Shown piece by piece: positions 1 through 64,000 of a DNA stretch of 64,000 nt. The stretch is from a virus (taxonomy: Duplodnaviria > Caudoviricetes): IMG/VR virus record IMGVR_UViG_3300031760_000034, positions 1 through 64,000 of that record. The stretch is one strand, 5' to 3'. The number at the start of each line of letters is the position of its first letter. Within the stretch, counting starts at the first letter, position 1. The notes under the pieces are model-generated. The model saw only the letters and a program-made list of their open reading frames with translations. It was not told the DNA's origin and did not search any database. A program made the translations under genes and the position numbers.

Positions 1-153
1 CTTTTTTGTTGTGAAAAAATTTTTTATTTTTTTTTTTGTGTGAGTGTAGAAAGGAGAAGGTTTTCTAAAAATTTTTATTATGTGTATAAAAACGAGAAAT
101 AGTCTACATCGCATCCCCCTCGCTTCGCTCGGCGGGAAGCTCCCCCCTACCCT

Positions 154-182
154 ACCCGCAAAGCTCTTTCACTACTACGTAG
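154..182 (+). promoter_or_regulatory. Early-cassette motif copy 1 (ACCCG + triloop hairpin), putative virion-RNAP promoter
   Basis: ACCCG at 154, then CTAC-TAC-GTAG hairpin at 172-182, upstream of ORF 218. Confidence 0.5.
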
Positions 183-217
183 CAGTTATCAATAAGTTTC
201 ACTAAATCAACAACATC

Positions 218-379
218 ATGGACAAGTTTGCAGTCATCAAGAACTTAGGCAAGGGTTACAATTCCCTCGTAGACAACACTTTCGACAACATCGCAGATGC
301 TACAGCGTACGCTAACATCATGCGACGCAAGAATGATGGATGGTTCTACTATGTCTATCAATTAAATGAGGAGCTTTAA
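218..379 (+). CDS. Small early hypothetical protein, 53 aa (MDKFAVIKNLG...)
   Basis: ATG 218 to TAA 377-379, between a cassette motif and a terminator. Below the ORF-track size cutoff. Confidence 0.65.
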   Translation: MDKFAVIKNLGKGYNSLVDNTFDNIADATAYANIMRRKNDGWFYYVYQLNEEL

Positions 380-397
380 GCTCCTCATTTGTTCTTT
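364..397 (+). terminator. Intrinsic terminator-like hairpin
   Basis: AAATGAGGAGC-TTTAA-GCTCCTCATTT 11-bp stem over the stop of ORF 218, with a T-rich tail. Confidence 0.6.
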
Positions 398-401
398 GTG
401 T

Positions 402-428
402 ACCCGTTGTCTGTCACTATTACATAGT
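402..428 (+). promoter_or_regulatory. Early-cassette motif copy 2
   Basis: ACCCG-ttgtctgtc-ACTAT-TAC-ATAGT. Confidence 0.55.
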
Positions 429-457
429 AGTGTTTAATCATTTAATCAAGTTATACA

Positions 458-628
458 ATGGACAAGTTCTTTATCACAGGCGCTGGTTGTTGTGCAATCA
501 TCCTATCTATTTTGTGCGCTTATCGGTATTTCACTTACGTGCACGCCAGTTATGTGGAGCTTATATGCTCTGTAATGTTCATCATCGTAGCAGGTATGTC
601 ATTCTTTGCTCGCAGATGGTGCAAGTAA
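458..628 (+). CDS. Small two-TM membrane protein, 56 aa (MDKFFITGAGCCAIILSIL...)
   Basis: ATG 458 to TAA 626-628, two hydrophobic segments, same ATGGACAAGTT start as ORF 218, followed by a terminator. Confidence 0.6.
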   Translation: MDKFFITGAGCCAIILSILCAYRYFTYVHASYVELICSVMFIIVAGMSFFARRWCK

Positions 629-638
629 CACATTTTAT

Positions 639-661
639 GGGTCAGCTTCGGCTGGCCCTTT
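639..661 (+). terminator. Intrinsic terminator (UUCG loop)
   Basis: GGGTCAGC-TTCG-GCTGGCCC-TTT. Confidence 0.65.
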
Positions 662-673
662 GAAACTCTGTTT

Positions 674-701
674 ACCCGCTTTCTGTTATTGCTATGCAAT
701 A
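674..701 (+). promoter_or_regulatory. Early-cassette motif copy 3
   Basis: ACCCG-ctttctgt-TATTGC-TAT-GCAATA. Positions 664-704 are a 41-nt imperfect direct repeat of 944-984. Confidence 0.6.
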
Positions 702-727
702 GTATTAACATTTAAACATAGATTGAT

Positions 728-928
728 ATGAAAGAGGTATTGAAGTTTCGTGTCGCTGTTGAGAAGACTGACGGCACATTTGAGATTAGTGATGTAATTG
801 ACAAGTATGAGGATGCCCAGAAATGGCGCCATGAGCGTGAAGCAGCGTTCTTGAAGGCCAATCCAACAGCAAGTTGTTGCCACAGCAATTTGTTGTTTGT
901 TCGCGAGGTTGTTGAGGGTGCACAGTAA
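728..928 (+). CDS. Early hypothetical protein, 66 aa
   Basis: ORF flanked by a cassette motif and a terminator. Confidence 0.7.
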   Translation: MKEVLKFRVAVEKTDGTFEISDVIDKYEDAQKWRHEREAAFLKANPTASCCHSNLLFVREVVEGAQ

Positions 929-942
929 TGTGCACCTTTTTT
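917..942 (+). terminator. Intrinsic terminator
   Basis: GGTGCACA-GTAA-TGTGCACC-TTTTTT. Confidence 0.75.
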
Positions 943-953
943 CAACTCTGTTA

Positions 954-981
954 ACCCGTAATCTGTTATTACTACGTAATA
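954..981 (+). promoter_or_regulatory. Early-cassette motif copy 4
   Basis: ACCCG-taatctgt-TATTAC-TAC-GTAATA. Confidence 0.6.
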
Positions 982-1114
982 GTACGACGATGAGATATTT
1001 GAGAGGCGATGGCCGAACTAGTTAGACTGAAAGATTCGGATCAGCCTCGATTCGTCCGATTCGTCGTACTCATTTAACAACAATGTTTAATCAATAAATA
1101 TAGGAGATTTTATT

Positions 1115-1432
1115 ATGAAGAAGATTCAAGTAAGTACAGTACAAAAGCAGGCTAATGTTGAGGTTATTGACCTTAATTCTTATTTTATCGCCAAGGCGGT
1201 AAAAGCACAGTTAGTGGCACACAACGCAATTGACCCAATGGCAGTCACTGTAAATGAGCCAGTAATCGATGCAAAGGGTCGTGTTGAGAAGGATGAGCAT
1301 GGTGATGATTTGTTCCAGGACATTACAATCATTAACCGAAATCACTTCGAACCAACAGTTGAGCAAATGCAGGCCATTCTTGATGATGTGATTCCATTCT
1401 TAGATGAACTTGTCAAAGCATTTGAAGAATGA
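1115..1432 (+). CDS. Early hypothetical protein, 105 aa
   Basis: ORF with AGGAG upstream; ATGA overlap with the next gene. Confidence 0.8.
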   Translation: MKKIQVSTVQKQANVEVIDLNSYFIAKAVKAQLVAHNAIDPMAVTVNEPVIDAKGRVEKDEHGDDLFQDITIINRNHFEPTVEQMQAILDDVIPFLDELVKAFEE

Positions 1433-1749
1433 AGTACACACTCGTAGCAGCACATGCTAGTCGAGAACAACATAGGGGTTTGATGGTGAAGGCTTATTAT
1501 AAGCACGACCTGTCAAACCCTTTTGAAGTTCCGTACTCAATTGTGGTATTTAATCAGTGGCCTCCAATTGAAGTAGAGGCAGAGGTTACGGTACATAAAC
1601 TCAACGGCATATATGAATACCCAAATGGTAAAAGAACAAGTGAAATACGTGTGTTCAGCATAAAGAATAAAGACAACACATACAAAATGGGATTCAGTCC
1701 GCAAGAGTTGATAGCCAAAAGATTAACAGTATTAGTGAAGGTGGGTTAG
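1429..1749 (+). CDS. Early hypothetical protein, 106 aa
   Basis: ORF ending in tandem TAG-TAA, followed by hairpin 1735-1763. Confidence 0.75.
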   Translation: MKYTLVAAHASREQHRGLMVKAYYKHDLSNPFEVPYSIVVFNQWPPIEVEAEVTVHKLNGIYEYPNGKRTSEIRVFSIKNKDNTYKMGFSPQELIAKRLTVLVKVG

Positions 1750-1763
1750 TAACCCACTTTCAC
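1735..1763 (+). terminator. Terminator-like hairpin
   Basis: GTGAAGGTGGGTT-AGT-AACCCACTTTCAC 13-bp stem. Confidence 0.55.
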
Positions 1764-1807
1764 ATTAGTTAGAGTAACCAGCAAAGAGTGTATTTATAGG
1801 GAGTTTA

Positions 1808-1838
1808 ACCCGCAAAGCACTGTTACTGCTACGCAGTA
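1808..1838 (+). promoter_or_regulatory. Early-cassette motif copy 5
   Basis: ACCCG-caaagcactgt-TACTGC-TAC-GCAGTA. The template strand reads GC-GTA-GC. Confidence 0.6.
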
Positions 1839-2029
1839 GAGAGAACAAAGAAGATAATTAATGTTGAAATGTGAGAATGTAAAACAATTCATTCTCTCGC
1901 ATTATCCTCAAACATTATTATATTATAATCCTCTCTATTTCTTAATACATAGCATTTTATAAAACTTCACGTAGTGAAGTGGCCAATTCGTTGACGAATT
2001 TTTATTGTCAAACTTAATATATCAGAATT

Positions 2030-2800
2030 ATGCGTTACAGTTTAAGAAACATTAGAATTAACCGTGGTGTCAACAGCCGTGGTGAGTATGAATGGTTACA
2101 AGCCGAGTTATTTAATGATGCACAGCCTTGGGCAAATCCTGCTCGTCTGCCGCAGTTCCCTTCAATGACTAAGGAGTATATTGAACTCTTCAAAGAGGAC
2201 AATGATGCCAATCTTGAAGAGATTCCTGAGTACAAGACGGTAGTAGACGGCAAAACAGTCCTCCAAGTGTTCCGTCTCAAGTCATTCCCGAAGAAGGAGA
2301 CAGTGGCTAAGCGACTCAAGGAGCAAGGTGCAGCCATTGATGATGACGAGGCAATGCAGATGGCAGAGAATATGCTGAAAAATGCTATCACTCACATCTC
2401 ACACGTTCATTCAGTGATTCAGCCTCTTGAAGGCCTTTGGCAGCCTGTTTATCGTCGTGACACAACCATTAATGGCGTGACTTATCCTAAGGGCACACCT
2501 CGCATTGGTCAAGATGGTAAGCCAGTGCCTGCAGTTCGTTCCCTGCGAGTTATCGTGAGACAAGGTTATGACGAAGACTCAGGTCAGTGGGTAGATGTCG
2601 AGAATCCAGAAGACATCGCCAATCTGATGCTTGAGCGTCGTTACACTCGCGTCGAAGAGCAAGCAGCACAGCCCAAGATTAATGCAGGTAGTGCATCAGT
2701 CAGCGACGACAACGTCAACACTACAGGCAAAATGTCAGATGAGGAGAAAGCCCAGGCGCAGAAGCGTATTGAGGAACTCCAGAAACTGATGAACCAGTAA
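2030..2800 (+). CDS. Early hypothetical protein, 256 aa
   Basis: Long ORF with coding-like composition, followed by a terminator. Confidence 0.85.
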   Translation: MRYSLRNIRINRGVNSRGEYEWLQAELFNDAQPWANPARLPQFPSMTKEYIELFKEDNDANLEEIPEYKTVVDGKTVLQVFRLKSFPKKETVAKRLKEQGAAIDDDEAMQMAENMLKNAITHISHVHSVIQPLEGLWQPVYRRDTTINGVTYPKGTPRIGQDGKPVPAVRSLRVIVRQGYDEDSGQWVDVENPEDIANLMLERRYTRVEEQAAQPKINAGSASVSDDNVNTTGKMSDEEKAQAQKRIEELQKLMNQ

Positions 2801-2807
2801 CCAATGT

Positions 2808-2841
2808 GTGTGCAGGCTTAGGCCTGCCACACTTTCTTTTT
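2808..2841 (+). terminator. Intrinsic terminator
   Basis: GTGTG-CAGGC-TTAG-GCCTG-C-CACAC-TTTCTTTTT. Confidence 0.7.
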
Positions 2842-3184
2842 GACATTAAGTTTAGCAATAATTATAGATAGAGTCAAATTTCAACAATTTCAAATACTGT
2901 CAAAGTATGAAAAAATATGTGTTAAGTCCAAACTATTCCATTCTGATGGCCATATTGAGTGGGATAACAACAGTTTGGGTTGTCTGTCTATTTATCTAGA
3001 CTATGACATATCAAAAGCAAGCGGTTCGTGTAGCCAACACGGACTATGTATGTGAGGTGACTCGTTGGCCAGGTCACACATATATAAATAATATCCCTGT
3101 TTATAAGGGCTAGATATAGATTCCACACGCTATCCCCAAAAGATGTGGCCTCCTTTTGAAAACTCAATTTTAAAACAAATAAAT

Positions 3185-3442
3185 ATGTGTAGAAAAAGGT
3201 TTGACAGAAATGCGGTAGCATCCGCATGTAGTGGTCGTGTAAAAATATCACATGACCGTAGAGCTAACACCACAGGCAGAACGCCATATATGTTCTGTGG
3301 TGACCCTGTAATCATTACGGATAATAATGTATTTCGTAATGGCAATTGGATTGGGAACCTATTTATAGATGACCACGGACAAAAATATGTTCTTGGTCCA
3401 TATAATAAAGGGTATATAGAAACTATTCCATCTTCATTATAG
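3185..3442 (+). CDS. Hypothetical protein, ~85 aa
   Basis: ATG 3185 after an AT-rich leader, ends in TAG. Confidence 0.5.
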   Translation: MCRKRFDRNAVASACSGRVKISHDRRANTTGRTPYMFCGDPVIITDNNVFRNGNWIGNLFIDDHGQKYVLGPYNKGYIETIPSSL

Positions 3443-3495
3443 GTTAATTATTATTCTAAGAATACACTGGTTCGTGAGAATAGGTGTATTTGAAA

Positions 3496-3558
3496 TATAA
3501 GCTGTCGCATCCTTAGATGCCTGATGAGTCTCGGAAGATTGAGACGAAACAGTTTATA
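3496..3558 (+). ncRNA. Type III hammerhead ribozyme
   Basis: Stem III TATAAGCTG/CAGTTTATA, GTC cleavage triplet (cut after 3506), stem I GCATC/GATGC, core CTGATGA, stem II GTCTC/GAGAC, GAAA. Confidence 0.9.
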
Positions 3559-4511
3559 CAAGCCAACGAAGGACGGTAGCCAGCCCGAAGAGAGAATTGT
3601 AGCAACGTTAGTCATGTGGGTAGCTCAGCAGCATGACGTTAAACGAACACTGAGAAAGTCGCACGAGGGATAATAGGCCCGGGGTTTGAAATTGACTGAA
3701 TAACCAAAAATCTATTAAGTTGTGGGTAAGATAAACTGTAACCCTCAAACAAAATCCTGTGCTTTTGACAAGCACTTACTGTCTCAGTTAACCTAAAAAC
3801 AGAGGCTGTAGAGTACACGAATCGTAATCGTGGTGAATGCTCCAAATCAAAACGAACATCATTGTATCACGTAATTCGCAGCGTGGATAGTATTTGACAC
3901 TTTAGTCGACAGAGTGTTGAATATAACAATGCGCCGAAAGCAGGTGGATAAATGCTATTGTGCCCTTAGGAAAGGCACAACTGTGTATTGTACTATGCAC
4001 AGTTATCTTTTATCATGCGGGGGATTGAATGTTGATATATAGCAACCTTTTCCCCGCTTTCTATCGACAACTAACGAAACCACATAATCATAGATTTGTT
4101 TTAAGTTGTAGAGCCGCAGTTCGTGAGAATGTACGGCTCTTTTACATGATTATTTGGAATCGATTTATATATCCAAGGGAGAGTGAGCCTATGTTAGTCC
4201 TAGTTTGCAAATAGATTACGTACGAAATTCATAGAACTCTGTTATTCGAAAAGCAAAAAGGTTACAGCGGTAACTAGCTCTCCCTTTTCCGTTGATTATT
4301 CATCTTTAAACTAGTGTATATATGGATAATTATTTTCCGGAAAGCGAACCAATCAATGCCAACATGACTCCGTCATTAGAGCTAGTGTATCCTATCAACA
4401 GGTGTACAAATAATTGACTGGTTCAGAGGTGTGTGCAACATGGTGTTGTATGCACCTCATTCTAAAGAACGTGTGTTTTTAACAATAATATTAATTTAAA
4501 TCATTATCAAA

Positions 4512-4817
4512 ATGAGTAAGAAACTAGTAACAAAAGATGCCAAATTGGTATCAGAAGTTGAAAATGTTCTTAAAAAGAACAACATTCCATGTGTTCGAGT
4601 ACAGCTCTATAAAAAAGAGCACGGAGACATGGTAAAGAGTGATGAACTCTTGTTGGCTGTTACCAATCACAATGGTGAAGCAATGCGCGAAGCTATTGAG
4701 TCTTGCAAGACAAATAGCCTTTATCACTTTGGAGTGCTTCGTAAGCACCATGAGTACACTATTCCTCGTGGAATAATGAAAGAGTTAGCAGAAGAATCTA
4801 AAAAGGCTAAGGTATGA
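4512..4817 (+). CDS. Hypothetical protein, 101 aa
   Basis: ORF preceded by the TCATTATCAAA leader; ATGA overlap. Confidence 0.8.
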   Translation: MSKKLVTKDAKLVSEVENVLKKNNIPCVRVQLYKKEHGDMVKSDELLLAVTNHNGEAMREAIESCKTNSLYHFGVLRKHHEYTIPRGIMKELAEESKKAKV

Positions 4818-5209
4818 AGTTCACAGAAAAAGAAAAGAACAACATAAAATTAGCAATAACAACCTTTTTTTATGTTTGTTTTGTTATGTTCATTATGTTC
4901 CTTGCTGCCACTCTTACTGCTTGCTCTAACCAATCGATTTCAGCCAATACAGTTGAAGGACAAGAAGCCGAAATCTTCATGTTGAGATGTAAAACAGCAA
5001 ACCAAGCTGCTATTATCAAAGCATACGAAGATGTACTACACGAAGTATGGTTGGATAAACCTGCTTATGTTGAAGATGCGTTAGCAGAAGGTGATGCGTT
5101 TATTCACTTAGACGAGATTATGGGAGAAAACAATGTGTTTAGATTCCATAGTAAGCAAGATAGTATTCGGTACATGCATAACTGGTATGGAGGAGAATTA
5201 TCATGGTAG
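4814..5209 (+). CDS. Putative lipoprotein/membrane protein, 131 aa
   Basis: Basic N-terminus, hydrophobic helix, LTAC lipobox; ends in TAG. Confidence 0.7.
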   Translation: MKFTEKEKNNIKLAITTFFYVCFVMFIMFLAATLTACSNQSISANTVEGQEAEIFMLRCKTANQAAIIKAYEDVLHEVWLDKPAYVEDALAEGDAFIHLDEIMGENNVFRFHSKQDSIRYMHNWYGGELSW

Positions 5210-5293
5210 ATATCAAATCAAACGAAGAAAAAGATTCGCCCAAACTTCCAGATTTTGACGAGTCTAATGGTTCACCAATAATAATCATTGAAC

Positions 5294-5656
5294 ATGGTAA
5301 AAGATAGTTTAGTTACAAAGACACAAGCAAAAGCTCTAAAAGAGCTTAGGTTTAATGAGCCCACTCTATACGTAAGTGGTTGGGTGTCTGTTCCTACTAT
5401 AGATGAAGCCATAGATTGGCTACGTCGTAAATACAACATCGTAATTTACAACAAGATTGAACCATTTGTAGATCCTACAGATGATACACATAAGACAATT
5501 TTGTTTAAATATGGTATTAAATTATGCGACACACATCATCTTGGTTGGAATGGTAGAACTGATCTTGGTACAACACGTCTTGCTAAGAACGTGTATTCTC
5601 TGAAGCGAGAAGCTATTGATATTGCTATTAAGTACATAAAATCTCGTATAAAATGA
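5294..5656 (+). CDS. Hypothetical protein of a common Bacteroidales-phage type
   Basis: ATG 5294; LVT..QAK.LKEL.F and PT..EA..WLR pattern. Confidence 0.75.
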   Translation: MVKDSLVTKTQAKALKELRFNEPTLYVSGWVSVPTIDEAIDWLRRKYNIVIYNKIEPFVDPTDDTHKTILFKYGIKLCDTHHLGWNGRTDLGTTRLAKNVYSLKREAIDIAIKYIKSRIK

Positions 5657-5877
5657 GCAAGTGGAAAGCAGGACAACTCGTAACTCTGAACGGTAAGGTA
5701 TATCGCATTCGTAAGGTAGAAACACAGCTATCACATAGAAGATGCATGATGTGTGAATTGCATAATTTCAAATCACCATGTATAGATGCTGCAGATTATC
5801 CAACTGATAAAATAAATTTCAGTATTATCAAATGTGTAGCCAAAATGCCACAAAACTGCATCCCTAAGCGTATCTAG
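5653..5877 (+). CDS. Small Cys-rich hypothetical protein
   Basis: CxxC motif, ATGA overlap, ends in TAG; N-terminus resembles ORF 6637. Confidence 0.65.
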   Translation: MSKWKAGQLVTLNGKVYRIRKVETQLSHRRCMMCELHNFKSPCIDAADYPTDKINFSIIKCVAKMPQNCIPKRI

Positions 5878-5915
5878 GAAGTGAACGCAAAGTAATTAAC
5901 AATCAATGTTAAAGA

Positions 5916-6146
5916 ATGTTGAAAGGTAAAATTCTGAATCAACAGAATCCCCCTCGTCCTAAAAAAGCGAGGGTGGATTCAAATGGCAATGATCGTAGAC
6001 GATTGTTTGCCAAGAGTGGCAATGCCACATTATGCATCGCAAGTGGTTTAACTAAAAACGCATGCGAAGTGCTAGAGGCTCATATTATGGGAGGTATTGA
6101 GAACTTAGGTGGTAAATCTGAGTGCTCATTTATAATAGCTATGTGA
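5916..6146 (+). CDS. Hypothetical protein, 76 aa
   Basis: ORF in a tightly packed run. Confidence 0.6.
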   Translation: MLKGKILNQQNPPRPKKARVDSNGNDRRRLFAKSGNATLCIASGLTKNACEVLEAHIMGGIENLGGKSECSFIIAM

Positions 6147-6147
6147 T

Positions 6148-6537
6148 ATGATTGTACGCAGAATATTAAAATGTGGTGCTGAAGTTGGCAGATACATTGA
6201 AATTACCAAAAAGACCGAAAAAGGTTATTATGGTAAAACGTTGCGTAGTTCTGAAGAGTTCTTTGTTGCTGAAACATTAGACAATTTTAAAGAAGTTGAA
6301 GTTGTTACTATAAGTGTAGGCAAAGTAGAACTCGAAGCTCTCAAATACGCCATGAAAGTACATCACGAACTTACTCCACAATGGGAGAGAGTACTTGAAA
6401 AGAGACCAGAAATAATAAAAGTATGGAATCTACAAGGTGTTGTATATATATGGCCAGCTATGATAAAGAGACGCATCTTTGGACGCGTTCCCAACGTATA
6501 TATTGAGATTAAATCAAGAGAATATGAACCAAAATAG
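6148..6537 (+). CDS. Hypothetical protein, 129 aa
   Basis: ORF in a tightly packed run, ends in TAG. Confidence 0.7.
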   Translation: MIVRRILKCGAEVGRYIEITKKTEKGYYGKTLRSSEEFFVAETLDNFKEVEVVTISVGKVELEALKYAMKVHHELTPQWERVLEKRPEIIKVWNLQGVVYIWPAMIKRRIFGRVPNVYIEIKSREYEPK

Positions 6538-6538
6538 T

Positions 6539-6640
6539 ATGATGGCAAGAGAAAAGATTCCACCAGGCTTCTGGATTGGAGTTGTAGTCTTACTGACTAT
6601 CTTGTTAGTAAGGAACTGCATGGGAGGTGTTAGCCCATGA
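6539..6640 (+). CDS. Micro membrane protein, 33 aa (MMAREKIPPGFWIGVVVLLTILLVRNCMGGVSP)
   Basis: Fills the gap exactly; single TM; ATGA overlap with 6637. Confidence 0.55.
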   Translation: MMAREKIPPGFWIGVVVLLTILLVRNCMGGVSP

Positions 6641-6819
6641 AACATCGAAAACCAGGTCAAATAGCCAAAATTGACGGGAAAATATTAAGATGTGCAAAAC
6701 GTGAATTTGGATGCGAAGGATGTGTACTCAACGACATGTTATTATGTCCTTGTGTTCTTTCAAATCATCCAGATCCGCCTAATTGTATAGACGATGGCAT
6801 AATATTTATTAATGTATGA
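6637..6819 (+). CDS. Small Cys-rich hypothetical protein, 60 aa
   Basis: CxxC plus further Cys residues. Confidence 0.6.
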   Translation: MKHRKPGQIAKIDGKILRCAKREFGCEGCVLNDMLLCPCVLSNHPDPPNCIDDGIIFINV

Positions 6820-7682
6820 TGATTTGCTATATCGTTAGAAGCTGTGGTTCGTGAGAATAGCAGCTTCATTATATTAATGCATAGAAATCAGCTAAAGCGG
6901 AAACCTCAAGCCCGCAAGTAACTCTAGCGTGTTCGGCGCAGTATGAGTTACGAATGATGAGAGGGTGCAATTGCAACGATTGTGGAGACACTGGATTTGC
7001 TCAGATAGTCAGTGTTAAAAGAGGAATCTGAGAATGGACGCGTACTCAACTCTGCAATCAACCTAGTACCAAGGTTAATCGGTATTCGGACATATGTATA
7101 CCTGTCCAACTAAGCAGAAACTTAGCACAAAATGTGCGGATCTGAAACGAAGCTTAGACTCAGTGGGTCAAACTGAGTACCCCACAGTACGTAGTTCCGG
7201 GCAAAGCCGGGAGAAAGCTAGGCGTAGGTGCGAAACTAACTGTGGGAACACATAAGTTGTGATATTCATAAGTGTAATATTTTAATTTTACCAATGTTAC
7301 CTATTTTGTACTATCAAATTGGCTTTTTTGAATCTATTTCAAATCTTGAAAGCAAAATAATGCTACATTGTGAAATATAGTATTATTGAAACAACACTCT
7401 GTTGCGAAACCCAGTGTTGATTTTTATCACAACTACACCATTGGTTTGGTGACTGTACCGGAAGATTGAGATCGAAATCAGGGAAAAATTAGGCACGAAC
7501 CCCAGGCAAATCTCATGAGAACAGTCACACCCCATAATGTCCGAGGTTAAGGGGCACGTTTTCGCACGTGCGAGGTTGGAAGATGTAAAGCTTGCAAACA
7601 TCTGGTAGGACATTTTTAACTCGAATCTTTTTGGGTTTATTATCATATTTTATTTTATTAACTTCTTAAACATTTATCAAAA

Positions 7683-8213
7683 ATGAAAGAATTTTGGAAA
7701 ATCGCATTCATTGCAATTATTACAATTGCATTGAGCGTGTTGGCTACACTAGCCATCATTAAGTGGGAGGGGTATCATTTCTTACCCCAAAACTATGATT
7801 CGTCTGTACAAGTAACTCAGGCGGATATTAATAACCCTGTTATCATGTCTATTGCTGACGCTCTTGAACTTCAGCAAAAAATGAATGCAGAACAGGAAAT
7901 TGACTCATTGTTCCTAGCCATGGGAAAAACCGACATGCGTAATGTTATTGGTGTACTACAAAACAAAGGTGCCACAAATATTATGAAAGTCGACATTGTA
8001 AATGAGTTCAAAGCTGGTAGGGAGGTATATGAGAATTTACCGTCCCCTGATTCGAAATCAGACAAAGCACAAGATCCTACCAAAATAGCTGAAATGACGC
8101 TAGAAAATGTTGGGACGACTACGGTGACGGAGGCGCCGCCAACCAGGGTAGAGGAGAAACAGCCTGCTAAAGACACTATTATCAACGGTAAGAAATACAA
8201 ACAAGTTGAGTAG
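7683..8213 (+). CDS. N-terminally membrane-anchored protein, 176 aa
   Basis: TM at residues ~6-27; CATTTATCAAAA leader; ends in TAG. Confidence 0.8.
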   Translation: MKEFWKIAFIAIITIALSVLATLAIIKWEGYHFLPQNYDSSVQVTQADINNPVIMSIADALELQQKMNAEQEIDSLFLAMGKTDMRNVIGVLQNKGATNIMKVDIVNEFKAGREVYENLPSPDSKSDKAQDPTKIAEMTLENVGTTTVTEAPPTRVEEKQPAKDTIINGKKYKQVE

Positions 8214-8215
8214 TT

Positions 8216-8698
8216 ATGAAGTGCGCTGTATTGATCGTGTATGACGGAACAACTCCGCCATTACAAGCACAACGTGACGCAGCACAGGCTATTGCCCAGT
8301 ATGGATGTATTGCAGATTTAGAAAAAATCGATGTTTATGTATTAAACCAGATGGAAATCTTATCTGCAATACTCGGAAAAGCAATTCCTGTAGACAAAGT
8401 ACAATCCTTCGAGAAACCAGAAGAATGGGCTGCAAAGATAGTAATTAACGACTTTGAGGAAGCATTAATCGCAAAAGATTATGATTCTTTCACTGCCGCA
8501 CTATCAGTGAGATTGTCAATGGAACTCATAAGAAGACCAGAGACAAACTTTATTAAAGCTATCCGTATATTAACCAAAGAGCATGCTGAGGAAAACTTAG
8601 AAGCGTCAAAGAGAGAAATTCTTGACGAACGTATTTTTCAGATTATGCGTAGGTCATTCTATTTGGTATGTCAAGGACGACACATTGTGTTCCAGTAA
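8216..8698 (+). CDS. Hypothetical protein, 160 aa
   Basis: ORF starting 2 nt after the previous stop. Confidence 0.8.
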   Translation: MKCAVLIVYDGTTPPLQAQRDAAQAIAQYGCIADLEKIDVYVLNQMEILSAILGKAIPVDKVQSFEKPEEWAAKIVINDFEEALIAKDYDSFTAALSVRLSMELIRRPETNFIKAIRILTKEHAEENLEASKREILDERIFQIMRRSFYLVCQGRHIVFQ

Positions 8699-8825
8699 AT
8701 CGTGTGAAAGCACGTCATACCAACGCAATTCCTTACAAAAGAGAGCGTTGGGATGCAAAAAGAGAATTAGCAAATGCGCAGTATGAAGTGCGCAAGTAAT
8801 TAACAATTAAAATCATAAATCAATT

Positions 8826-9311
8826 ATGGCAAAAGACAACAAGAAGACCATCTCTTTGATGGATGTGAACGAGGAGAATTTCAGTGAGTCACTGAAGAGT
8901 GTTAACACCTTTGGCGAGGATATCGTCAAAGCTGCCGCTGAGAAGGAAGAAGAGGCTAACAAGGAGCGCAAAATCCGTGAGTACAATAGTATCAAGGATA
9001 AGGCTGTATACCTGAACCTCTCACTCGTAGCTCGTTCAAAGTATAGCAAGAAGTGTAACGACATCATGACCGAGGCCCGCAACCAGTCCAAGGCTCTGCT
9101 CGAGCGTGTCACCAAGGGTGAGCTCAGCGCTAATGAGTATGATGAGGAGCTGAAGAAGGTGATCGACGACCAGGTGAAGGAGGTCGAGAAGGTTGGCAAG
9201 ACCCTGCGTAAGGATCTTGAGGAGCTGCGCAATGCATATCCTAACCACTGGTGCTATTCTTGGGATAACCCGTTCCAGCGCTTGAATCGCGCGATCGAGA
9301 CAAACAAGTAA
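8826..9311 (+). CDS. Acidic coiled-coil hypothetical protein, 161 aa
   Basis: Strong C/G-ending codon bias, suggesting high expression. Confidence 0.85.
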   Translation: MAKDNKKTISLMDVNEENFSESLKSVNTFGEDIVKAAAEKEEEANKERKIREYNSIKDKAVYLNLSLVARSKYSKKCNDIMTEARNQSKALLERVTKGELSANEYDEELKKVIDDQVKEVEKVGKTLRKDLEELRNAYPNHWCYSWDNPFQRLNRAIETNK

Positions 9312-9329
9312 AAATCCTGCAATAGGCGA

Positions 9330-9756
9330 GAGCCTTGAGCCAGTACCTATACATGGGAGATATGTGAAGACTCCAGAATATGGCATTGGGCCAGTGTGCA
9401 GTCACTCCCCGATATAGATCTGAATTGACAGGTCCACCGAGAGCCGGAATATGGAGAGAGAAACTGTTAAGGAAAGTATAGATAAGAAATATATCAATGT
9501 CAATAGCCTTGAGCACGCGACAGGATACATATATTATTAGCTATATGGAACTTAATAAGCCTCTCTTATGTTATGGGAGCCAGTGTGGCAGGTAAGCAGT
9601 GAGCCAACGCTGTTAAAACTATTGGACCATTAGATCAAATCACTATCGTATTGAGCCTTGAGCCTGTGCAACTAAAAGGATTTCTCGGGTGTGAGATATA
9701 GACACTGTACGATATATCAAGAATGTGAACTATATACTATGTGTGAGCCTTGAGCC
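9330..9756 (+). repeat. Dispersed GAGCCTTGAGCC repeats in a non-coding tract
   Basis: Full copies at 9330, 9653 and 9745; partial at 9505; extra GAGCC near 9441, 9577 and 9601. Confidence 0.75.
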
Positions 9757-9897
9757 GGAGCATGGTCAATGTAGGAAAATTTAAGGTGAGGTTATAAGTG
9801 ATTTGAGGCGTCGTATACCCTTGAGTGGACCAGCTATCCATGAGAGGTTAGAAAACGCGTCAGAAAGCCTGTAAATAGCCTTAAATCGAACGTTTCG

Positions 9898-10183
9898 GCT
9901 GATCCCCGATATGTTCAGCAAAGAAATCTTAGCGGTCTGAGGTAAGTTGTTCGGACGAGGGTTCGAATCCCTCCGGCTCCACCCCAATCTCTTGATGACA
10001 ACACGGAAAGACGTGTATATCCCTCTCCGGAGGGAAACTGGGGTCGATAGGATTTAGACGGGCAATGGAAGTAAAGGCATTAACGCTTTGATATAACAAT
10101 AACTGGCAATTATAATATTGCAGACTACACGGGCCTCAAGGAGGCAGCGTGAAGTCGGTGGGACAGACTACCAAAGTGTCTGT
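9898..10183 (+). ncRNA. ssrA: Circularly permuted (two-piece) tmRNA
   Basis: The 3' acceptor part (GGAC-GAGGG-TTCGAAT-CCCTC-CGGCTCC-A, 9953-9981) lies upstream of the 5' part (GGGGTCG...TTAGACGGG from 10040). The two pair with a G3-U70 wobble. Tag ORF 10105-10152 = GNYNIADYTGLKEAA*. Outer boundaries are approximate. Confidence 0.85.
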
Positions 10184-10187
10184 TTTA

Positions 10188-10236
10188 GAGTGAGAATCGA
10201 GAAGGGATAAGGGGTTCGAATCCCCATCTCACTCCA
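10188..10236 (+). other. tRNA-like mini-helix (acceptor + T arm only)
   Basis: GAGTGAGA/TCTCACTC stem with GGGG-TTCGAAT-CCCC T arm; no D or anticodon arm. Confidence 0.6.
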
Positions 10237-10296
10237 ATAGTGGTAGAGGCTTACTGGGGCTCGCCTGACACCACGAGAAAAACAAACGCCCCATAT

Positions 10297-10370
10297 GGAC
10301 TTATAGCTCAGTTGGTTAGAGCAGCAGACTCATAATCTGAAGGTCCCAGGTTCAAGCCCTGGTTGGTCCA
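10297..10370 (+). tRNA. tRNA with CAT anticodon (Ile2 or Met)
   Basis: Full cloverleaf: GGACTTA/TTGGTCC, D arm GCTC/GAGC, loop CT-CAT-AA (10331-10333), T arm CCAGG-TTCAAGC-CCTGG. Confidence 0.9.
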
Positions 10371-10385
10371 CAAATGTCCTTCAAT

Positions 10386-10456
10386 TGGATCATGGTGTAA
10401 TGGTAACACTACAGGTTTTGGTTCTGTCATTCGAGGTTCGAATCCTCGTGGTCCAA
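10386..10456 (+). tRNA. tRNA-Gln(TTG)
   Basis: TGGATCA/TGGTCCA acceptor (U1-A72 type), ACAGG-TT-TTG-GT-TCTGT anticodon arm, CGAGG-TTCGAAT-CCTCG T arm. Confidence 0.92.
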
Positions 10457-10460
10457 CAAT

Positions 10461-10964
10461 ATGTTAAACAATACAGGATATCGACAGATGCTTAGGGATA
10501 GAGTCCCTAAATTTGTCAGCTTTGCACTCAAATGGTGTAAAGCCAAGGAAGCATGGCTTGACCATGTTTATAAGAACTTTATCTGGGTTTATGCTAGTAA
10601 GAAAGAACGGCTTGCGGAGACGAGACGCGTTCTTGGTATAACTGATCCTAGAATGAAGAACTTCGTATTTGCGGATACTATCGATTGGGAAAATCTTGAT
10701 CGAGATGAGACTGCTTATTGGAAAAATGTAGCATCTTGGGTATCCTGGTTCCAAAAGACCGTCCCCGTTATCGAGGACGAGTACAAAATCTCTAAACAAG
10801 GAGGAGCAGACATCGTTGATTTAAAGCGTACTATTATGCTTAATTGGCTGTCTAAGTATTTTCCTACAAAGGAAGATAACGCTGAAGTTCGTAAGAAAAA
10901 GAACAAGTTTATAAATAACTTGGTCGATTATCTTATCGATTGTTTTGAAAACCGTATTAAATAA
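10461..10964 (+). CDS. Hypothetical protein, 167 aa
   Basis: ORF starting 4 nt after tRNA-Gln. Confidence 0.8.
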   Translation: MLNNTGYRQMLRDRVPKFVSFALKWCKAKEAWLDHVYKNFIWVYASKKERLAETRRVLGITDPRMKNFVFADTIDWENLDRDETAYWKNVASWVSWFQKTVPVIEDEYKISKQGGADIVDLKRTIMLNWLSKYFPTKEDNAEVRKKKNKFINNLVDYLIDCFENRIK

Positions 10965-10967
10965 AAT

Positions 10968-11417
10968 ATGAGCGTATTTTCCAATTATTTGAGCCCGTAT
11001 GTTGAAGCGGGTATTTTGCAAGACGTGGACCAAACAAAGCCTAGTAATGTGTACGCTCAGCTGAGTATCGCATACAATCAAGGCTCAGTTGGTGTTCAAA
11101 ACACTACAAGACTGTTTGTTCCGCACTACGATGAACAGGATTTAGATGAATTTGATGAGAAGCTTTTGTATACTATCTGGTCAAATGAGCATCTACAAGG
11201 ATTGATAAAATGGTTTAATTCTAAGATTATTCCAGAATTTACTGAAATTTCTTATCAGACTATAAATGTCAGAGTAAGGATATTTATCAGTAAATTAAAC
11301 AAACTTGTAAATGACGGACTAGTGGATAAAGAGACTGCAATTCGATTACATTTGAATCTTGTTGACACAATTAAGGAAGAGCATGTAGCCCTCATAAATG
11401 AGGACTTGCCCTTCTAG
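10968..11417 (+). CDS. Hypothetical protein with an SSB-like C-terminal tail (EDLPF)
   Basis: 149-aa ORF ending ...NEDLPF-TAG. Confidence 0.75.
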   Translation: MSVFSNYLSPYVEAGILQDVDQTKPSNVYAQLSIAYNQGSVGVQNTTRLFVPHYDEQDLDEFDEKLLYTIWSNEHLQGLIKWFNSKIIPEFTEISYQTINVRVRIFISKLNKLVNDGLVDKETAIRLHLNLVDTIKEEHVALINEDLPF

Positions 11418-11561
11418 GGCTGTCCCACCCATCCCAGGTATTTATACGCTGCATATGGGTACATAAAAGAGGTGGTCTTTGATGACAACAGCCCACTAAG
11501 CGTTTTCGGTTTACGCCAACAGGAGTGACACCTTAATAAAACCGACTAAATTGTGTTTGAT

Positions 11562-12116
11562 ATGAAAGCTAATACTCCACGCATAACTGAAGAGGAGATA
11601 GCTCTTATCAAAAGTGCTCAAGCAGGTAATATATCTGCTTATAATAAACTTTACCATCTATATAGTGGATTTACTACAAATCTATTGTATCAGTTCATCA
11701 AAGATTATGATGAGGCTAGAGATATAAATAATCTAGTATGGCTAAAAGTTTATAATAAACTCTCGAAGTTCACAGACTATTCGTCATTCGGCGGATGGCT
11801 GAGAATATTAACTAATCGCACAGCTATTGATTATCTACGTAAGCTAAAACCTTCAATTTATATTCCTGATGACTTGAGTTGTAATCAAGATCAGAATATG
11901 ACTAGTGAGGAATCACAGACTGATTTAACTTCTTATAATCAAGTATTGGAGGTTATTAGACAATTCCCAGAAGACATTCGTAGGATCTTTGAATTGCATT
12001 ATATAGAGCATCTTAGCGTAAGTGAGATTAGTGAAGTTACCAAGATTCCTACCGGTACGATTAAATCGCATCTTAGTAGGAAGCGTAAATTAATTAAAAA
12101 ACTCTTAAAATTATGA
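11562..12116 (+). CDS. ECF-type sigma-70 factor
   Basis: Region 2 (DEARDINNLVWLKVY, FGGWLRILTNRTAIDYLRK) and region 4 HTH (LSVSEISEVTKIPTGTIKSHLSR). Confidence 0.9.
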   Translation: MKANTPRITEEEIALIKSAQAGNISAYNKLYHLYSGFTTNLLYQFIKDYDEARDINNLVWLKVYNKLSKFTDYSSFGGWLRILTNRTAIDYLRKLKPSIYIPDDLSCNQDQNMTSEESQTDLTSYNQVLEVIRQFPEDIRRIFELHYIEHLSVSEISEVTKIPTGTIKSHLSRKRKLIKKLLKL

Positions 12117-12499
12117 TGACTTTATTAGCTTTTGTCTCCGTTATTGCTGCCATCACTGCAATTGCTCGTTACAATGAAAGTGAGAAGCTATTCTGGAGCC
12201 TGCTCGTATCTTTTGTAGGTGCGTATGCAGCAGTCAACGTAGCAGTTAATCTGCTCAACGATGACAAGAAGAGTGATAAGGTTGTTATGATTGAAAAGTC
12301 CCCCATGCAGGTGCAGGAGAGTGTACCACTCCTTACTGGAGTTTTGGCAGATATATCTCTTTCTGCAACCATGCGGGAGAAATCCCCAAAGCCTGCAGGT
12401 AAGGATATGCTTTTCAATCAGGACAATATTATCACAAGTGAAGTCCATCGCAAGGCGCGTGGACAACCACAATGGTATATGTACTTTAGTGATAGTTGA
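12113..12499 (+). CDS. Two-TM membrane protein coupled to the sigma gene
   Basis: Two hydrophobic helices; ATGA overlap with the sigma stop. Confidence 0.75.
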   Translation: MMTLLAFVSVIAAITAIARYNESEKLFWSLLVSFVGAYAAVNVAVNLLNDDKKSDKVVMIEKSPMQVQESVPLLTGVLADISLSATMREKSPKPAGKDMLFNQDNIITSEVHRKARGQPQWYMYFSDS

Positions 12500-12595
12500 C
12501 TAATGTCAAATCACCCAAAGACTATACCCAAAAAGATTGACTTAGAACGAGCCTAGTCAGCTCATAGTAATTAACAATTTAGACATTTATCAAAA

Positions 12596-13987
12596 ATGGC
12601 AAAAGATAAGAAAAAGAATCCTACGGTTGAAGCTCCTGTAGTGGAGAAGCCGGAGGAAAAAGCTCCTGAGACGAAAGTTGAGGAGACTAAGGTTATTAAC
12701 GTAGCCACAAATAAGAAGGGCCTGTCGCAGAGCGATAAAGTTACTTACCTGAAAGAGCTCCGTCATCGTAGCGATGAGCTCAAGCAGGAAGATAATCCTC
12801 CTATGGAGATGATTAAGGGTTATGATATGATTCGTGACGCTGTCATCATAGACATTGCTGTAGGAGAGATTGCGTGCGGTGAGAGTGCAACTGGTCATAT
12901 CCTGATTGCTAATGAGAATAACTATAAAGCTTTGCAGCTTGCAGCTATAACTCGTGGCGTCAAGATTCCCGAGTTTAAGGCTCTTCCTCGTCCTACAAAG
13001 TCTCAGCTTGAGGCTGTAGGTATCGCTGAAATTGGCGAGATTCGTGCACTGCCTATGAAGGACATTAAGCCTTCTAAGGAAGCTGTCGAGAAGAAGAAGG
13101 AAGAGAACAAGCTCAATGCCGAGGCAGAATCTGGTAAGAAAGAGTATCTGAACGATCACACTAAAATTGAGACTGACGATCAGCTGAAGGAGGCCCTTGG
13201 GTTTCAACTCGCTAACAATAAAATCGCTAGTCCGCTTGATCGTATTATCACAGCAGCTCAGTTCTACCGTGCCTATCGTGAGGCTCTCGCCGAAAAGTCA
13301 GACAATCCGCAGGTTGAACTTGCTAAGATCCATGAGCTCACTCTCTCTGATCTCCTTCAGGAGATTAGCACTATGGTGCCCCCCAGCTTCACCGCTGAAG
13401 GATTCGGCCGCCTATTATGTAAGCGCATTGCCGATACTAAGAGCGTGGTACCAGCCTTTGAGATGCTCAAGCGTTGTGGCAAGAAGCGTAACGACAAGGA
13501 GTTCAAGTTCTCTGATGAGGAGATTGCAGCTCTGGTTCGCGTTCTCGTGGTTTGGAAGGCTTCTGCTGAAATAGCTAATCATGGTGCAACAATCAAGCGT
13601 CTGTCTAAGGATGCTAAGAAGAATGCTGACGCCATAGATAAGGCTAACAACGATATCAAGGCAGAGCAAGAGTTGATGAACTATGTTACCAATCCTTCTT
13701 ATGATCTCGCGGATAATTTCATTGCTGCTTATAACAATAAGGAGAATGAGATGCACAACTCTGCAACTGAGATCTATAAGAGTATTGTTGAGACCTATTA
13801 TAAGGACGTTAACGTTCCTGAGCTCGAATTCGAGACTATGTTGTTGAACGTTCAGCAGCATGTAGGTATCGACCTGAATCTCTTCAATGAGGAGATGCTG
13901 AAACGTAGTGAGTATGACTCTAAGAATCTCATTGAGATTACTTCTGAGACTGACGAAGAACCTGAAGGTGAGTCAAAAAACGCATAA
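12596..13987 (+). CDS. Hypothetical protein, 463 aa
   Basis: Long ORF with biased codon use and the CATTTATCAAAA leader. Confidence 0.9.
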   Translation: MAKDKKKNPTVEAPVVEKPEEKAPETKVEETKVINVATNKKGLSQSDKVTYLKELRHRSDELKQEDNPPMEMIKGYDMIRDAVIIDIAVGEIACGESATGHILIANENNYKALQLAAITRGVKIPEFKALPRPTKSQLEAVGIAEIGEIRALPMKDIKPSKEAVEKKKEENKLNAEAESGKKEYLNDHTKIETDDQLKEALGFQLANNKIASPLDRIITAAQFYRAYREALAEKSDNPQVELAKIHELTLSDLLQEISTMVPPSFTAEGFGRLLCKRIADTKSVVPAFEMLKRCGKKRNDKEFKFSDEEIAALVRVLVVWKASAEIANHGATIKRLSKDAKKNADAIDKANNDIKAEQELMNYVTNPSYDLADNFIAAYNNKENEMHNSATEIYKSIVETYYKDVNVPELEFETMLLNVQQHVGIDLNLFNEEMLKRSEYDSKNLIEITSETDEEPEGESKNA

Positions 13988-14065
13988 CGGCTGCTAAGGA
14001 AACTGTTAGAAACTTAGTACGCCGAGTTTGCGGATATATTTTCGCATAATCTAACAATCAATGTT

Positions 14066-14566
14066 ATGAAGCGTTTTACTACCTTTATGTGCTGTATTGC
14101 ATTAATGATCGCAGGTGCTGGTCTTGCTATCAGTAATCTAAAGTCATTGCCACAAAATACAATTGCAGCGGCTACGCCCTATTACAGACCAACTTTGCCT
14201 GTAGTAGGTAATATATTACCTCCCGCATACCGGTGTGAACTGGGCGAGAAGGACTCTCATGCACGAGCAACTTCCTCCAAAGACTCTGTCAACATTATAG
14301 ACAGTGTACGTTGGGTTACAAAGACAAAATGGAAGACTCGTTATCGTGATGTTGATCGTATCGCAACTCACGATACAGGAACTGACACAACGGCTACCAC
14401 TCCAGATAGTTTGTTGCTAAGTCCTGAGTGTACTGATATGTTGGGTCGTGAGGAGTATCCCAAGGATGGTGTTGAGTCTTCTAAAGGCTCATCTATACAA
14501 TTAACTGTCGACGGTGAAGTTGTATATTCCAAAAACGACAATCACTCCGCGGAGGGATGCCAGTGA
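14066..14566 (+). CDS. Secreted or membrane-anchored hypothetical protein
   Basis: N-terminal basic and hydrophobic signal. Confidence 0.75.
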   Translation: MKRFTTFMCCIALMIAGAGLAISNLKSLPQNTIAAATPYYRPTLPVVGNILPPAYRCELGEKDSHARATSSKDSVNIIDSVRWVTKTKWKTRYRDVDRIATHDTGTDTTATTPDSLLLSPECTDMLGREEYPKDGVESSKGSSIQLTVDGEVVYSKNDNHSAEGCQ

Positions 14567-14569
14567 GGA

Positions 14570-16830
14570 ATCACTGGCTTCCCAGCCTTGTGGCAATCCG
14601 GTCAGCGCATGTAAACAGTCTCATTAGCTGGCGCGAAATAGTACAACTTGATCCGAGAATATGTTAGCCTGCTCAACAGGTGAGAAACCCAAAAGGTAGG
14701 ATGAAATGCTATGATGTTGTACGTACTATACAACTGAAAAGTTCATAGTAAGTGGGGAGAGCGTATGTATCAGACCCCAACACATATATAAACCAGACAG
14801 GTTCTTTATGCCTGATCCAGACTTATGAAGTGTGGGATATATGTAAGGAAGACGCACAGAGTAAACCGAAAAAGAAATGCTACTGCTTGTTCATGCAATT
14901 CTTAAGTAGCTCTAAACTGAACCGTATCGATAAATCTACTATAAGCGATACATAATAGTAGAATCACGTTACACGAGTTGAACATACAGACAAGATGCCA
15001 AACCCTGTATGATGTATCGATTCACTATAGCTGTAGTCCAGTGTCACAGGTCTCCAAAACCTGCATTGAGGGACGAGTCTGAGTATATTAGCCTAGCAGA
15101 AGGCTTGACTGTCTGCGCTGTACCGTAACTACGGTCCTTGAAGAAATCCTTTCAGTTTCGATTACTGAATGACCACCTTTGAGGCTACGGTCCCACTGGG
15201 TCACTAGGGATGGGGTGCTGAGGAAAATATGATGAAGACAACCGATGAGCTTTTGGTCGTTTATTCGGTATATAAAAGAGAAAATGACCGCTAGGTAGAT
15301 GGCGCTACCTATGGCGAAGTAGGGCATAGATGCTTGAAGGCCACGCGAGTGAAGTCCGCGAGTAAGACTATTCTAAAGTTACAAAAGACTATGGTAAGCG
15401 ATAGTTAAGTAGTATAGATTGGAGATGTACCAGAGGAAATGCTGGAGTCGAAGGATGACAACCTGACAGTCAAATCCAAATTCTTTCTTATAGTGAGATG
15501 GGTCGATTCGAAGCCTGTACAGCCAGTACAGAGAGAGATCGCTCACATTTTAATAAGGATAGTATATGCAATAAAATAGCACTGTTATACTATATCAGCG
15601 AGAGTAGTAAACTCGTGTGCGGTATAACTTGACTATGCACGGAAAATATACGAAAGTAGTTGAAATGTAATTAATATGTTTAACAAAAAATTAGTGTCCC
15701 TCTATGAAATCTATTACGTTATGTTCAACGCCTTAGAAAAGTGTCCTTCTGTTGTATTGAAGAAACATGACCATTTTAGACGTATGATAGAGAACTGAGT
15801 GCCAACCGTTCCTGAGAAGCAAATTTAGGACAAGATAGAAGGCCAGAAGCTTAGATCAGCAAGTCTAAGTGGTGCGTCCTGTCTATGAAGTCGATATACA
15901 CGACAAACGGAGAAATCCAGATATAAGGCAGCATACTGTAAAGCGAAACCACTCCCTTGTCTCGGGTTGGGTAAAGCGACCCACATGAACCCTATGTAGT
16001 GTAGGTAGTACTGTGGGAAACCGGCGAAGCAGCGCTTTATGTGGGTGACAAATCTAGGTGTATGAGGTGAAATTCCTCCAGTATTCGCGCACTATAAACA
16101 GAAGACAGCAGCAAAGCTGAATGTACAACAAAAAGCCGTTGGTCCACGATAGAGTTTTGGAGCTCTTAGACCGATTCGATAATAAACAGGTTAGATTTAG
16201 CCTGAGAGGCCATAAGCTGATAAATTAAACGGCCAGATAATATTGATTGTTCTGACTGGCAAAACAAATAGAACTGGGGCAGCTGTGCCTAACTTGGTAT
16301 CGCAAGACCGAGATACAACAGCAACGTAGTTGTCTTTTTATTTGGAAAATACGGAGATATACTACACTTTATTGATTTATATTTCTTGGATCCATGAGCA
16401 CTAGGCCGTGACCGTCGCAAGACGTAGCTACTCTGCCAACGAGCCCAAGTTATATTGTACAAAACTCAATATTGTGTTTCGTGTTTGGTGCTTGATTGCA
16501 CAATGTGGCAATTAGCGCTTTTTGAACCTTTATTATAAATGGGTATATATGTCCTACCGTTGGACTCCCGTTGTATTGATTGAGCTTCACAACAGTTTAC
16601 TCGGAGAGGAATATAAAGATACAACTATATAATGAAGAAAACGCGCTTCCCATAAGCATAGCACAACCAGAAAAGAAACAAGATAGAAACACTATAAAAC
16701 TTCCGATAATGCGGCACCTTTTCAAACAGGGATGCTAGCGTATCAAACTTTTTATGGCAACGTCCGAGCCGAGAGGACATATGTGTAACCTTATGTCGTT
16801 GGTCAATCACTGACGATATCAAAAAGGACA
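14570..16830 (+). ncRNA. Candidate large structured ncRNA region
   Basis: 2.26 kb with no convincing long ORF and dense hairpins, many with GNRA loops; strand assumed from flanking genes. Confidence 0.5.
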
Positions 16831-16835
16831 TAAGA

Positions 16836-17465
16836 ATGGCAGAAATTAATGTAAACAGTGCCGTAGATATGGGCACCGTGGCTCAGCATATGAGTCAAAT
16901 TTCAAAACTTGGCGGCCTTTTGGGCGCTAAGTATTTTATGCTGGAAGGCAAAGACACGTGGACAGACTTTGATAAGAAGCAGCGTGAGCTCCAGCTCAAC
17001 CCCAAATCACCGGAACTTATTCTCAATAAGTCTCCGCGTAAGTATGAGATTCGTGATTTTGATGTAATCGCACAGTCCATTAAGACTAATCCCCTTACTG
17101 GCGTTACGTCTGTCGTATTTAACCCTGGTACCTCAACAGAGGCTGAAGCTTCGATTGTAGCTGGCAATGCTTTCGCTCCTATATCTGACGATGCTCTCGC
17201 AGCAGCGCTCACTCCTGGTGCAGCTAAGCATATCTTCGCTAACGGTCGTTCGCTGTTGAACAAGGTCAACATTGCTAACCAGCAGAATGTTGATATGATC
17301 ACAGCCCTGATCAAGATCTTGCAGGCTCAGAAGGATTCTATCATCTCTACGATGAAGGCCAATGAGAAGAAGGTCAATGACTATGAGGAGAACTTGCTGA
17401 AGAGCAAGAAGGAGCTCGAGAATGCCGATAACGGCTCAGTTGAGGTTATTATAGGTCAGTCTTAA
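16836..17465 (+). CDS. Hypothetical protein with C-terminal coiled coil, 209 aa
   Basis: Long ORF with biased codon use. Confidence 0.85.
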   Translation: MAEINVNSAVDMGTVAQHMSQISKLGGLLGAKYFMLEGKDTWTDFDKKQRELQLNPKSPELILNKSPRKYEIRDFDVIAQSIKTNPLTGVTSVVFNPGTSTEAEASIVAGNAFAPISDDALAAALTPGAAKHIFANGRSLLNKVNIANQQNVDMITALIKILQAQKDSIISTMKANEKKVNDYEENLLKSKKELENADNGSVEVIIGQS

Positions 17466-17467
17466 TC

Positions 17468-18082
17468 ATGGCACAGTTTGACGATAAGCAAAAAGAGCGT
17501 ATCGTCCACTTGATTGAGACCTTGCTTGTAGAACCAAAAATACGAGAGAGTGTAACACGCGACTTTGTTCCTCATAAGAAGGAATATAAGCACGTTCTCA
17601 TAGTAATAGAACGTTCCAAGATATACTTCGCAAAATACAGTTGGGGAGGTTTTGGAACATTCATGAATAATCTAATCAAGTGCTATGAGGAAGTTAGTTT
17701 CTCTGACTTCTTCATTAAGACGTGGGACGCACTTGTTGACATGACAGTCGGAATGCCTGCGCACAAGGCTGTTCTTGAGGGGCTTTCGCGGGAGACCTTA
17801 CTCAAGGGCATCCACAATAAGGAATATGACTGGATTGTAGATCGATTTTTCGACGTATGTCGACACTTAACGAACGATGGATATTGGAAGACCATAGGGA
17901 CGAAAACTAATCTTGATGATCAAGAGAAGGATTCCCACCATGTTAAAGGTTGTCCTTTCTCCAACGGCGTAGAAATACAGGTAGGCACCCCAAAGGCGCC
18001 TCCTACAATTTGGCGAGTCGTAGACTCACTTGGACAAACATTCGAAGTGCTTAGTGCTCGATGGGTTGGTGGCGTAGAATAA
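17468..18082 (+). CDS. Hypothetical protein, 204 aa
   Basis: ORF starting 2 nt after the previous stop. Confidence 0.8.
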   Translation: MAQFDDKQKERIVHLIETLLVEPKIRESVTRDFVPHKKEYKHVLIVIERSKIYFAKYSWGGFGTFMNNLIKCYEEVSFSDFFIKTWDALVDMTVGMPAHKAVLEGLSRETLLKGIHNKEYDWIVDRFFDVCRHLTNDGYWKTIGTKTNLDDQEKDSHHVKGCPFSNGVEIQVGTPKAPPTIWRVVDSLGQTFEVLSARWVGGVE

Positions 18083-18330
18083 TTAGTGGCTCTGCGGGGT
18101 ACACATTATGGTTATTCTTACATTAACTATCATGTACTAAATATTAGAATGTAGTTCAACGAACTATATTGATGTGAGAATATGTATACAACTTCTGAGG
18201 GAGATTGATTAATATACATATTTTCACATCATCTTTAGGTTTGTGGGGGTTTGTTCCGCCACAGATTACAAGGTAAATGATGCTCGAATTCAACTAATTA
18301 ACATGTTTAACAAATTAAATCAATTTGCCT

Positions 18331-18876
18331 ATGACAAAATCAATTAAGTTGAATGCAGCTAACACTCTTAGTATCAAGAAGAAGATTGACAATGATATTA
18401 CTAAATTTAGTCATATCATCCGTGATGAGAATGTGATGTCAAAGAAGGCTAAGGCAGCAGGTCAGGGTTCTGGTCTCGACCTTAAGTCTCTGTATAATAC
18501 TATTCAGCAGCTTCGTGCTAAACGAATTATGTTGAAGGGTATGATTCAGTATCTCAATATGGGTACTACAACATTCAATTACGAGGATTTTAAGAAAACC
18601 AATTATTTTGCTATTTTCTCTGCCTGTGAGGCTAAGGAGGACATCACTCTGTTGAAGATGATTAAGACTCTGAACCCGCAGCTTAAGGCTCAGAAGGGTA
18701 AGAAGAACATCGGTTCTACTGAGACTTTCTCTAAGGAGAAGATTGCACAGCTGATACATGATCAGCAGCTTGAGGCTAATAAGTTTGATGCTATGTTGGA
18801 GAAGTTTAATACTTCTGCTACTATCGAGATTTCAGAGGAGAATTCTGATGATTTCAAGGAGTATCTTACTACATAA
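18331..18876 (+). CDS. Hypothetical basic protein, ~181 aa
   Basis: ATG 18331, ends in TAA. Confidence 0.85.
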   Translation: MTKSIKLNAANTLSIKKKIDNDITKFSHIIRDENVMSKKAKAAGQGSGLDLKSLYNTIQQLRAKRIMLKGMIQYLNMGTTTFNYEDFKKTNYFAIFSACEAKEDITLLKMIKTLNPQLKAQKGKKNIGSTETFSKEKIAQLIHDQQLEANKFDAMLEKFNTSATIEISEENSDDFKEYLTT

Positions 18877-18888
18877 TATAATTGGTTA

Positions 18889-18951
18889 GATTAGATGAAC
18901 GACGTGTAAAGAAACGTTAGGCAATATGAGGTTCGAATCCTCAACTAATCG
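18889..18951 (+). other. D-armless tRNA-like element
   Basis: GATTAG/CTAATC acceptor, GACGT/ACGTT arm, TGAGG-TTCGAAT-CCTCA T arm. Confidence 0.55.
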
Positions 18952-19005
18952 CAAGTTTATCCCGCAAAGTAAACTTTAGTATTAACAATTTAAATCATTA
19001 TCAAA

Positions 19006-19776
19006 ATGAGTAGAAAGAATTTTACAGTGGCAACGACCGAAGATGGTAAGACCACATTGACAAAGATAGATAAGACTCCCACAGGTAAAGTAAAGACAAT
19101 GAAGAATAAGGAAGAGCTTCAGAAAGCCCGTGAGGAACAGTATAAAAACTTCCGCATTAACGCTTTGAAGCGCCGTGCTAAGCGCATGGGATTGACTGAT
19201 GAGCAAATAGCAGTTAAGGTTAAGGAGTTGGAGAAGCAAATGGCTTCTACTAATGATTATGATATACTTATCATGTATAACCCCAACGACTTCAACCTGG
19301 TAAAGCAAGCCCTATTGAATGACAACATAGCATGGAAGATGCTTGTATCGTCATATGGATTCATTGAGGGTGATGATGAACTGCTAGCAGACCTGCGAAA
19401 ACTACTTCCGCCGTCTGCAAAAATCTATCCGCATGTGAAGCGCAAGCCGCCAATCTTGCCCTCACAGCAGCCTTCTGGACGTAGTAAGAAGACTCGTACG
19501 AAGGCTGAGAAGAAGAATCTCGCAGCAGCAGCTAAGAAAGCGCGCAAGGCTGCAAAGAGCCTAAAGACTAAAGAAGCGCGACGACAGCAGGTTATTGCTA
19601 AGCATAAAGAGGAGAAAAATAAGACTTCTCGTAAGGCAGCAAAGGCTAAAATGCTGTTCGATAAACGCTGTCAGAAGGCTCAAAAAGCTAAGGGTGGTAC
19701 GACTATACAGACGAAGGCTAAAAAGCCGTCAGTGAGCCCGAAAAAGGCCTCTACGAGCCTAAAACAGGCCGCTTAA
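19006..19776 (+). CDS. Highly basic Lys/Ala-rich protein ending LKQAA
   Basis: 256 aa with a histone-like basic C-terminal half. Confidence 0.85.
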   Translation: MSRKNFTVATTEDGKTTLTKIDKTPTGKVKTMKNKEELQKAREEQYKNFRINALKRRAKRMGLTDEQIAVKVKELEKQMASTNDYDILIMYNPNDFNLVKQALLNDNIAWKMLVSSYGFIEGDDELLADLRKLLPPSAKIYPHVKRKPPILPSQQPSGRSKKTRTKAEKKNLAAAAKKARKAAKSLKTKEARRQQVIAKHKEEKNKTSRKAAKAKMLFDKRCQKAQKAKGGTTIQTKAKKPSVSPKKASTSLKQAA

Positions 19777-19805
19777 CCTATGTGTAACTTAACTATTATG
19801 TAATT

Positions 19806-20645
19806 ATGGGACACAATAGAGTACGAGCAAAAGTGCGTCAAAGAAAAGTAGCCGCACTTGCAGCCTATAGCCGTCAGTTTACCGTTAGAAACACGAAGAA
19901 AGGTATATCTGAAAAGATAGATCATAAGCGTGTTGGAGGTGATATTCCTAAGGATATGATTATAACAAATCCTCTAACTGGTAATAAGTTTGTAATGGTT
20001 AATCCTCATACCATAACTGGCAATTATGGAGTAACTATAACAAGTCACGACTGGATTCCTATAGAGGAATATAAGTCTGAACATGGCTTATTATGGGAGC
20101 ACAAAAAGTATCCACAGTCTAAGAATCTTCGAAAGAAGGTATCTCACTGGTATACTACAAAAGATGGTGTGAAACATTATGTATCACATAAGTCTGAGTA
20201 TCCAGACTATACTCCTCATAAGATAAATCGGGTAGAGTATAATGAGAAACTTGTTGAGCATAAACTCAAGAAGTGGGAACGTAAGAACCCAGCTCCAGCC
20301 GATATGTTCACTGAGGATGTAGAGAAGTGGAAACAACTGCGAGAAACAATGAAAGAACGATTTAGAGACTTCGTCGTCTCTATCTACGACCCTCTACCCT
20401 TGACTGGACGATTTGTCGTAGCCAAGGAAGGCTCTGCAAAATATACTGAAGAGAAAGTTGCAGAGATTAAGGATATCAATGGTGATGGACACCGCGTAAA
20501 TGAAGTCACCAAAGATTCCAAATTAATTAAGAAAGCTCAGAAGATTACCAATGAGACAAAAGCAAAGCGCAAGAATCTCATTGCAACTAATCTGAAAGAC
20601 CATAAGCGACAGAAAGGTAGGATAATCTTACCTGAAGCCGCATAA
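19806..20645 (+). CDS. Basic hypothetical protein ending LPEAA
   Basis: 279-aa ORF. Confidence 0.85.
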   Translation: MGHNRVRAKVRQRKVAALAAYSRQFTVRNTKKGISEKIDHKRVGGDIPKDMIITNPLTGNKFVMVNPHTITGNYGVTITSHDWIPIEEYKSEHGLLWEHKKYPQSKNLRKKVSHWYTTKDGVKHYVSHKSEYPDYTPHKINRVEYNEKLVEHKLKKWERKNPAPADMFTEDVEKWKQLRETMKERFRDFVVSIYDPLPLTGRFVVAKEGSAKYTEEKVAEIKDINGDGHRVNEVTKDSKLIKKAQKITNETKAKRKNLIATNLKDHKRQKGRIILPEAA

Positions 20646-20690
20646 ATACACATTACACACACTCTTCGCAACGGTAGTTGTGTAATGTGG

Positions 20691-20774
20691 GGTGTGCTAC
20701 CAGAGTCCATACACGGACGTTAGGATGGTTCTTCGTCAGCGAAACGGAGAGTGGTTCGATTCCACCGCACATAC
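20691..20774 (+). other. Degenerate tRNA-like element upstream of PolB
   Basis: GTGTGC/GCACAT acceptor, T8A9, GTGG-TTCGATT-CCAC T arm, extended GACG/CGTC arm. Confidence 0.5.
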
Positions 20775-20792
20775 TAACTAAATAGTAGAAGC

Positions 20793-22658
20793 ATGATAAT
20801 TAAGAACCTATGTGTCCATACTTATGACATAGAGGTATTTCCAAACTGCTTCCACTGTTGTTGCAAGAATACTGAGACTAATCAAGTCATTAAATTCGAG
20901 ATAAGCGAGAGAAGGAATCAGCTGGCAGAGCTAGTTGATTTCTTCTTTTATAGTCTTGACAACAAAATGTTTTGTGGGTATAATAACCATCATTATGATG
21001 ATGTTATTATCAACTATATGATTGATTTGTTTTACAAACTCAACCAATTACCATATTGGAAGATATGTAGATCGCTGTATAACCTTTCAACAACTATAGT
21101 AAATTCAGAAGATGGAAACATCGAAAAGTTTAAAAAGTGGAAGTATGCGAAGTACTTCTATTCAATGGATTTACTAACGATGCAATTCAGTCGTAAATTG
21201 CGCGTAGGTCTTAAAACCATGCAATGCACTATGCACTATAGAAACGTGCAAGAATACGATGGTGACTTTAATGCACCTATCCCAGTCAGTAAGATTGACG
21301 ATATGATTGCATATAATGTCAATGATGTTGACTCAACTACAGAACTTCTTAATAGATTAGCAGATCAAGTCGAGCTTAGACTTTTTATTGAGAAAGAGCA
21401 CGGCATAGACTGTTTATCTATGGATTCTGTTAAGATGGCAGAGACTTTTCTACTCGAAAAATACTCCGAGAAGTCAGGTATTCCTAAAAATGTTATAAAG
21501 GAAATGAGATCTCCGATGGATTATATTCCATTGAAAGATATTATACTGCCATTTATAAAATACAAAAACCCAAAGTTACAGAGCATCTTAGAGGAAATGA
21601 AGGAACAGGTAGTTTACTCTAAGGAGCGAAAAGGCTACGAGAAGAAGTTTGTTCTCTCGAATGTGGTATATTCTATAGGAGTTGGAGGTATCCATACTAT
21701 TCATACTCCTAAAATATTCCTCCCAAAAGATGATGAGGTGATTGGGCACGCTGATGTGGCGTCAATGTACCCGTCCTTGCTCATTGAATATCAATGGGGT
21801 CCTCGTCATTTGGGAAAATTATTTTGCGAATTGTTTGCCCAATTGAAAGTCGAAAGACTAGAAGCAAAACATACAGGTCAGAAAGTTAAGAACATGTTCC
21901 TTAAGATTGTGCTTAATTCACCTACAGGCAAAATGCAACAAGAGGTTAGTTGGATGTACGATCCATTTAATGTGTTTAAAATACGCATTAATGGCCAATT
22001 GATACTTCTTTTGCTCGTAGACAGGCTTTTAGCACTTGGATGTGAAATTATTCAGTGCAATACAGATGGAGTCGTCTACAAGGCTAAAAAGGGCCTTAAA
22101 CAGGCTATTTCAGATGCTATTAAGGAGGTGGAAGACCTTACTAGACTGGAATTTGAATCTGACGAGTATGAAGCATTCTATCAGTACGCTATTAATGACT
22201 ACTTTGGTGTCTTAAAAGATGGTGAGATAGAAGAAAAAGGTATGTTTATTACTAAACACAAGTTAGGCAAAGGACTTGCTCCGGTAGTAATACCGAAGGC
22301 TGTAATAAACTACTTCGTGAAAGGAGAACCAATTGAAGAATTTATTAAATCTGATGGAGACATCAGGGACTTCCTTATGAGCCAACAGGTTGATAAGAAG
22401 TTTGAAGTGTGGCACGCGGAAAATCAAGTGCAACGCATTAATAGATTCTACGCATCTACTGATGGAGCATATTTATTTAAATATGACCCAAATAGTGGAC
22501 GTGATAAAGAAAATATGCTAACTAAATCAGGAGTAACAATCTTGAATCAGTTATACGATACTACTGTAGAAGGTCGAAAGATTAACTACAGGTACTATAT
22601 CAGCGAAGCCAAGAAGATTATTTCTGACTTTACTGAACAACAACTAGAACTATTTTAA
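20793..22658 (+). CDS. polB: DNA polymerase family B (crAss type)
   Basis: ExoI DIE, ExoII YNNHHYDD, motif A DVASMYPS, motif B KIVLNSPTG, motif C NTDG. Confidence 0.95.
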   Translation: MIIKNLCVHTYDIEVFPNCFHCCCKNTETNQVIKFEISERRNQLAELVDFFFYSLDNKMFCGYNNHHYDDVIINYMIDLFYKLNQLPYWKICRSLYNLSTTIVNSEDGNIEKFKKWKYAKYFYSMDLLTMQFSRKLRVGLKTMQCTMHYRNVQEYDGDFNAPIPVSKIDDMIAYNVNDVDSTTELLNRLADQVELRLFIEKEHGIDCLSMDSVKMAETFLLEKYSEKSGIPKNVIKEMRSPMDYIPLKDIILPFIKYKNPKLQSILEEMKEQVVYSKERKGYEKKFVLSNVVYSIGVGGIHTIHTPKIFLPKDDEVIGHADVASMYPSLLIEYQWGPRHLGKLFCELFAQLKVERLEAKHTGQKVKNMFLKIVLNSPTGKMQQEVSWMYDPFNVFKIRINGQLILLLLVDRLLALGCEIIQCNTDGVVYKAKKGLKQAISDAIKEVEDLTRLEFESDEYEAFYQYAINDYFGVLKDGEIEEKGMFITKHKLGKGLAPVVIPKAVINYFVKGEPIEEFIKSDGDIRDFLMSQQVDKKFEVWHAENQVQRINRFYASTDGAYLFKYDPNSGRDKENMLTKSGVTILNQLYDTTVEGRKINYRYYISEAKKIISDFTEQQLELF

Positions 22659-22659
22659 T

Positions 22660-23226
22660 ATGATTATTGAAGTAGATACTAAAATCCTGGACGCGTTTCC
22701 AGGTCTCAATTCAAATCAGTTAATATTCCTAAGTATGATATTGGGTAAGAATCAACCAAAATATCAAGACGTCCGCAAAATTGTCAGCCTTATAAGCGAC
22801 GAAGACATATCATACTTAGTTTCTCAAGAACTAGTAACTGCGATAGAGAGCAGTGAGTCAATTACATATCAGCCAACGGATAAACTTATATCCTCGGTTA
22901 AACCAGAGAAAGATTATTTCGATGTGTTTTATGATATGTACCCAGTGTATGTTATGCGAGCAGATGGGAGTAAATCTTATCTACGAGCTAATGTTAACAA
23001 GTGCCGTCATTTCTTCAACAGTAAATGTGGGAGAAGTTCTGCAATGGCGGAGCATTTAATTAAATGTCTAGATTATGAAGTTTCAAAGCGTATGCGAGAG
23101 GGTTCTCTAGGCTATATGATGACAATGTGGAACTGGTTAACACGTTCACAGTGGGAAGCGATTGAGGAAGAAATGCAGGATACAACTAAACAAGCTGTAA
23201 ACTCTTATGGAACAGAACTTATCTAA
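22660..23226 (+). CDS. Putative replisome organiser/helicase loader
   Basis: wHTH-like N-terminus, F..F..MYP motif, and position directly before the helicase. Confidence 0.6.
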   Translation: MIIEVDTKILDAFPGLNSNQLIFLSMILGKNQPKYQDVRKIVSLISDEDISYLVSQELVTAIESSESITYQPTDKLISSVKPEKDYFDVFYDMYPVYVMRADGSKSYLRANVNKCRHFFNSKCGRSSAMAEHLIKCLDYEVSKRMREGSLGYMMTMWNWLTRSQWEAIEEEMQDTTKQAVNSYGTELI

Positions 23227-24133
23227 TCTTGTAAGACCTATGCGAGTTGTAGCCCAAGAGGCTATAAACTATGTAGAAGGTCGAAAGAATCACGATGTGG
23301 TATCTTTACAGACTAGGTGGAAGAAGTTCAATAAGCAATGTATGGGTGGTATTGAACCTAATACTATTTATACATTTGGAGGCATTTCTGGAACAGGAAA
23401 GAGTTCACTTGTGAACACAATCCAAACTGATTTGATAGAGCTAAATCCTTCTAGGGATATAATAATTCTGAACTTCTCATTAGAGATGGTAGCATTTAGG
23501 CAAGTTGGAAGGACGCTTTCTAATAAGCTCAGGAAAACGACTTCGACTTTGTATAGCTCGGAAACGAGCCTTGATGACAGCACTTTTGCTCAGGTCATTA
23601 AAGTATGTAACCAGCTAAAGGAGTATCCTATCTATTTTGTAGATAGTCCTACTACTCCCATGCAAGTTCAAGAGATTGTATTTAATTTCTATAATACGTA
23701 TGTAAAAGGTACAGGAAAGCATTTCGTCATACTATATGACCATGCTCTCTTAACCAAACCGATCGGGACCGTACTGGAAACGATTGCAGAGTTACAACGT
23801 GTTTTCATTCAGGTCAAGAAATTGCCTATGACATCTGTTATACAGATTGCTCAGATGAATCGAAATATAGAAGCTCCTGAAAGGATTAATAATCCGCTGT
23901 CGCATTATCCTATGCGTAGCGATTTTTCATCGTCTGATGCAATTTTCCAAGGCAGTGATTATGTCATGGCTCTACATCGACCAGAGATTTTGAACATCTT
24001 AGAATATGGTCCAAATCATTTACCTACTCAAAACAAGGTATACGTGCACATCCTAAAGAATAGAGATGCTGGTAAGCCTTGCATACTCGAATTCGAGAAC
24101 GACCTAATGTTCAACAACCTCATTGAATGTTAA
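23207..24133 (+). CDS. dnaB: DnaB-like SF4 replicative helicase
   Basis: Walker A GGISGTGKS, FSLEM, DH, AQMNR, SSDAIFQGSDYV, KNR. Confidence 0.93.
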   Translation: MEQNLSNLVRPMRVVAQEAINYVEGRKNHDVVSLQTRWKKFNKQCMGGIEPNTIYTFGGISGTGKSSLVNTIQTDLIELNPSRDIIILNFSLEMVAFRQVGRTLSNKLRKTTSTLYSSETSLDDSTFAQVIKVCNQLKEYPIYFVDSPTTPMQVQEIVFNFYNTYVKGTGKHFVILYDHALLTKPIGTVLETIAELQRVFIQVKKLPMTSVIQIAQMNRNIEAPERINNPLSHYPMRSDFSSSDAIFQGSDYVMALHRPEILNILEYGPNHLPTQNKVYVHILKNRDAGKPCILEFENDLMFNNLIEC

Positions 24134-24175
24134 TGCATCAGACTAGTATTAACGTTTTAAAAGAAAGGCTGAATT

Positions 24176-24634
24176 ATGACAAAGTATACTTTTTCTCTTA
24201 AGGATAATAACAAGATTAACAATACCTTTTGTGGCAATACCAGTACAAACTATTCTAAGATTCTTGATGATCTTATCAATGCTGATATAAAGGAGAAGAA
24301 CCCGTGGTTGTTTACTAATAGTACTCCTAAGACGGAGACCATTAAGATTAAGATTAATGGTAAGACTACAAATACGTTCGATATGAGCGATATTTATAAG
24401 TTCTTCAATGGTTATAAGTTTACTAACAACTGCCCCTTTATTAAGGATAAGATTTATTATCTCGCAGATGGTACTCCTTTCTACCTGACTGATGATTATA
24501 TCACGATTGGTTTTAATACGTATTACTTCTACGAGTTCGGTAACCCCATTTTTATTAATGGCATGACCGATAGTTTCAAGAAGACTATTGCTACGATTTA
24601 TATTGATGGTCTGAAGATTACAATTAAGAAATAA
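24176..24634 (+). CDS. Hypothetical protein, 152 aa
   Basis: Intact ORF in the replication operon. Confidence 0.75.
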   Translation: MTKYTFSLKDNNKINNTFCGNTSTNYSKILDDLINADIKEKNPWLFTNSTPKTETIKIKINGKTTNTFDMSDIYKFFNGYKFTNNCPFIKDKIYYLADGTPFYLTDDYITIGFNTYYFYEFGNPIFINGMTDSFKKTIATIYIDGLKITIKK

Positions 24635-24646
24635 TTTAGTATAATT

Positions 24647-25393
24647 ATGAGCTTAGTACTACCAACACAACCAGTTCCTGCGACTTCGGTTAATCCTCAG
24701 TATCTCATACTGTATGGACTGCCGAAATCAGGAAAGACCAGCTGTGTTGCTCAGATACCTAACAATTTGATTATAGACCTCGAAGGAGGTTCTACTTTTA
24801 TTGATGCTATGGCTGTACAAGCACGCACGATAGAAGATCTTGGTCAAATTGCTCAGGCGATTCGAGCAAAGAACGAAGAAGTTGGTCATAAATTTTATAA
24901 ACATATTACAATTGATAATGCAACTCGTCTAGAGGACATTTGCATGGGTTACGCTTGCACGTTGTATCGTCAAACTGAACTAGGTAAAAACTGGAAAGGT
25001 AATGATGTTACAACACTTGCTCGTGGTGCTGGATATGGTTATCTTCGAACAGCAGTAAAGAAGGTAATTGACATGTTCAAAGAACTCTGTGATGAGTTTA
25101 TACTTATAGGACATGTCAAAGACAGCATTACAGATAAAGATGGCCAAGAGGTCAATGCCAAAGAGATTGACCTTGTCGGGAAACTCGGCAAGATTGTATG
25201 CGGCATGGCCGACGCAGTTGGCTACGTGTATCGCAAAGACAATGAAACCCATATTAGCTTTAAGTCCGGAGGAGACGGCACTATTATGGAAGCACGTGCT
25301 CGTCATATCGCGGGCAAAGATATCGTCATTGCGACAGGCAACGAAGATGGAAGCATAACAACATATTGGGATAAAGTTTATAAACCTGAATAA
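24647..25393 (+). CDS. Sak4-like/AAA_24 ATPase (recombinase)
   Basis: YGLPKSGKT Walker A, IDLEGGS, ITIDNAT, ILIGH. Confidence 0.88.
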   Translation: MSLVLPTQPVPATSVNPQYLILYGLPKSGKTSCVAQIPNNLIIDLEGGSTFIDAMAVQARTIEDLGQIAQAIRAKNEEVGHKFYKHITIDNATRLEDICMGYACTLYRQTELGKNWKGNDVTTLARGAGYGYLRTAVKKVIDMFKELCDEFILIGHVKDSITDKDGQEVNAKEIDLVGKLGKIVCGMADAVGYVYRKDNETHISFKSGGDGTIMEARARHIAGKDIVIATGNEDGSITTYWDKVYKPE

Positions 25394-25406
25394 AATCTAA
25401 GGAACT

Positions 25407-26018
25407 ATGTATAGTACAAAAACAGCAACAACAAATAATACGGAGTTTAATAGCTCGTATATGCCTACTGGCATCAATGAAAATATAACCTTGAAAGAGG
25501 TTAACGTAAATAAGACACCTAACGGTCGTGATTTCTTGGAGATAATCTTTGAGAATGAAAACGGTCAGACAGCAACTATGACTGAGTGGAAGAACGAGAA
25601 GAATATGTGGATTAAGACCGACGAGGATTTACAGCGTCGCGATAATCAGCAGTTTGGTCGTATTCTGCAGGTAATAGATGCAGTTAAAGGTGGTCATAAT
25701 GACTTTGAGGGTTCCTCATTCATCGAAATGATTACTTGGGCTAAGACTTGTCTTAGTGATGGTGAGAGTAGTTCTGTTCGTCTTAAGGTGACTTATGACA
25801 AGAATGGATATACTCAGGTGTCTAAGAACGGTATTTTTATTGAAGCCATGAGTGTTGCAAAAGAAGAGTCGCAGATTAAGCTTTGGAAGAACGATCTTCT
25901 GGAGCGTCCCGTACAGGCTGACGTTGAGAAGCCTAACGATCCGCTCGGATCACCTAATATTGGTGTAACCGCTCCGGTGACTGCAGACTCTACAGGTGCT
26001 GACGACCTTCCTTTCTGA
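25407..26018 (+). CDS. ssb: Single-stranded DNA-binding protein
   Basis: Follows the Sak4-like ATPase; acidic tail ending DDLPF. Confidence 0.8.
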   Translation: MYSTKTATTNNTEFNSSYMPTGINENITLKEVNVNKTPNGRDFLEIIFENENGQTATMTEWKNEKNMWIKTDEDLQRRDNQQFGRILQVIDAVKGGHNDFEGSSFIEMITWAKTCLSDGESSSVRLKVTYDKNGYTQVSKNGIFIEAMSVAKEESQIKLWKNDLLERPVQADVEKPNDPLGSPNIGVTAPVTADSTGADDLPF

Positions 26019-26072
26019 GGATAATGGTCAGTGGTGGAGGACTGGAGGATTAATCCTTCAGCCCCTTACTAA

Positions 26073-26161
26073 GGGTTTATATGCAACGGCAGTCGGGCGG
26101 CTGGTGGGATGGTAAACCACGTAAATGCAGTCCGTTTGGGGTTCAACTCCCCGTAAACCCA
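26073..26161 (+). other. tRNA-like element with branched anticodon arm
   Basis: Perfect GGGTTTA/TAAACCC acceptor, TGGGG-TTCAACT-CCCCG T arm, and an inserted GTGG/CCAC hairpin. Confidence 0.6.
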
Positions 26162-26198
26162 CACATTATCTTGACTTAATTATGACGAAAGAAGAGAT

Positions 26199-26384
26199 AT
26201 GAAAGTTTATGTAAAATGGTATAATGATATAAAAGAAGGAGATCTACTTGAAGAAGAATATCTTATTGATAAATTTAAATATAGACAAGTAGTAATAAAT
26301 ATTGATGGTCATACAATAACAGCATTATATACTCCTGAACACATATACTATGACGAAAGAAGAGAGAAAAGTTTGGTATCATGA
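26199..26384 (+). CDS. Small hypothetical protein, 61 aa
   Basis: ORF between two tRNA-like elements. Confidence 0.55.
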   Translation: MKVYVKWYNDIKEGDLLEEEYLIDKFKYRQVVINIDGHTITALYTPEHIYYDERREKSLVS

Positions 26385-26474
26385 TTGGTGGTGGAATCGT
26401 GGTGGTAGAGAACAGACTCTACAACGACGAAGAGAAAGAGGTCCTCTAAAATGGGGTACCAAACTAAACAATGG

Positions 26475-26553
26475 AAATCAGTAGCCTAGAGGTTATGGCG
26501 GTCATCTACGAGATAGGTGACGGATTGTGGGGTTCGATTCCTCACCTGGTTAC
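26475..26553 (+). pseudogene. tRNA-Arg(ACG)-like pseudo-tRNA
   Basis: AATCAG/CTGGTT acceptor, TA-GCC...GGC D arm, loop CT-ACG-AG with a non-canonical stem, GTGGGG-TTCGATT-CCTCAC T arm. Confidence 0.55.
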
Positions 26554-26556
26554 AAT

Positions 26557-26781
26557 ATGAAAGGAAAGAAAGCATTAAAAACTTATTCCTACAAAGAATT
26601 TAAAGAACTTCTTGGTACTCTTGGGTTCTTTGAGCATCATAAGAATAGTACACATATGGTATTTGCAAATGCAAAGCGTCGATATGTTACTGTACCTTTT
26701 TCTAATAAGAAAGAGATAAATCCTATGATGACTACAGTAACTCTACAGAGGATTAAGAATCATCAATGTAGGACATTGTAA
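26557..26781 (+). CDS. hicA: HicA-like dsRBD-fold RNase
   Basis: ELLGTLGF..HHKNSTHMVF...RYVTVP...KEI pattern; 74 aa; no HicB neighbour. Confidence 0.7.
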   Translation: MKGKKALKTYSYKEFKELLGTLGFFEHHKNSTHMVFANAKRRYVTVPFSNKKEINPMMTTVTLQRIKNHQCRTL

Positions 26782-26782
26782 T

Positions 26783-27829
26783 ATGTATAGTACTAAAACA
26801 GCTATTACAATGACAATGAGTCTCAAAGACTTGTTGGAGAAGCTGAGCGATTATGACATTTATAGCTATTATCTAGGTTCATTTAAACCTGGAAAGCTTA
26901 TAAATAGTCCTTTGAGACCAGATGATAAGATACCTAGTTTTGCTATATTTCCTAGTAAGACTGGAGATCTGTTATTTAAGGATCATGGGACAGGAGAAGC
27001 AGGTAATGCTTTGAAATTTATAAAACTATACAAAGGAATTAATACACGAGAAGAGCTTGAACAAGAGCTGTTACGCATCGTCCGAAAAATGAACCCAATG
27101 GGCGGTAAGGCGAGAGCTACAGCCGTAAAAACGGTGGGTTTGGGGCTGACAGATATTGGAATAGTTCGTCAACCATTTACTGAAGTAGATAAGCAATACT
27201 GGAAGCAATTCCATATTTCTATAGATACTCTAAAAAGGTTTAATGTGTTTAGCATAAAGTATTTCTTGTGCAATAGTATTGTACGAGGAGTATATAAAGA
27301 AGACAATCCAATGTATGCTTATAAAGTGTATGATAAATTTAAGATTTATCGTCCTTTAGCAAGTAAGTATACTAAATGGAGAACTAATCTCACAGTAAGA
27401 CATGTGCAGGGATTAGAGCAGCTTCAGCCTGATGGAGGAGATTTGCTTATAATAACTAAGTCGTTGAAAGACGTAATGTGTCTACATGAGATGGGATTCC
27501 ATGCAATTGCTTCTGCAAGTGAAACTACATTTATACCTGAGGATATACTAAATGATTTAAAGAGTAAGTGGGATAATATTATCATTCTATATGATAGAGA
27601 TACTGCAGGAATGCAGAATGCTCGTCAGTATAGTAAACAATATAGCTTAGATGCTATCTTCGTTCATAAGAAGTTTAAGGCAAAGGACGTATCCGATGCT
27701 GTTAAAGCTAACGGATTCGTTGTTGTCAAGAATTGGTTAACTAAAACAGTAGAAAGATATGATAAATTGTATAATAGGATCCCTGTTGGGGACATTGATT
27801 GGCCTAGTAGGAAGTCTCTGTATTCTTGA
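26783..27829 (+). CDS. dnaG: DnaG-like primase
   Basis: SPLRPDDKIPSF N-terminal domain, FKDHGTG, TOPRIM ITKSLKD and YDRD, KAKDVSD. Confidence 0.92.
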   Translation: MYSTKTAITMTMSLKDLLEKLSDYDIYSYYLGSFKPGKLINSPLRPDDKIPSFAIFPSKTGDLLFKDHGTGEAGNALKFIKLYKGINTREELEQELLRIVRKMNPMGGKARATAVKTVGLGLTDIGIVRQPFTEVDKQYWKQFHISIDTLKRFNVFSIKYFLCNSIVRGVYKEDNPMYAYKVYDKFKIYRPLASKYTKWRTNLTVRHVQGLEQLQPDGGDLLIITKSLKDVMCLHEMGFHAIASASETTFIPEDILNDLKSKWDNIIILYDRDTAGMQNARQYSKQYSLDAIFVHKKFKAKDVSDAVKANGFVVVKNWLTKTVERYDKLYNRIPVGDIDWPSRKSLYS

Positions 27830-27917
27830 TTATATGTATAATAAGAATATAAAGAAAATCAAACAGCTGATTGAGGACGCAAACACTTTTAAGATAACAC
27901 TTAAAAATGAAATCTAA
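27759..27917 (+). CDS. Small single-TM protein overlapping the primase end
   Basis: MINCIIGSLLGTLIGLVGSLCIL..., 52 aa, ATG 27759 to TAA; fills the gap to 27907. Confidence 0.45.
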   Translation: MINCIIGSLLGTLIGLVGSLCILDYMYNKNIKKIKQLIEDANTFKITLKNEI

Positions 27918-28281
27918 AGGCAGAGTAAAGAATGCGACGAAGGTCGATGCGTATGGACTACATTTCCGTAGTAAACTCGAACTCTATACGTATGAAGCTT
28001 TTATGAAAGCAGGGATACCTGTTAAATATGAGCCAAAGCATTTTACTCTTCTACCAAAGTTCGAATTTTTAGGCGAAAAAATAAGACCTATCACATATCT
28101 ACCAGACTTCGTTGGACGAGGTTTTATAGTAGAATGCAAAGGTCTTATGGGGGATTCGTTCCCTCTACGCTGGAAACTCTTTAAGTATTATTTACACAAA
28201 CATCACGCTAAAACAAAACTGTATCTGGTACGTAACCAGAAACAGGTTAACGAGATGATTGAAGAACTTAAGAACAGATGA
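27907..28281 (+). CDS. PD-(D/E)xK endonuclease (DUF1064-like)
   Basis: FRSKLE, YEP, ITYLPDF, VECKG. Confidence 0.85.
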   Translation: MKSKGRVKNATKVDAYGLHFRSKLELYTYEAFMKAGIPVKYEPKHFTLLPKFEFLGEKIRPITYLPDFVGRGFIVECKGLMGDSFPLRWKLFKYYLHKHHAKTKLYLVRNQKQVNEMIEELKNR

Positions 28282-28526
28282 GTTTAGAAGAAGCAAACAA
28301 GATAGTAACCATGAGTATATCTTATGATCCTAACGGATGGTATTGGGTAATAGATACTCATACTCCATATGGTAAGATTATAGGATATAATAAGCACGAT
28401 GACCCAAGTGTTGCAGAATTGGAACTCGAAGGGTTTCTTAGATATTTTACTAAGAACGTGCTTAAGAATGGTGATACTATACGAGCATATGTTGAGAAAC
28501 ATAAACCAAAGAAAGATGGAGATTAA
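28278..28526 (+). CDS. Hypothetical protein, 82 aa
   Basis: ATGA overlap with the upstream gene. Confidence 0.6.
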   Translation: MSLEEANKIVTMSISYDPNGWYWVIDTHTPYGKIIGYNKHDDPSVAELELEGFLRYFTKNVLKNGDTIRAYVEKHKPKKDGD

Positions 28527-29505
28527 AATTCCATATTACGAGGACTTAACTCGTATTTCAAACAGTAACATAGGCTGGTTTCTACAGAAGGGACCAGCCT
28601 ATTTACATAAGATGTTAACTAACCCTCCTCCAGAGGAGAAGAATTATGTTCTAGAGCGTGGAACCTTAATCCATGAATACTTACTTCAGCCTGAAGAGTT
28701 CCAAAAAGACTATGTAGTCTGGGACAAAAGTAGACCTACTTCTGCACAGCAGGAGAAGTTCTGTCAGGCACTAGCATCCACGCTTGAAATAGAGCCTAAT
28801 AGAGCCATTCTAAGCGCCTATAAAGAAGCGTATAGTATAGCAGGAAAGTCGGAAGACAAAATGCTGTCAGAAGGCCTTAAAATAGCCTCTACGTTGAAGG
28901 ATTACATAGACTTCCTGAAAGCAAATGATGGGAGAACTATGATTAGTCCTTATGAGTACCAAATGCTTGAGAAAATTAAGCAGAACGTACAGTCCCACAA
29001 GCTTGCTTGGCATATAATAGATGCACCGTTAAGAGCAGCTGAACTGTGTGATTACGAAGCACATCATGAATTCCATATAAACTGGGAATGGAGAGGTGTA
29101 CAATGTAAATCTCTACTCGATGGTCTTACTCTTGATTTTAAGAATAAGAAAGCTATTATCTATGACTTAAAGACTACACAAAAGTTGTGGCACTTTGAGG
29201 ATAGTATAGACCAGTATGACTACTTAAGACAGCTGTGTTATTATGAACAAGCTGTTGTATGGTATTTAGAGAATGAATGCGGAGAAAATCCTATAACATG
29301 GGACTTTGAATTCTACATTATTGGTATAGATACTACAGGTAGTTATGAGATTCGTACATTTTATATTGATAAACATATGGTTATTTCTAGATTAGCTATT
29401 ATCCAGGATACTCTAGATGCTATTAAATGGCATCAGGCTAACAACAAATGGGAACATAGTAGAGAGTACTATGAAGGTGATGGCTCAGAAACCTTAAACC
29501 TATGA
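28516..29505 (+). CDS. PD-(D/E)xK exonuclease (RecE/ExoVIII-like)
   Basis: ISNSNI, GTLIHEYLL, CKSLLD, YDLKTT, YLRQLCYY; start placed at ATG 28516. Confidence 0.85.
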   Translation: MEIKIPYYEDLTRISNSNIGWFLQKGPAYLHKMLTNPPPEEKNYVLERGTLIHEYLLQPEEFQKDYVVWDKSRPTSAQQEKFCQALASTLEIEPNRAILSAYKEAYSIAGKSEDKMLSEGLKIASTLKDYIDFLKANDGRTMISPYEYQMLEKIKQNVQSHKLAWHIIDAPLRAAELCDYEAHHEFHINWEWRGVQCKSLLDGLTLDFKNKKAIIYDLKTTQKLWHFEDSIDQYDYLRQLCYYEQAVVWYLENECGENPITWDFEFYIIGIDTTGSYEIRTFYIDKHMVISRLAIIQDTLDAIKWHQANNKWEHSREYYEGDGSETLNL

Positions 29506-29987
29506 ATTTTATACACAAATTTATTTTACCACTGTTAAGTGATAAACTTACTCTCGACGATATTTCTATAGATGCAGGTTTTTGTGGATTAGCTACTAAG
29601 GATATAAACAGACCTTATCTAGATAATCATATATTTCTTATATACAGTATAGAAATGAATAATAAAGCCATTGCTGTACGCAAGAAGCTTGCATCTTTAG
29701 ATATATATAATAAAATAGACTGTAAGATAAAGGGGAAGTCTTATAGGATATTCTGTTTTCCTATAATAGGAAAAACAATACCAACCTTAATGTCAAATAT
29801 CATTGGATTGACAGACCATGAGACATTACAGGTTTATAAGTTTTGGAAGTTCACAGATGATGATATAAACAAGAAGATGATAGATATTACATATTGTCCT
29901 CAAATGTTCAAAGAGTCTATGGTTCCAGAATTTGATTATTCCCCAAATATTAAGTTTGACAAAGAAGGGCGAGCACTCATTTGTTGA
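29502..29987 (+). CDS. Hypothetical protein, last gene of the + strand module
   Basis: ATGA overlap; the stop lies inside the terminator hairpin. Confidence 0.75.
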   Translation: MNFIHKFILPLLSDKLTLDDISIDAGFCGLATKDINRPYLDNHIFLIYSIEMNNKAIAVRKKLASLDIYNKIDCKIKGKSYRIFCFPIIGKTIPTLMSNIIGLTDHETLQVYKFWKFTDDDINKKMIDITYCPQMFKESMVPEFDYSPNIKFDKEGRALIC

Positions 29988-30010
29988 GTGTCCGCCCTTT
30001 GTTTGTTTTT
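29965..30010. terminator. Bidirectional terminator between the convergent genome halves
   Basis: AAGGGCG-AGCACTCA-TTTGT-TGAGTG-TC-CGCCCTT with A-rich left and T-rich right flanks. Confidence 0.75.
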
Positions 30011-30043
30011 GTATTAACATGACCAATTCAGATAGAATCATTT

Positions 30044-33000
30044 TCAATACATAGATGAACCTGTTTTCTTTGAGCTTTTCTTACTTGATGAAGATGAGCT
30101 TGAAGAATTGGTTTTTCTGTCTGGTTTTGCCGAAAGTGTGCTTGTAGGAGCAACCTTATTGATATAATAGTTAGAGCTGCTTATATTGCCATAAGGTTCT
30201 GTATTTCTAACTATATTATCCATACCCCATTCAGGCTTGATTACGCCCATGGTCTTCATGAAATCTCTGAACATAACCGATTTACCTTTATAACTCCCGC
30301 TCTAAACTGGTTGCTCATAAGGTGGAGCTTCCTAACTATCCAAACCAAGGACATCCTACTTGAATACATTTATCATATCTCCGAAGAAATCTATTGAATA
30401 ACCTAAGTTATCAATGAATGATTTAGAAATAGCAACACTGTTGACTATATCAAGTGCTGTTAACGGAGATAAGAACGGGATTTGCGCAGAACGTTCAGAA
30501 ATAGCAGCTACATTGATGGCATATAAGAATTCAGATGCCCATTCTTTAGGATATTTAGTAACAAGCATTGACGTGAATATTGTCATAAGACTTGTTAAAG
30601 CAAGCATACCTACAGCAACTGATAATCTACGCAAAGCATATACTTCATTTGTAGTAAACTTTCTACCTTTTATTCCATGAGTATTATAGTCATACTCTAC
30701 TCCACGCATTTTACATTTTAAATGCTTCCAGCAGTTCAAAAGATTACGTATTACAGGAAGTGTACCTAAAGCTGACAACATTCTCCATTGACCACGTTCA
30801 ATAGTACCAGTCTCGAAATTATACTATCCTTCAAATTCTTTGTCTTCTGAAGTAAGATATACTCCGCTCTTCTTAGGTTTAGATTTATAATACCTAATAG
30901 CCTATTTATATTTACCTGGTTGCGATTCTCTAGCGTACTCATTAGAAGGTTGCGCTTGATCTATAGCTTTAGAATATTCTGCAAAGTCATGACCAGCTTT
31001 TAAGTTATCGAAGTTCTATGTCAAGAACCAACCACGCATCTAAAGTACAAGAGCTCCTAAATAGTTTTGGCTAAACGCCGAACCACTAGTAGAATCAAGG
31101 ATACCGTTTACAACAGCACTTCTTTCACGAATAATACCATGCACACGAGTCTCTATTTTACGAGATTCACGTTCTCCTTGTTCGTTTTCGTAACCAACAT
31201 TAGTTGAAACTTTAGGTCTTACCTTATCTCTATACTGATCTACTATTTTAATATTCCCGTCTGGTCCTATTTCGTACGCGTCGTATAAAGTAGTTTTTGC
31301 CTTCTTCCATGCGCGTTTACCTTCCTTCATAGACTGCCCAGCTTTATGATACGCATACATAGCTTGATCTTTAGTCATAAATTTCTCTTCGCCAGTATTA
31401 GGATCTACTACGAGTCTTGTAGCATGATATGTCATTGCAGTAATCCACCCTTTAAATGTGAAATCTACAAGCGTATATTCTCCCATATGGAAGAAACGAC
31501 CAAATACACGTCTTAACCAAGTCTCATTATGTCTACTAAATATTTCAGATATACTATTAGTAGCACCGTTGTATTGCATAAGAGCTACCAGCTTAGATTT
31601 AGCTTTGGTTTTACCTACACTAGCAATAGCTTTGAAGATCTCTCCTCCTACTATCTTATTTCCCCACAAAGCATCTTGTACAGTAAAGTACTTTCCAGCA
31701 AGTATTTCTTGAGTAAGAGTAGATGCGGAATCGTATGCGTTTTTAAGTACTGCTCGCCAGTTATGGCTCATAAGCATAGAGTGAGCTTTAGATGCTAATT
31801 TATCTGTAATAGCTGCCAGTCTACGCTCTGTTTGATTCATTTTACCTCCCTTAAATCCAGTTCTAGTACGCCCATATACATACATCTAAATAAACTTTTT
31901 AAGTCTGTATGCCTGATGCATAAAGTTACCACTCTTGTTTCCTTCTACACCACCTTCTAGTTGAAGTTGAAGAGCTTGGAACATAGGAGCAAGTTTAGAT
32001 TTATTTTGGAAGTTGCAAGCCATTTCGTAGAACATTGCTACAGTACCTATGACATCAGTACACGTCATAGAAGGATCGTCTAAAGGCTGTACCCATCTCT
32101 AAGGAACTGTTTCCACAATAGTGCCATCGGGACGAGTAGTCATTTCCTCATTATACCTAGTATCTCTTTCAGTAAAGTTGAATGTATCAAATCCAAATGT
32201 AGCGGCTACAATACCGTTTCCTATACCGTGACGGAATAGCATATGAGCATCTCTATCGCGCATTTGAGGAAGTCTATATTTATTATTTGGATTAAGATTC
32301 GGCATCATCTTATAAGCTTCTTCCATAGTGTCTATTAGAAGTTTATAAACTTTACCAAGTTCTTTATCAGCTTTACTTGTACCATTTACAAGTTTGTCAT
32401 ATTGAGGATTTTTATATTTGTCTTTAAGCTATAGAGATTCTCCACCTTGTACAAAGTTTCTATTGACCCAAGCAGAATTTAAGTCTATGTCTGTAAACGG
32501 AGAGTTTAACATATCGACAATAGGAGCAATACCGTACTTGTTCTATACGCCTCCAACAGGTCTTATATATTTAAATACACTTAAAGGAACTCTATGACCT
32601 TTTTCGTCTGTATAGTAGTAATCGTCGTAGAATTTTGTAAGTGCGGAAGGATCTGTTTGAGATTGTATAAGAGCTTTATTATATAGAGTACGGAGATATG
32701 TCTCGTTTGTAAGCTATCCGCCTGCGTAAGCCATTACATCGGCACTCTCAAATACATCCTACCATTTCTCTGGACCAGCAATATAATTAGGTTTGCCATA
32801 AGATCTCCAGAAGTCTGCTATTTCTTGATCTATACGTTGTAATTCTTTCCAAGCATCTTTGTTTAATAATTCAAGATGTGGAGTATAGAATCCTTTTTTG
32901 TTCACTGCAGACATTATCTTACGTTTTCTGTTCTGTAGTTCTCTTACTTCTTCTGGCAAATCTTTATGCGGTACTAAATCCTAAAGTTCTGGATTTACTG

Positions 33001-35689
33001 CTTTATACTAATATTGATTATTAAAGTCAATATGTTGAGGACTATTCTAACCGTATTTGTTTATTATATACTACTCGGCTTGATTAAACTTCTGTCTATT
33101 TTGTTTAGTTTTTATAAACTAGCTTTGGAAGTAGTACCAAGCTGACAATTCATTGGCAATATCGAGAGCGTCTCCACTCTTTTCAACTACACTAGTAACG
33201 TTGCCTTGATTATCTTTAGTTATAATATACGGATTAGATAGATCCTGTCGTTCTTGTTGTAACTATTTTAATTGTAACTATTCAAGTCTCGAAAGATCAG
33301 CTACAATAGGAACACCGATATTTGGATCCGTGCATTTATCCAGCAAGGTATGAATTTGCTCGTCTAGTCGCTATACAACAGTTATTGTAGGCTTAGAAAG
33401 GAACTGTAATCTATTTATATAGTAATCTACAGTATATCTCATATTAGCCTCTCCATCCAACCATTTATAGTAATCAGTATAGAAATCTATATACTGTTGT
33501 TTAGTATCAAATACAAACTCTTGGCTTTCTGGATCTATTTTAACATTATGTTTATCTACCAGTTGAGCAAGCTTCTTATCTCTGTTTTTGTTAAACTAAC
33601 CTTTATTATATTCGTTTACAAAGTATCCAGTTGGGAGCCCTTCGTCATCTAACTCACAGAATTGGCGCATAAAGTTCTTTGGTGATAATTTAGTACCAAG
33701 AGAATTCTCTTGCGCGTTTAGAGCCGATTTATAAGCGTCTACGAGGCTATTTCCTTTTACCAAAGCTCTTTGGAATACATCTCTATTTGCTTCTGTAGTA
33801 ATATATTCAACAAGACGGATTATAGGACTAGAAGCAGATACGGCAGGACCGAAGAACTATTCCATAGGATTAGCTTCACCGTTGTTTATTTGGTTCTTTG
33901 CCCACAACATTGCATTAGCTTTAAATCTCTCCTTATCACCTACATCTACAAGATAGTCTGAATATATATCTATCACATGCCTTGTATATTCTTCCAAGAT
34001 GGAATTAAATGCTCCAGATGCAGTTTCTATAGCGCCATCAAGATATCTTAAAAGCTGTGGCAAATTATTATTGTACTGATTAATTTCATTTTTATTACTG
34101 TATAACAAAGGTCTAACATACTGACGCATCACATTGCCGTAATAACCTATTATATCAGTCTTAATATGCATAAAATCAGCAACATCGAGTGACTCTATAG
34201 CAGTTTGTCCACCAGAAAGAATACCATTCAGCTTACTAATGGCTATATTCATATCTTGAGAAGCCCTGTTTACAAAGTCTCCAATGACGCTAATTACATC
34301 AGCTTCCTGATCAGCATTCTTCTTACGAAGATTCTATAGCTAGATCTGAATATTATATATTTCCTAGTTATCTGGTACAGGTCTAGCCTTCTCAGATGCT
34401 AATTTAGCCTCAAGAGTTTCTTCAATCTTGTAGAATGCATCTTTTAGATTTATATCAGACTGAAATACTGTACCACTATATTTTTCGTAATACAATATCT
34501 CTTGTTTGGTATTACTAAGGTCTTCGTTTAATGAGAAATACGTAGATATAAGGTCGAGCATGTTCTGAGAATTATTTCTATTCTCATTCAAAGGCTTACC
34601 TATAACCTCTCGTATCATATTGTTAAACTTATGCCAGAATGATTTAAATGTATCTTTAAGCTTATCTGATAAAGTCCATTTACCATCTACGCTTTGTACA
34701 ATATGATCTACCAATGCTTCTTCTACAGTTCTAGAGTCGCTCTTCTTACCGAACTTCTTCCAACGCTAGTCTACAGCAAGTAGTGCTTCCTATACTACTT
34801 CGCTATCCCAGAACATTCTTATATATCTGTGAGCAAGTTCGTGTATGATAGTAGTAGCATCACCATCCTACATGGATATGTAGATTATACTACACAATGC
34901 GTTAGCTTGACCCTATTCTACAAATGCGCCAGGATGTTTTACTCCGTTTTCATCAGTCCAATCATGCTCACTAAGAGAGTTTACAAAATGTACTCGAAGC
35001 TGCTAGTTCTTATCAGTGCCGTCGTATTTATAGTAATATGTCCCGTCACTAAGATTTACACGCTTTAACTTGAATACTTTAGCTAGATGCTTTTGAGCAG
35101 CGGACATGCATTCGCGTACTTTATTCTCATCCCAAGTCTTTCTAGCGTCGATCTTCATTCCATATATCTCTAGAGCTGAATAATTATGCTCTGCAGTTAA
35201 TACTTCTGCAATATACGAGTTGATGAAATCTTGCCTAGCATCGTGAATAGCAGAATCAATAGCCTGCTGTCTCCAAGGTATATTTTGCTTCTCGAAATCA
35301 GCTAACACCTTAGATACATTAGAATCATTACCAAGTAATTCTTGTATAGAAGAACTGTCACAAGACCCTACAATCATAGAAGCGCTCGGTTCTCCATTAC
35401 GATCTAATGTGCCTGTAGTAAGACCGTCCATAGTCCAGTCACCATTTGCTTCTATAAATTGCGGCATATAAGCAAGAGCCTTTTTTAATACGGCTTGCTT
35501 TTCATTACCACCAGCCTATTGAAGCAGTGTCAAATATAAGTCAGACGTATCTCCTTGCGGAGTGGCGTCTAACGGAAAGCCATTATTCATAGCGAGAAGA
35601 TAGTAGGCAGCATCTTCACTGCCTACTAAATCCGCATATTTTTTTAATAAGGCTTTGTTTTCTTTATCTTTTAAATTTAAACAAACCAT
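30044..35689 (-). CDS. Large virion ejection/polyvalent protein, ~1,881 aa (TAG=Gln)
   Basis: Nine track fragments share one frame and break only at TAG (ends checked). N-terminus MVCLNL...NNGFPLD; HELAH at 34829-34843; ends in TGA. Confidence 0.85.
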
Positions 35690-35690
35690 A

Positions 35691-38600
35691 TTATTTACAT
35701 TGATTTTCTCTTAAGTTTTTACCAAGATTAGCTAATTCCGTTATCTAGTTTTCCTGAGAACCAAATAATTCTAACTATTTAGGTTCGTTTGGATCTTCAG
35801 ACAACTTAAGCTTATTATACTCATTTGTATTATTTAATAACTACCAAACACCATTCTTCCTAAATGCCCTGAAATTAGTTCCATATAATTTGTTAACCTT
35901 TTTTACGTGAGATAATTTTTCTTTACTAGAATACCCAGTACTTTCTACTACGTAAGAATATAAGTGATTATATATACTCTATACAGACCAGCCGTAATAA
36001 TTTCCGTTTATATCTGGTTTATAGTTTTTCTAGTCTTCAAACAAAGGTGTTACTTTTGATACGTAATCTATTCCATTTTCTCCATTAGATATTTCAAATA
36101 CATTATTTTGTAATCCTTGTTTAGAATATATTCTTATGGGAACATTTACAAATTCGTCGTCTATAGTAACGTTTCCGTTGAGAGTAAAGAAGAAAGATTT
36201 TTCAAACACAAACACAGCACCTTTATTGGATTGTGTAAGAGGATGATGCGCTCCTTGTGGAACCTGCAAGCTATCTTCCGCTACATCTTTAGGAAGTTTC
36301 ATAACGGTATCAAAATATTCATCGTCTGTATCTTCAGGAAGTTCTTTTACTATTTCTCCGATAACTCTTCTGTTTTCAAAGTTTACATGGTTACAATCAT
36401 TTAAGGCTTTATGATTCACTTTTATATTATCATTCTCCTTTGCATATCTATCCATCAGTTCCTTATTTGGATTAGTAAGCAAAACAACCAACGCATCTTT
36501 AATAGTTTTCTCTAACGATTTATATTCTTTTGTTATACCAAACAATTGAGCAATTGCAGAAATTAATCGCTGGAATACGTTTTCTCCTTTATGTCTACGG
36601 TCAAAATCTTTTATATGCTCTACAAAAGAAGGTTTTCCAAGTTCTGCGACCATTTCTGCTGGACTAGTATATCCGTATGTATCGTTGTCCTATGTCCAGA
36701 ATGAAAAAGCAGCTTCAATATCTACACCAACCTTTGGCTATCCGTTTTCATAGAAGTGTTGTTTTATAAAATCTTCTTTTAATAGACGATAACACTCTTC
36801 TATTTCTTCAATAGCTATTCTAATCTCCTGTGGTAGTTTATCTCTGTTTGCTGTTTCAAGATAATAAGATGTAGCAGCATGAATGGCTTCGTGTAGCAAA
36901 GTGTTTGTCTACATATATTCTGGATTAGAATTATATAATATTTTATTTTCACTAGCTATAAATCTGCCACTTACGTCCTCATCTAATGTTGCTGCCTCAA
37001 ATACTATATCAGAATTACGTAGAGCATTGAACACAATATCTGTAAGTTTAGATTCAGATGAACCTTCTGGGTATTTAGACTTTAACAAATTGTAAACTTC
37101 GTCTATAGAAGAAGTGTTATTATAATTTAATGTCTCTTTAAACACATTTCTTATAGCTTCTTTACCGGTATCTGTTATTTCTCTAGTACCAATTACAGCT
37201 GCGTGCTGAGTAAGTCTAGGAGTATCTATTGATTTAAATGTAATCAAATCTAACCATTTGTTTGAATTCTAATCAAAGAAATATACAGGAATTCCTCTTT
37301 GTAATGCCCTTTGTACAGCGTATGCAGTTCCGCCATTTACTTGTGGTTTATAAGAATGAACTGATTTTGTAGGATCTGTTGTATTATCTGGTTTAGAATA
37401 ATCTCTAACCATAGTATACGTACCTATAGCAAACACAGCGTCCGCTTTATCTGCCTACATCATATCTCTACGAACGAGTTTTCCTGCGTATGTGTCTTCA
37501 GACAATACATTTCTGTTAATTTCTGCAGCTACTTGTTCATATTCAGCGTTCAATCTATCTTTCCATTCATCAGACAAAGAATCGTAATCGTTTGTAGTAT
37601 ACTCTTTTACCTTTATACCAAACTACCTCGCCATTATAGCCCATTCTGTGTCAGAACCTATCGCACCGCCAGAATAGAATTCAGCAGTAGATGTGTCAAA
37701 TATAAGGTTATCGTTTTGTGCTTCTACAGAAGGTTCATAAGTTCTAGCACCAATCTCTTCAGCTTCTTGTTTATTTTTAGCAGGTTGTTCGATTTCAACA
37801 ACTCCATCTTCTGCTAAATGCACACCGGCTGCGTCTTTCATAAGTTCTGCTAATACTGGGTCTTTTGTAAATGCATTTATCATAGCCATTTCTGTACCTA
37901 CGTTATTAGCAGCACTTAATTTGCCCAAGAATGCCGTCATGATATCAGAAACGCTTCCTCCTTGTATACCCATAGCTTGTTTAGCTATCATCATTGACTC
38001 TGTAAATTGAGCGCTGATTCCAGCTATAGCAGTAGATTCCTATATACTAGCATCGCTTCTACGCATCTCATATACTGTATCGTGCGGGAACTTATTACCT
38101 TTAGGATCAACCATAACGTATATAAGTTTTCCGTTTGTTGTATACGAAAGCTTCTTATATATAGTGTAATTTCTAGGAGAATGAGGATCTGAACAATTTC
38201 TCTTTATCTTGATATATTCCTCGTCTGAGAACTGCTCTATATCTGCATTTTCTTTTATTAACATAATAGGAATTGATACTTCTGGAGCATTTCTACCTTC
38301 GTAGTAATACCTACCAGTATAATATCCTTTTGCCTCAAAGAATACGCCATCTGCTTTTATAGTAGGAATAAACTTATCGTCAAACCAGTTGTTAAGTATA
38401 ATCTCCTCTACGTTTATAGGAAGTTCATCAGTACTGTTTTGATACAACTCAAGCTGATCTTGCATATATTGAGCATAACTATCTTTTGTTGTATCGTTAT
38501 CATAAGAATTAAGCTTCCATGAGTTAGGTATATACTTAAATAAGTTGTTGCCAGAATTACCTCCAGATGTTATATATGCATACATAATAAGGTCTCTTGC

Positions 38601-41600
38601 AAACATTCTTATTTCTGGGTGCAACGTATCGTTTAACAATTCATCCCAGGCTTCTGCCATATCATCTTCGTTGACATGATCAGAGTCCATGAAATTAAGA
38701 GTTTTTACAAACTTAACATCTTGGTATGTGCCTGGTTGTGTACCAGCATTATAAGCATTATATCTGAGCTCTTCGTGATGTTGGAATCCTTGAACAAGAG
38801 AAGCAAGTAAGTAATTTTTAATAGAGCCATCTACAGAACGCATATCAGAATATGCAGGATCTGTCATTATCTTTATACGAATATCTTCAAGTCTGTCGGA
38901 AATAGTATTATTACCGCTAACAAGGCCTTTGATATTTATATTCATATTCTAAGCCCACGTATTAAAGAATCCAGCTCGTATATAGTTCATTATCTGTTTA
39001 CTTACAGCCTTTCTCATGTCAGCAGAAGCATTCTTCTCACCAATTTGGTTAAGAATTCTGTCTACTTGTACCTAGAATTGGTTTGTAGACTCTATGGTAA
39101 ACGATCCCATTATATCCATAAACAGATCTAGCGCGTTGTTAGTTTTGTCTTTAATATAACTATCGTTATAGTAATCTGACAAATCTTCAAACAACCCGTA
39201 ATCATTGCCTGGAAGATTGAATAGTCTATCAACGCCTTCTCTGTACGCCATTTGTTCAGTCACGTTCTTACCCTGTTTTCTAGTATCAATTTTACTATAT
39301 TTTACAAGATCAGAAAGCTGTTGTTCATATGGCTAAAATTTATCCTTTGCCCTATATACCAAATACTGAATTTCTGCAGCTGAAAGGTTTACATTATCTT
39401 GCACTTTATACATCCTAGCATGCCCATTCATCGGAATGTGTTTCTTTGATATTTGATGTAAAATATCATTATTTTTACTAAGAAGTATTTGAATAGCGTC
39501 GTCTACAGAAATTCCTCTAACTTTTTCGAAGTATCCGTCAAGCACTTTATTCGCTTGTTTTAGAGTACCGACATTCTTAGGAAGACTAAAATTACTCTTT
39601 ACAAAGTTATATACAACTTCTTCTACAGCTTCATTTTGTCTACGAGATTTACTTCTACTCGATTCAGAACCGTATTGACTTGCAGCGTTATTGTATGCAT
39701 TAGCCATTTCTACCATAATAGGTTGAGTTGTAAAGTAGAATGTATCTTTACCGAATCCAGTTCTAATCATAAGATTTACTAGATTATAAGTATAACTGTT
39801 TACATTCAACCTTGCGATATATGGATCTTTGGCTACGTCTACGTGTGCATTTATAAGTCCAGATATCCAAGAAAGTATAGAGTTTCCGTATCTATCAGAA
39901 GACTGGTCGAGCCTATACATTCCTAATTGACCTAAGAACCCATCTTGCTTAAACTTAACGCCATACAACATAGTAAGAATGTGGCTGTTGTTGTTAAGAG
40001 CAAATGGTCCAATACCGAACTTACCTGTAATAAATTCTGTCTTAGTAGATGCGTTTGCCCATAATGAATATGGAGTAAACGGATCAAGCGGCTTTTCAGC
40101 TTGTCCTTCTTCTATGTCTTTAATTATGTCTTTAAGAAGTTTAGTGTCACCGTCAATAGACGCATGATTAGAATGTGCAGTTCTATTTACGTTCTACTCG
40201 TTTTCAGACTTAGAATCTTTAAGAAGAGCAATATAGTCGCTAAGAAGTCTATTTGCATAATACTCATGAGAACCTTCTTTAAAGCTTGTATTAGCTTTTC
40301 CGTTCTTTACATCATAGTAGAACCTAGATAAGAAGAGTTTATCGATATCGAAGTCAGCACCTGTAATCTTAGTAAATTCTTTAGGAAGTACAATAGTATC
40401 TCTCACTACAGGAAGAACATCTACACAACGTAATGCGTGTATTGATGATTGCGCCTGAGTAGGAATACGAGATCCAACTACATTTGCAGTAGCGTTACTC
40501 CACTCTCCATTCTTCTTTCTTCCGCTTATTATGCCGTTTTCTATAAGCCATTGTTTGGCATCTTCAAACGACTTTTTACGTTTCTTAGGAACTCTTTTAC
40601 GTATTTCAGAACCGTTTTCATCTGTAGTTGTTGTATAGAGATATTGACCTTGATCATCCATCTCATATACAATATGACCTTCATCATCTCTTACAACATC
40701 GTCTGGTATAATATCGTCAAAGAAATCAATAGAAAGAACACAGTCCATGGATCCTTCCTCATTTATCATTTGAAGTTCTCGTCCTTCATAAATAGATGCG
40801 GGCAGGTCTTCTTCATTTTGTACTGTAGTCGCCCCTTCCATAGCCCAAGCAGAACGCTGAATAAACGCAGCTCCAGGAGTATTTATATCGATTACATTCT
40901 TATTGATCATAGATGTAACAATACTCTGTATCCACTCAAGACTATTTTGAGCTACAGGAGGAATATACATGGCAGGCTCGCCGTTAGCATCGAGAGTAAT
41001 ACTTACAGCATCGATTGCTTCTTGACTAGCTCCTCTAGATGCGAGTTCTTCTTTAAGGAATTTAGACAGCTCTTCTATCTTTATTTCTTTAGTGGTAATC
41101 TCCTCGCCATTCTCTCCAGTAGTTTTAGTTTCTTTTATAAACCTTTCACGTACTTTCTGTTCTCCAATATTAGAAATCTGATTTATACAATTCATAATAT
41201 CATTTCTAACATCAAGAGCAGATGCTGTACGGAACGTTCTGTTACCATTTTCGTCTACGCTTTCAAGAATAGTATAATCGCGTCCTGGTATAATACTAGC
41301 CATTACAACTTTGGTCATCTGTGTACCCATTTTGTTTGTAAGGCTTCCATGAGGATCTGTATTGAACTGTTTACGAATATATTTGAAATCTTGTTCGTAC
41401 TTGTTGAATGTAAACTAGCTGAATGGAGGTTGAGGCTTCCAATTCTAATTACCAACGTCACCGTCTATAAAGTTGTTTTCGTTTGTCGGATCGTAGTCTT
41501 CTTTGAATTCAGACATTACCATTGGTTTACTTCCTTGAGATCCAACTTTCACAGCAGAGTTGATCATAAGCATGTGCACGCCTTCTTTCTTCATCTTATC

Positions 41601-44600
41601 AAAGATTTTGGCAGTAGCACCTGTAGATATACATTTGAACATTGGGAATATAGCCATCTTATCATAATAAGGAGCTGCTATTCCGTTAGCAAATCTAAAT
41701 CCGTATGCAGTATACTTTTGATTACCTATTACTGTGGTAAGCACATCCTAATAAGCCTTCTATAATGTAAGAATGTCTTTGGTTGTATAAACCTTACCGT
41801 CTACTTCCTAACCTCTAAGAATCTTAAAAGCTCTCTCTATCTTAGAGTCCCATGAACCAACCATACGTAGTAACCATTCAGCCATTTCATCGGTAACATA
41901 TGCTGCACCGTCAGCTACATCTATATCAGACATGAAATCAGAAGACTTCTTCTTGGCATTCTTAGTAAGCATGTCGTATATATCAGCATTTTCATTCTAA
42001 AGAGCCTGTTTTATCTCATCGATAGACATATTTTCTATTTTCTGAGAAAGTTGTTTAGCCTCTTCAGAATTACTATTTGCAAATGTAATACCTGCCTTAT
42101 CAAGTTGGCTTCTCATATATGCAGAACGCAACTCTCCGTCTTCGATCATCTTCGATAAATCATCTTGAAGAGCAGATCCAATCATCTCATTGTCTACTTC
42201 TGCACATGTATATTTAGTAGGAATGCCAGGTATATCAAGAACATTATTTTGTCCTGTAGATATAAGTCCACCAAGTCGCTTATGTTGATCTATACTTCTA
42301 TCAATAAGTTCTCCATTCGAACCATATTTCCATTTAAAGAACGCAGGATGACCGGCATACAGTCTTTCTACTTCTTGTATAGAAATATTAGAAGCGGCAG
42401 ATACTCTGCTTAGGAACGCGGCGATAGCCATAGATTCCCTTTGTTGTTTATTAGATATGTGCTTATAATTTTCAGAAATAAGTTTGATTTGCTAAGCATC
42501 TAATAATTTGTTTTCATATCTGAGTATAATAGGGATCTTCTCGTCGTTTGATACTTTCTTTATAAGTCCTAAGTCTTCTGCGTACTTAAGCTCGTTTTCT
42601 ACCTGTTTGTTCAGAGATCTAGTAAGAAGTTTAAATTGATGTTCCTTTAATTGTTGTTCATTTACATGGATCAAACTAGACCAATTAGAATCGCCTTTTT
42701 TTGTTTTGAGATAATACATGCCAGGTTTATCTGGGTCTGGTATTCCAAAGAAGTATGCTTGAGCTGTTTTCCAGTTAGCAATCTCATCTTTATATTTTGT
42801 ACTACCTTCTTCGTGAACTCTATTAAAAGACACCCAGTTGCCATTCTCATCATATATACCAGTAAGTACGCCAAATCTACCACCTTGAACGATTGTGTGT
42901 CCGTCGTATTCGTTTCCTTTGTGATAATTCATCACTTTCTACGAATCATCGAGAGGTGGATGTTTTGTACCTTCTTCGTCAGTATACCCTCTTACTTGTT
43001 TTATACATTCTTCAACGGCTTTCTTCTCGCAAAGAGCATATTGCAGTAATTGTTCAAGTACTTGCCTATCTTGAGACATGGTATATTTACCATTTCCAAG
43101 ATCTGTAAATGTATTTATGTGTGTAAGTCCTGGGATAGTAATACCAGTCAAATATGTCCATGTCTTCTTATCGGACATTGTTGGGAATATAAGACCTCCT
43201 TCTTGTGTCAGAATCTGGCATTTAGTAATATAATCTTCAGCTGGAGATATTTCGGCATAATCCTAACCCATGTCGCCCTTCTGGTCTGTTCTAAATCCAG
43301 CAACAGTAACTACCTTTAATTTACTTCCATCTTCAACTTGCTTTATTACTATAGAACCAATTTTTCTTGAGCCTTGTTCCATGTAATTGTAACTGAAAGA
43401 TTTCAGATCGTTGATTGGACCTTCATCCCCAGTTAAAGAAGCGTTTATATCATCTGTAACGTCTGTAATAAGACTATTCTCAGATATTACATAATAACGG
43501 TTTCCTTTTGTAGCAAGTACACTAAGCTGATCATGGTCGTGTGTATATTTATACTTTGCGTTAGCAAGCATTCCTATAAAACCAAATGAGGCGAGAGCTG
43601 TATCGATAGACTTTCCGTTAAGAGTACCATTGGGAGTGATATTTAAAGATTTTGTAACTTTATTATAACATCCTCTCAACCAATCTAAGAACGGAGTAAT
43701 GCTAGATGGACCAGTTGACTCAAACATTTTCATCAACGCAGTGTGATCAGAAGAACCATACTTAAGTCTAAGTGTATAGTTGAGTTCATCTTTACTAAAT
43801 TGTATACCAAGTTTTTGTAATGTGTTACAGAACTCGTCTTTTACATAATCAAACTGATCTTCCTTTGTTACATCAAGTTGTGTAGCTCTTACTTTACCAT
43901 CTTCTCCTTTAAAATTAACTGTAACAGTCCCTCCAGAAGAAACGGCCTTCTTTACGTCAGTGAAGAAATCATATATATGCTGGAATACTTCTGGCGAGTA
44001 TCTTCTATCAGTTCCTTTTCTAAACTTCATTTGATATCCAGAAGTAGTTTTCTCGAGATATTCACTTCCATTCGCAAACAACTACGACCACACAATTTTA
44101 TACTCCTTAGCGTTATAATCACTATCTGTGTTCTAGATAGTAACATTCCAAGTTCCATCTTGAGATCTGTTAGCTTTACCTATTACATATTCTCCTTTAG
44201 CTGCATGCAAAGCTACTAGAAGCTGACTAAATGAGGCTTCTGCATCTGCGTCTCCCTGCTGTGCTTTATCATATAAAACTTGTACAACGTTTCTATGTAT
44301 ATAGTCGAACATTGCGTTGTCTTTACCAAGTTTCGCAAGCCTATTAAGAAGTTCTTTAGAATTTCGACAATCGTGGCATTGGTTTACAAGAGTATTAAAT
44401 ACATACTTAACGTCAAAATATTCAACTAGACCTTCGTCGTTCAATATATTCTTTGTAACCCTCTTACCTGCTTTATAACCAAAACGTTTCTTTGGTATTC
44501 TAGCAAGTATAAACTTAACCTTAGCTCCAGTTCTGCTAAACTGAGAAGACTCATGAGAATATTTGAGTTGATCGAACGAAGCCTCTAATACACCCTCTCC

Positions 44601-47600
44601 AGATTCTATATCCTAAACATTTTCAGCCTCGTCGTCTTCATTTCTATTTATTTCAAACGTGTTGGCTAAATATGTACGTAAGTCGTTTTCAACTACATCT
44701 ATATTCTCTACCAATTCTTGAAGGGCTAACGCACCATGAGCTCTACTATTAATCATTCTTTGATAGTTCTGATCACGCTCAATAGCAGCCTTGCTTATAC
44801 GTAAGTTCTCAAGACCCTCTCCAGTTATACTCACATCGTTGGTCCTAAACACAAGATATACAAGAGTATTGCGTAGTACTCTATACTGATATCTATTGAG
44901 AATGTGTTTAAATTCGTGACCACCAATAGAGAATGGTGCAAACGCTCCATGAGACTATAAGAATCTTTGTACTTTCTCTGCATTCTAGCTCCATAAATGT
45001 TTTGTAGCGCCCATTCTAGTCATAACATAGAAAGTATACAGTCTAAAGTCTCCTATCTTACCCATAATCTTAGCTACCTACGATATAAACTTAAACGGGT
45101 TTCTTATCGCTCCGAGATTAAAAGTAGGTCTATTCTCCATGTAGTATCTGAACTCTTCAGCAAGACCTTCTCTGATTTGCTTATTGCTTAACAAATCTGC
45201 ATCGTCTTTATATTTAATATGCATCTTTCTAGCATAAGCCTTATAGAGCATCTTTCTTGTCTTATCACCAAGAAGTAGTTCTACTATCTTGTGGAATGCC
45301 TCGTGGTATACGGTACCCTGCGGTGCATATGGGTCAAACAACATTTTACCACTGAAATGACATAAGCCTAACACAGAAGCATTTGTTCTAGATATTTCTG
45401 CAAGTTTGTCTGTGACGTTCTTATCTGTAATTTCTTCGCCAAGAACTTTGCTTAAGAACTCGTTTGCCTTTTCTACGCTAAACTTATCTTTGGCTTTTTG
45501 ACCAGTCATTAGATCCATATCTTCAAGGCTGTCGTCTATACCAAGATCGTCAGTAGTAGGAATATCGTCAACGAGATCTACTGCTGGGTTTTTAGCCGGT
45601 TGTTCTGGCTGTTGTGGAGTGTCGTCAAATACTAAAGGAATGTCTTCGTTGAAGTTAAGAAGCGGATTTGTAAATCCTGTAAATTTAGTTTGAACAAATC
45701 CTCTACGCATAGCCCAAGCAAGACCGCTTAATCCTTCTGGGTGTTCAAAATCTCCAAAGTCTTTCTCATCAAACACTATAGTACTCTGTCCAAATGTGAG
45801 TTTTCCTCCATTTCTGAACACTTCTTTACCCATTTCACTCTCTTTGAACTCAGTAAGTCCATGTAAAGGATGAGAGAAATTATCGTTTCCCTTATTTACT
45901 CTACATTCTAAGAATTCATTGTATGTGAACGTCTTGTTGTGGTGTGCAAGTAAGAAATCCTTTAATGTCTTCTAATCTTGTTCATCGAGTATGTTAAATC
46001 TACCATTATTTGGTATCTCCACACCTTCTCCAAAGTTTCCGTGCAGTATTACATAACGCTGATCATTCTTATCGTACTCAATATATCTAAGAGACTACTG
46101 GTATGGGTTATATCGCTCGTCTAATGCTTTATATCGTATAAGCATTCTGAGAACCTGCATTCTAGTAAGTCCTTTATATATTCCATCTTCAAAGAACACT
46201 TGGTTCTCCATTGCATGAGCTCCATAGTCTCCATTATCCGCCATATACTTACCAGAAAGCAGATCGATGATAAGCTGAGCGTCTCCTTCTGTAACTGGAG
46301 AATAATGTACGTTTACTGGAACTTTCTGGTCTTTATCTATTTCAGGATAAGGAGGGTGTACCATCATTACCATACCACCATCTGCAGGCATTATCTTATC
46401 TGGTCTAGTTCTAGAGTATTCGTAAACTTCATGGTGACCACCAGCCTAACCTGGAACATATGCTATTGGGGTTCCATCTTGTCTATATTGAACTATGCAG
46501 AATGTATCTTGAGAAGAGCTAAACTCTATGTCATACATAGTATCATCGGCAAACAGTCCCATTTGCTCAAACGTACGCAATGTATTTCCTTCTATAATAC
46601 CGTTACTTCTACTAATTGCAGACTTTTGCGGCATTACAAGTCTACCACCAGCTTCGCCAAGCATTCTGAGTACTTGAGAATAGAACAGTTTTCCTTTTCC
46701 ATTTGTACTATCTGAAGTATGTATGTCAATAGGAGAGAATTGATGTCCTCCATACATAACGTTCAACTGTATTTTAGGAGTCCTCGTGCTCGTTCTTGTG
46801 GTGAACCAGAATACTCCATTCTCTAAGAAGTCTGGGTTGGCACTAACATCGGAAAGTCTTACTCCAGATCCATCAGTAGCAACAGAATCTTCTATATTAT
46901 AGCCGCGACTAGCTTCCATTCCTGTATGAGTAGTAGTATACTATGCCCATGGCCTTTCGTATCTTACAGAAGGAGCTTCTATTGTAGGAGGCACTGTAGG
47001 AGGTTCCTAAATATTCTCGTAGAGTTTGTTGTATTCGTCAATATCTCCCTTAACGCGTATATAATTATCAAGAGATCCTAAATTCAGCTGCACATCGTTG
47101 TCCTCTGCAGCATTTAACAGCATTTGTACGTTTGAGAGGGCTTCAGAGTATAACCTTGCGTTGGTGTCAGTTTTAGCACTAATGAAATGATCCCACCTCA
47201 TTTGAAGTTCAAGAACCCACTTTTCGAAGTCTTCGTATAACTCTTTTTCGAACAACTCTCTAGAATGTAGGTTTTCCCACAACTGATCATCAGTAGGATT
47301 AAGATGTTCTGGTACAGTCTGATTCTATTGATCTTCAAACTGCTGAATATCTCGCTTCACCCTTTCTTTAAGAGCATCAAACTCATTCTAGAATCTTATA
47401 GCAGCTCCATTTACTCCAGCATACTGTTGTTTAGATAATACTTTACCATTCCATTTAGATGTAAACCTATTCCATCTGGACATAAAGTTATCAACAAGCT
47501 GTTTTGTCGCATCCGTTACTTTATCCCAGTCTTCTTTAGCAGTTTCAAAATCAGTGTTGACATCGTTTGAAGTAAATATAGTATTACTAGAAGGAGAATA

Positions 47601-50600
47601 CTCAGCTTCTATTTGAGCAACTTGTTCATCATAATCTTCGTAATCTTCTACCTACGGAGTTTCTTCTTTTACTTCTCCTTCAGGCTCTTGTATCTAAGGT
47701 TCAGATGTACTTGTAGCAGCCGTTTCTGTGGCTTCTGAGGCGTTTTCTGCAGGCTCCTGTACAGTTGTTCCAGGAGTACTCGGTTCGGGCTCTGTAGGCG
47801 TTTCTACGGGCTCTGGAGACGGTTGTTCCGATGAGCTTTCTGATGATTCAGGAGCAGCTTCTTCGACTGGCTGCGTTTCTGTCTCCATGTCTTCTACAGA
47901 CTGTTCTTCTTCTGATGTAGTGGCTTCAAATGTATCGTGTATCTGTTGTCTAAGCTCTTCATCAGACTTTACAGATGCTAAATACTTATCTATAAGGTCT
48001 AATGCTGACTTCTTTCTATCAGTAAAATCAGTCTGAGCATTCTTATAAGCTTCCTACATTTCAGGACTTGTGAGGAACTCCATACCAGAAACTTTACCAC
48101 CAAGCAGCAAATATTGTATCGCGGTAGCCTCTTCTATATCTGTTATATAGTTTGCAGAATCGCGATACAGATCACGAAGTACATCATGTAATTTTTGATT
48201 TGGAATAGTCTTAAAATCATCTACAGTGGACGCATTCTTTATTGCCTTAAATCTTGATAACGACTGAAGTCTTTTGATCTGTCTGTTTACAGAACGAAGA
48301 CGTCTCTTATCTGCAGTAGTAGGCTCTGCCGTCATCTCAAGTTGATCTCTAAGAGTAAATAATGCGTCAAGGGATGCTATTTCTTTTATATAACTTACAA
48401 GATTTGGTATAGCTGCACGTATACCTTGCATATTATACAACGTTTCGCCTCCGAGGCCGCCTTTGATGGCACCGTCCCCTTCATGCTATACTTCAGTATC
48501 AATGAGATCAAACTCGTCATTAATCTTCAGAAGATCTCCGTAAGTCATTGTACCGAGAATCTCCTATATTCCTCTGCTCTCTTCTTGATTACCACTTACA
48601 AGACCGTTTACAAGAGAATTGGCACTCTTCTCAAGCTCATTCAAACCAGTAATACCTTGTTTAGCAAGATCTTTGGCCCACATTATAAGGCCTACGTAGT
48701 TACCAAACTTCTTTGTACCTGGTTTTATATCAAGTTGCTTTGCGCCATCTTGAACATTCTTAGAATTTGCAGTATCAAACACATCTTGATATGCCTTTCT
48801 CTGCTCTTGCACGTCTTCTGCAGTGAAGTTTAGCCCATCGGTACCACCATTTCGCTGTTCTGCAGTAGTTGCAACATTCTCCATAGCATCAAATGCCTTC
48901 ATAATACGCTCATATTGCGTAGGAGACGTCTATGTTGCAAGATAAGAATTATTGGCAATAGTAGTTCTATCAGCCATCTTGTGCGCAAGCACATTGTTTA
49001 CAACAAAGTTACTAGCTTTGAGATCTTGATATGCTCCAGTAATGGCATTGAACCCTTGTATAGTGGCAGTATGGCCAAATCCACCCAAGAATCCGCCTTT
49101 CATGTTGGCTATAAGCTCTTTATCTGAAGTAGCGCCAAACATATCGCCAACGAAAGAATACGCAGCTCTAGAACCACCAGCAATATCGTTTATAATAGAG
49201 TCCATAAGAGTATCACTCTCACCAGAATAAGCACCATCTGCGTATTGCTTTCCGTTTAAATACTGCTTACCTTCTTCAATTGCCTCAGACCAACCTGCTC
49301 CAAATACTTTAGATGCAAAATCTACAACATTTTTACCTATTGCTTTGGCTCCAAGAAGTTTCTTAGGCATTTGCTCTATGATATCGGCTGCAAATCCTAA
49401 GCGCTTAGTAATACCTCTAACAGCACTTTTTGGTAATGCACGACCAACCGTCTTTAATCCAGCCTGCACAGCTTTTCCAGCAAGTACCAACGGGAATGCT
49501 ACAGAACTAGCTACAGCTCCTCCTAAATCAGATTCTGCAAAGTCTTTGGCGAAGTTCTTAGTAGCCATCAATACTTTTCCGGCAGTAGGATGCTCGTGCA
49601 TAAAGTTGTACATTCTCTTAAACCTAGAGGCCTTTGCTCCAGGAGTAATCATACTAGCTTTAGCCAATTTAGTGACAGGACCTAAGAAGTTCAATCCTGC
49701 TTCGAATATCTCACTGCCTATTACAGCAGTCATATCATTCTTATACAGGTTGTTCAAACCATATGTAGCTACTTCTGCAATGTCTTTGATCTTTTCTTTT
49801 GGTTCATAAATACCTGCTGCCATAGCATACATAAGTTCGTCGTCGGTAGCGTCCTTCTTACCAAGAGCTTTTCTACCCTCCTTCTGCCAGCGCTCGTATT
49901 CTCCGGCTTTGTTTAGCCTATCTATGAATAACTGCTGATAATTATCTCCAACTTCAGTGTCATTCTCATAATGACCTCCTATAACACCAAGACCTGTAGA
50001 AGCTAAGCCAGCTGCAGCTAAACCAGCAGCACCGCCTGTGCCCGCAGTAGCAGCCGCCATCGCAGCAAGACTAACAGCAGTAGAAGCAAGTTGATATCCT
50101 CCAAAAGACATAGAGGATCCTATAAGACCAGGCATCCCGTATATATACGTATCAGGATCAGTAAAGTTAAATTCCGTTACAGCATCCGCCTTCTTTTTAA
50201 ATTCTTCTGAAGGGTTATATCCACTAGACTTCCAACTCTTTAGCTCCCTTATGTTGTCTGCCATCCTATTTAATAGTTCCGGACGTTTTTTATCGAATTC
50301 CTCGCGTATTTGTCCAACAGCTCCGTCTATATTCTGCGAATATTGTTTAATCTAAGACTTTATTTCTAAAGGGAGATTATTATATCCGTGTTTCGCTATA
50401 ATTGCATCCAATGCTTCTAGGTTATACTTAGCATCTTTTTTACCTTGAGGAGCCCATCCGGTACCAGAATACATGGCCGCTTCATCAGTATTGCCAAAAT
50501 AACTAGAAGCGTCACTAACTATCTTCTGTGTATTTTGGTTTTCAACCTACAATTTTTTTATCTCTTGAGATGTTTGATTAATTAAATCTTGCACATCTTT

Positions 50601-51548
50601 TGTTTTCTAGAGTTTATTAAGTTGTACAAGCTTATCAGATAAATCTATAATACGATTTATATTGCTTGTGTATCGTTGTAGGTCTGCACCTCTGCGCATT
50701 AACTCTTTGTATCTATTTATCTCACCAACATCAGATTTAATCTCCGATTCGTTTTTAAGAATAGCTCCTTGACCTAATGCATCTTTAGACCAGTTTGATT
50801 TTTGCTAAACTTGGGATTTAGCAATAAATGGGTCGTATGTAATGGCAGGTCTATTTCCAGCTATTGAAATGTTTTCAAATAGTTTACCGGCCTCTGTAAG
50901 CATTCGCCCCCAAAAGTTAGCATGTTCTGGGTCTCCTTTTTCAAGCATTGCGTCTTTTACGTTATTTTGAGCAGACTCCAATTCGTCGTACTTTGCTATA
51001 CTTAACGCAGACTCAATACCGTCTATCATTGTCCCAGTAGAGGATAGATCTAACTCGGTTTTCTCTATACCGTTTGGATTAAATATAGTAAATTTAGTAG
51101 AGTCGTCTATTTTTCCAGTATCTGCCACAGACGTTTTCCCAGTAGGAGTAAACGATGGCTGTCTCTTCAACATGTTGGTAAGATACGACGGTTTTGCCTA
51201 TTCGTAATCATCCTATCGTTTTAAGAACTATGGAGGTTCTGGCCCATCTAATTTTACTACAGGTTTATTATTAGTAGCCTTAACACTCTACTCAGTTTTA
51301 TACTAATCATATCCTTCTCCACCAAACGGCTTAGGCCGGTACTCTTCTTTTTTTAGAGTATCGGCCAAGCGTTTATCGAGTTCTGCTTCCTCGTCGCGTC
51401 TCTTCTCGTCGGCTAGATCTCTTTCTCGACGCTGTCTAGCTGACTCTTCTTCATCGCGCTAAATCTGGTTTTGTATTAATCTATTATATAACTGGGTAGA
51501 TTCGTACACTCTTTGATTATTGCGCTGTATTAGTTTTTTTATATCCAT
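35691..51548 (-). CDS. Virion RNA polymerase polyprotein, ~5,285 aa (TAG=Gln)
   Basis: 23 track fragments in one frame, each ending at TAG. Catalytic GADFDIDK at 40341-40355, ADGAAY, SAVKVG, two HExxH motifs and a SLOG-like domain. Gaps between fragments were not all checked for TAA/TGA. Confidence 0.88.
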
Positions 51549-51549
51549 A

Positions 51550-53199
51550 TTACCAGTCGTTTAAACTGTCTAATAAAATTCCTTGTCCGGATCTAGTTTG
51601 TTCTGAAGCAAGTCCGGCTGCTTTATTTAAATATGAATCCATAATTGTCCACTGATTCATTGTTTCTGCACTAGGAATAGTACTATATCCATCAGGAGCA
51701 ATTATAATATTTTGCTTATCTTTCTACTAAGATTTCATTTTTTCCGTTTCGGTAACCTTATACCAGTATGTATTATGGTTGGCACCTTCTCCGACTTCTA
51801 CTTCTACAAATTGTTGATATTGTCCACTACTCATAGGAGCTGTATAAACTCTTCCTGTAGGAACCATACTTATTATAGCACCTTCGCCGGATGGTTTTAT
51901 CGTCTTTGGTTTATGTAAAGTCTTACTATTGCTATACAAAGTATTTGACGTCATTTCATCCTAGGTGTACAATTTATATTTATCGTGTAACGGAACATAT
52001 TGAACTCCTCCAGTAGCTGCGTTCTTAGCTCTAGAATGATCTCCGCCAAATCTAGATATCCAAGCGGACGTGGTTTCAGCATTATTCATACTGTAGAAAT
52101 CGACAAATGCGTTAGAACGACTCTTTCTATCTAAGTCTTTATTTTTTGAAGCAAACCTTTTAGCAATTGTTAATCCCTCTCTTCCTGGGTCAGGAGATCC
52201 AGCCCATGATTGTATACCTCTACCGAGCAAAGTCAATCCGTAACTAGTAGCTTCTTTAGGACTACTTCCAGATCCACCTTTTCCGGCATTCTTCAAGCTC
52301 TGTAAAGCCATATCGTTCTTATGTCTGAGATTCTCTAATGCTACAGCATTTCTATGTTGCTGGTCAAGCTTAGCAAAATCATCAGCATCTCTCTTAATAG
52401 ATTTATATTCTCTATTTGCAGTAGCTATATCCTATTGCAACTGACGTTCAACATCATCTTTTGTATAAGGTAATCCTTTAGCAGCTACTTTTTGTTCTGC
52501 AAGATCTCTGTAATAATCTGCATATAAAGAACCTCTCCATCCAGGAGTTTCTCCAGCAGCTATATCAAGCAAATGTCTATCTGCGAATCCTGTGTAATTA
52601 TATCTTGGATCGTATTTCATATTAAAAGATTCGACATCAGCCTAATTAAGTATTTCTGGAGTTCTGTTATTATACCAAGACTCTGTAGCTTCTTTAAGCG
52701 TTTTAGCTTCTGTAGGAGAAACTCTGTCCCAGATTTTACCTCCTCCTAACGTGTCCCAGTTAGCTAGGTTATAACCAAGATATCTCTCTTCTAAGTCAGG
52801 ATTATATAAACCTGCAGCTTCAAGCTTACCTCTATTCTTTAAATACTCTTCAGCATTCTTAGCACTACTCCTAAGTTTAGCTACTTGTCCAACAGGTATG
52901 TTATTAACCAACTATGCAACAATAGCTCTACCTTCAGCACTACGTAAAGGATCAATACCTCTAGCATATAGATTATTTATAGTATCTCTTACTTTACCTG
53001 TAACATTCTAGTTATACCAATCTTGATCAGCTTGTATAGGTGTTACAAAATCTCCATATGCTGTATTGAAATCCTTTATACGCTACTCTCCTTTCTCGTA
53101 CATATCTTTCGCAGCATTTATAGCCATCGCCATAATCTGCGTATCATATAGATCCCTAGTAGGAAGCTATATCCAATTATCGTATGCGTATGTTGTCAT
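51550..53199 (-). CDS. Virion cargo protein, ~549 aa (TAG=Gln)
   Basis: Four fragments in one frame, ATG 53199 to TAA 51550; lies just upstream of the RNAP gene. Confidence 0.8.
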
Positions 53200-55498
53200 A
53201 AGGCTTTATATATTTATACGCTGTATAAGATGTGGGAAATACAGGGGCTGTCAACGAATAATTATTGCCCCAAAACAATTCTGGGTTTTTTAGTCTAGAA
53301 TTGGCTTTGATTCCCCAATCTTTTTTCAGATTATAATTTCCAGAATACGTTGGACTTATAGAACTTGTAGTAGACTTCTTCTTAGTTTTATTAGTATCTG
53401 TAGTTTTTACCATAGACTAAATTTCATCTTTTTTTAAGTCCATATCCTACTGATACAAATTCATCATTCTATCAAATTGATTCTACTTAAACGCATTCTG
53501 CCAATAACTACCAACAGAGTCGATCATATTACGCATACCCATTTGCATACCTTGCTGTCTGGCAGCATGTGCTTTAGCATACATATCCTCATCCCATTGG
53601 TAAGCTGCCATCTAAGCTTGTCTATCAGCCTAACCTGCATTTAGTGCAGCTGTTGCATACGCAGATTTATATTGATTTCTTTGATTCTACAAACTCGCTA
53701 ACATGTTTGCAATATTCTATTGTGTATTGTGCAAAGCCGCAAGTCTGGATAATGTTCTCTGACCAGTACTAAGACCTCCAGACATATCAATAGCTTTATT
53801 ACTTCTAGCCTCTGCGTTTCTGAGTTGTGTTGTTATAGGATATGGATTTATATCCAGCGAAGCTAATGTAGTAAGAGCCTCTTGCTCATACGGGTTAGCT
53901 CTATATGAATTTGTCTTTTTTGGAGTACTATTCTTAGCTTCTAGCCACTAAGACAGTCCTCCAAGAGCACCAATTCCGGACGTTATTGCATTTCCTAACC
54001 ATCCGTTATCAAATTTTGGCAATCTTCCATTTTTTGCCGTTTCAAGTCTATTCTTTAACATTTCTCTAGTTCCTTCATAGTCTCCTGTCATAGCATAATA
54101 ATCAGAAAGACCGTCTTTATTTGTTACTACCATATCTCCAGGATTCAGATATGCGTATTCTGTATCCTTATTATTCTTTTTACCAGGAATTCTGTATGCA
54201 GATCCTGTGTTGACGTTTACTATTTCCTCACCACTTGATACTTTTGCGTTTGGTTTAATATTTATAGGTCCAAATGCACTGAATGTGGGTTTGCCTGTCT
54301 GTGAATATACAGGTAATTTTATAAACGGTGTATCAACTCCATTGTTATAGCGAGGTAATTTACCTTCTTTAGCGCCATATAAATACTAAGATTCAGAATC
54401 ACCATACTCTTTTGCGTTCTGAATTTGTATAGCTTTAGTTTGGGCGCTAAATCTAGAAGAATCCTGCAACGCATTGATTTTAGCATTTTGTTTAGCAAGC
54501 ATTTCCCTGTACCTACGTTTTCTAGATGCACCACCAAATAATCCAACTCCAAGTCCAACAATAGCTCCAATTGCAGTTCCCCATCCTGGCAATATAGCTG
54601 TACCAAGAGCAGCACCGCTACCTACGGCCTTAAGGGTATTTCCTGTATTCTCCTTCTTAACTTTGTCCAACTCGTCGCCTACATTAATCGTATTGGGAGA
54701 CTCATAACCAACCCCTCCAATAGACATGTTAGACGTACCTTGTCTATTTGCAATTTCATCCCCAGTTTCATTTACAGAGAATGAGTTGATGGCATCTCCT
54801 GCGAACTAAACGCCACTTGTTACAACACTTCCAATGCCAGACCAATTAAATCCTTTTCCACCAGCAGCCCCAGACCCGAGTCTTTTTGCACCTCCTGAAG
54901 TAGACCCTATAGAATTCTACAATATCTAATTACTTTTATTCAAATCCATAGGTTTGCCACTGCCGATTGAATTTGCAAGAGCTCCTATCTGACCAATAGC
55001 TGCGGCTCGCTATGAACCACTGCTCCAATCTATTGTTGGAGTAAACGTTGGTTGTTTGTAATTACTTCCTCCAAATCCATTCTGATCAAGTAACTACGAC
55101 CCGTTAGGAGAAGTAAGAGAGCTTTTTATTGTACTAAGTGATGTATTAAAAGACGGACTAGATGAAGATTGTATAAAGCTCGGCGCTGTAGTAAGACTGG
55201 GGCCAGAAGAAATATTAGTTACAGATGGCATGGATGTACTACCTATACTAGTTGTTTCCGGCGTTGTTACTGAGTTATTAAACTACTAATTGCCCCATCC
55301 TCCGTAGCTATCTGCTAAAGATGTATTACTAGTACTGGACGACGTTGATGACTGCTACTATCCAGGTATACCGTTCTCAAATTTTGGCAGATTGTTTATC
55401 TATTTATATCCTACAGTTTTGCTACTATCAGAAGATCCTATAGAAGAATATACACTTCCTCCAGCATTTTTAAAACTTTTTAATCCAGTTAACTCCAT
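53177..55498 (-). CDS. Gly/Ser/Gln-rich virion cargo protein, ~773 aa (TAG=Gln)
   Basis: Read through by hand with only TAG interruptions; Gly-rich hydrophobic hairpin; three LP[KR][FY]xNG repeats. Confidence 0.8.
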
Positions 55499-58400
55499 GA
55501 CATTCTATATTTAGTTACTACATATTGCAATGAGAAGTCAGTAGAGTTACTGTTAGAAGATATTTCACATTGCATTGTTTTACCTCGCATTCTATCACCA
55601 TAAGAACTATCTGCGTTCCTTGGGATATCTAAGCGGAAATCGTATTCTCTATTTGTTATTTGATTACCGTGAGCAGTACTATGTTGCTTAAGGGGGGTAT
55701 AGAAATCAAATGTTATGTTATTAAGATTATCTCCTCCGTAGAACCTACCACCAAACGTAGATATGTCAAACACCTTTGGATATTGTACATTATTGTTCAC
55801 AACATATCGTATAGAAGGAGTGGCATTTGAATCAAACAACTTAGCATTACCTGGTTGAACAACTGACATTCTGTATATATAATCCCCACTATTGTAGTAT
55901 AATCTATCATCTACTACAGCTCTGTATGTAGGATTGAACGTATATATCGATGTAAAACACTATGTTTGCTCATTATATACTATAGAACCATTGTTGACAA
56001 CACTGGCTATCATCTCGTTGAATTTATTATCGTAACTTAAGCTTGGGTGAGATACTGATGAATTGTCGTTTATATACTTTCTTACATTCTTTATCTTTGT
56101 AAGAGGCCCTAACTCCATTCCTCCAGTATATGATAATATCTCTCTATTATGGCCATCCCAGAAATATTGAGTGCTGTTGGACTATGTCTCTGCTTCATAT
56201 TGGTTCGGCAGCATTCCATATAACGTAGATATATAATCATAGCGCTGTAATACATCTCCGGTACCAAGTATAATTTGGTTGTCTGACGCATCATTTAATA
56301 CAGTACGCTCATTAATACTAAGTATACCGGTGGCATTATTCTACCAGAATAACATAGTATCTTTAAACAACCTCATATTAGTAATACACCCAAATCTACT
56401 ATCTACATCGAGGAAATCCATGGCCTTAAAATTCAGCCAATTATCTATATGTTCGCCGTTTGTTTTAGGTTGAGAATAGTGTACTCTAGTATCACAGTTT
56501 GCAGTGTCTATACTGGTATATTTTATAGCGCTGTACATCATTGCGTTTGTTGGAGCACTGTAAGCAGTATTATATAAATATGAGTCAAGATTTTGTGTAA
56601 AGCCGTTTGTTATAGCAGCCGCTTTATCTTGTATATAATATCTATACTAACTGTCTATTTTATTGTATGTGTCACCCCAAGTAGCAGAAAGATCTATATC
56701 AGATTCAACAGGTATCATATATACACCAGCCTGTCTTACTCCAGCTGGCATGTTTGGTTCATACCAAGCATGAGATGCATTGTATACAAAAAGGCCTGGA
56801 TAGCAGTCTCCGTCGAATACTTGTATAACATCACCCTCTTTAGCAATGTTACCAGCAGACATATAAGAACTGGTTTTTATACTACCTTCTCCACCATACG
56901 GAACCATTCCCTTCTTTCTAAGTCTCAACAAAGGATACGTCATAGTAGGCATTGTGGCATCAGAATTTGCTGTAAAACCTACACCACTACTAGATGTATT
57001 ATAAGCCCACGATGATATAACCATTGACTTATCGAGATGCATGATCATACACTTTCCTGTACTGCCAGTAGGATAAAACACAGGATATCTTTTTCTAATA
57101 CCTCTACTCTCTCCGCCTGTTCTAGGTGGAATAGAATCTTCGTTCTTCATATGTCCTACAGGATCTGCTACTCCTAATAATAACGGAGAACTCCAGCATG
57201 AATATGTTGTACCAGATCCAACAGGAACCACATCGTTTGCCCAGTTTGTTTTATTTTCGTCAGATCCAACAAAATTGTCAAACGCGGGTACATTAGAATA
57301 TCCTACATCTTTTATAGAAAACTTTCGATCGTCTACACTTTCTTGATTAATAAATGCAGCCAACCCTACATAAGCGGATATTGTATCTCTAGTTGCGTTT
57401 AATGATTCTTCTCCTATTAAACCAAACTGATCATTTATCAAAGGAGAATCATGTAAACTTAAATTTATCCACGCACTAGCTAATGTAAAGCACCATACAT
57501 CCTAAACGTTCTATAATGAATCTTGGTCTAGTTTATCGCTTATAAACGGAGGCATGAATTTTAAATCAATAAAAAATCCTCCATTTGTTAAGTCAGCTCC
57601 TTGTGTACCTATACTCAATGCAGCATACGGTGGTTCAACTGTAGATCCTGTAAGAGCTACCGGTTTATTATTATCTACCCAGCTTCTTACCCCGTAACGA
57701 TCACCGTTTATTACATACTTCATAGCAATGTGACTATGCATGTTGTATTTTACGTCTAAGAATAGGTTGTTTTTATCGGACTTTATTATATTCTTAATAT
57801 CGTCAGATTGATATACGTACTCCGGAGTAGAGAACATTAAGTAATCATTGTCACTTATTGCCCTATTGGACATAATCCATTCATCGTCTTCTTCAGCCTC
57901 ACTACTATCCGCATATAGCAATGTAGTAGTCATATATCCAGTTGGGCATATATATTGTGTCTTCTCGTATTCCTAATCACTAGATTGCTTCTTATGATAT
58001 ATACGATATGGGAACCCTCCGATACCTTCCGTGATAGTTATTCTATCAGATTGTGTTCTTGGTACACGAACTATTTCAACAGCCACAACACCTTCTGGTA
58101 ACGACTTTATTTTAAAGTCTATACCTATTTGGTGTGTCATATAGAAGAATGGAGACTGTACTCCAGTATAGTTTCTTTCTACTGTTGAGAATGTTGGATA
58201 TAACACACGTCCTCTAGCAAATTGATATCTGTATAAAAGACTGCTGTTTGTAGTATGTAGGACAGGACTCATAATATCGGCTATCCATTTTACAGACGAC
58301 TTATTTCCACGCTCATCATAAAATACAGCACCGTATCTATATACTTCTCCTTGTCTTAATGAACATAATTGCTCAGTAGTCTGTTGTAATTCTGTAGAAG

Positions 58401-59640
58401 AATTAAATATATACTTGCGATTTTCTCTATCTATTCCTACGGGGCGTACATTATATGTCCACTCTAGATATCTACCAGAACCTCCAAGCGTATTTGGATC
58501 TGTGGCTTGTCCAGTAGAATTACACATTAACCAATAGTCTTTATCAAAGGTTAGTATGTGTTCTGAATCTAATTGTTTATTATAGCTAAGCAACTAACCA
58601 TTCTCGTAGTCTCCAGTAGATACGCATCGTACATCAGAATCTTTTATTAATTCATCTATTTCGCTTTGTAAGTATGTTATATTTCCTGCGAATAAATAGT
58701 TGTTTTTTGATTCTATTACTTTTGGCTTGAATGCAAATTTTACAGTAGACAAGAATTCAGCAGCGTCTAAAGATTCTATATTAACTCCGGTATCTATAAA
58801 ATCACCTTCAGATATCAACGTATCGTCATATACTAAGTTTACTGCTGGCAATTGTCCAACCTGAACATAAGATATTCTGAATATCTACATCATATCTATA
58901 GAACCTTCAGGTGATTTAGGCAACACTACCCTTACTGCCTTAGAACTATGTTTGTCTGTTTCTGTATACCCTTCATTAGGAGATTTGTACAATGTAACTA
59001 CATTGCTCATAGTAGATATCTGAGTGGCAGCACCACCAAGTTTATAATATCTATACGCATATTGTACTTTTACTCCTGGTATTTGACCTGCAGTTTCTGT
59101 AAGTTGAGCTTTTGCAGGCGCCATAAATTCTTCGACAGTTATAATAATACTATCAATACCTAAAAGTGGTTCTGGAGCAGATCCTGTGAAATTGATATAT
59201 GGAGAAAGATTTATGTACATAAGTTGGTTTACTCCGTCTGCTATATACAGTTTTATGAGTTTCTCGTTCTCATATCTCGTAACCAAGCTTAAATATTCTC
59301 CAAAAATCTCATCTTTCTTTGATTCGTATGCACAAATCCAACCAGTATTACCAGTTGTTGTGTGCACATATATGTAATTTCTATTATTTTTATAGCTAAC
59401 GACGATTATATTATCTCTTATAGACGTCATAGCTTTGATAGTACCTCCAGTAAACTGGTCCCAGTTTAACTATTCTGTACCATCTGTGACTCTTAATTCG
59501 CCACTATTTTCATCTGTATTAGTAACAAGCCTTACGTTTTTAGCACTCCTATACTGACTATTATCCATCAACATGTCAGACACATCAGTATTCATGCCTT
59601 TGGTAAAAGTATTTATCTGTTGGTTATTATTAACATCCAT
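55489..59640 (-). CDS. Tail muzzle/stabilisation protein (P22 gp10-like), ~1,383 aa (TAG=Gln)
   Basis: N-terminus INTFTKGMNTD...Y..AKNVR; seven fragments in one frame; LRQGEVYRYGAVFYD. Confidence 0.85.
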
Positions 59641-60568
59641 GATAATAGTCGTTATAGGTTATTTCTTCTTTATTCAGATCTTTAAAGAACATATCATCGG
59701 CTTCATAATCTGGTATCAATCTATGCCAGTCTCTCTTTATATTCTTCATATCATCTGCAGTAGGCATCATAGCTTCTGCATACGCCTGACTTCTATAGAA
59801 GTTCCATTGTTGTTGAATATAAAAATATGTATCTCTAGAGAACTTTGCAGCATACTTAGAACTAGCTCCACTTAGCGTGCCAGACATAAACTTAGGGAAT
59901 GCGAGTTTCATTACAACATACCAATAGATTGCCTCCTAGTATGAAGTAAGGTCTGGAATTAGTGGATAGCCACGTTCGTCTGTAGCTATTGCCTTATACA
60001 CAATCTTTATAAATCCTTTATTTTTGTTTGTTACAATCCATCCAGGTTTAATGAAGTATTCAGGAGTATCATTCAATATTCCTTTTGAGACCATTCTATC
60101 TACATACTTCATTGTATTCATTGTGTACATTTGTGATTGTGACGTAATTCCTCTTTTTGGAATAGGATTTTCTAACACCACGTTTTGTTCGACCGCTTTA
60201 TTCTCAAAGTCGTGTTCTGGAACAAAGTGCTATGCAAACTATGGTCTTTGTGGCTTTTTATAAGATTTTATTAAAGATGTACTCTTCATCATTGGTATCC
60301 ACGGACCATCTTGTTTAGTAGAATATGCTAGCCCATCCAATACGACAAGGTCTGCTGGAATAGGTATTTGATTATCCTAAATTGAAAATATAGGGGTGCC
60401 ATCTACCCCAGATTCTTTACTGATATACTACATCGGCGCACCAATCTTGTCTACGGCTTCAAATATCCATTCTCTGATGTCTGAGGTCCTATGCCTTACT
60501 TCAGTAGAATCTAAATCAGCCATAATTTTAGCAATGACTGATTCACACTTTATATAATTGTATATCAT
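59630..60568 (-). CDS. Tail ring/tubular protein, 312 aa (5 TAG)
   Basis: VIAKI...EWIFEAVDKIGAPM[Q]Y and Y[Q]EAIYWYVVMKL restored by readthrough. Confidence 0.82.
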
Positions 60569-60986
60569 TTATATCCAAATAGTCTTGTTTGTTAAATATA
60601 AGTTGCGCTAGTCTACGCTTGTTCTATCTTACGAAACATAGTTGGTATTTATATCTGTCTGGGAATGTGCGAGGTATTTTAGACCAGTATAATCTATACT
60701 TATACCCATTCGAATGTTCATTCAAATGATATATTCGTTTGTCATATTCTCGACTAGCTTTATAATCTATAGATAAGGACTTGTCATTAAGCGCTTTAGG
60801 TAAGTATTTACCTACTTGTATAAAACCTAGCCCAAATGGCATTTTAAAGCCATCTGAGCTGTTTAATATAGCGTCTAGTATAATTCTGCACATTTCTTCT
60901 AATATGCGCTTATATAGCCCGTAATCTATCTTTATCGGCATTGTATTATACAGGTCCCTAAATGTTATAGATTTTTTATTCTTCAT
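60543..60986 (-). CDS. IHF/HU-like DNA-binding protein, 147 aa (1 TAG)
   Basis: FKMPFGLGFIQV; readthrough restores R[Q]NKRRLAQLI; ends at TGA 60543. Confidence 0.75.
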
Positions 60987-61710
60987 CGTCTTGTGGACCG
61001 TGTGGCTTTACACTAGCAAGCGTAGCATTATTACTATCGTCGCTAGGTCTGTTAAGCATAAATGCCAATTCGTTCTTCATTATCAATTCTTTGATTGGTG
61101 GTACCATCCACCCAGGGATCATAACATCATCTTCGTCAGGTGCATCTGGATCATCTCCATCCTCTATTTCGAATGGGATCTCTTTCAAATATAACACATA
61201 TACGTATTCCAACTGCCCTTGATCTACTAATCCCTGTACATAAATATGACCGTCATTCTTATAATGAGCAGTCATCTCTCCGAACGTATACTTTCTCCAG
61301 TAAGCATAATGTCTACGTACATGATTCATATACTGTATATTCTCACCTAACATGTCGTGTACAGCGAGAATACTACCTTCGTTGTTGTCAAGTACGTTCT
61401 CAAGCGGTTCTTCAGTACGCTTTGTATACGTAGGAACCCCATCGTCTTGAGGTTCTACTTCCACAAGCTTCAGGGGTCCTACTTCTACACGAGAGATAAA
61501 CTCATTATCTTCTGCAGTCTCATCATCCAATGCACCTTGTTTTCTAGCAAGTTTGCGCTTATCTAATTCGTCTTTCCAGATCTTTGCGCCATACTAGTTA
61601 ATCCAAGCGTGAATATGAGCCCTTGAGAAGTCTTCACTCTCGCTAATATTATTATTTCTTACCATGAGAAGAATATCATCTGTAATCGTCTTTAGTGAAA
61701 TCTTCGCCAT
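60976..61710 (-). CDS. Tail ring protein, 244 aa (1 TAG)
   Basis: MAKISLKTITDDIL...HAWIN[Q]Y; TAG at 61594-61596 falls in the WIxQY motif. Confidence 0.82.
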
Positions 61711-61711
61711 G

Positions 61712-62365
61712 TTATTTCGTTGTTACTTCAATTACTTTAACGTCATCGGTTTGTATGATGTCGTTAGTATTCTTTATTTCGTACCTAGTAGTTTTAACTT
61801 TCTTAAAATCTAAGGTAAATAGTCTCTTAAAGAAGCTTTTCTTATTCTTGTAGTGCTTTTCAGTATACACATACAAGTACTAAGTATTCTTAATATTTAA
61901 TTTTATACTAACAGTATCTTTGCTTATAGCATAATATACTGAAGTAAGATCATTGAACTGTATACTATCTTTGTATACACTATCTTTTATTGCAGTAGTT
62001 ATATCCTACTTTGTTGCTTTACTACCAATAACGTTTATACTCTAGGTTTGCGTTGCAGCTGTTTTTACATGTTTTGCCTTTATCTTCAACTTATCCCTAA
62101 CGCTATCTAACTGGTGTACGAGCTTATCATTATATTGTTGTAACTCATTTATGTCAAGCTATAGAACATTATTGGCCTACTAGGATCCCTCTAAGGAACC
62201 CTAATAGGCCTCAATGTTGTTCTAAGCCCTTTCTAGGCTTTCTGACAGCTTTTTATTCTCACAGCTAAGAGTTATACCCCAAGCCATTAAAAGTGCCACA
62301 GAGAGGCCTAAAATGGCCCGTATAAGCTTATTCTTTTGAGTCACTAGGTAACCTAGTATTCCCAT
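61712..62365 (-). CDS. Rz/i-spanin-like lysis protein, 217 aa (8 TAG), absent from the ORF track
   Basis: Hand translation from ATG 62365 to TAA 61712; N-terminal TM, coiled coil, adjacent to the holin. Confidence 0.7.
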
Positions 62366-62579
62366 TTTTCACAATCTATTTTAATTCGCTATATTTTCCG
62401 TTCCAATACATAGTAACTCCGAAGATGCTGGCCGCATAGATCAGCGTCTGAGCTACATAACCAAGCACTCCATGTGAAATATCCCCTGAATCAAAATACT
62501 GGATGAATGTAAGAACCATGCCGCTAGTAAGCGAAGCTACGGCGGTGGTGTATTGTACAATGTCTTTCCAGTTTTTCAT
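62328..62579 (-). CDS. Putative holin, 83 aa (1 TAG)
   Basis: Two TM helices; readthrough of TAG 62376 adds a polar 16-aa tail ending at TAA. Confidence 0.65.
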
Positions 62580-62581
62580 AA

Positions 62582-63340
62582 TTAATCTCCTTCATACCAT
62601 CCGGCAATGCTGTCCATGTCGATTGATACAGGAACATCATCGGTTCTGTTAAGAATCATGTTGTTTCCAACAAGAAGACCTCCGTTAACATAAACGTCAT
62701 CAAATATGATATCTTGAAGATCTTCCGCGTTAGCGGTTCCTTCTGCCGGTGATTCTACATTTGTAAACATTGTTACTCCAGTATCAATACCTTCTTCAGT
62801 AGTAGATACTAACTGAAACACGTCCGGCATGTCTACTTGTAACGTTTTCATGTTTTCCACATTGTAACCAGGAGCATATACATTGGCCACTACAACCAAT
62901 TTATATACGCCGGTTGCAAGTTGATGTTTCGCAGGGAAATAAACACTAATTAAATTCTGAGCTCCAGTAGCCTAGCATGCTGCTTTATATTGAATACAGC
63001 TAGCTATACTAGCGAGTTCTTTATTTTGCTTGTCGAAAGGTGTTACACCAAAACCACTATAAACACCACATGCGTTTACTGGGTACGCATTATATGTTGG
63101 TGTGCCACATCCACTCAAACACCACGGAGTAGTATTGTAGTCGTGTGAGAATGGCTCCCTCGGGAATCTACCTACAAATTTTGCACGCTCTTTGAGCTTT
63201 GCTTCGTACTCAGCAAGTTTAGTAGTATTTACAAGATATGCGGTGACTTGTCTTACGGCAAGTGTGTCATCTCCATTAAGAACTTGTTTACGAAGATCTA
63301 CAGCAAGACGAATGTCGTTTCCTATTCTAATTTTCTTCAT
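62582..63340 (-). CDS. Virion-associated hypothetical protein, 252 aa (1 TAG)
   Basis: MKKIRIGNDI start; two track fragments joined in frame across TAG 62972. Confidence 0.75.
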
Positions 63341-63355
63341 AATGCTGTATTTATG

Positions 63356-63392
63356 AAAAAAGCTAGAGACGGGCAGAAGCCCTACCCTAGCT
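63356..63392 (-). terminator. Intrinsic terminator after the capsid-associated gene
   Basis: AGCTAG..GGGC-TTCT-GCCC..CTAGCT followed by a T run on the - strand. Confidence 0.7.
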
Positions 63393-63406
63393 AAATTCAA
63401 TTAATA

Positions 63407-64000
63407 TTAAGGATTAGATGGTGTGTTAGAGCCTGAGCTAGGAACAACACCATTTGCGAATGCGTCGAGAACAGCCTCGAGAGCAGCGGTCTTTACGGCA
63501 TAAACCTCCAGAACCTGCTTGGTCTTACGCTGAATATCATCAGCAGCACGATACATGTTCTCGAACTCGAGAGTCAGAGCATTGTACTCCTTATCGAGCT
63601 GAGTCTCCATGTCAGGCTTAATGATAGGCCATGTGCCCTCGCCGCGATTCAGGATACCCAGGTAACCCATAGCCCATGCCTCACGGTCACGAACCAGCTT
63701 AGCAGAAGCAGCATAAGCTTTACCAGGAGTCTTAGTGATTACAACACCTGCAGGGAAGTTCTTGTTCTTAGAAGCCCAACCATCAGCGTGAGGATCAGTC
63801 CAGTAGATGTTAGCGTTGAAACGAACCTTGTTGGCTACATTCAGCGTATCTACTGCGTCGTCATCGTCATAAGGAAGTGCTACGAGAGTCAGTACACCGT
63901 TAGAAGCAGAAGCCTGTACGCGAGCGCGCTTCCACTCCTTGTTAATCATGTTAGCGAAACCAGCTGCCATTGTCTCAGCAGTCTCACCATCATGAGTTGT
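63407..64000 (-). CDS. Auxiliary capsid protein (5'-truncated by the window edge)
   Basis: Frame open to 64000, highly biased codons, no TAG; position upstream of ring genes fits the crAss capsid block. Confidence 0.65.
   Translation of the reverse strand, partial: TTHDGETAETMAAGFANMINKEWKRARVQASASNGVLTLVALPYDDDDAVDTLNVANKVRFNANIYWTDPHADGWASKNKNFPAGVVITKTPGKAYAASAKLVRDREAWAMGYLGILNRGEGTWPIIKPDMETQLDKEYNALTLEFENMYRAADDIQRKTKQVLEVYAVKTAALEAVLDAFANGVVPSSGSNTPSNP

Follow-up and report, generated by a model that had tools for sequence, protein, structure and literature searches.

Known Early Promoters and Promoter Cassettes of Phages

In N4-type promoters, transcription starts 11 nt from the center of a hairpin loop, and extrusion of the hairpin requires supercoiling and SSB. 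The early promoters P1–P3 of phage N4 are read by the injected virion RNA polymerase (RNAP), and their core is a GNA loop with a sheared G:A pair, an A or G being needed at −11 (PMC4496689). A second arrangement of relevance is that of the PeSL (promoter-early stem-loop) cassettes of T4-type phages (PMC2839356, PMC4122927). The two-barrel virion RNAP gp96 of P23-45 has its own AT-rich promoter motif at pre-early genes, and template-strand promoter recognition by the non-virion RNAP of AR9 is cited in the same source (PMC10770324). The crAss-type enzyme gp66 transcribes ssDNA and makes early transcripts, with no known promoter (preprint 10.1101/2020.03.07.982082); early genes of phi14:2 are rifampicin-resistant, and no common motif was found upstream of its early transcripts (preprint 10.1101/2020.03.07.982082; Nature 2021).

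Here we analyzed a 64,000-nt stretch (hereafter the window) of a 74,979-bp contig from an uncultured crAss-like phage (Caudoviricetes), IMG/VR record IMGVR_UViG_3300031760_000034, in which a short module recurs before the genes of a putative early array. Like the N4 promoters, the module has a template-strand hairpin with a 3-nt G-N-A loop (the stem is 5–7 bp in N4-type promoters and 6 bp in the module), its stem bases vary while staying paired, and its copies are clustered before the first-expressed genes, early expression being predicted in the case of the module; the candidate reader is likewise a giant virion-packaged RNAP preferring single-stranded templates. Unlike N4, in which the vRNAP is T7-like and unrelated, the candidate enzyme here is two-barrel (DFDID, QDE-1/gp66-like), and the module has two extra upstream boxes, ACCYG and CTGT. 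Its stems are AT-rich and much weaker than the GC-rich stems of N4, and its central loop base is T in 17 copies and A in 4, whereas N4 wants a purine at −11.

In PeSL cassettes the promoter is of the host sigma-70 early type and the stem-loop serves as the terminator. The module resembles these cassettes as a composite of terminator and putative promoter repeated between small orphan early genes, and in that indels and swaps between close relatives join inside the motif. It differs in that no sigma-70-like site coincides with a copy of it and in that the terminator is a separate strong hairpin, the small conserved hairpin lying in the promoter-like part and folding on the template strand. The P23-45 and AR9 promoters resemble the module in that the earliest genes are preceded by a motif private to the phage and, in AR9, in recognition of the template strand; they have no sequence resemblance to it and are described with no hairpin. 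The virion RNAP of phi14:2 is of the same class as the candidate enzyme; a sharp motif is present in our phage, whereas none was found in phi14:2.

A Five-Copy Module in the Early Array

Five module copies, all on the + strand, lie in the first 1.85 kb of the window, with ACCCG starting at 154, 402, 674, 954, and 1808. In the order of the array, the features are as follows (bits are covariance-model scores).

154–185, + strand: module copy 1 (ACCCG 154–158, CTTT 166–169, hairpin CACTAC-TAC-GTAGCA 170–184, then G); 41.0 bits, E 2.3e-8
218–379, + strand: cassette gene 1, encoding 53 aa without a known family, headed by copy 1
363–391, + strand: terminator-like hairpin after gene 1, 13-bp stem, then UUCUUUGUGU; −18.0 kcal/mol, z −5.9
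402–430, + strand: module copy 2 (ACCCG, CTGT, hairpin CACTAT-TAC-ATAGTA 415–429); 38.8 bits
458–628, + strand: cassette gene 2, 56 aa, hydrophobic, orphan, headed by copy 2
639–658, + strand: terminator-like hairpin after gene 2, GGGUCAGC-UUCG-GCUGGCCC, then UUUGAAA; −17.6 kcal/mol, z −4.5
674–702, + strand: module copy 3 (ACCCG, CTGT, hairpin TATTGC-TAT-GCAATA 687–701); 46.1 bits
728–928, + strand: cassette gene 3, encoding 66 aa of an orphan family that has 5 homologue clusters, headed by copy 3
914–939, + strand: terminator-like hairpin after gene 3, GGGUGCAC...GUGCACC, then UUUUUU; −23.7 kcal/mol, z −5.3
954–982, + strand: module copy 4 (ACCCG, CTGT, hairpin TATTAC-TAC-GTAATA 967–981); 46.5 bits
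982–1075, + strand: structured leader from module 4 to gene 4; −30.7 kcal/mol, z −2.2
1115–1749, + strand: cassette genes 4 and 5, 105 and 106 aa, stop/start overlap, one bicistronic unit
1735–1763, + strand: terminator-like hairpin after genes 4–5, 13-bp stem, weak U tail; −19.9 kcal/mol, z −4.6
1777–1791, + strand: additional hairpin-less box pair, degenerate (ACCAGCAAAGAGTGT), 31 nt ahead of copy 5
1808–1839, + strand: module copy 5 (ACCCGCAAAG, CTGT, hairpin TACTGC-TAC-GCAGTA 1824–1838); 46.5 bits
2030–2800, + strand: first gene past the array, 256 aa, no family, with a long leader from module 5

All five copies reported in the initial annotation were present. The degenerate 20-mer CTKTYAYTRYTAYRYARYRG, which spans CTGT and the hairpin, matched these five sites and no other on both strands of the 64 kb when at most one mismatch was allowed, against a shuffle expectation of 0.01, and 5 of the 15 ACCCG pentamers on the + strand of the whole contig fell within the first 1.85 kb. 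The spacer ending in CTGT described in that annotation holds for copies 2–5, copy 1 having CTTT as its second box. Defined loosely, as ACCCG with any 4-bp triloop hairpin nearby, the element is no commoner than chance (shuffle mean 4.7 per genome); its significance rests on the shared boxes, loop, spacing, and clustering. A covariance-model search of the window returned no further copy (next best match 16.7 bits, E 0.19), and no element resembling the module was seen elsewhere in the 75-kb contig. The distance from ACCYG to the loop falls into two classes, 20 and 22–23 nt, a difference that would be unusual for an enzyme binding duplex DNA rigidly.

Read on the top strand, the stem has 4 bp in copy 1 (CTAC-TAC-GTAG), 5 bp in copy 2 (ACTAT-TAC-ATAGT), and 6 bp in each of copies 3–5. 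The four top-strand pairs of copy 1 are all Watson–Crick, and its bottom strand forms six pairs, including two G·T; the template strand of copy 5 reads CTGC-GTA-GCAG. As bare DNA the hairpins are weak (−0.9 to −4.1 kcal/mol, z −0.3 to −2.8), barely better than shuffles, and copies 1, 2, and 4 have competing folds by nearest-neighbor DNA energies. Because the hairpins are not significantly stable by these energies, thermodynamic stability was not used as support. That the module is a real conserved element is nevertheless virtually certain.

Each copy stands between a strong terminator (copies 2–5) and a gene start or leader. The hairpins preceding copies 2–5, already noted as terminator-like in the initial annotation, are strong RNA hairpins with U-rich tails (about −18 to −24 kcal/mol, z about −4.5 to −6). 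Genes start 26–35 nt past the module hairpin in copies 1–3, and copies 4 and 5 lead into leaders. The proposed layout of promoter-like element, gene, and terminator is real. Copy 5 is followed by a leader of ∼190 nt before the gene at 2030–2800. Within that interval a 33-aa ORF (1861–1962) has no ATG-started counterpart in the related contig L105, as judged by eye from the sequence; the leader at 982–1075 is nearly identical in L105. Gene 1 has 36 homologous protein clusters in metagenomes. The 256-aa gene, used as a query for related loci, found no relative, and a megablast search of phage records with the first 6 kb gave no match. The array begins ∼3.4 kb past a strand switch, with about ten rightward, module-less genes ahead of it.

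Distribution Among Relatives and Cassette Exchange

Some ten related lineages from metagenomes have this module, at corresponding places. With the window and eight loci (L105–L107, L111, L112, L117) as its basis, a covariance model detected it in the independent contigs L118–L128 with E values of 1e-7 to 1e-11; in L118, for example, five matches lie at 5687–7426 (11.9 kb searched). Matches in relatives were in gene orientation and confined to the cassette array, the exception being three 12-bit partial matches on the palindromic core. The tandem hairpin-less box before the last module also recurs, in L105, L107, L111, L112, L117, and L122.

Beyond these lineages, the module was not found in 16 relatives with 59–85% DNA-polymerase identity, nor in cr273_1, all of which carry the same kind of RNAP. 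Exact-pattern scans of IMG/VR with three motif versions gave no match outside the source genome, and ACCCG...CTGT was no commoner in 20 related contigs than in controls. In other lineages, different private motif families stand upstream of the gene 1 homologues (AATCCAAAC...TCTNT in L129; TTGTTTTGCTGCGC in L127), which fits a fast-evolving phage-encoded reader. Two candidates were rejected in the course of these comparisons. An “AACCC plus 8-bp hairpin” considered as a distant module version in relatives lies inside a conserved gene (NPDNEVYKVYLNN) and is undetected by the covariance model. The “direct terminal repeats” of relatives might have marked genuine ends of the genome close to the array, a reading that was rejected; the one in G013 measures 127 nt, and we take it to be the assembler’s circular k-mer overlap.

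Comparison of cassette order bore out the earlier suggestion that cassettes are shuffled at the repeats. Where an indel separates the window from L105, L106, or L110, its junctions lie inside modules; for L105 they fall at window positions 402–414/664–686 and 962–975. The copy 2 cassette is wholly missing in L105, and other genes stand in its place in L106. The 5′ part of copy 4 matches module 3 of L105 and its 3′ part matches module 4, and BLAST pieces of the window against L105 overlap within it, at 962–975. Judged from these alignments, copy 4 is where a cassette was deleted or inserted.

Covariation and Strand Polarity of the Hairpin

Covariation of the stem, first noticed among the five copies, was confirmed across related genomes: among 24 distinct hairpins, double changes were found at 5 of the 6 stem pairs. 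One of them is seen in copy 3, whose orthologues in L105, L106, L117, and L118 read TGTTGC-TAT-GCAACA, a compensatory change from A-T to G-C. In 20 distinct rows, 99.2% of cells were paired on the bottom strand vs. 91.7% on the top strand, and no shuffle reached either value. The 24 hairpins comprise 128 Watson–Crick cells, and G·T pairs number 12 on the bottom (template) strand vs. 2 on the top strand. This bias has a one-sided binomial p of 0.0065, in a count of cells whose source copies, being paralogues and orthologues, are partly dependent on one another; for an estimated 8–13 events, p is ∼0.004–0.02. Bottom-strand loops were GTA (17), GAA (4), ATA (2), and TAA (1), i.e., GNA in 21 of the 24.

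The position of G·T pairs on the template strand, together with the GNA loop there, argues that the selected structure is a template-strand DNA hairpin, neither an mRNA hairpin nor a duplex operator. We consider it very probable that the hairpin is under selection in this form. Four-fold-site composition gave no clear sign of a strand-biased mutation spectrum, which retains a residual probability as the source of the polarity. The N4-like reading of the initial annotation is favored by the strand polarity and the GNA loop. At most, the likeness is one of mode of action and does not extend to the enzyme, whose two-barrel class is unrelated to the T7-like vRNAP of N4.

Candidate Readers and Alternative Explanations

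On the strength of their anatomy, the modules are probably promoters. Two phage-encoded proteins come into question as readers.

35691–51548, − strand: candidate reader, ORF of 5285 aa in the virion module
11562–12116, + strand: rival reader, phage-encoded ECF-type sigma factor (Sigma70_r2 and r4_2)

The first corresponds to the RNAP predicted at this place in the initial annotation, a prediction that the sequence supports. This leftward ORF is open only if TAG is read as Gln (54 TAG codons), carries the crAss-type catalytic motif DFDID at residue 3732, and in the region around it matched by tblastn what is annotated in IAS virus as RNA polymerase; its polymerase identity is assigned because of this motif and this match. 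A 2201-aa stretch around DFDID had no match by PDB phmmer and none in PHROGs. A search of the 75-kb contig for RNA_pol (PF00940), as a mark of a T7-like single-subunit RNAP of the N4 gp50 family, found no match, a weak negative given that the contig is 74% complete and that controls also gave none. We place the probability that the virion RNAP reads the modules slightly short of even.

Alternatively, host core RNAP with the phage ECF-type sigma, or with a host sigma, might read the modules, ACCYG serving as a −35-like box and the loop and 3′ arm as a −10-like box, with the palindrome incidental or a regulator site. The phage does encode a sigma with regions 2 and 4, which is kept in cr273_1, the two conserved boxes stand ∼16–19 nt apart as in a bipartite promoter, and crAss phages like phi14:2 have promoters of the host-sigma type for middle and late genes (preprint 10.1101/2020.03.07.982082). 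Against this stand a spacing that differs by 3 nt between the two classes, where ECF promoters keep a fixed 16–17 nt, and the sequence of the boxes, in which neither the AAC of ECF promoters (variants TACCCG, GACCTG) nor their CGT (variants TATGCA, TACACA) is conserved. Sigma-70-like sites in the region were at shuffle level, none coinciding with a module, and no Bacteroidota TTTG...TAnnTTTG (−33/−7) site was found there. The missing host-type signal and the unconserved ECF elements were counted in favor of a virion-RNAP promoter. Recognition by a sigma would moreover leave the stem covariation at five positions and the wobble polarity unexplained; the sigma gene lies 10 kb downstream, so its product would be needed ahead of even the first cassettes, and relatives without the motif have kept the sigma as well. 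We judge this explanation unlikely.

An explanation we find just as unlikely makes the hairpin the site of a phage regulator of extruded or cruciform DNA, e.g., an early shut-off repressor, overlapping a promoter that consists of the boxes only. Its appeal lies in copies that keep the boxes while the hairpin decays. In one cassette type, which heads the gene next after gene 3 (L105, L110, L117), ACCCG and CTGT are kept and the hairpin is lost or remodeled; at two loci the boxes are present and the hairpin is wholly absent, which indicates that the stem is not indispensable everywhere. Along with the hairpin-less tandem boxes before the last module, these cases suggest that boxes and hairpin are separable functions. 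However, no candidate regulator was identified, and a dimer on duplex half-sites would conserve bases rather than let them covary and would show no asymmetry between top and bottom strands.

The linear box, spacer, and 15-nt hairpin also resemble nut sites, and the terminator closing each unit offers a target for an antiterminator. An element acting in RNA, whether a boxA/boxB-like (lambda nut-type) antitermination site, a 5′ stabilizing stem-loop, or a processing site in read-through transcripts that start at a single promoter upstream, is nevertheless improbable, as on the mRNA-sense strand of the 24 hairpins 12 cells are mismatches (C·A or A·C) while G·U accounts for just 2, the reverse of what an RNA helix tolerates, and the top-strand hairpin is very weak as RNA or DNA. 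Least probable of all is that the repeats are recombination signals only, akin to integron attC bottom-strand hairpins or to PeSL homology: indel junctions do lie inside modules, and attC sites are likewise recognized as folded bottom strands, but the contig has no tyrosine recombinase (Phage_integrase, PF00589; controls matched in 14/14 genomes), the hairpin has 15 nt vs. 57–141 nt in attC and is without extrahelical bases, and cassettes following terminators would still need a promoter where nothing else is conserved.

Proposed Mechanism and Significance

In the mechanism that we propose, the module would be a lineage-specific early promoter in which the upstream box ACCYG is followed by CTGT as second box and then by a stem of 6 bp closed by a loop of 3 nt. 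This hairpin would be selected as single-stranded DNA on the template strand, with a G-N-A loop whose center lies 20 or 22–23 nt from the first box, and each module would begin an early cassette of one or two genes that ends in an intrinsic-type terminator. As reader, the most likely candidate would be the virion-packaged crAss-type RNAP, which after injection may recognize the extruded template-strand hairpin and the boxes in the manner of N4, although the enzyme is unrelated. Since the same 30–40 nt recur every few hundred bases, the modules would also serve as points of homologous recombination at which cassettes are gained, lost, and swapped. Taken as a whole, this reading of the module as a template-strand hairpin early promoter, read most likely by the virion RNAP and also a recombination point, seems to us evenly poised. 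The ssDNA activity of gp66 and the private promoter motif of P23-45 speak for it; the weak and competing folds, the cassettes that lose the hairpin, the two spacings, the relatives that have the same kind of RNAP but no module, the module-less genes ahead of the array, and the early transcripts of phi14:2 speak against it.

How the injected RNAP of crAss-like phages, which are among the most abundant gut viruses, finds early genes is a question for which the module offers a testable candidate promoter, the one experimental study having detected no common motif. It is a short, oligonucleotide-sized candidate substrate with natural compensatory variants, and it makes a clear strand prediction, namely tolerance of G·T in the template strand and of C·A in the opposite one. 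The module repeats would also explain the reshuffling of the orphan early-gene repertoire in these phages. More tentatively still, a two-barrel virion RNAP that reads a template-strand GNA-triloop hairpin and two boxes may represent a convergent N4-type promoter system, the first defined for an injected polymerase of Crassvirales, with a specificity that turns over between close lineages and with modules that drive cassette exchange. If this is true, two unrelated virion polymerases would have converged on hairpin promoters.

Module Copies and Cassette Layout

The contig of which the window forms the first 64 kb is linear, 74,979 bp long and rated 74% complete. All five hairpin elements proposed in the initial annotation were confirmed on the + strand (at 154, 402, 674, 954, and 1808), and their alignment reads ACCCG, 3-7 nt, CTGT (CTTT in copy 1), a 6+3+6 palindrome, and G. 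A degenerate 20-mer comprising CTGT plus the palindrome matched only these five sites on both strands of the window, against a shuffle expectation of 0.01, and five of the 15 + strand ACCCG pentamers of the whole contig fall within the first 1.85 kb. A looser search, in which any 4-bp triloop hairpin after ACCCG qualified, gave a count not above chance; significance thus rests on the clustering and on the boxes, loop, and spacing that the copies share. The ACCYG-to-loop-centre distance falls into two classes, 20 nt vs. 22-23 nt, and nearest-neighbour energies indicate AT-rich, weak stems.

The terminator-like hairpins described before copies 2-5 all fold strongly as RNA (-18 to -24 kcal/mol, z -4.5 to -6) and run into a U-rich tail. 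In copies 1-3 the ATG of the gene lies 26-35 nt past the hairpin; copies 4 and 5 reach their genes via leaders, the first of which is structured:

982-1075, + strand: 94-nt leader from module 4 to gene 4; closing stem GTACGACGA/TCGTCGTAC, -30.7 kcal/mol, z -2.2

This leader has a near-identical counterpart in L105 (L-numbers denote loci in related metagenome contigs, G-numbers long related contigs), is missing from cassettes of the other type, and is followed by two overlapping genes. After copy 5 come a leader of ~190 nt and a 256-aa gene at 2030; the 33-aa ORF after this copy has no ATG-started counterpart in L105. At the leader's end (1964-2005, +) lies a 7-bp top-strand hairpin with a GTA loop (ACTTCAC-GTA-GTGAAGT) and then a terminator-like AATTCGT-TGA-CGAATT + T5; the 256-aa gene downstream is without a module of its own. 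None of the cassette proteins had a match in Pfam or PHROGs.

Upstream of the first module (20-153, +) are two tandem T-run plus GTGTGAGTGTAGAAAGGAGAA-like elements and then C-rich tracts (CCCCC...CCCCCC), an arrangement also found before the first cassette in L105, L107, L117, L122, L127, L129, G013, and G016. The ends of this contig and of G016 both lie within ~350 nt of it. Candidate roles for this region are genome end or packaging region, origin, or a different class of promoter.

Phage Identity and Candidate Polymerase

The DNA polymerase shares 75% identity with those of the crAss-like phages cr272_1 and cr273_1 (Suoliviridae, Oafivirinae). The leftward virion-module genes (30044-64000, -) are open only with TAG read as Gln, whereas the standard code suffices for the rightward early arm; no suppressor was among the tRNAs called in the window. 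With TAG as Gln, ORF 35691-51548 encodes a single 5285-aa protein with 54 TAG codons and DFDID at residue 3732, and the segment around DFDID gives a match to the protein annotated as RNA polymerase in IAS virus. The crAss-type virion polymerase named initially is therefore present. The rightward arm also encodes a sigma factor:

11562-12116, + strand: ECF-type sigma factor (Sigma70_r2 + r4_2), conserved in cr273_1 at 49% identity

Elsewhere on the + strand, 3499-3555 matches the Type III hammerhead ribozyme over the full model length (RF00008, 45.5 bits, gathering score 48.5, E 1.2e-7), and at 9892-10457 ARAGORN called a permuted tmRNA (tag GNYNIADYTGLKEAA), then tRNA-Met and tRNA-Gln(TTG). 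A tmRNA is annotated at the syntenic place in cr273_1.

Distribution Among Relatives

In 16 long contigs (59-85% polymerase identity) and in cr273_1, the 20 kb preceding the polymerase gene contained no copy of the module. A degenerate-pattern metagenome scan returned three contigs (L104 = L105, plus L106) with 68-78% identity to the first 2-3 kb of the window, and about twenty further short contigs were identified by their homologues of cassette genes 3 and 1. A bottom-strand covariance model trained on 22 module copies recovered these copies and matched contigs outside the training set (L118-L128) at E 1e-7 to 1e-11. Matches were in gene orientation, except three 12-bit partials on the palindromic core, and were confined to the cassette array; in L118 (11.9 kb searched) five lie at 5687-7426, ~3.4 kb past the strand switch. 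Since untrained contigs match in the array only, roughly ten lineages, by sequence comparison, keep the module at the same place, and it is specific to the array.

In every lineage a box pair without a hairpin stands ahead of the last module (1777-1791 in the window), two loci have boxes without a hairpin, and the cassette type before the gene following gene 3 (L105, L110, L117) keeps both boxes with the hairpin lost or remodelled.

Two other elements were observed in relatives. At the strand switch of G005-G008 and G010-G013, a conserved CCCCCTAAGAACCCCCTAATATA element and then an AT palindrome stand at the start of the rightward gene block. Within the coding sequence of a conserved rightward gene (motif NPDNEVYKVYLNN), a perfect 8-bp hairpin lies 6-8 nt after AACCC (L099/G013, near 7749 of the oriented region, and likewise G001, G004, G009, G012, G015, L003:8068, and L105). 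G012 has a different protein motif (NNPKLSIYNTYIKN) yet a different perfect 8-bp stem at the same place, which points to selection for a DNA or RNA structure.

Stem Covariation and Strand Polarity

Covariation across relatives, one of the checks proposed initially, was borne out: among 20 distinct rows, five of six stem pairs changed on both sides, transversions included, and no shuffle reached either the observed pairing or the covariation score. Pairing held in 91.7% of cells for the gene-sense strand, with zero G·U, and in 99.2% for the bottom (template) strand, nine of them as G·T. The 24 distinct 6+3+6 hairpins comprise 128 Watson-Crick cells, 12 bottom G·T, 2 top G·T, and 2 others. The 12 vs. 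2 excess gives a one-sided binomial p = 0.0065, with cells partly non-independent (an estimated 8-13 separate events), and four-fold-site composition did not clearly point to a mutation bias able to mimic the polarity.

A duplex operator would give zero strand asymmetry, and an mRNA helix the opposite asymmetry. Because the polarity contradicts both, the selected structure is very probably a template-strand hairpin, as judged from sequence. Assignment of a covarying hairpin to the template strand by wobble polarity is new in this work.

Cassette Exchange

One cassette of the window (module 2 + gene 2) is absent from L105, and one of L105 (its module 3 and the gene that goes with it) is absent from the window. 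BLAST pieces abut within modules (window 402-414/664-686 and 962-975), and window module 4 joins the 5' portion of L105 module 3 to the 3' portion of L105 module 4. In L106, gene 2 is replaced by two other genes, and L110, whose gene 3 is 94% identical, diverges from the window beginning mid-module 4. The suggested shuffling of cassettes at the repeats thus agrees with where the junctions lie, and the same behavior is described for PeSLs of T4-type phages (PMC2839356, PMC4122927).

Likeness to N4 and Candidate Reader

The N4 promoter hairpin is stabilised by a sheared G:A pair in a G-N-A-type loop whose centre must be a purine (PMC4496689). Template-strand loops here (GTA 17, GAA 4, ATA 2, TAA 1 among the 24 distinct hairpins) are of the same G-N-A type in 21 of 24, but their central base is mostly T. 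The weak AT-rich stems, the two box-to-loop distances, and the modules that keep boxes with the hairpin lost, remodelled, or missing also argue against a simple N4 copy.

No host-type promoter features were found at the modules. The conserved module bases do not match an ECF promoter. Reading by the phage ECF-type sigma factor, a hairpin-binding regulator, and an RNA-level role are rivals with lower odds. The candidate reader ranked first is the virion RNAP, because crAss-type gp66, which prefers ssDNA and whose promoter is not known, is the source of rifampicin-resistant early transcripts (10.1101/2020.03.07.982082) and a related virion RNAP, that of P23-45, has a motif of its own at pre-early genes (PMC10770324). 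The literature searched describes no crAss-type virion RNAP promoter. In other lineages, gene-1 homologues have different private motifs at the same upstream position; G016, the closest long relative, has its own in two copies, and two further lineages carry repeats:

L129:1665-3265: repeated upstream motif AATCCAAACATAGTCTNT..., with a downstream GGATT complement
L127:5066-6745: repeated upstream motif TTGTTTTGCTGCGC

Such lineage-private motifs would be the pattern expected from a rapidly co-evolving, phage-encoded reader.

What the first reader, a model, noticed from the sequence alone, without database searches (positions are those of the whole stretch)
9898..10183. Circularly permuted two-piece tmRNA in a Bacteroidales phage, with a novel tag
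Seen: the T arm and acceptor 3' strand (CGGCTCC-A, to 9981) come first. A 58-nt spacer with two hairpins follows, then the 5' strand GGGGTCG (10040). They pair as a 7-bp stem with the alanine identity wobble G3-U70, and GGGCAAT pairs with GTTGTTC as P2a. The resume context ATAACT|GGC leads into GNYNIADYTGLKEAA-TGA. Established: permuted tmRNAs are known from Alphaproteobacteria, some Betaproteobacteria and cyanobacteria, while Bacteroidota host tmRNAs are one-piece to my knowledge (tag like GETNYALAA). Inference: an independent permutation in a phage. It may rescue ribosomes stalled at TAG during the code switch, or on HicA-cut mRNA, and its KEAA tag could redirect proteolysis. No SmpB is seen in the window.
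Basis: partly seen in the sequence, partly recalled or inferred. Interest (0 to 1): 0.86.

Follow-up and report, generated by a model that had tools for sequence, protein, structure and literature searches.

The report
Two-piece tmRNA gene, crAss-like phage
This rumen crAss-like phage carries a real, shrunken, back-to-front (two-piece) gene for tmRNA, the RNA that frees stalled ribosomes; its whole phage family shares the gene and public records already label it, but its unusual build has not been described in any paper I could find.

Summary
ARAGORN calls a permuted tmRNA at 9892-10243. Rfam's permuted-tmRNA model scores 61.5 bits (threshold 47).

In 23 relatives, 97% of the proposed base pairs hold and 22 of 46 pairs show compensatory changes. 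The alanine wobble G3-U70 never varies. The 15-codon tag frame has no indel or stop in 89 unique relatives and varies most at third codon positions.

The gene is a minimal form of about 210 nt. It has no pseudoknot 1 and only one pseudoknot after the tag. The spacer is dispensable. A tRNA or tRNA-like helix lies 2-8 nt after the pseudoknot and probably marks the 3' cut.

No SmpB is encoded, so host factors are needed.

The find is not new as a catalogue entry. RefSeq annotates it in cr272_1 and cr273_1, and a 2022 supplementary table lists ten crAss phages as "Permuted". I found it across three Suoliviridae subfamilies. This scan has also reported it on many other genomes.

It fails the alpha, beta and cyano lineage models and shares leader, glycine resume codon and D-loop signature with Bacteroidota-type tmRNAs. 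A separate origin is therefore likely but unproven. The proposed links to TAG recoding and HicA are untested.

The parts
9926..9953 (+). 5' extension of the acceptor piece: the 3'-side strands of helix P2. P2d is 9926-9928, P2c 9931-9934, P2b 9935-9938 and P2a 9946-9953.
   Evidence: These strands pair with 10059-10092. P2a has 7 of 8 pairs with changes on both sides, P2b has 2 of 4 and P2c has 2 of 4. ARAGORN draws P2a as 8 bp.
9954..9973 (+). GAC linker and T arm. The stem is 9957-9961 with 9969-9973 and the loop is TTCGAAT.
   Evidence: ARAGORN and Rfam both place it here. Four of 5 stem pairs covary.
9974..9983 (+). Acceptor 3' strand (9974-9980), discriminator A73 (9981) and CC (9982-9983). 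The final A of CCA is not encoded.
   Evidence: It pairs with 10040-10046. Four of 7 pairs covary, and U70 and A73 are invariant in 23 of 23. Relatives read ACT, ACG or ACC after the stem, so CCA must be added or completed by a host enzyme (inference).
9984..10039 (+). Intervening spacer with two local hairpins, presumably discarded.
   Evidence: It is not conserved and is 15 to about 310 nt long in relatives. The hairpins are recovered by the fold.
10040..10058 (+). Start of the coding piece: acceptor 5' strand (10040-10046, with G3 at 10042) and the D-loop analogue (10047-10058).
   Evidence: ARAGORN 5' tRNA domain. In relatives with odd T loops the D-loop GG changes to GC or GT, matching T-loop position 3.
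10059..10092 (+). 5'-side strands of helix P2. P2a is 10059-10066, P2b 10075-10078, P2c 10084-10087 and P2d 10090-10092.
   Evidence: Covariation with 9926-9953.
10093..10152 (+). A/U-rich leader (10093-10104), tag reading frame (10105-10149, product GNYNIADYTGLKEAA) and TGA stop (10150-10152). Hairpin H5 lies inside the frame at 10133-10145.
   Evidence: ARAGORN resume site and tag. In 89 unique relatives there are no indels and no internal stops, and entropy by codon position is 0.28, 0.17 and 0.57. There is no room for pseudoknot 1, and the Rfam model's hairpin positions are deleted here.
10157..10183 (+). Single H-type pseudoknot after the tag. S1 is 10157-10160 with 10169-10172. S2 is 10163-10168 with 10178-10183.
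   Evidence: S2 covaries in 3 of 6 pairs. S1 is invariant in the close clade and shifted in L057. The motif recurs in other Suoliviridae.
10188..10236 (+). tRNA-like minihelix (acceptor stem plus T arm, no D or anticodon arm). It is the probable RNase P signal that sets the 3' end of the coding piece.
   Evidence: Read from the sequence, with a weak tRNA-like Rfam hit. A tRNA or tRNA-like element starts 2-8 nt after the pseudoknot in about 27 of 31 relatives, and in several it is a true tRNA-Met.
10297..10457 (+). tRNA-Met (CAT, 10297-10371) and tRNA-Gln (TTG, 10386-10457), co-oriented with the tmRNA.
   Evidence: ARAGORN and Rfam. The same tmRNA then tRNA-Met order holds in cr272_1 and cr273_1.

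Best explanation
It is a functional, minimised two-piece tmRNA (ssrA) of a Suoliviridae crAss-like phage.

**Processing.** The gene is transcribed on the + strand together with tRNAs (inferred). In the precursor, 9974-9980 pairs with 10040-10046 to form a tRNA-like domain. Host RNase P would cut before G10040 and again before the tRNA-like helix at 10188. That frees a coding piece of about 145 nt. The acceptor piece of about 60-65 nt would be trimmed to A9981-CC and completed to CCA by host enzymes. The spacer would be lost.

**Assembly.** The two RNAs stay together through the acceptor stem and the four-part P2 helix (shown by covariation).

**Action.** Host AlaRS would charge the RNA through G3-U70 and A73. 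Host SmpB and EF-Tu would deliver it to ribosomes stalled on broken mRNA (inferred). Translation would resume at GGC 10105, add the 15-residue tag and stop at TGA.

**Likely benefit.** The phage keeps ribosomes free while infection degrades mRNA. The tag ending EAA, instead of the host's LAA, may weaken or redirect proteolysis (speculative).
For: - **Detection.** Two independent detectors agree. RF04321 is above threshold here and in cr124_1, cr50_1 and cr10_1.
- **Structure.** 97.3% of cells pair, 22 of 46 pairs are compensatory, and 0 of 500 shuffles reach this. Slid controls give 37-45%.
- **Alanine identity.** G3-U70 and A73 are invariant in 23 of 23.
- **Tertiary pair.** The D-loop/T-loop pair covaries as G-C, C-G and U-A.
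- **Tag frame.** 89 of 89 unique relatives have 15 codons with no indel or stop. Entropy by codon position is 0.28, 0.17 and 0.57. There are 36 distinct but conservative peptides. The six relatives fished with a tag-independent pattern keep the same ending and the same TGA or TAA stops.
- **Distribution.** The gene is found in 27 IMG/VR contigs and 106 metagenome contigs, and in three Suoliviridae subfamilies with the same build.
- **3' end.** A tRNA or tRNA-like element directly follows the pseudoknot in about 27 of 31 relatives.
Against: - No expression, processing, charging or tagging data exist. The phages are uncultured.
- No SmpB is encoded, so function depends on compatibility with host SmpB, which is untested.
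- Pseudoknot 1, which matters in E. coli tmRNA, is absent.
- The antepenultimate residue is E, not a hydrophobic residue, so the tag may not be a degron.
- The 5' end of the acceptor piece is undefined. No sigma-70-like promoter lies upstream.
- The single-sequence minimum-energy fold does not reproduce the long-range pairs.
Confidence: 0.8

Rival explanations
1. The RNA is a decoy. It binds host SmpB, AlaRS or ribosomes to block or tune host trans-translation, for example as counter-defence, and the tag is not used as a degron or is not translated.
For: A CDS-less tRNA-like form from mycobacteriophage DS6A inhibits the endogenous tmRNA in E. coli (PMC11915505). The phage has no SmpB of its own. 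Pseudoknot 1 is missing, and the tag end differs from the host's GETNYALAA.
Against: The tag frame shows a clear protein-coding signature: variation is highest at the third codon position, and there are no indels or stops in 89 unique copies. The leader and resume codon match Bacteroidota-type tmRNAs. The alanine identity elements are invariant.
Confidence: 0.1
2. The two-piece gene was captured ready-made from one of the three known permuted bacterial lineages (alpha, beta, cyano). It did not arise by a separate permutation in or near the phage lineage.
For: Marine phages do carry host-lineage two-piece tmRNAs (PMC9004378). The generic permuted model RF04321 matches. Identity over the first 40 nt is about the same to the RF04321 consensus (66%) as to Bacteroidota-type genes (64% mean, 71% best).
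Against: The lineage models all fail and match only the tRNA-like core: alpha 21.8 bits (threshold 50), beta 35.4 (84), cyano 34.6 (70). The resume codon is Gly GGC, as in Bacteroidota-type tags, not Ala. The commonest 8-nt leader, AATTAACT, is the same in both sets. The D loop lacks the usual C before GAC in 70 of 78 phage copies and 17 of 17 Bacteroidota-type copies. The hosts of crAss-like phages are Bacteroidales (prior knowledge).
Confidence: 0.2
3. It is a decaying relic, or only a set of tRNA-shaped processing signals that punctuate the operon, with no trans-translation role.
For: The same operon holds several non-decoding tRNA-like elements (earlier notes seen; 10188-10236 here).
Against: The whole architecture, the tag frame and the alanine identity are conserved across three subfamilies and about 90 unique sequences. 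Even intron-invaded copies keep exons that rebuild an intact T arm.
Confidence: 0.03

Closest known systems
tmRNA genes annotated in RefSeq crAss-like phages cr272_1 and cr273_1 (NC_055903, NC_055904; Suoliviridae, Oafivirinae, Buhlduvirus), and listed as 'Permuted' in Table S1 of PMC9004378
   Same: They share the gene order, the position before tRNA-Met, the architecture and a 15-residue tag that differs at five positions. The tag region is 79% identical in DNA.
   Different: The window has K where they have Q at the fourth residue from the end. It has a shorter spacer and a stripped-down minihelix where cr273_1 has a fuller tRNA-like element.
Permuted tmRNAs of other Suoliviridae: cr124_1, cr131_1, cr50_1, cr10_1 and cr115_1
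   Same: They have the same two-piece build, G3-U70, GGC resume codon, a tag starting GN with a DYT-like core, and the same downstream pseudoknot motif.
   Different: Their tags are 12-14 residues and end in VA, GA, AVA or IAA rather than EAA. In cr50_1 and cr10_1 the spacer holds a tRNA-like arm.
Two-piece tmRNAs of Alphaproteobacteria, Betaproteobacteria and Cyanobacteria (Rfam RF01849, RF01850, RF01851; merged model RF04321)
   Same: The permuted gene order is the same. The tRNA-like domain is closed by a long P2 helix, and the pieces are presumably released by tRNA-processing enzymes (PMC11915505).
   Different: The phage gene falls below all three lineage thresholds. It lacks pseudoknot 1, has one pseudoknot after the tag, is about 210 nt in all, and resumes at Gly rather than Ala.
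One-piece Bacteroidota-type tmRNA (tags GENNYALAA and GETNYALAA; the native Bacteroides tag is given in bioRxiv 10.1101/2025.03.18.644028)
   Same: Both use the GGC resume codon, the same commonest leader and a D loop without the usual C. The first tag codons are similar.
   Different: It is one piece of about 395-400 nt. The distance from G1 to the resume codon is 94-97 nt, against a median of 65 nt in the phage family (65 nt in the window). It has pseudoknot 1 and its tag ends in LAA.
One-piece tmRNA of crAss-like phage cr106_1 (Steigviridae, NC_055871)
   Same: It is a crAss-like phage tmRNA, and its 9 nt before the resume codon are the same as in the window.
   Different: It is in standard order, 304 nt long, with the 8-residue tag DNTYRVAA. 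Any relationship to the Suoliviridae gene is unresolved.

Membership tests
tmRNA, permuted (two-piece) gene form (Rfam RF04321) | Score at or above the curated threshold of the family model | tested here: met
   61.5 bits against a threshold of 47, over the full model length.
tmRNA, permuted (two-piece) gene form (Rfam RF04321) | Permuted order: the T arm and acceptor 3' strand lie upstream of the acceptor 5' strand, and the two form a 7-bp stem | tested here: met
   ARAGORN calls it 'Permuted'. Four of the 7 acceptor pairs covary.
tmRNA, permuted (two-piece) gene form (Rfam RF04321) | Alanine identity: the G3-U70 wobble and discriminator A73 | tested here: met
   Both are invariant in 23 of 23 relatives and present in five more distant Suoliviridae.
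tmRNA, permuted (two-piece) gene form (Rfam RF04321) | P2 helix joining the two pieces | tested here: met
   P2a to P2d comprise 19 pairs, 11 of them with changes on both sides.
tmRNA, permuted (two-piece) gene form (Rfam RF04321) | Translated tag frame with a resume codon after an A/U-rich leader, ending in Ala-Ala and a stop | tested here: met
   ARAGORN finds the resume site and tag. The coding signature holds in 89 unique copies.
tmRNA, permuted (two-piece) gene form (Rfam RF04321) | Pseudoknot 1 between P2 and the tag frame | tested here: not met
   Only 12 nt separate P2d from the resume codon. The model's hairpin columns are deleted. The distance from G1 to the resume codon is 65 nt, against 94-97 nt in Bacteroidota-type genes. 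PK1 is typical of tmRNA but not universal, so I still file the gene as tmRNA.
tmRNA, permuted (two-piece) gene form (Rfam RF04321) | Cleavage into two RNAs, alanylation, SmpB binding and tagging of stalled peptides | not testable with these tools
   No transcript or biochemical data are available. No SmpB gene is present in the phage.
alpha, beta or cyano two-piece lineages (RF01849, RF01850, RF01851) | Score at or above each lineage model's threshold, including the lineage-specific parts | tested here: not met
   Scores are 21.8 (threshold 50), 35.4 (84) and 34.6 (70) bits. Only the tRNA-like core aligns.
Descent from Bacteroidota-type one-piece tmRNA | Shared derived characters and phylogenetic nesting | tested here: inconclusive
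   The leader, GGC resume codon and D-loop signature are shared. Percent identity does not separate the candidates. No tree against the full database could be built.

The most novel reading that the evidence does not exclude
Suoliviridae phages carry a fourth, independently permuted lineage of two-piece tmRNA. On this reading it derives from a Bacteroidota-type gene, is stripped to about 210 nt without pseudoknot 1, and is cut out wholly by tRNA-processing signals. Its non-LAA tag uncouples ribosome rescue from the host's aggressive SsrA proteolysis, or redirects it. The phage would thereby take over trans-translation during infection.
Probability: 0.3. Interest if true: 0.65.

Novelty: new variant of a known kind. 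Interest (0 to 1): 0.42.

Why it matters
crAss-like phages are among the most abundant gut and rumen viruses. A whole family of them keeps its own ribosome-rescue RNA but no SmpB.

This would be the smallest tag-encoding two-piece tmRNA build I am aware of (from memory, not checked here). If it works, it shows what is dispensable in trans-translation: pseudoknot 1, three of the four pseudoknots, and a contiguous gene.

A separate origin would add a fourth case of the same gene permutation. The tag differs from the host degron and could show how a virus edits host protein quality control.

As a catalogue entry it is ordinary. Standard tools find it and public records already label it.

Tried and rejected
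- **Promoter upstream of the acceptor piece.** No sigma-70-like site lies there. The motif at 9872-9904 is unique in the window. The early-cassette repeat motif is different. The 5' end stays undefined.
- **Single-sequence fold of 9918-10187.** The z-score is -4.27, but the minimum-energy fold is not the tmRNA fold. It served only to confirm the local hairpins.
- **Host genomes.** A genome-contig scan with the tag-end pattern gave only 8 hits, all in records titled as non-Bacteroidota organisms. I judged them chance matches but did not inspect them.
- **Exact published Bacteroides tag DNA.** It gave no hit in viral contigs. A degenerate pattern then gave 31 contigs with one-piece genes. Their Bacteroidota assignment rests on the tag, not on taxonomy.
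- **Pairwise identity for origin.** It does not discriminate.
- **Stop-codon usage.** 'Never TAG' is partly an artefact, because my first fishing pattern forced TRA. Only the 12 independently found relatives count.
- **L005.** It has the same T arm and acceptor as the window but is a one-piece gene followed by a terminator-like hairpin and T run. It is probably a host-type gene and not informative.
- **Intron ORF of L013.** Pfam found nothing. PHROGs found an endonuclease.

Full report
**Observation**

- T arm at 9957-9973.
- Acceptor 3' strand at 9974-9980, then A9981 and CC.
- A 56-nt spacer at 9984-10039 with two hairpins.
- Acceptor 5' strand at 10040-10046.
- P2a at 10059-10066, paired with 9946-9953.
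- Resume codon GGC at 10105, 15 codons, and TGA at 10150.

ARAGORN calls a permuted tmRNA at 9892-10243 with the same tag and draws the same tRNA-like domain. Rfam RF04321 (tmRNA_permuted) scores 61.5 bits against a threshold of 47. The window is the first 64 kb of a 75-kb IMG/VR virus record judged 74% complete.

**Relatives**

I collected relatives in five ways.
- BLAST found the pig-gut crAss-like phages cr272_1 and cr273_1, where the locus is annotated "transfer-messenger RNA, SsrA" and is followed by tRNA-Met.
- The neighbouring sigma-like factor brought four IMG/VR relatives.
- A pattern from the tag end brought 27 IMG/VR contigs, many of about 100 kb.
- A pattern from helix P2, independent of the tag, added six more.
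- A metagenome scan gave 106 contigs.

ARAGORN sees a permuted tmRNA in most of those I checked.

**Structure**

I aligned 23 intact copies (A3) and wrote the structure in window coordinates.
- 97.3% of cells form a standard pair, against 37-45% with slid partners.
- 22 of 46 pairs change on both sides.
- 0 of 500 shuffles reach any of the five measures.
- The acceptor stem, T stem, P2a, P2b, P2c and pseudoknot stem 2 all covary.
- The G3-U70 pair is U-G in 23 of 23.

In relatives with unusual T loops, the D-loop GG becomes GC or GT, matching position 3 of the T loop. This looks like covariation of the tertiary 19-56 pair.

The spacer is unconserved and ranges from 15 to about 310 nt.

**Tag**

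I chose 90 unique family members without regard to reading frame. Of these, 89 are real.
- All 89 keep a 15-codon frame with no indel and no internal stop. The resume codon is GGC in 88 and GAC in one.
- Mean entropy by codon position is 0.28, 0.17 and 0.57.
- There are 36 distinct peptides. They follow a conservative pattern: they start with G then N, D or K, have a DYT core, and end in L, then K or Q, then EAA.

This is a protein-coding signature, so the tag is very probably translated.

One caveat applies. My first fishing pattern fixed the last codons and forced TGA or TAA. The 12 relatives found by other routes show the same ending and the same stops.

**Architecture**

Only 12 nt lie between P2d and the resume codon. 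The Rfam alignment deletes the model's hairpin there. The distance from G1 to the resume codon is 65 nt, against 94-97 nt in Bacteroidota-type one-piece genes. Pseudoknot 1 is therefore absent.

One H-type pseudoknot follows the stop (10157-10183). Two to eight nt after it, about 27 of 31 relatives have a tRNA or a tRNA-like helix. In the window this is the minihelix at 10188-10236.

I infer that RNase P cuts at 10040 and at 10188 to define the coding piece. The mature RNA would total about 210 nt.

No SmpB gene is present in this record, in four 100%-complete relatives or in cr273_1.

**What is already known**

Two-piece tmRNAs in phages are published (PMC9004378). That paper's Table S1 lists crAss phages cr115_1, cr114_1, cr10_1, cr50_1, cr273_1, cr272_1, cr131_1, cr130_1, cr125_1 and cr124_1 as "Permuted", and cr106_1 as "linear".

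I checked five of these. All have RF04321 hits and ARAGORN permuted calls. Their tags are related and their build is the same. They span Oafivirinae, Boorivirinae and Uncouvirinae. The gene therefore looks ancestral to Suoliviridae.

Full-text searches found no paper that discusses it. The 2025 tmRNA database paper counts 79 phage sequences and treats the permuted and intron forms as separate classes.

This scan has reported the same gene family on many other genomes. Those notes agree with what I found independently.

**Origin**

The lineage-specific models fail: alpha 21.8 bits (threshold 50), beta 35.4 (84), cyano 34.6 (70). Each matches only the tRNA-like core.

For comparison I used seventeen unique one-piece genes with GENNYALAA-type tags, taken from the 31 contigs. 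They share three things with the phage family:
- the GGC resume codon;
- the commonest 8-nt leader;
- a D loop without the usual C before GAC (17 of 17, against 70 of 78 in the phage family).

GETNYALAA is the native Bacteroides tag.

Percent identity does not discriminate between candidate sources. I rate a separate, Bacteroidota-derived permutation as likely but not shown.

**Function**

Conservation points to a working tmRNA that relies on host AlaRS, SmpB, RNase P and the CCA-adding enzyme.

By established knowledge of trans-translation, tmRNA-SmpB acts on ribosomes whose mRNA channel is empty.

The late genes do read TAG as sense. For example, the 5,285-codon frame contains 54 such codons.

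A HicA-like ORF exists at 26590-26727, but it scores just below the Pfam cut-off.

An ending in EAA rather than LAA should weaken ClpX-type recognition. This rests on my memory of E. coli work and is untested here.

Noticed in passing
L012 (- strand), L013, L024; probably also L053, L059 and L065: In these relatives the acceptor piece of the permuted tmRNA is split in or just after the T loop by 0.73-0.85 kb. This stretch contains a group I intron (RF00028, 65.9-86.8 bits). The boundaries obey the rule that the exon ends in U and the intron ends in G, and two different subsites are used. The L013 intron carries an antisense 209-aa endonuclease ORF (phrog_3322, E = 2e-23). The tmRNA database paper treats permuted and intron forms as separate classes. 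Earlier scan notes report the same combination.
   Followed up: partly
L026, L052, L082, L122, L137 and others: A subset of relatives replaces the canonical T loop TTCGAAT with AGGCATA, AGACATA or RGCAGTA. For the first two, the D-loop GG becomes GC or GT, which keeps a 19-56 pair. ARAGORN misses some of these copies.
   Followed up: partly
window 10188-10236: This is a tRNA-like minihelix with acceptor stem GAGTGAG/CTCACTC. The same acceptor sequence is kept in many relatives while the inner arms vary.
   Followed up: partly
L173 (cr50_1) and L174 (cr10_1), inside the tmRNA spacer: The intervening spacer of these Boorivirinae tmRNA genes contains a tRNA-like T arm with flanking stem.
   Followed up: no
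L178 1501-1804 (cr106_1, NC_055871, Steigviridae): This crAss-like phage of another family has a compact one-piece tmRNA of 304 nt (RF00023, 74.3 bits). Its tag is DNTYRVAA and it sits right after two tRNAs.
   Followed up: partly
window 9872-9904: A motif upstream of the tmRNA is shared with L008, L024 and L025. It contains a 4-bp hairpin with a 3-nt loop and is unique within the window. It may be a promoter or a processing signal.
   Followed up: partly
window 9312-9900: About 600 nt upstream of the tmRNA have no + strand ORF of 60 aa or more. Their content was not examined.
   Followed up: no
L012 5366-5568 (-) and L024 1565-1618 (+): L012 has a second group I intron hit (63.3 bits) about 0.65 kb downstream of its tmRNA tag frame. 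L024 has a sub-threshold twister-P1 ribozyme hit (43.4 bits, threshold 67.2).
   Followed up: no
window 26590-26727: A HicA-toxin-like ORF scores 26.5 bits, just under the Pfam cut-off of 27.
   Followed up: no
window 30044-59640 (- strand): The late genes are open only if TAG is read as a sense codon. There are 9 to 54 such codons per frame, including a 5,285-codon frame.
   Followed up: no

Follow-up and report, generated by a model that had tools for sequence, protein, structure and literature searches.

A conserved 2,269-nt non-coding tract of delta-group crAss-like phages probably specifies a very large structured RNA

The window analyzed here is a stretch of 64,000 nucleotides from a phage of rumen/gut origin (IMG/VR record IMGVR_UViG_3300031760_000034) that belongs to the Suoliviridae, the delta group of the crAss-like phages. 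A protein-free tract of about 2.26 kb had been predicted at 14570-16830 from the letters of the window, and this tract is real: it extends over 2,269 nt of the plus strand (14567-16835), from the stop of a 166-aa gene at 14566 to the ATG of a 209-aa gene at 16836, and contains no long ORF. The upstream gene (14066..14566, +), recognized by synteny, encodes a protein with a lipoprotein-type signal peptide of the consensus MKxLxTILCC; the downstream gene (16836..17465, +), likewise syntenic, starts directly behind the terminal stem-loop of the tract. The order of the slot is sigma factor, three genes, tract, two genes and DNA polymerase, and the plus strand of the tract is also the strand of the surrounding early and replication-module genes, which are arranged as a co-directional operon. 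The GC content of the tract (0.39-0.45) is similar to that of its flanks, so the tract is, as predicted, not AT-rich. Searches for sigma-70 promoters, intrinsic terminators and Bacteroidota promoters of the TTTG...TAnnTTTG type gave no signal at or inside the tract. Public records either leave the tract without annotation or list spurious 'hypothetical proteins' on its minus strand.

Among the neighboring proteins, only the sigma factor matched Pfam or PHROG, and the PDB profile search was empty; the 209-aa downstream protein had no match in Pfam, PHROG or PDB, and a 463-aa neighbor, predicted by its AF2 model to be all-helical, had no fold match. The neighboring proteins were also considered as RNA partners, and this idea was dropped because the Pfam, PHROG, PDB and AF2 fold searches gave no hint of it.

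The tract is non-coding. Under translation table 11, its two strands hold about 30 ORFs of 30-83 aa, 83 aa being the longest ORF that overlaps it, and the original prediction of at most one 40-aa ORF was therefore too low; nevertheless, none of these small ORFs is conserved across relatives, which leaves no tiling by conserved ones, and the 40-aa ORF itself (15676-15798) is broken in the family consensus. Stop codons number about 50 per plus-strand frame, stop-free runs resemble those of shuffled sequence, and the period-3 power ratio is 0.1-4 in the tract, compared with 20-65 for the genes on either side. A cryptic coding region hidden by recoding, frameshifting or introns might be imagined, given that TAG is read as an amino acid (TAG=Q) in the late minus-strand genes of this phage and that delta and zeta crAss-like phages carry group I and group II introns (PMC7886860). 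We find this scarcely credible: each of the three stop codons is common in every frame and no long frame opens with TAG=Q, with TGA=W or with TAA=Q, codon periodicity is missing, and no Rfam intron model matches even at E<=10, in keeping with the earlier failure to recognize a group I or group II intron core. Moreover, each flanking ORF is an intact, separately conserved gene that has a stop and a start of its own and is no exon half; the element is therefore not inserted into a gene. It resembles the crAss-like introns in being a large structured RNA of crAss-like genomes, the delta group included, but it has no intron-encoded protein and its position is fixed in all relatives, whereas the introns are sporadic.

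A collinear homologue of 2,014-2,359 nt occupies the same slot in every relative of the Oafivirinae and Loutivirinae that was examined, and slot and size are the same in seven ICTV genera; two subfamilies of one crAss-like family keep the tract at one site. We collected 131 full-length copies, 60 of them from IMG/VR or phages and 71 from metagenomes, each a single collinear nhmmer match; more than 200 copies in all can be retrieved from these sources. The element is borne by phages only. MAG co-binning and a report on Bohxovirus (PMC12697116) suggest Segatella or Prevotella as hosts of such phages. Nucleotide identity in the tract equals or exceeds that of the flanks, with a column entropy of 1.00 versus 1.33, and the flanking proteins drop to 20-30% identity among relatives. 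Between the conserved cores of the tract lie less conserved, poorly structured stretches (~16200-16450 and ~16660-16760). In crAss001 (Steigviridae) and cr118_1 (Uncouvirinae), neither a covariance model of the 5' domain nor nhmmer matched the element; in cr118_1, a non-homologous tract of 1.9 kb (NC_055872.1, 53706-55625) occupies the same slot.

Selection for base pairing acts on at least 15-25 local helices along the whole tract. The dense structure foreseen from the hairpins was borne out in all five segments, whose consensus folding energies lie 7-15 sd under those of column-shuffled alignments (MFE z -7 to -15). Canonical pairs make up 90% in register versus 35-46% when the partner is slid; of 2.3 million column pairs, the 50 that covary most strongly include 23 predicted base pairs, and 44 of the 246 predicted pairs fall in the 1e-4 covariation tail, where 0.025 would be expected. 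The strict test was passed by 15 helices, compared with 0 in the parallel-stack control, and on the three domains tested separately the covariation counts beat 500/500 shuffles and all slid controls. Significant covariation, which had been proposed as a check, is present along the entire length of the tract. Many invariant A-rich unpaired stretches are also kept, as in RNAs with complex tertiary folds.

The element is an ORF-free, multi-domain structured RNA locus (14567..16835, +) supported by nhmmer, coding tests and covariation. Directly behind the upstream stop lies a variable linker (14567..14604, +), which falls in poorly conserved alignment columns, bears a short hairpin that is rich in G+C and changes in sequence, and shows no terminator or promoter consensus. 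The 5' domain (14605..14772, +) has a covarying stem capping an invariant UCUCAUUAG loop, a helix AUCC/GGAU (14651-14702, +), a hairpin CCUG/CAGG (14668-14680, +) and the invariant strings GAGAAUAUG and CAAAAGGUAGGAUGAAAUG; its covariance model finds 14605..14772 with E=1e-29 and has a single match per phage. In this domain, 97.2% of pairs are paired versus 81.2% in shuffled alignments, and covariation is 0.479 versus 0.187 (0/500 shuffles). A cluster of covarying helices on both the strict and the strand-symmetric lists (14935-14962, 14947-15018 and 15047-15063; 14935..15063, +) surrounds the invariant GUUACACGAG. The stems listed in the original prediction are all present in the sequence, and that of CGATACAT/ATGTATCG is the covariation-supported helix 14947-15018 of this cluster. 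Another, UUCAGU/ACUGAA (15151..15169, +), caps a T-loop-like heptaloop, UUCGAUU, as read from the sequence; its stem varies in the alignment (CAGU/ACUG, GCCG/CGGC, CUG/CAG) and the loop is constant.

The most conserved core (15242..15289, +) is an H-type pseudoknot with an A-rich loop 3 (UAUAUAAAAG...). Its stem S1 (15242-15245 with 15265-15268, +) is 98% paired and contains 2 pairs that covary; its stem S2 (15255-15262 with 15282-15289, +) is 94% paired, has a conserved G.U and contains 4 pairs in which both sides have changed; covariation in this domain is 0.437 versus 0.150 shuffled (0/500). Directly behind it, in the predicted hairpin UAGGUAG/CUACCUA (15292..15311, +), 7/7 pairs are changed on both sides. 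Four further covarying hairpins from the strict list (15353-15369, 15389-15404, 15456-15472 and 15517-15529; 15353..15529, +) have visible compensatory changes, the last of them being the predicted stem CTGTAC/GTACAG.

At the middle of the element lies the near-invariant motif UAAYAUGUUUAACAAAAAUURRUGUCCCUC (15672..15701, +), which includes the palindrome AACAUGUU; of 42 representatives, 33 contain the motif with no more than 2 mismatches. Close relatives alone have a second copy, at 18299, which is intergenic and precedes a gene. The motif was rejected as a genome-wide promoter, as its 3-mismatch sites are mostly intragenic and the second exact copy exists only in close relatives. The following domain (15701..16095, +) contains helices at 15701-15791, 15849-15870, 15931-16042 and 16063-16080 from the strict and strand-symmetric lists, together with the invariant GUGCCAACCGUU and GUAUUCGYGCACUAU; the helix at 15849-15870 gives covariation support to the predicted stem CTTAGA/TCTAAG. 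The GNRA hairpin GTC-GCAA-GAC, also predicted, is present at 16413-16422. The 3' domain (16488..16778, +) comprises hairpins at 16488-16501, 16551-16565 (GUCC-UACCGUU-GGAC), 16570-16625 and 16762-16778; it is 89.3% paired versus 71.6% in shuffled alignments, with 24/29 pairs changed on both sides and covariation of 0.479 versus 0.182 (0/500). The terminal stem-loop (16791..16833, +) has a covarying 7-bp outer helix (16791-16797 with 16827-16833, +), an inner hairpin GUCA/UGAC (16802-16814, +) and the invariant ACGAUAUCAAAAAGGA, an A-rich AGGA segment (16813-16828, +) that is invariant across genera.

The structured strand is the plus strand, as indicated by three features: stable tetraloops (GNRA and UNCG) number 50 on the plus strand versus 2 on the minus strand (p=6e-13), the conserved unpaired columns are rich in A (A121, U47, G31, C16; 56% A), and individual U.G and G.U pairs are conserved in the domains of the tract. 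The asymmetry of G.U versus A.C was discarded as a strand test, since the strand-symmetric count was 86 versus 73 and the RNAalifold-based ratio of 887:298 is biased. These features also bear on the notion that the tract works as DNA, that is, as a replication origin, a packaging site or a protein-binding region, which its non-coding nature, its location upstream of replication genes and the palindromic invariant strings AACATGTT and GATATC could suggest. However, the tract has no iterons and only three short, imperfect families of direct repeats, and it is not AT-rich; compensatory changes in dozens of hairpins, asymmetric loop sequences and conserved G.U pairs would be meaningless for duplex DNA, and we consider a role as DNA very improbable.

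The tract is present in at least 14 RNA-library runs, which is no proof of transcription. Contigs from 4 runs of 4 studies, which show neither ends, strand nor level, span the tract and its flanking genes at similar depth, with DNA carry-over possible. The contig depth of the tract relative to the flanks is 2-5x in two runs and lower in one; such contigs cannot rank expression, and they therefore speak neither for nor against a discrete RNA.

Searches with cmscan against Rfam 15, at the gathering threshold and, on 14000-17400, at E<=10, gave no match in the tract, the models of GOLLD (RF01998), ROOL (RF03087) and the group I and group II introns included, and no description of the element was found in the literature searched. 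The suggestion of a possibly new class, and assignment of the element to an RNA family absent from Rfam 15, are supported. The tract shows two descriptive features of large ornate ncRNAs: it is non-coding, and it has compensatory helices, a pseudoknot and conserved unpaired nucleotides. Like GOLLD, the customary yardstick for giant RNAs of bacteria or phages, it is large, ornate and phage- or prophage-borne, and it combines pseudoknots with numerous conserved helices and unpaired nucleotides that are conserved, but it has no sequence or structure match to GOLLD, is about 2,150 nt long and comes from crAss-like phages of Bacteroidota. Furthermore, GOLLD typically adjoins tRNA genes in phage genomes, whereas the tRNAs and tmRNA nearest to the element (9892-10457) lie 4.1 kb upstream, with four genes between. 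With ROOL, a large, ornate RNA of rumen origin and often of phage context, it shares a rumen/bovine gut source and differs in its length of about 2,150 nt, in the lack of an Rfam match and in the phage group. Like OLE, RNase P RNA and rRNA domains, it is multi-domain, has variable peripheral hairpins in a conserved core, and combines A-rich conserved junctions with T-loop and GNRA modules; it differs in matching none of their Rfam models and in having no known partner proteins encoded nearby. OLE, moreover, is encoded on the chromosomes of extremophilic Firmicutes and not by phages.

Conservation, the missing coding signal, covariation along the tract and strand asymmetry all favor the large structured RNA originally proposed, and we consider it probable that the tract is the gene, or a fixed module array, for a very large structured plus-strand ncRNA. 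We advance tentatively the possibility that the whole tract of about 2.15 kb makes up one RNA molecule, integrated into a single tertiary fold. No covarying helix of more than 150 columns passed, so nothing joins the domains into one fold, and all supported helices are local, with spans of at most 130 nt, although a sequence-only alignment is a weak detector of long-range pairs; isolated long-range covarying pairs were judged to be phylogenetic artefacts. The same locality is what would be expected of a fixed series of independent structured RNAs, small or medium in size, or of processed fragments, split for example near 15672-15701, where the near-invariant, partly palindromic motif lies exactly mid-element and has its copy in another intergenic region; the weakly structured stretches between the conserved cores point the same way. 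Nonetheless, the order and number of modules and the total length are constant in the 131 collinear copies, no internal terminator or promoter consensus was found, and only close relatives share the downstream copy of the motif; we hold separate RNAs to be rather unlikely.

The 3' end calls for separate consideration. The terminal stem-loop closes 2 nt ahead of the ATG of the downstream gene, and is therefore likely to be a translation-control element; in these last 45 nt, the covarying stem-loop enclosing the AGGA segment probably gates translation of the next gene in cis. The entire tract could by extension be a giant cis leader, a 5' UTR, antitermination or processing element that solely controls the 209-aa and 204-aa genes, as its place within a co-directional operon devoid of terminators would also allow. 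We think this quite improbable, because 2 kb of helices, a pseudoknot and invariant unpaired strings exceed the needs of known cis-regulators and because the RNA is far better conserved than the genes that it would regulate, whose proteins drop to 17-30% identity. For the large structured RNA that we favor, we propose that the element acts as RNA and, given that neither a promoter nor a terminator could be located at its borders, that it shares a transcript with the operon. GOLLD, ROOL and OLE form homo-oligomeric RNA-only assemblies (PMC12286853). By analogy with GOLLD and ROOL, the body of the element would most likely be a trans-acting scaffold, a ribonucleoprotein or an RNA-only assembly, used in host take-over or replication.

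Large, highly structured ncRNAs are rare, comprising the ribosome, RNase P, group I and group II introns, GOLLD, ROOL and OLE, and every one discovered to date has revealed something new about RNA biology. With GOLLD at about 800 nt and ROOL at about 580 nt, the element is 2.5 to 4 times as long as these RNAs. If it is a single fold, no larger structured RNA outside the ribosome would be known from bacteria or phages, its length exceeding that of 16S rRNA, and the 1.9-kb tract of cr118_1 in the Uncouvirinae would count as another member, either diverged or analogous. It would also show that gene-dense phage genomes can spend 2% of their length on one RNA, and the element provides a conserved RNA marker for its phage family.

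The 2,269-nt tract at 14567-16835 (plus strand) starts directly after a 166-aa gene, whose stop ends at 14566, and runs up to the start codon of a 209-aa gene (ATG at 16836). Under translation table 11 it contains no ORF longer than 83 aa on either strand, which confirms the stretch without long ORFs proposed at 14570-16830 in the original prediction. The accompanying statement that at most one ORF, of 40 aa, splits the tract was inexact: about 30 small ORFs are present, none is conserved, and the most widely shared occurs in 28 of 42 representative copies at lengths of 20-73 aa. By sequence comparison, tiling by conserved small ORFs was not seen. No long frame appears when TAG, TGA or TAA is translated as sense, each plus-strand frame contains approximately 50 stops per element, and the median length of the longest stop-free run, counting both strands, is 107 codons versus 86 in shuffled sequence. 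Within the tract, column variability has a period-3 power of 0.1-4.0 times the median, versus 20-65 in the alignments of both flanking genes taken from the same loci. The GC content (0.39-0.45) and the GC and AT skews, both positive, are continuous with those of the flanking plus-strand genes. Two related genomes carry minus-strand "hypothetical proteins" annotated inside the element (L011 4260-4766, PV686213.1 ECCNAKDA_00150; L137 3096-3578, NC_055895.1 KNV53_gp52); these are probably spurious gene calls, because they are absent from sister genomes and the ORFs are unconserved.

Every stem quoted in the original prediction is present in the sequence, and base pairing is strongly supported by comparison among relatives. 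When the 42-sequence alignment was filtered to 2,146 columns and folded with RNAalifold, 246 pairs were predicted, with consensus energies 6.8-14.8 sd below those of column-shuffled alignments in all five segments; 163 of these pairs show changes on both sides, and canonical pairs fill 90% of cells in register versus 35-46% after a shift of the 3' partner by 1-3 columns. A structure-blind G-test with APC across all 2.3 million column pairs placed 23 predicted pairs among its top 50 (0.005 expected by chance) and 44 of the 246 in its 1e-4 tail (0.025 expected). Most of the remaining top-scoring pairs are clean Watson-Crick covariations absent from the fold, such as 15349-15373 (GC 21, CG 8, AU 6, UA 4). 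A strict rule (at least 4 stacked columns, at least 85% canonical, at least 2 pairs with p<1e-3) is passed by 15 helices between 14616 and 16833 and by no parallel stacks. Covariation in aligned crAss-like relatives, for which the original prediction proposed a check, is strong.

The same picture was obtained domain by domain. Paired cells amount to 89.3% versus 71.6% in shuffled alignments for the 3' domain (six helices chosen by the analyst), 88.5% versus 71.8% for the central core, and 97.2% versus 81.2% for the 5' domain, with both-side changes in 24/29, 13/19 and 11/14 pairs, respectively. The corresponding covariation scores are 0.479 versus 0.182, 0.437 versus 0.150, and 0.479 versus 0.187, the last being somewhat biased toward the structure of R1, the covariance model of the 5' domain (14605-14772), because the alignment was fitted to it. 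In each domain none of 500 shuffles reaches the score, and all three scores lie above every slid-partner control (0.04-0.15).

Along the element, variable helices alternate with long invariant unpaired strings, and peripheral hairpins are gained or lost from lineage to lineage. The most conserved core (15242-15289) is assigned as an H-type pseudoknot with an A-rich third loop because its strands follow the order S1-5', S2-5', S1-3', S2-3'. Its S2 covaries widely (GGUC/GACC, GUAG/CUAC, GCUC/GAGC, CUUG/CAAG, GUUC/GAAC) with one G.U pair kept, and S1 is almost invariant, with compensatory changes in the most distant members. At 15151-15169, a covarying stem is capped by a T-loop-like heptaloop, UUCGAUU. 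The element ends in a 45-nt terminal stem-loop. Its covarying outer helix (7-8 bp) closes 2 nt 5' of the start codon (ATG) of the 209-aa gene, and within it lie a hairpin that also covaries and the invariant ACGAUAUCAAAAAGGA. Exactly mid-element, 33 of the 42 representatives carry a near-invariant motif containing the palindrome AACAUGUU. Approximately 60 nt of this motif region are repeated in the intergenic stretch before the 183-aa gene (18282-18362; TAATTAAYATGTTTAACAAA...CCTATGA.AAATC), which looks like a recent local duplication limited to this phage and its close relatives. We rejected the motif as a general promoter, because its second copy (at 18299) is confined to those close relatives.

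Several features favour the plus strand as the RNA strand: GNRA/UNCG tetraloops capping Watson-Crick stems of 4 bp or more occur 50 times on the plus versus 2 times on the minus strand (p=6e-13; 27 versus 1 among representatives), conserved unpaired columns are rich in A (A 121, U 47, G 31, C 16), and individual wobble pairs are conserved (UG 38/44, UG 29, GU 24). An initial G.U:A.C ratio was discarded as strand evidence, being an artefact of the folding program; the strand-symmetric count is 86 versus 73 (p=0.34). At least 14 runs of RNA libraries made from bovine gut or rumen contain part of the tract, and contigs from four runs of four studies span the tract and, equally, the flanking genes; these contigs, which show neither strand, ends nor level, are compatible with operon-wide transcription including the tract. 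No promoter or terminator consensus was found at the tract borders, and no covariation-supported helix spans more than 150 columns in the sequence-based alignment. The element thus consists of locally folded domains in a fixed, collinear order, which may make up one RNA or several.

The phage carrying the tract, 64 kb of whose 75-kb IMG/VR record were analyzed, is crAss-like, of the family Suoliviridae (delta group), with Buhlduvirus cr272_1 and cr273_1 as its nearest annotated relatives. The same ORF-free slot, 2.0-2.34 kb and unannotated, occurs in exemplar genomes of five Oafivirinae genera (Buhlduvirus, Chuhaivirus, Cacepaovirus, Bohxovirus and Burzaovirus) and one Loutivirinae genus (Buchavirus). 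With nhmmer, the tract profile gave a single collinear full-length match (profile positions ~34-2184) in 60 IMG/VR and phage-record loci, reduced at 97% identity to the 42 representatives of 2,014-2,359 nt. R1 found exactly one copy per phage, including in loci outside its training set, and matched cr52_1 at E=8e-14. A covariation-tolerant 3' motif recovered at least 119 metagenome stretches, and among the matches listed the element is present in 119 of 119, at least 71 copies are full-length (2,032-2,359 nt, median 2,160), and many contigs are 100-106 kb, matching whole phage genomes. In a species-representative genome collection, the motif occurs only in phage-sized contigs binned with Segatella copri, Bacteroidaceae or Lachnospiraceae MAGs. 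Nucleotide identity in the tract is as high as in the adjacent genes or higher (for example, 0.79 versus 0.62-0.65 in the relative L007), and column entropy is lower (1.00 versus 1.33); the neighbouring proteins fall to 17-30% identity over the set.

In crAss001 (Steigviridae) and cr118_1 (Suoliviridae, Uncouvirinae), neither R1 nor nhmmer gave a significant match. Nevertheless, cr118_1 has, at precisely this position in the conserved gene order, a more AT-rich, 1,920-nt ORF-free tract (NC_055872.1 53706-55625; L158 4707-6626) with none of 14 signature motifs of the element and no similarity by nhmmer or R1; it may be a homologue diverged past recognition, or an analogue or unrelated RNA in the same slot.

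Between the gene for an ECF-type sigma factor and the tract lie, in order, genes for proteins of 128, 463 and 166 aa; beyond the tract come those for proteins of 209, 204 and 183 aa, followed by DNA polymerase (20793-22658). The sigma factor (Sigma70_r2 and r4_2; 11553-12116) heads the conserved gene block containing the element and could drive transcription of its RNA. The 463-aa syntenic protein (12596-13987) is modelled by AF2 as an all-helical repeat protein (pLDDT 78); neither a sequence-profile nor a Foldseek search of the PDB gave a significant match. The small 166-aa protein (14066-14566), encoded directly 5' of the tract, is poorly conserved apart from a lipoprotein-type signal peptide (MKxLxTILCC) and may be a surface or exclusion protein. 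At 9892-10457, 4 kb 5' of the tract, lie a circularly permuted tmRNA (Rfam RF04321, 61.5 bits; ARAGORN tag GNYNIADYTGLKEAA), tRNA-Met(CAT) and tRNA-Gln(TTG). In the RNA-library contigs, depth is far higher in the tmRNA bin than in any other, although its conserved parts possibly come from other organisms. The early plus-strand genes surrounding the tract use the standard code; the late minus-strand genes (30044-59640) require TAG=Q, with ORFs of 1,881, 5,285, 549, 773 and 1,383 aa containing 9-54 in-frame TAGs (54 in the 5,285-aa ORF). No suppressor tRNA was found within the window, the tRNA-Gln anticodon being TTG.

We found no prior description of the element, subscription-only literature aside, and one may exist elsewhere. 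It is absent from a comparative genomics study of crAss-like phages (PMC7886860), which mentions only zeta-group regions with short ORFs, from a Crassvirales review (PMC10136315), from a report on a Segatella copri crAss-like phage (bioRxiv 10.64898/2026.08.21.746148) and from the GOLLD/ROOL/OLE structure paper (PMC12286853), and is not described in the titles and abstracts on Suoliviridae that were examined. Two catalogues of candidate structured RNAs (PMC8040213; PMC10690425, whose motifs average 67 nt) also lack it. The proposed cmscan search of Rfam 15 returned no match to any family in the tract at any threshold, in keeping with the suggestion of a possibly new class. The large phage RNAs GOLLD and ROOL are its closest analogues, and the element is a member of neither. 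The reading as a large structured RNA is supported: conservation and covariation mark the tract as the locus of a large, structured non-coding RNA from a family outside Rfam, which, as far as tested, is specific to crAss-like phages of the Oafivirinae and Loutivirinae.
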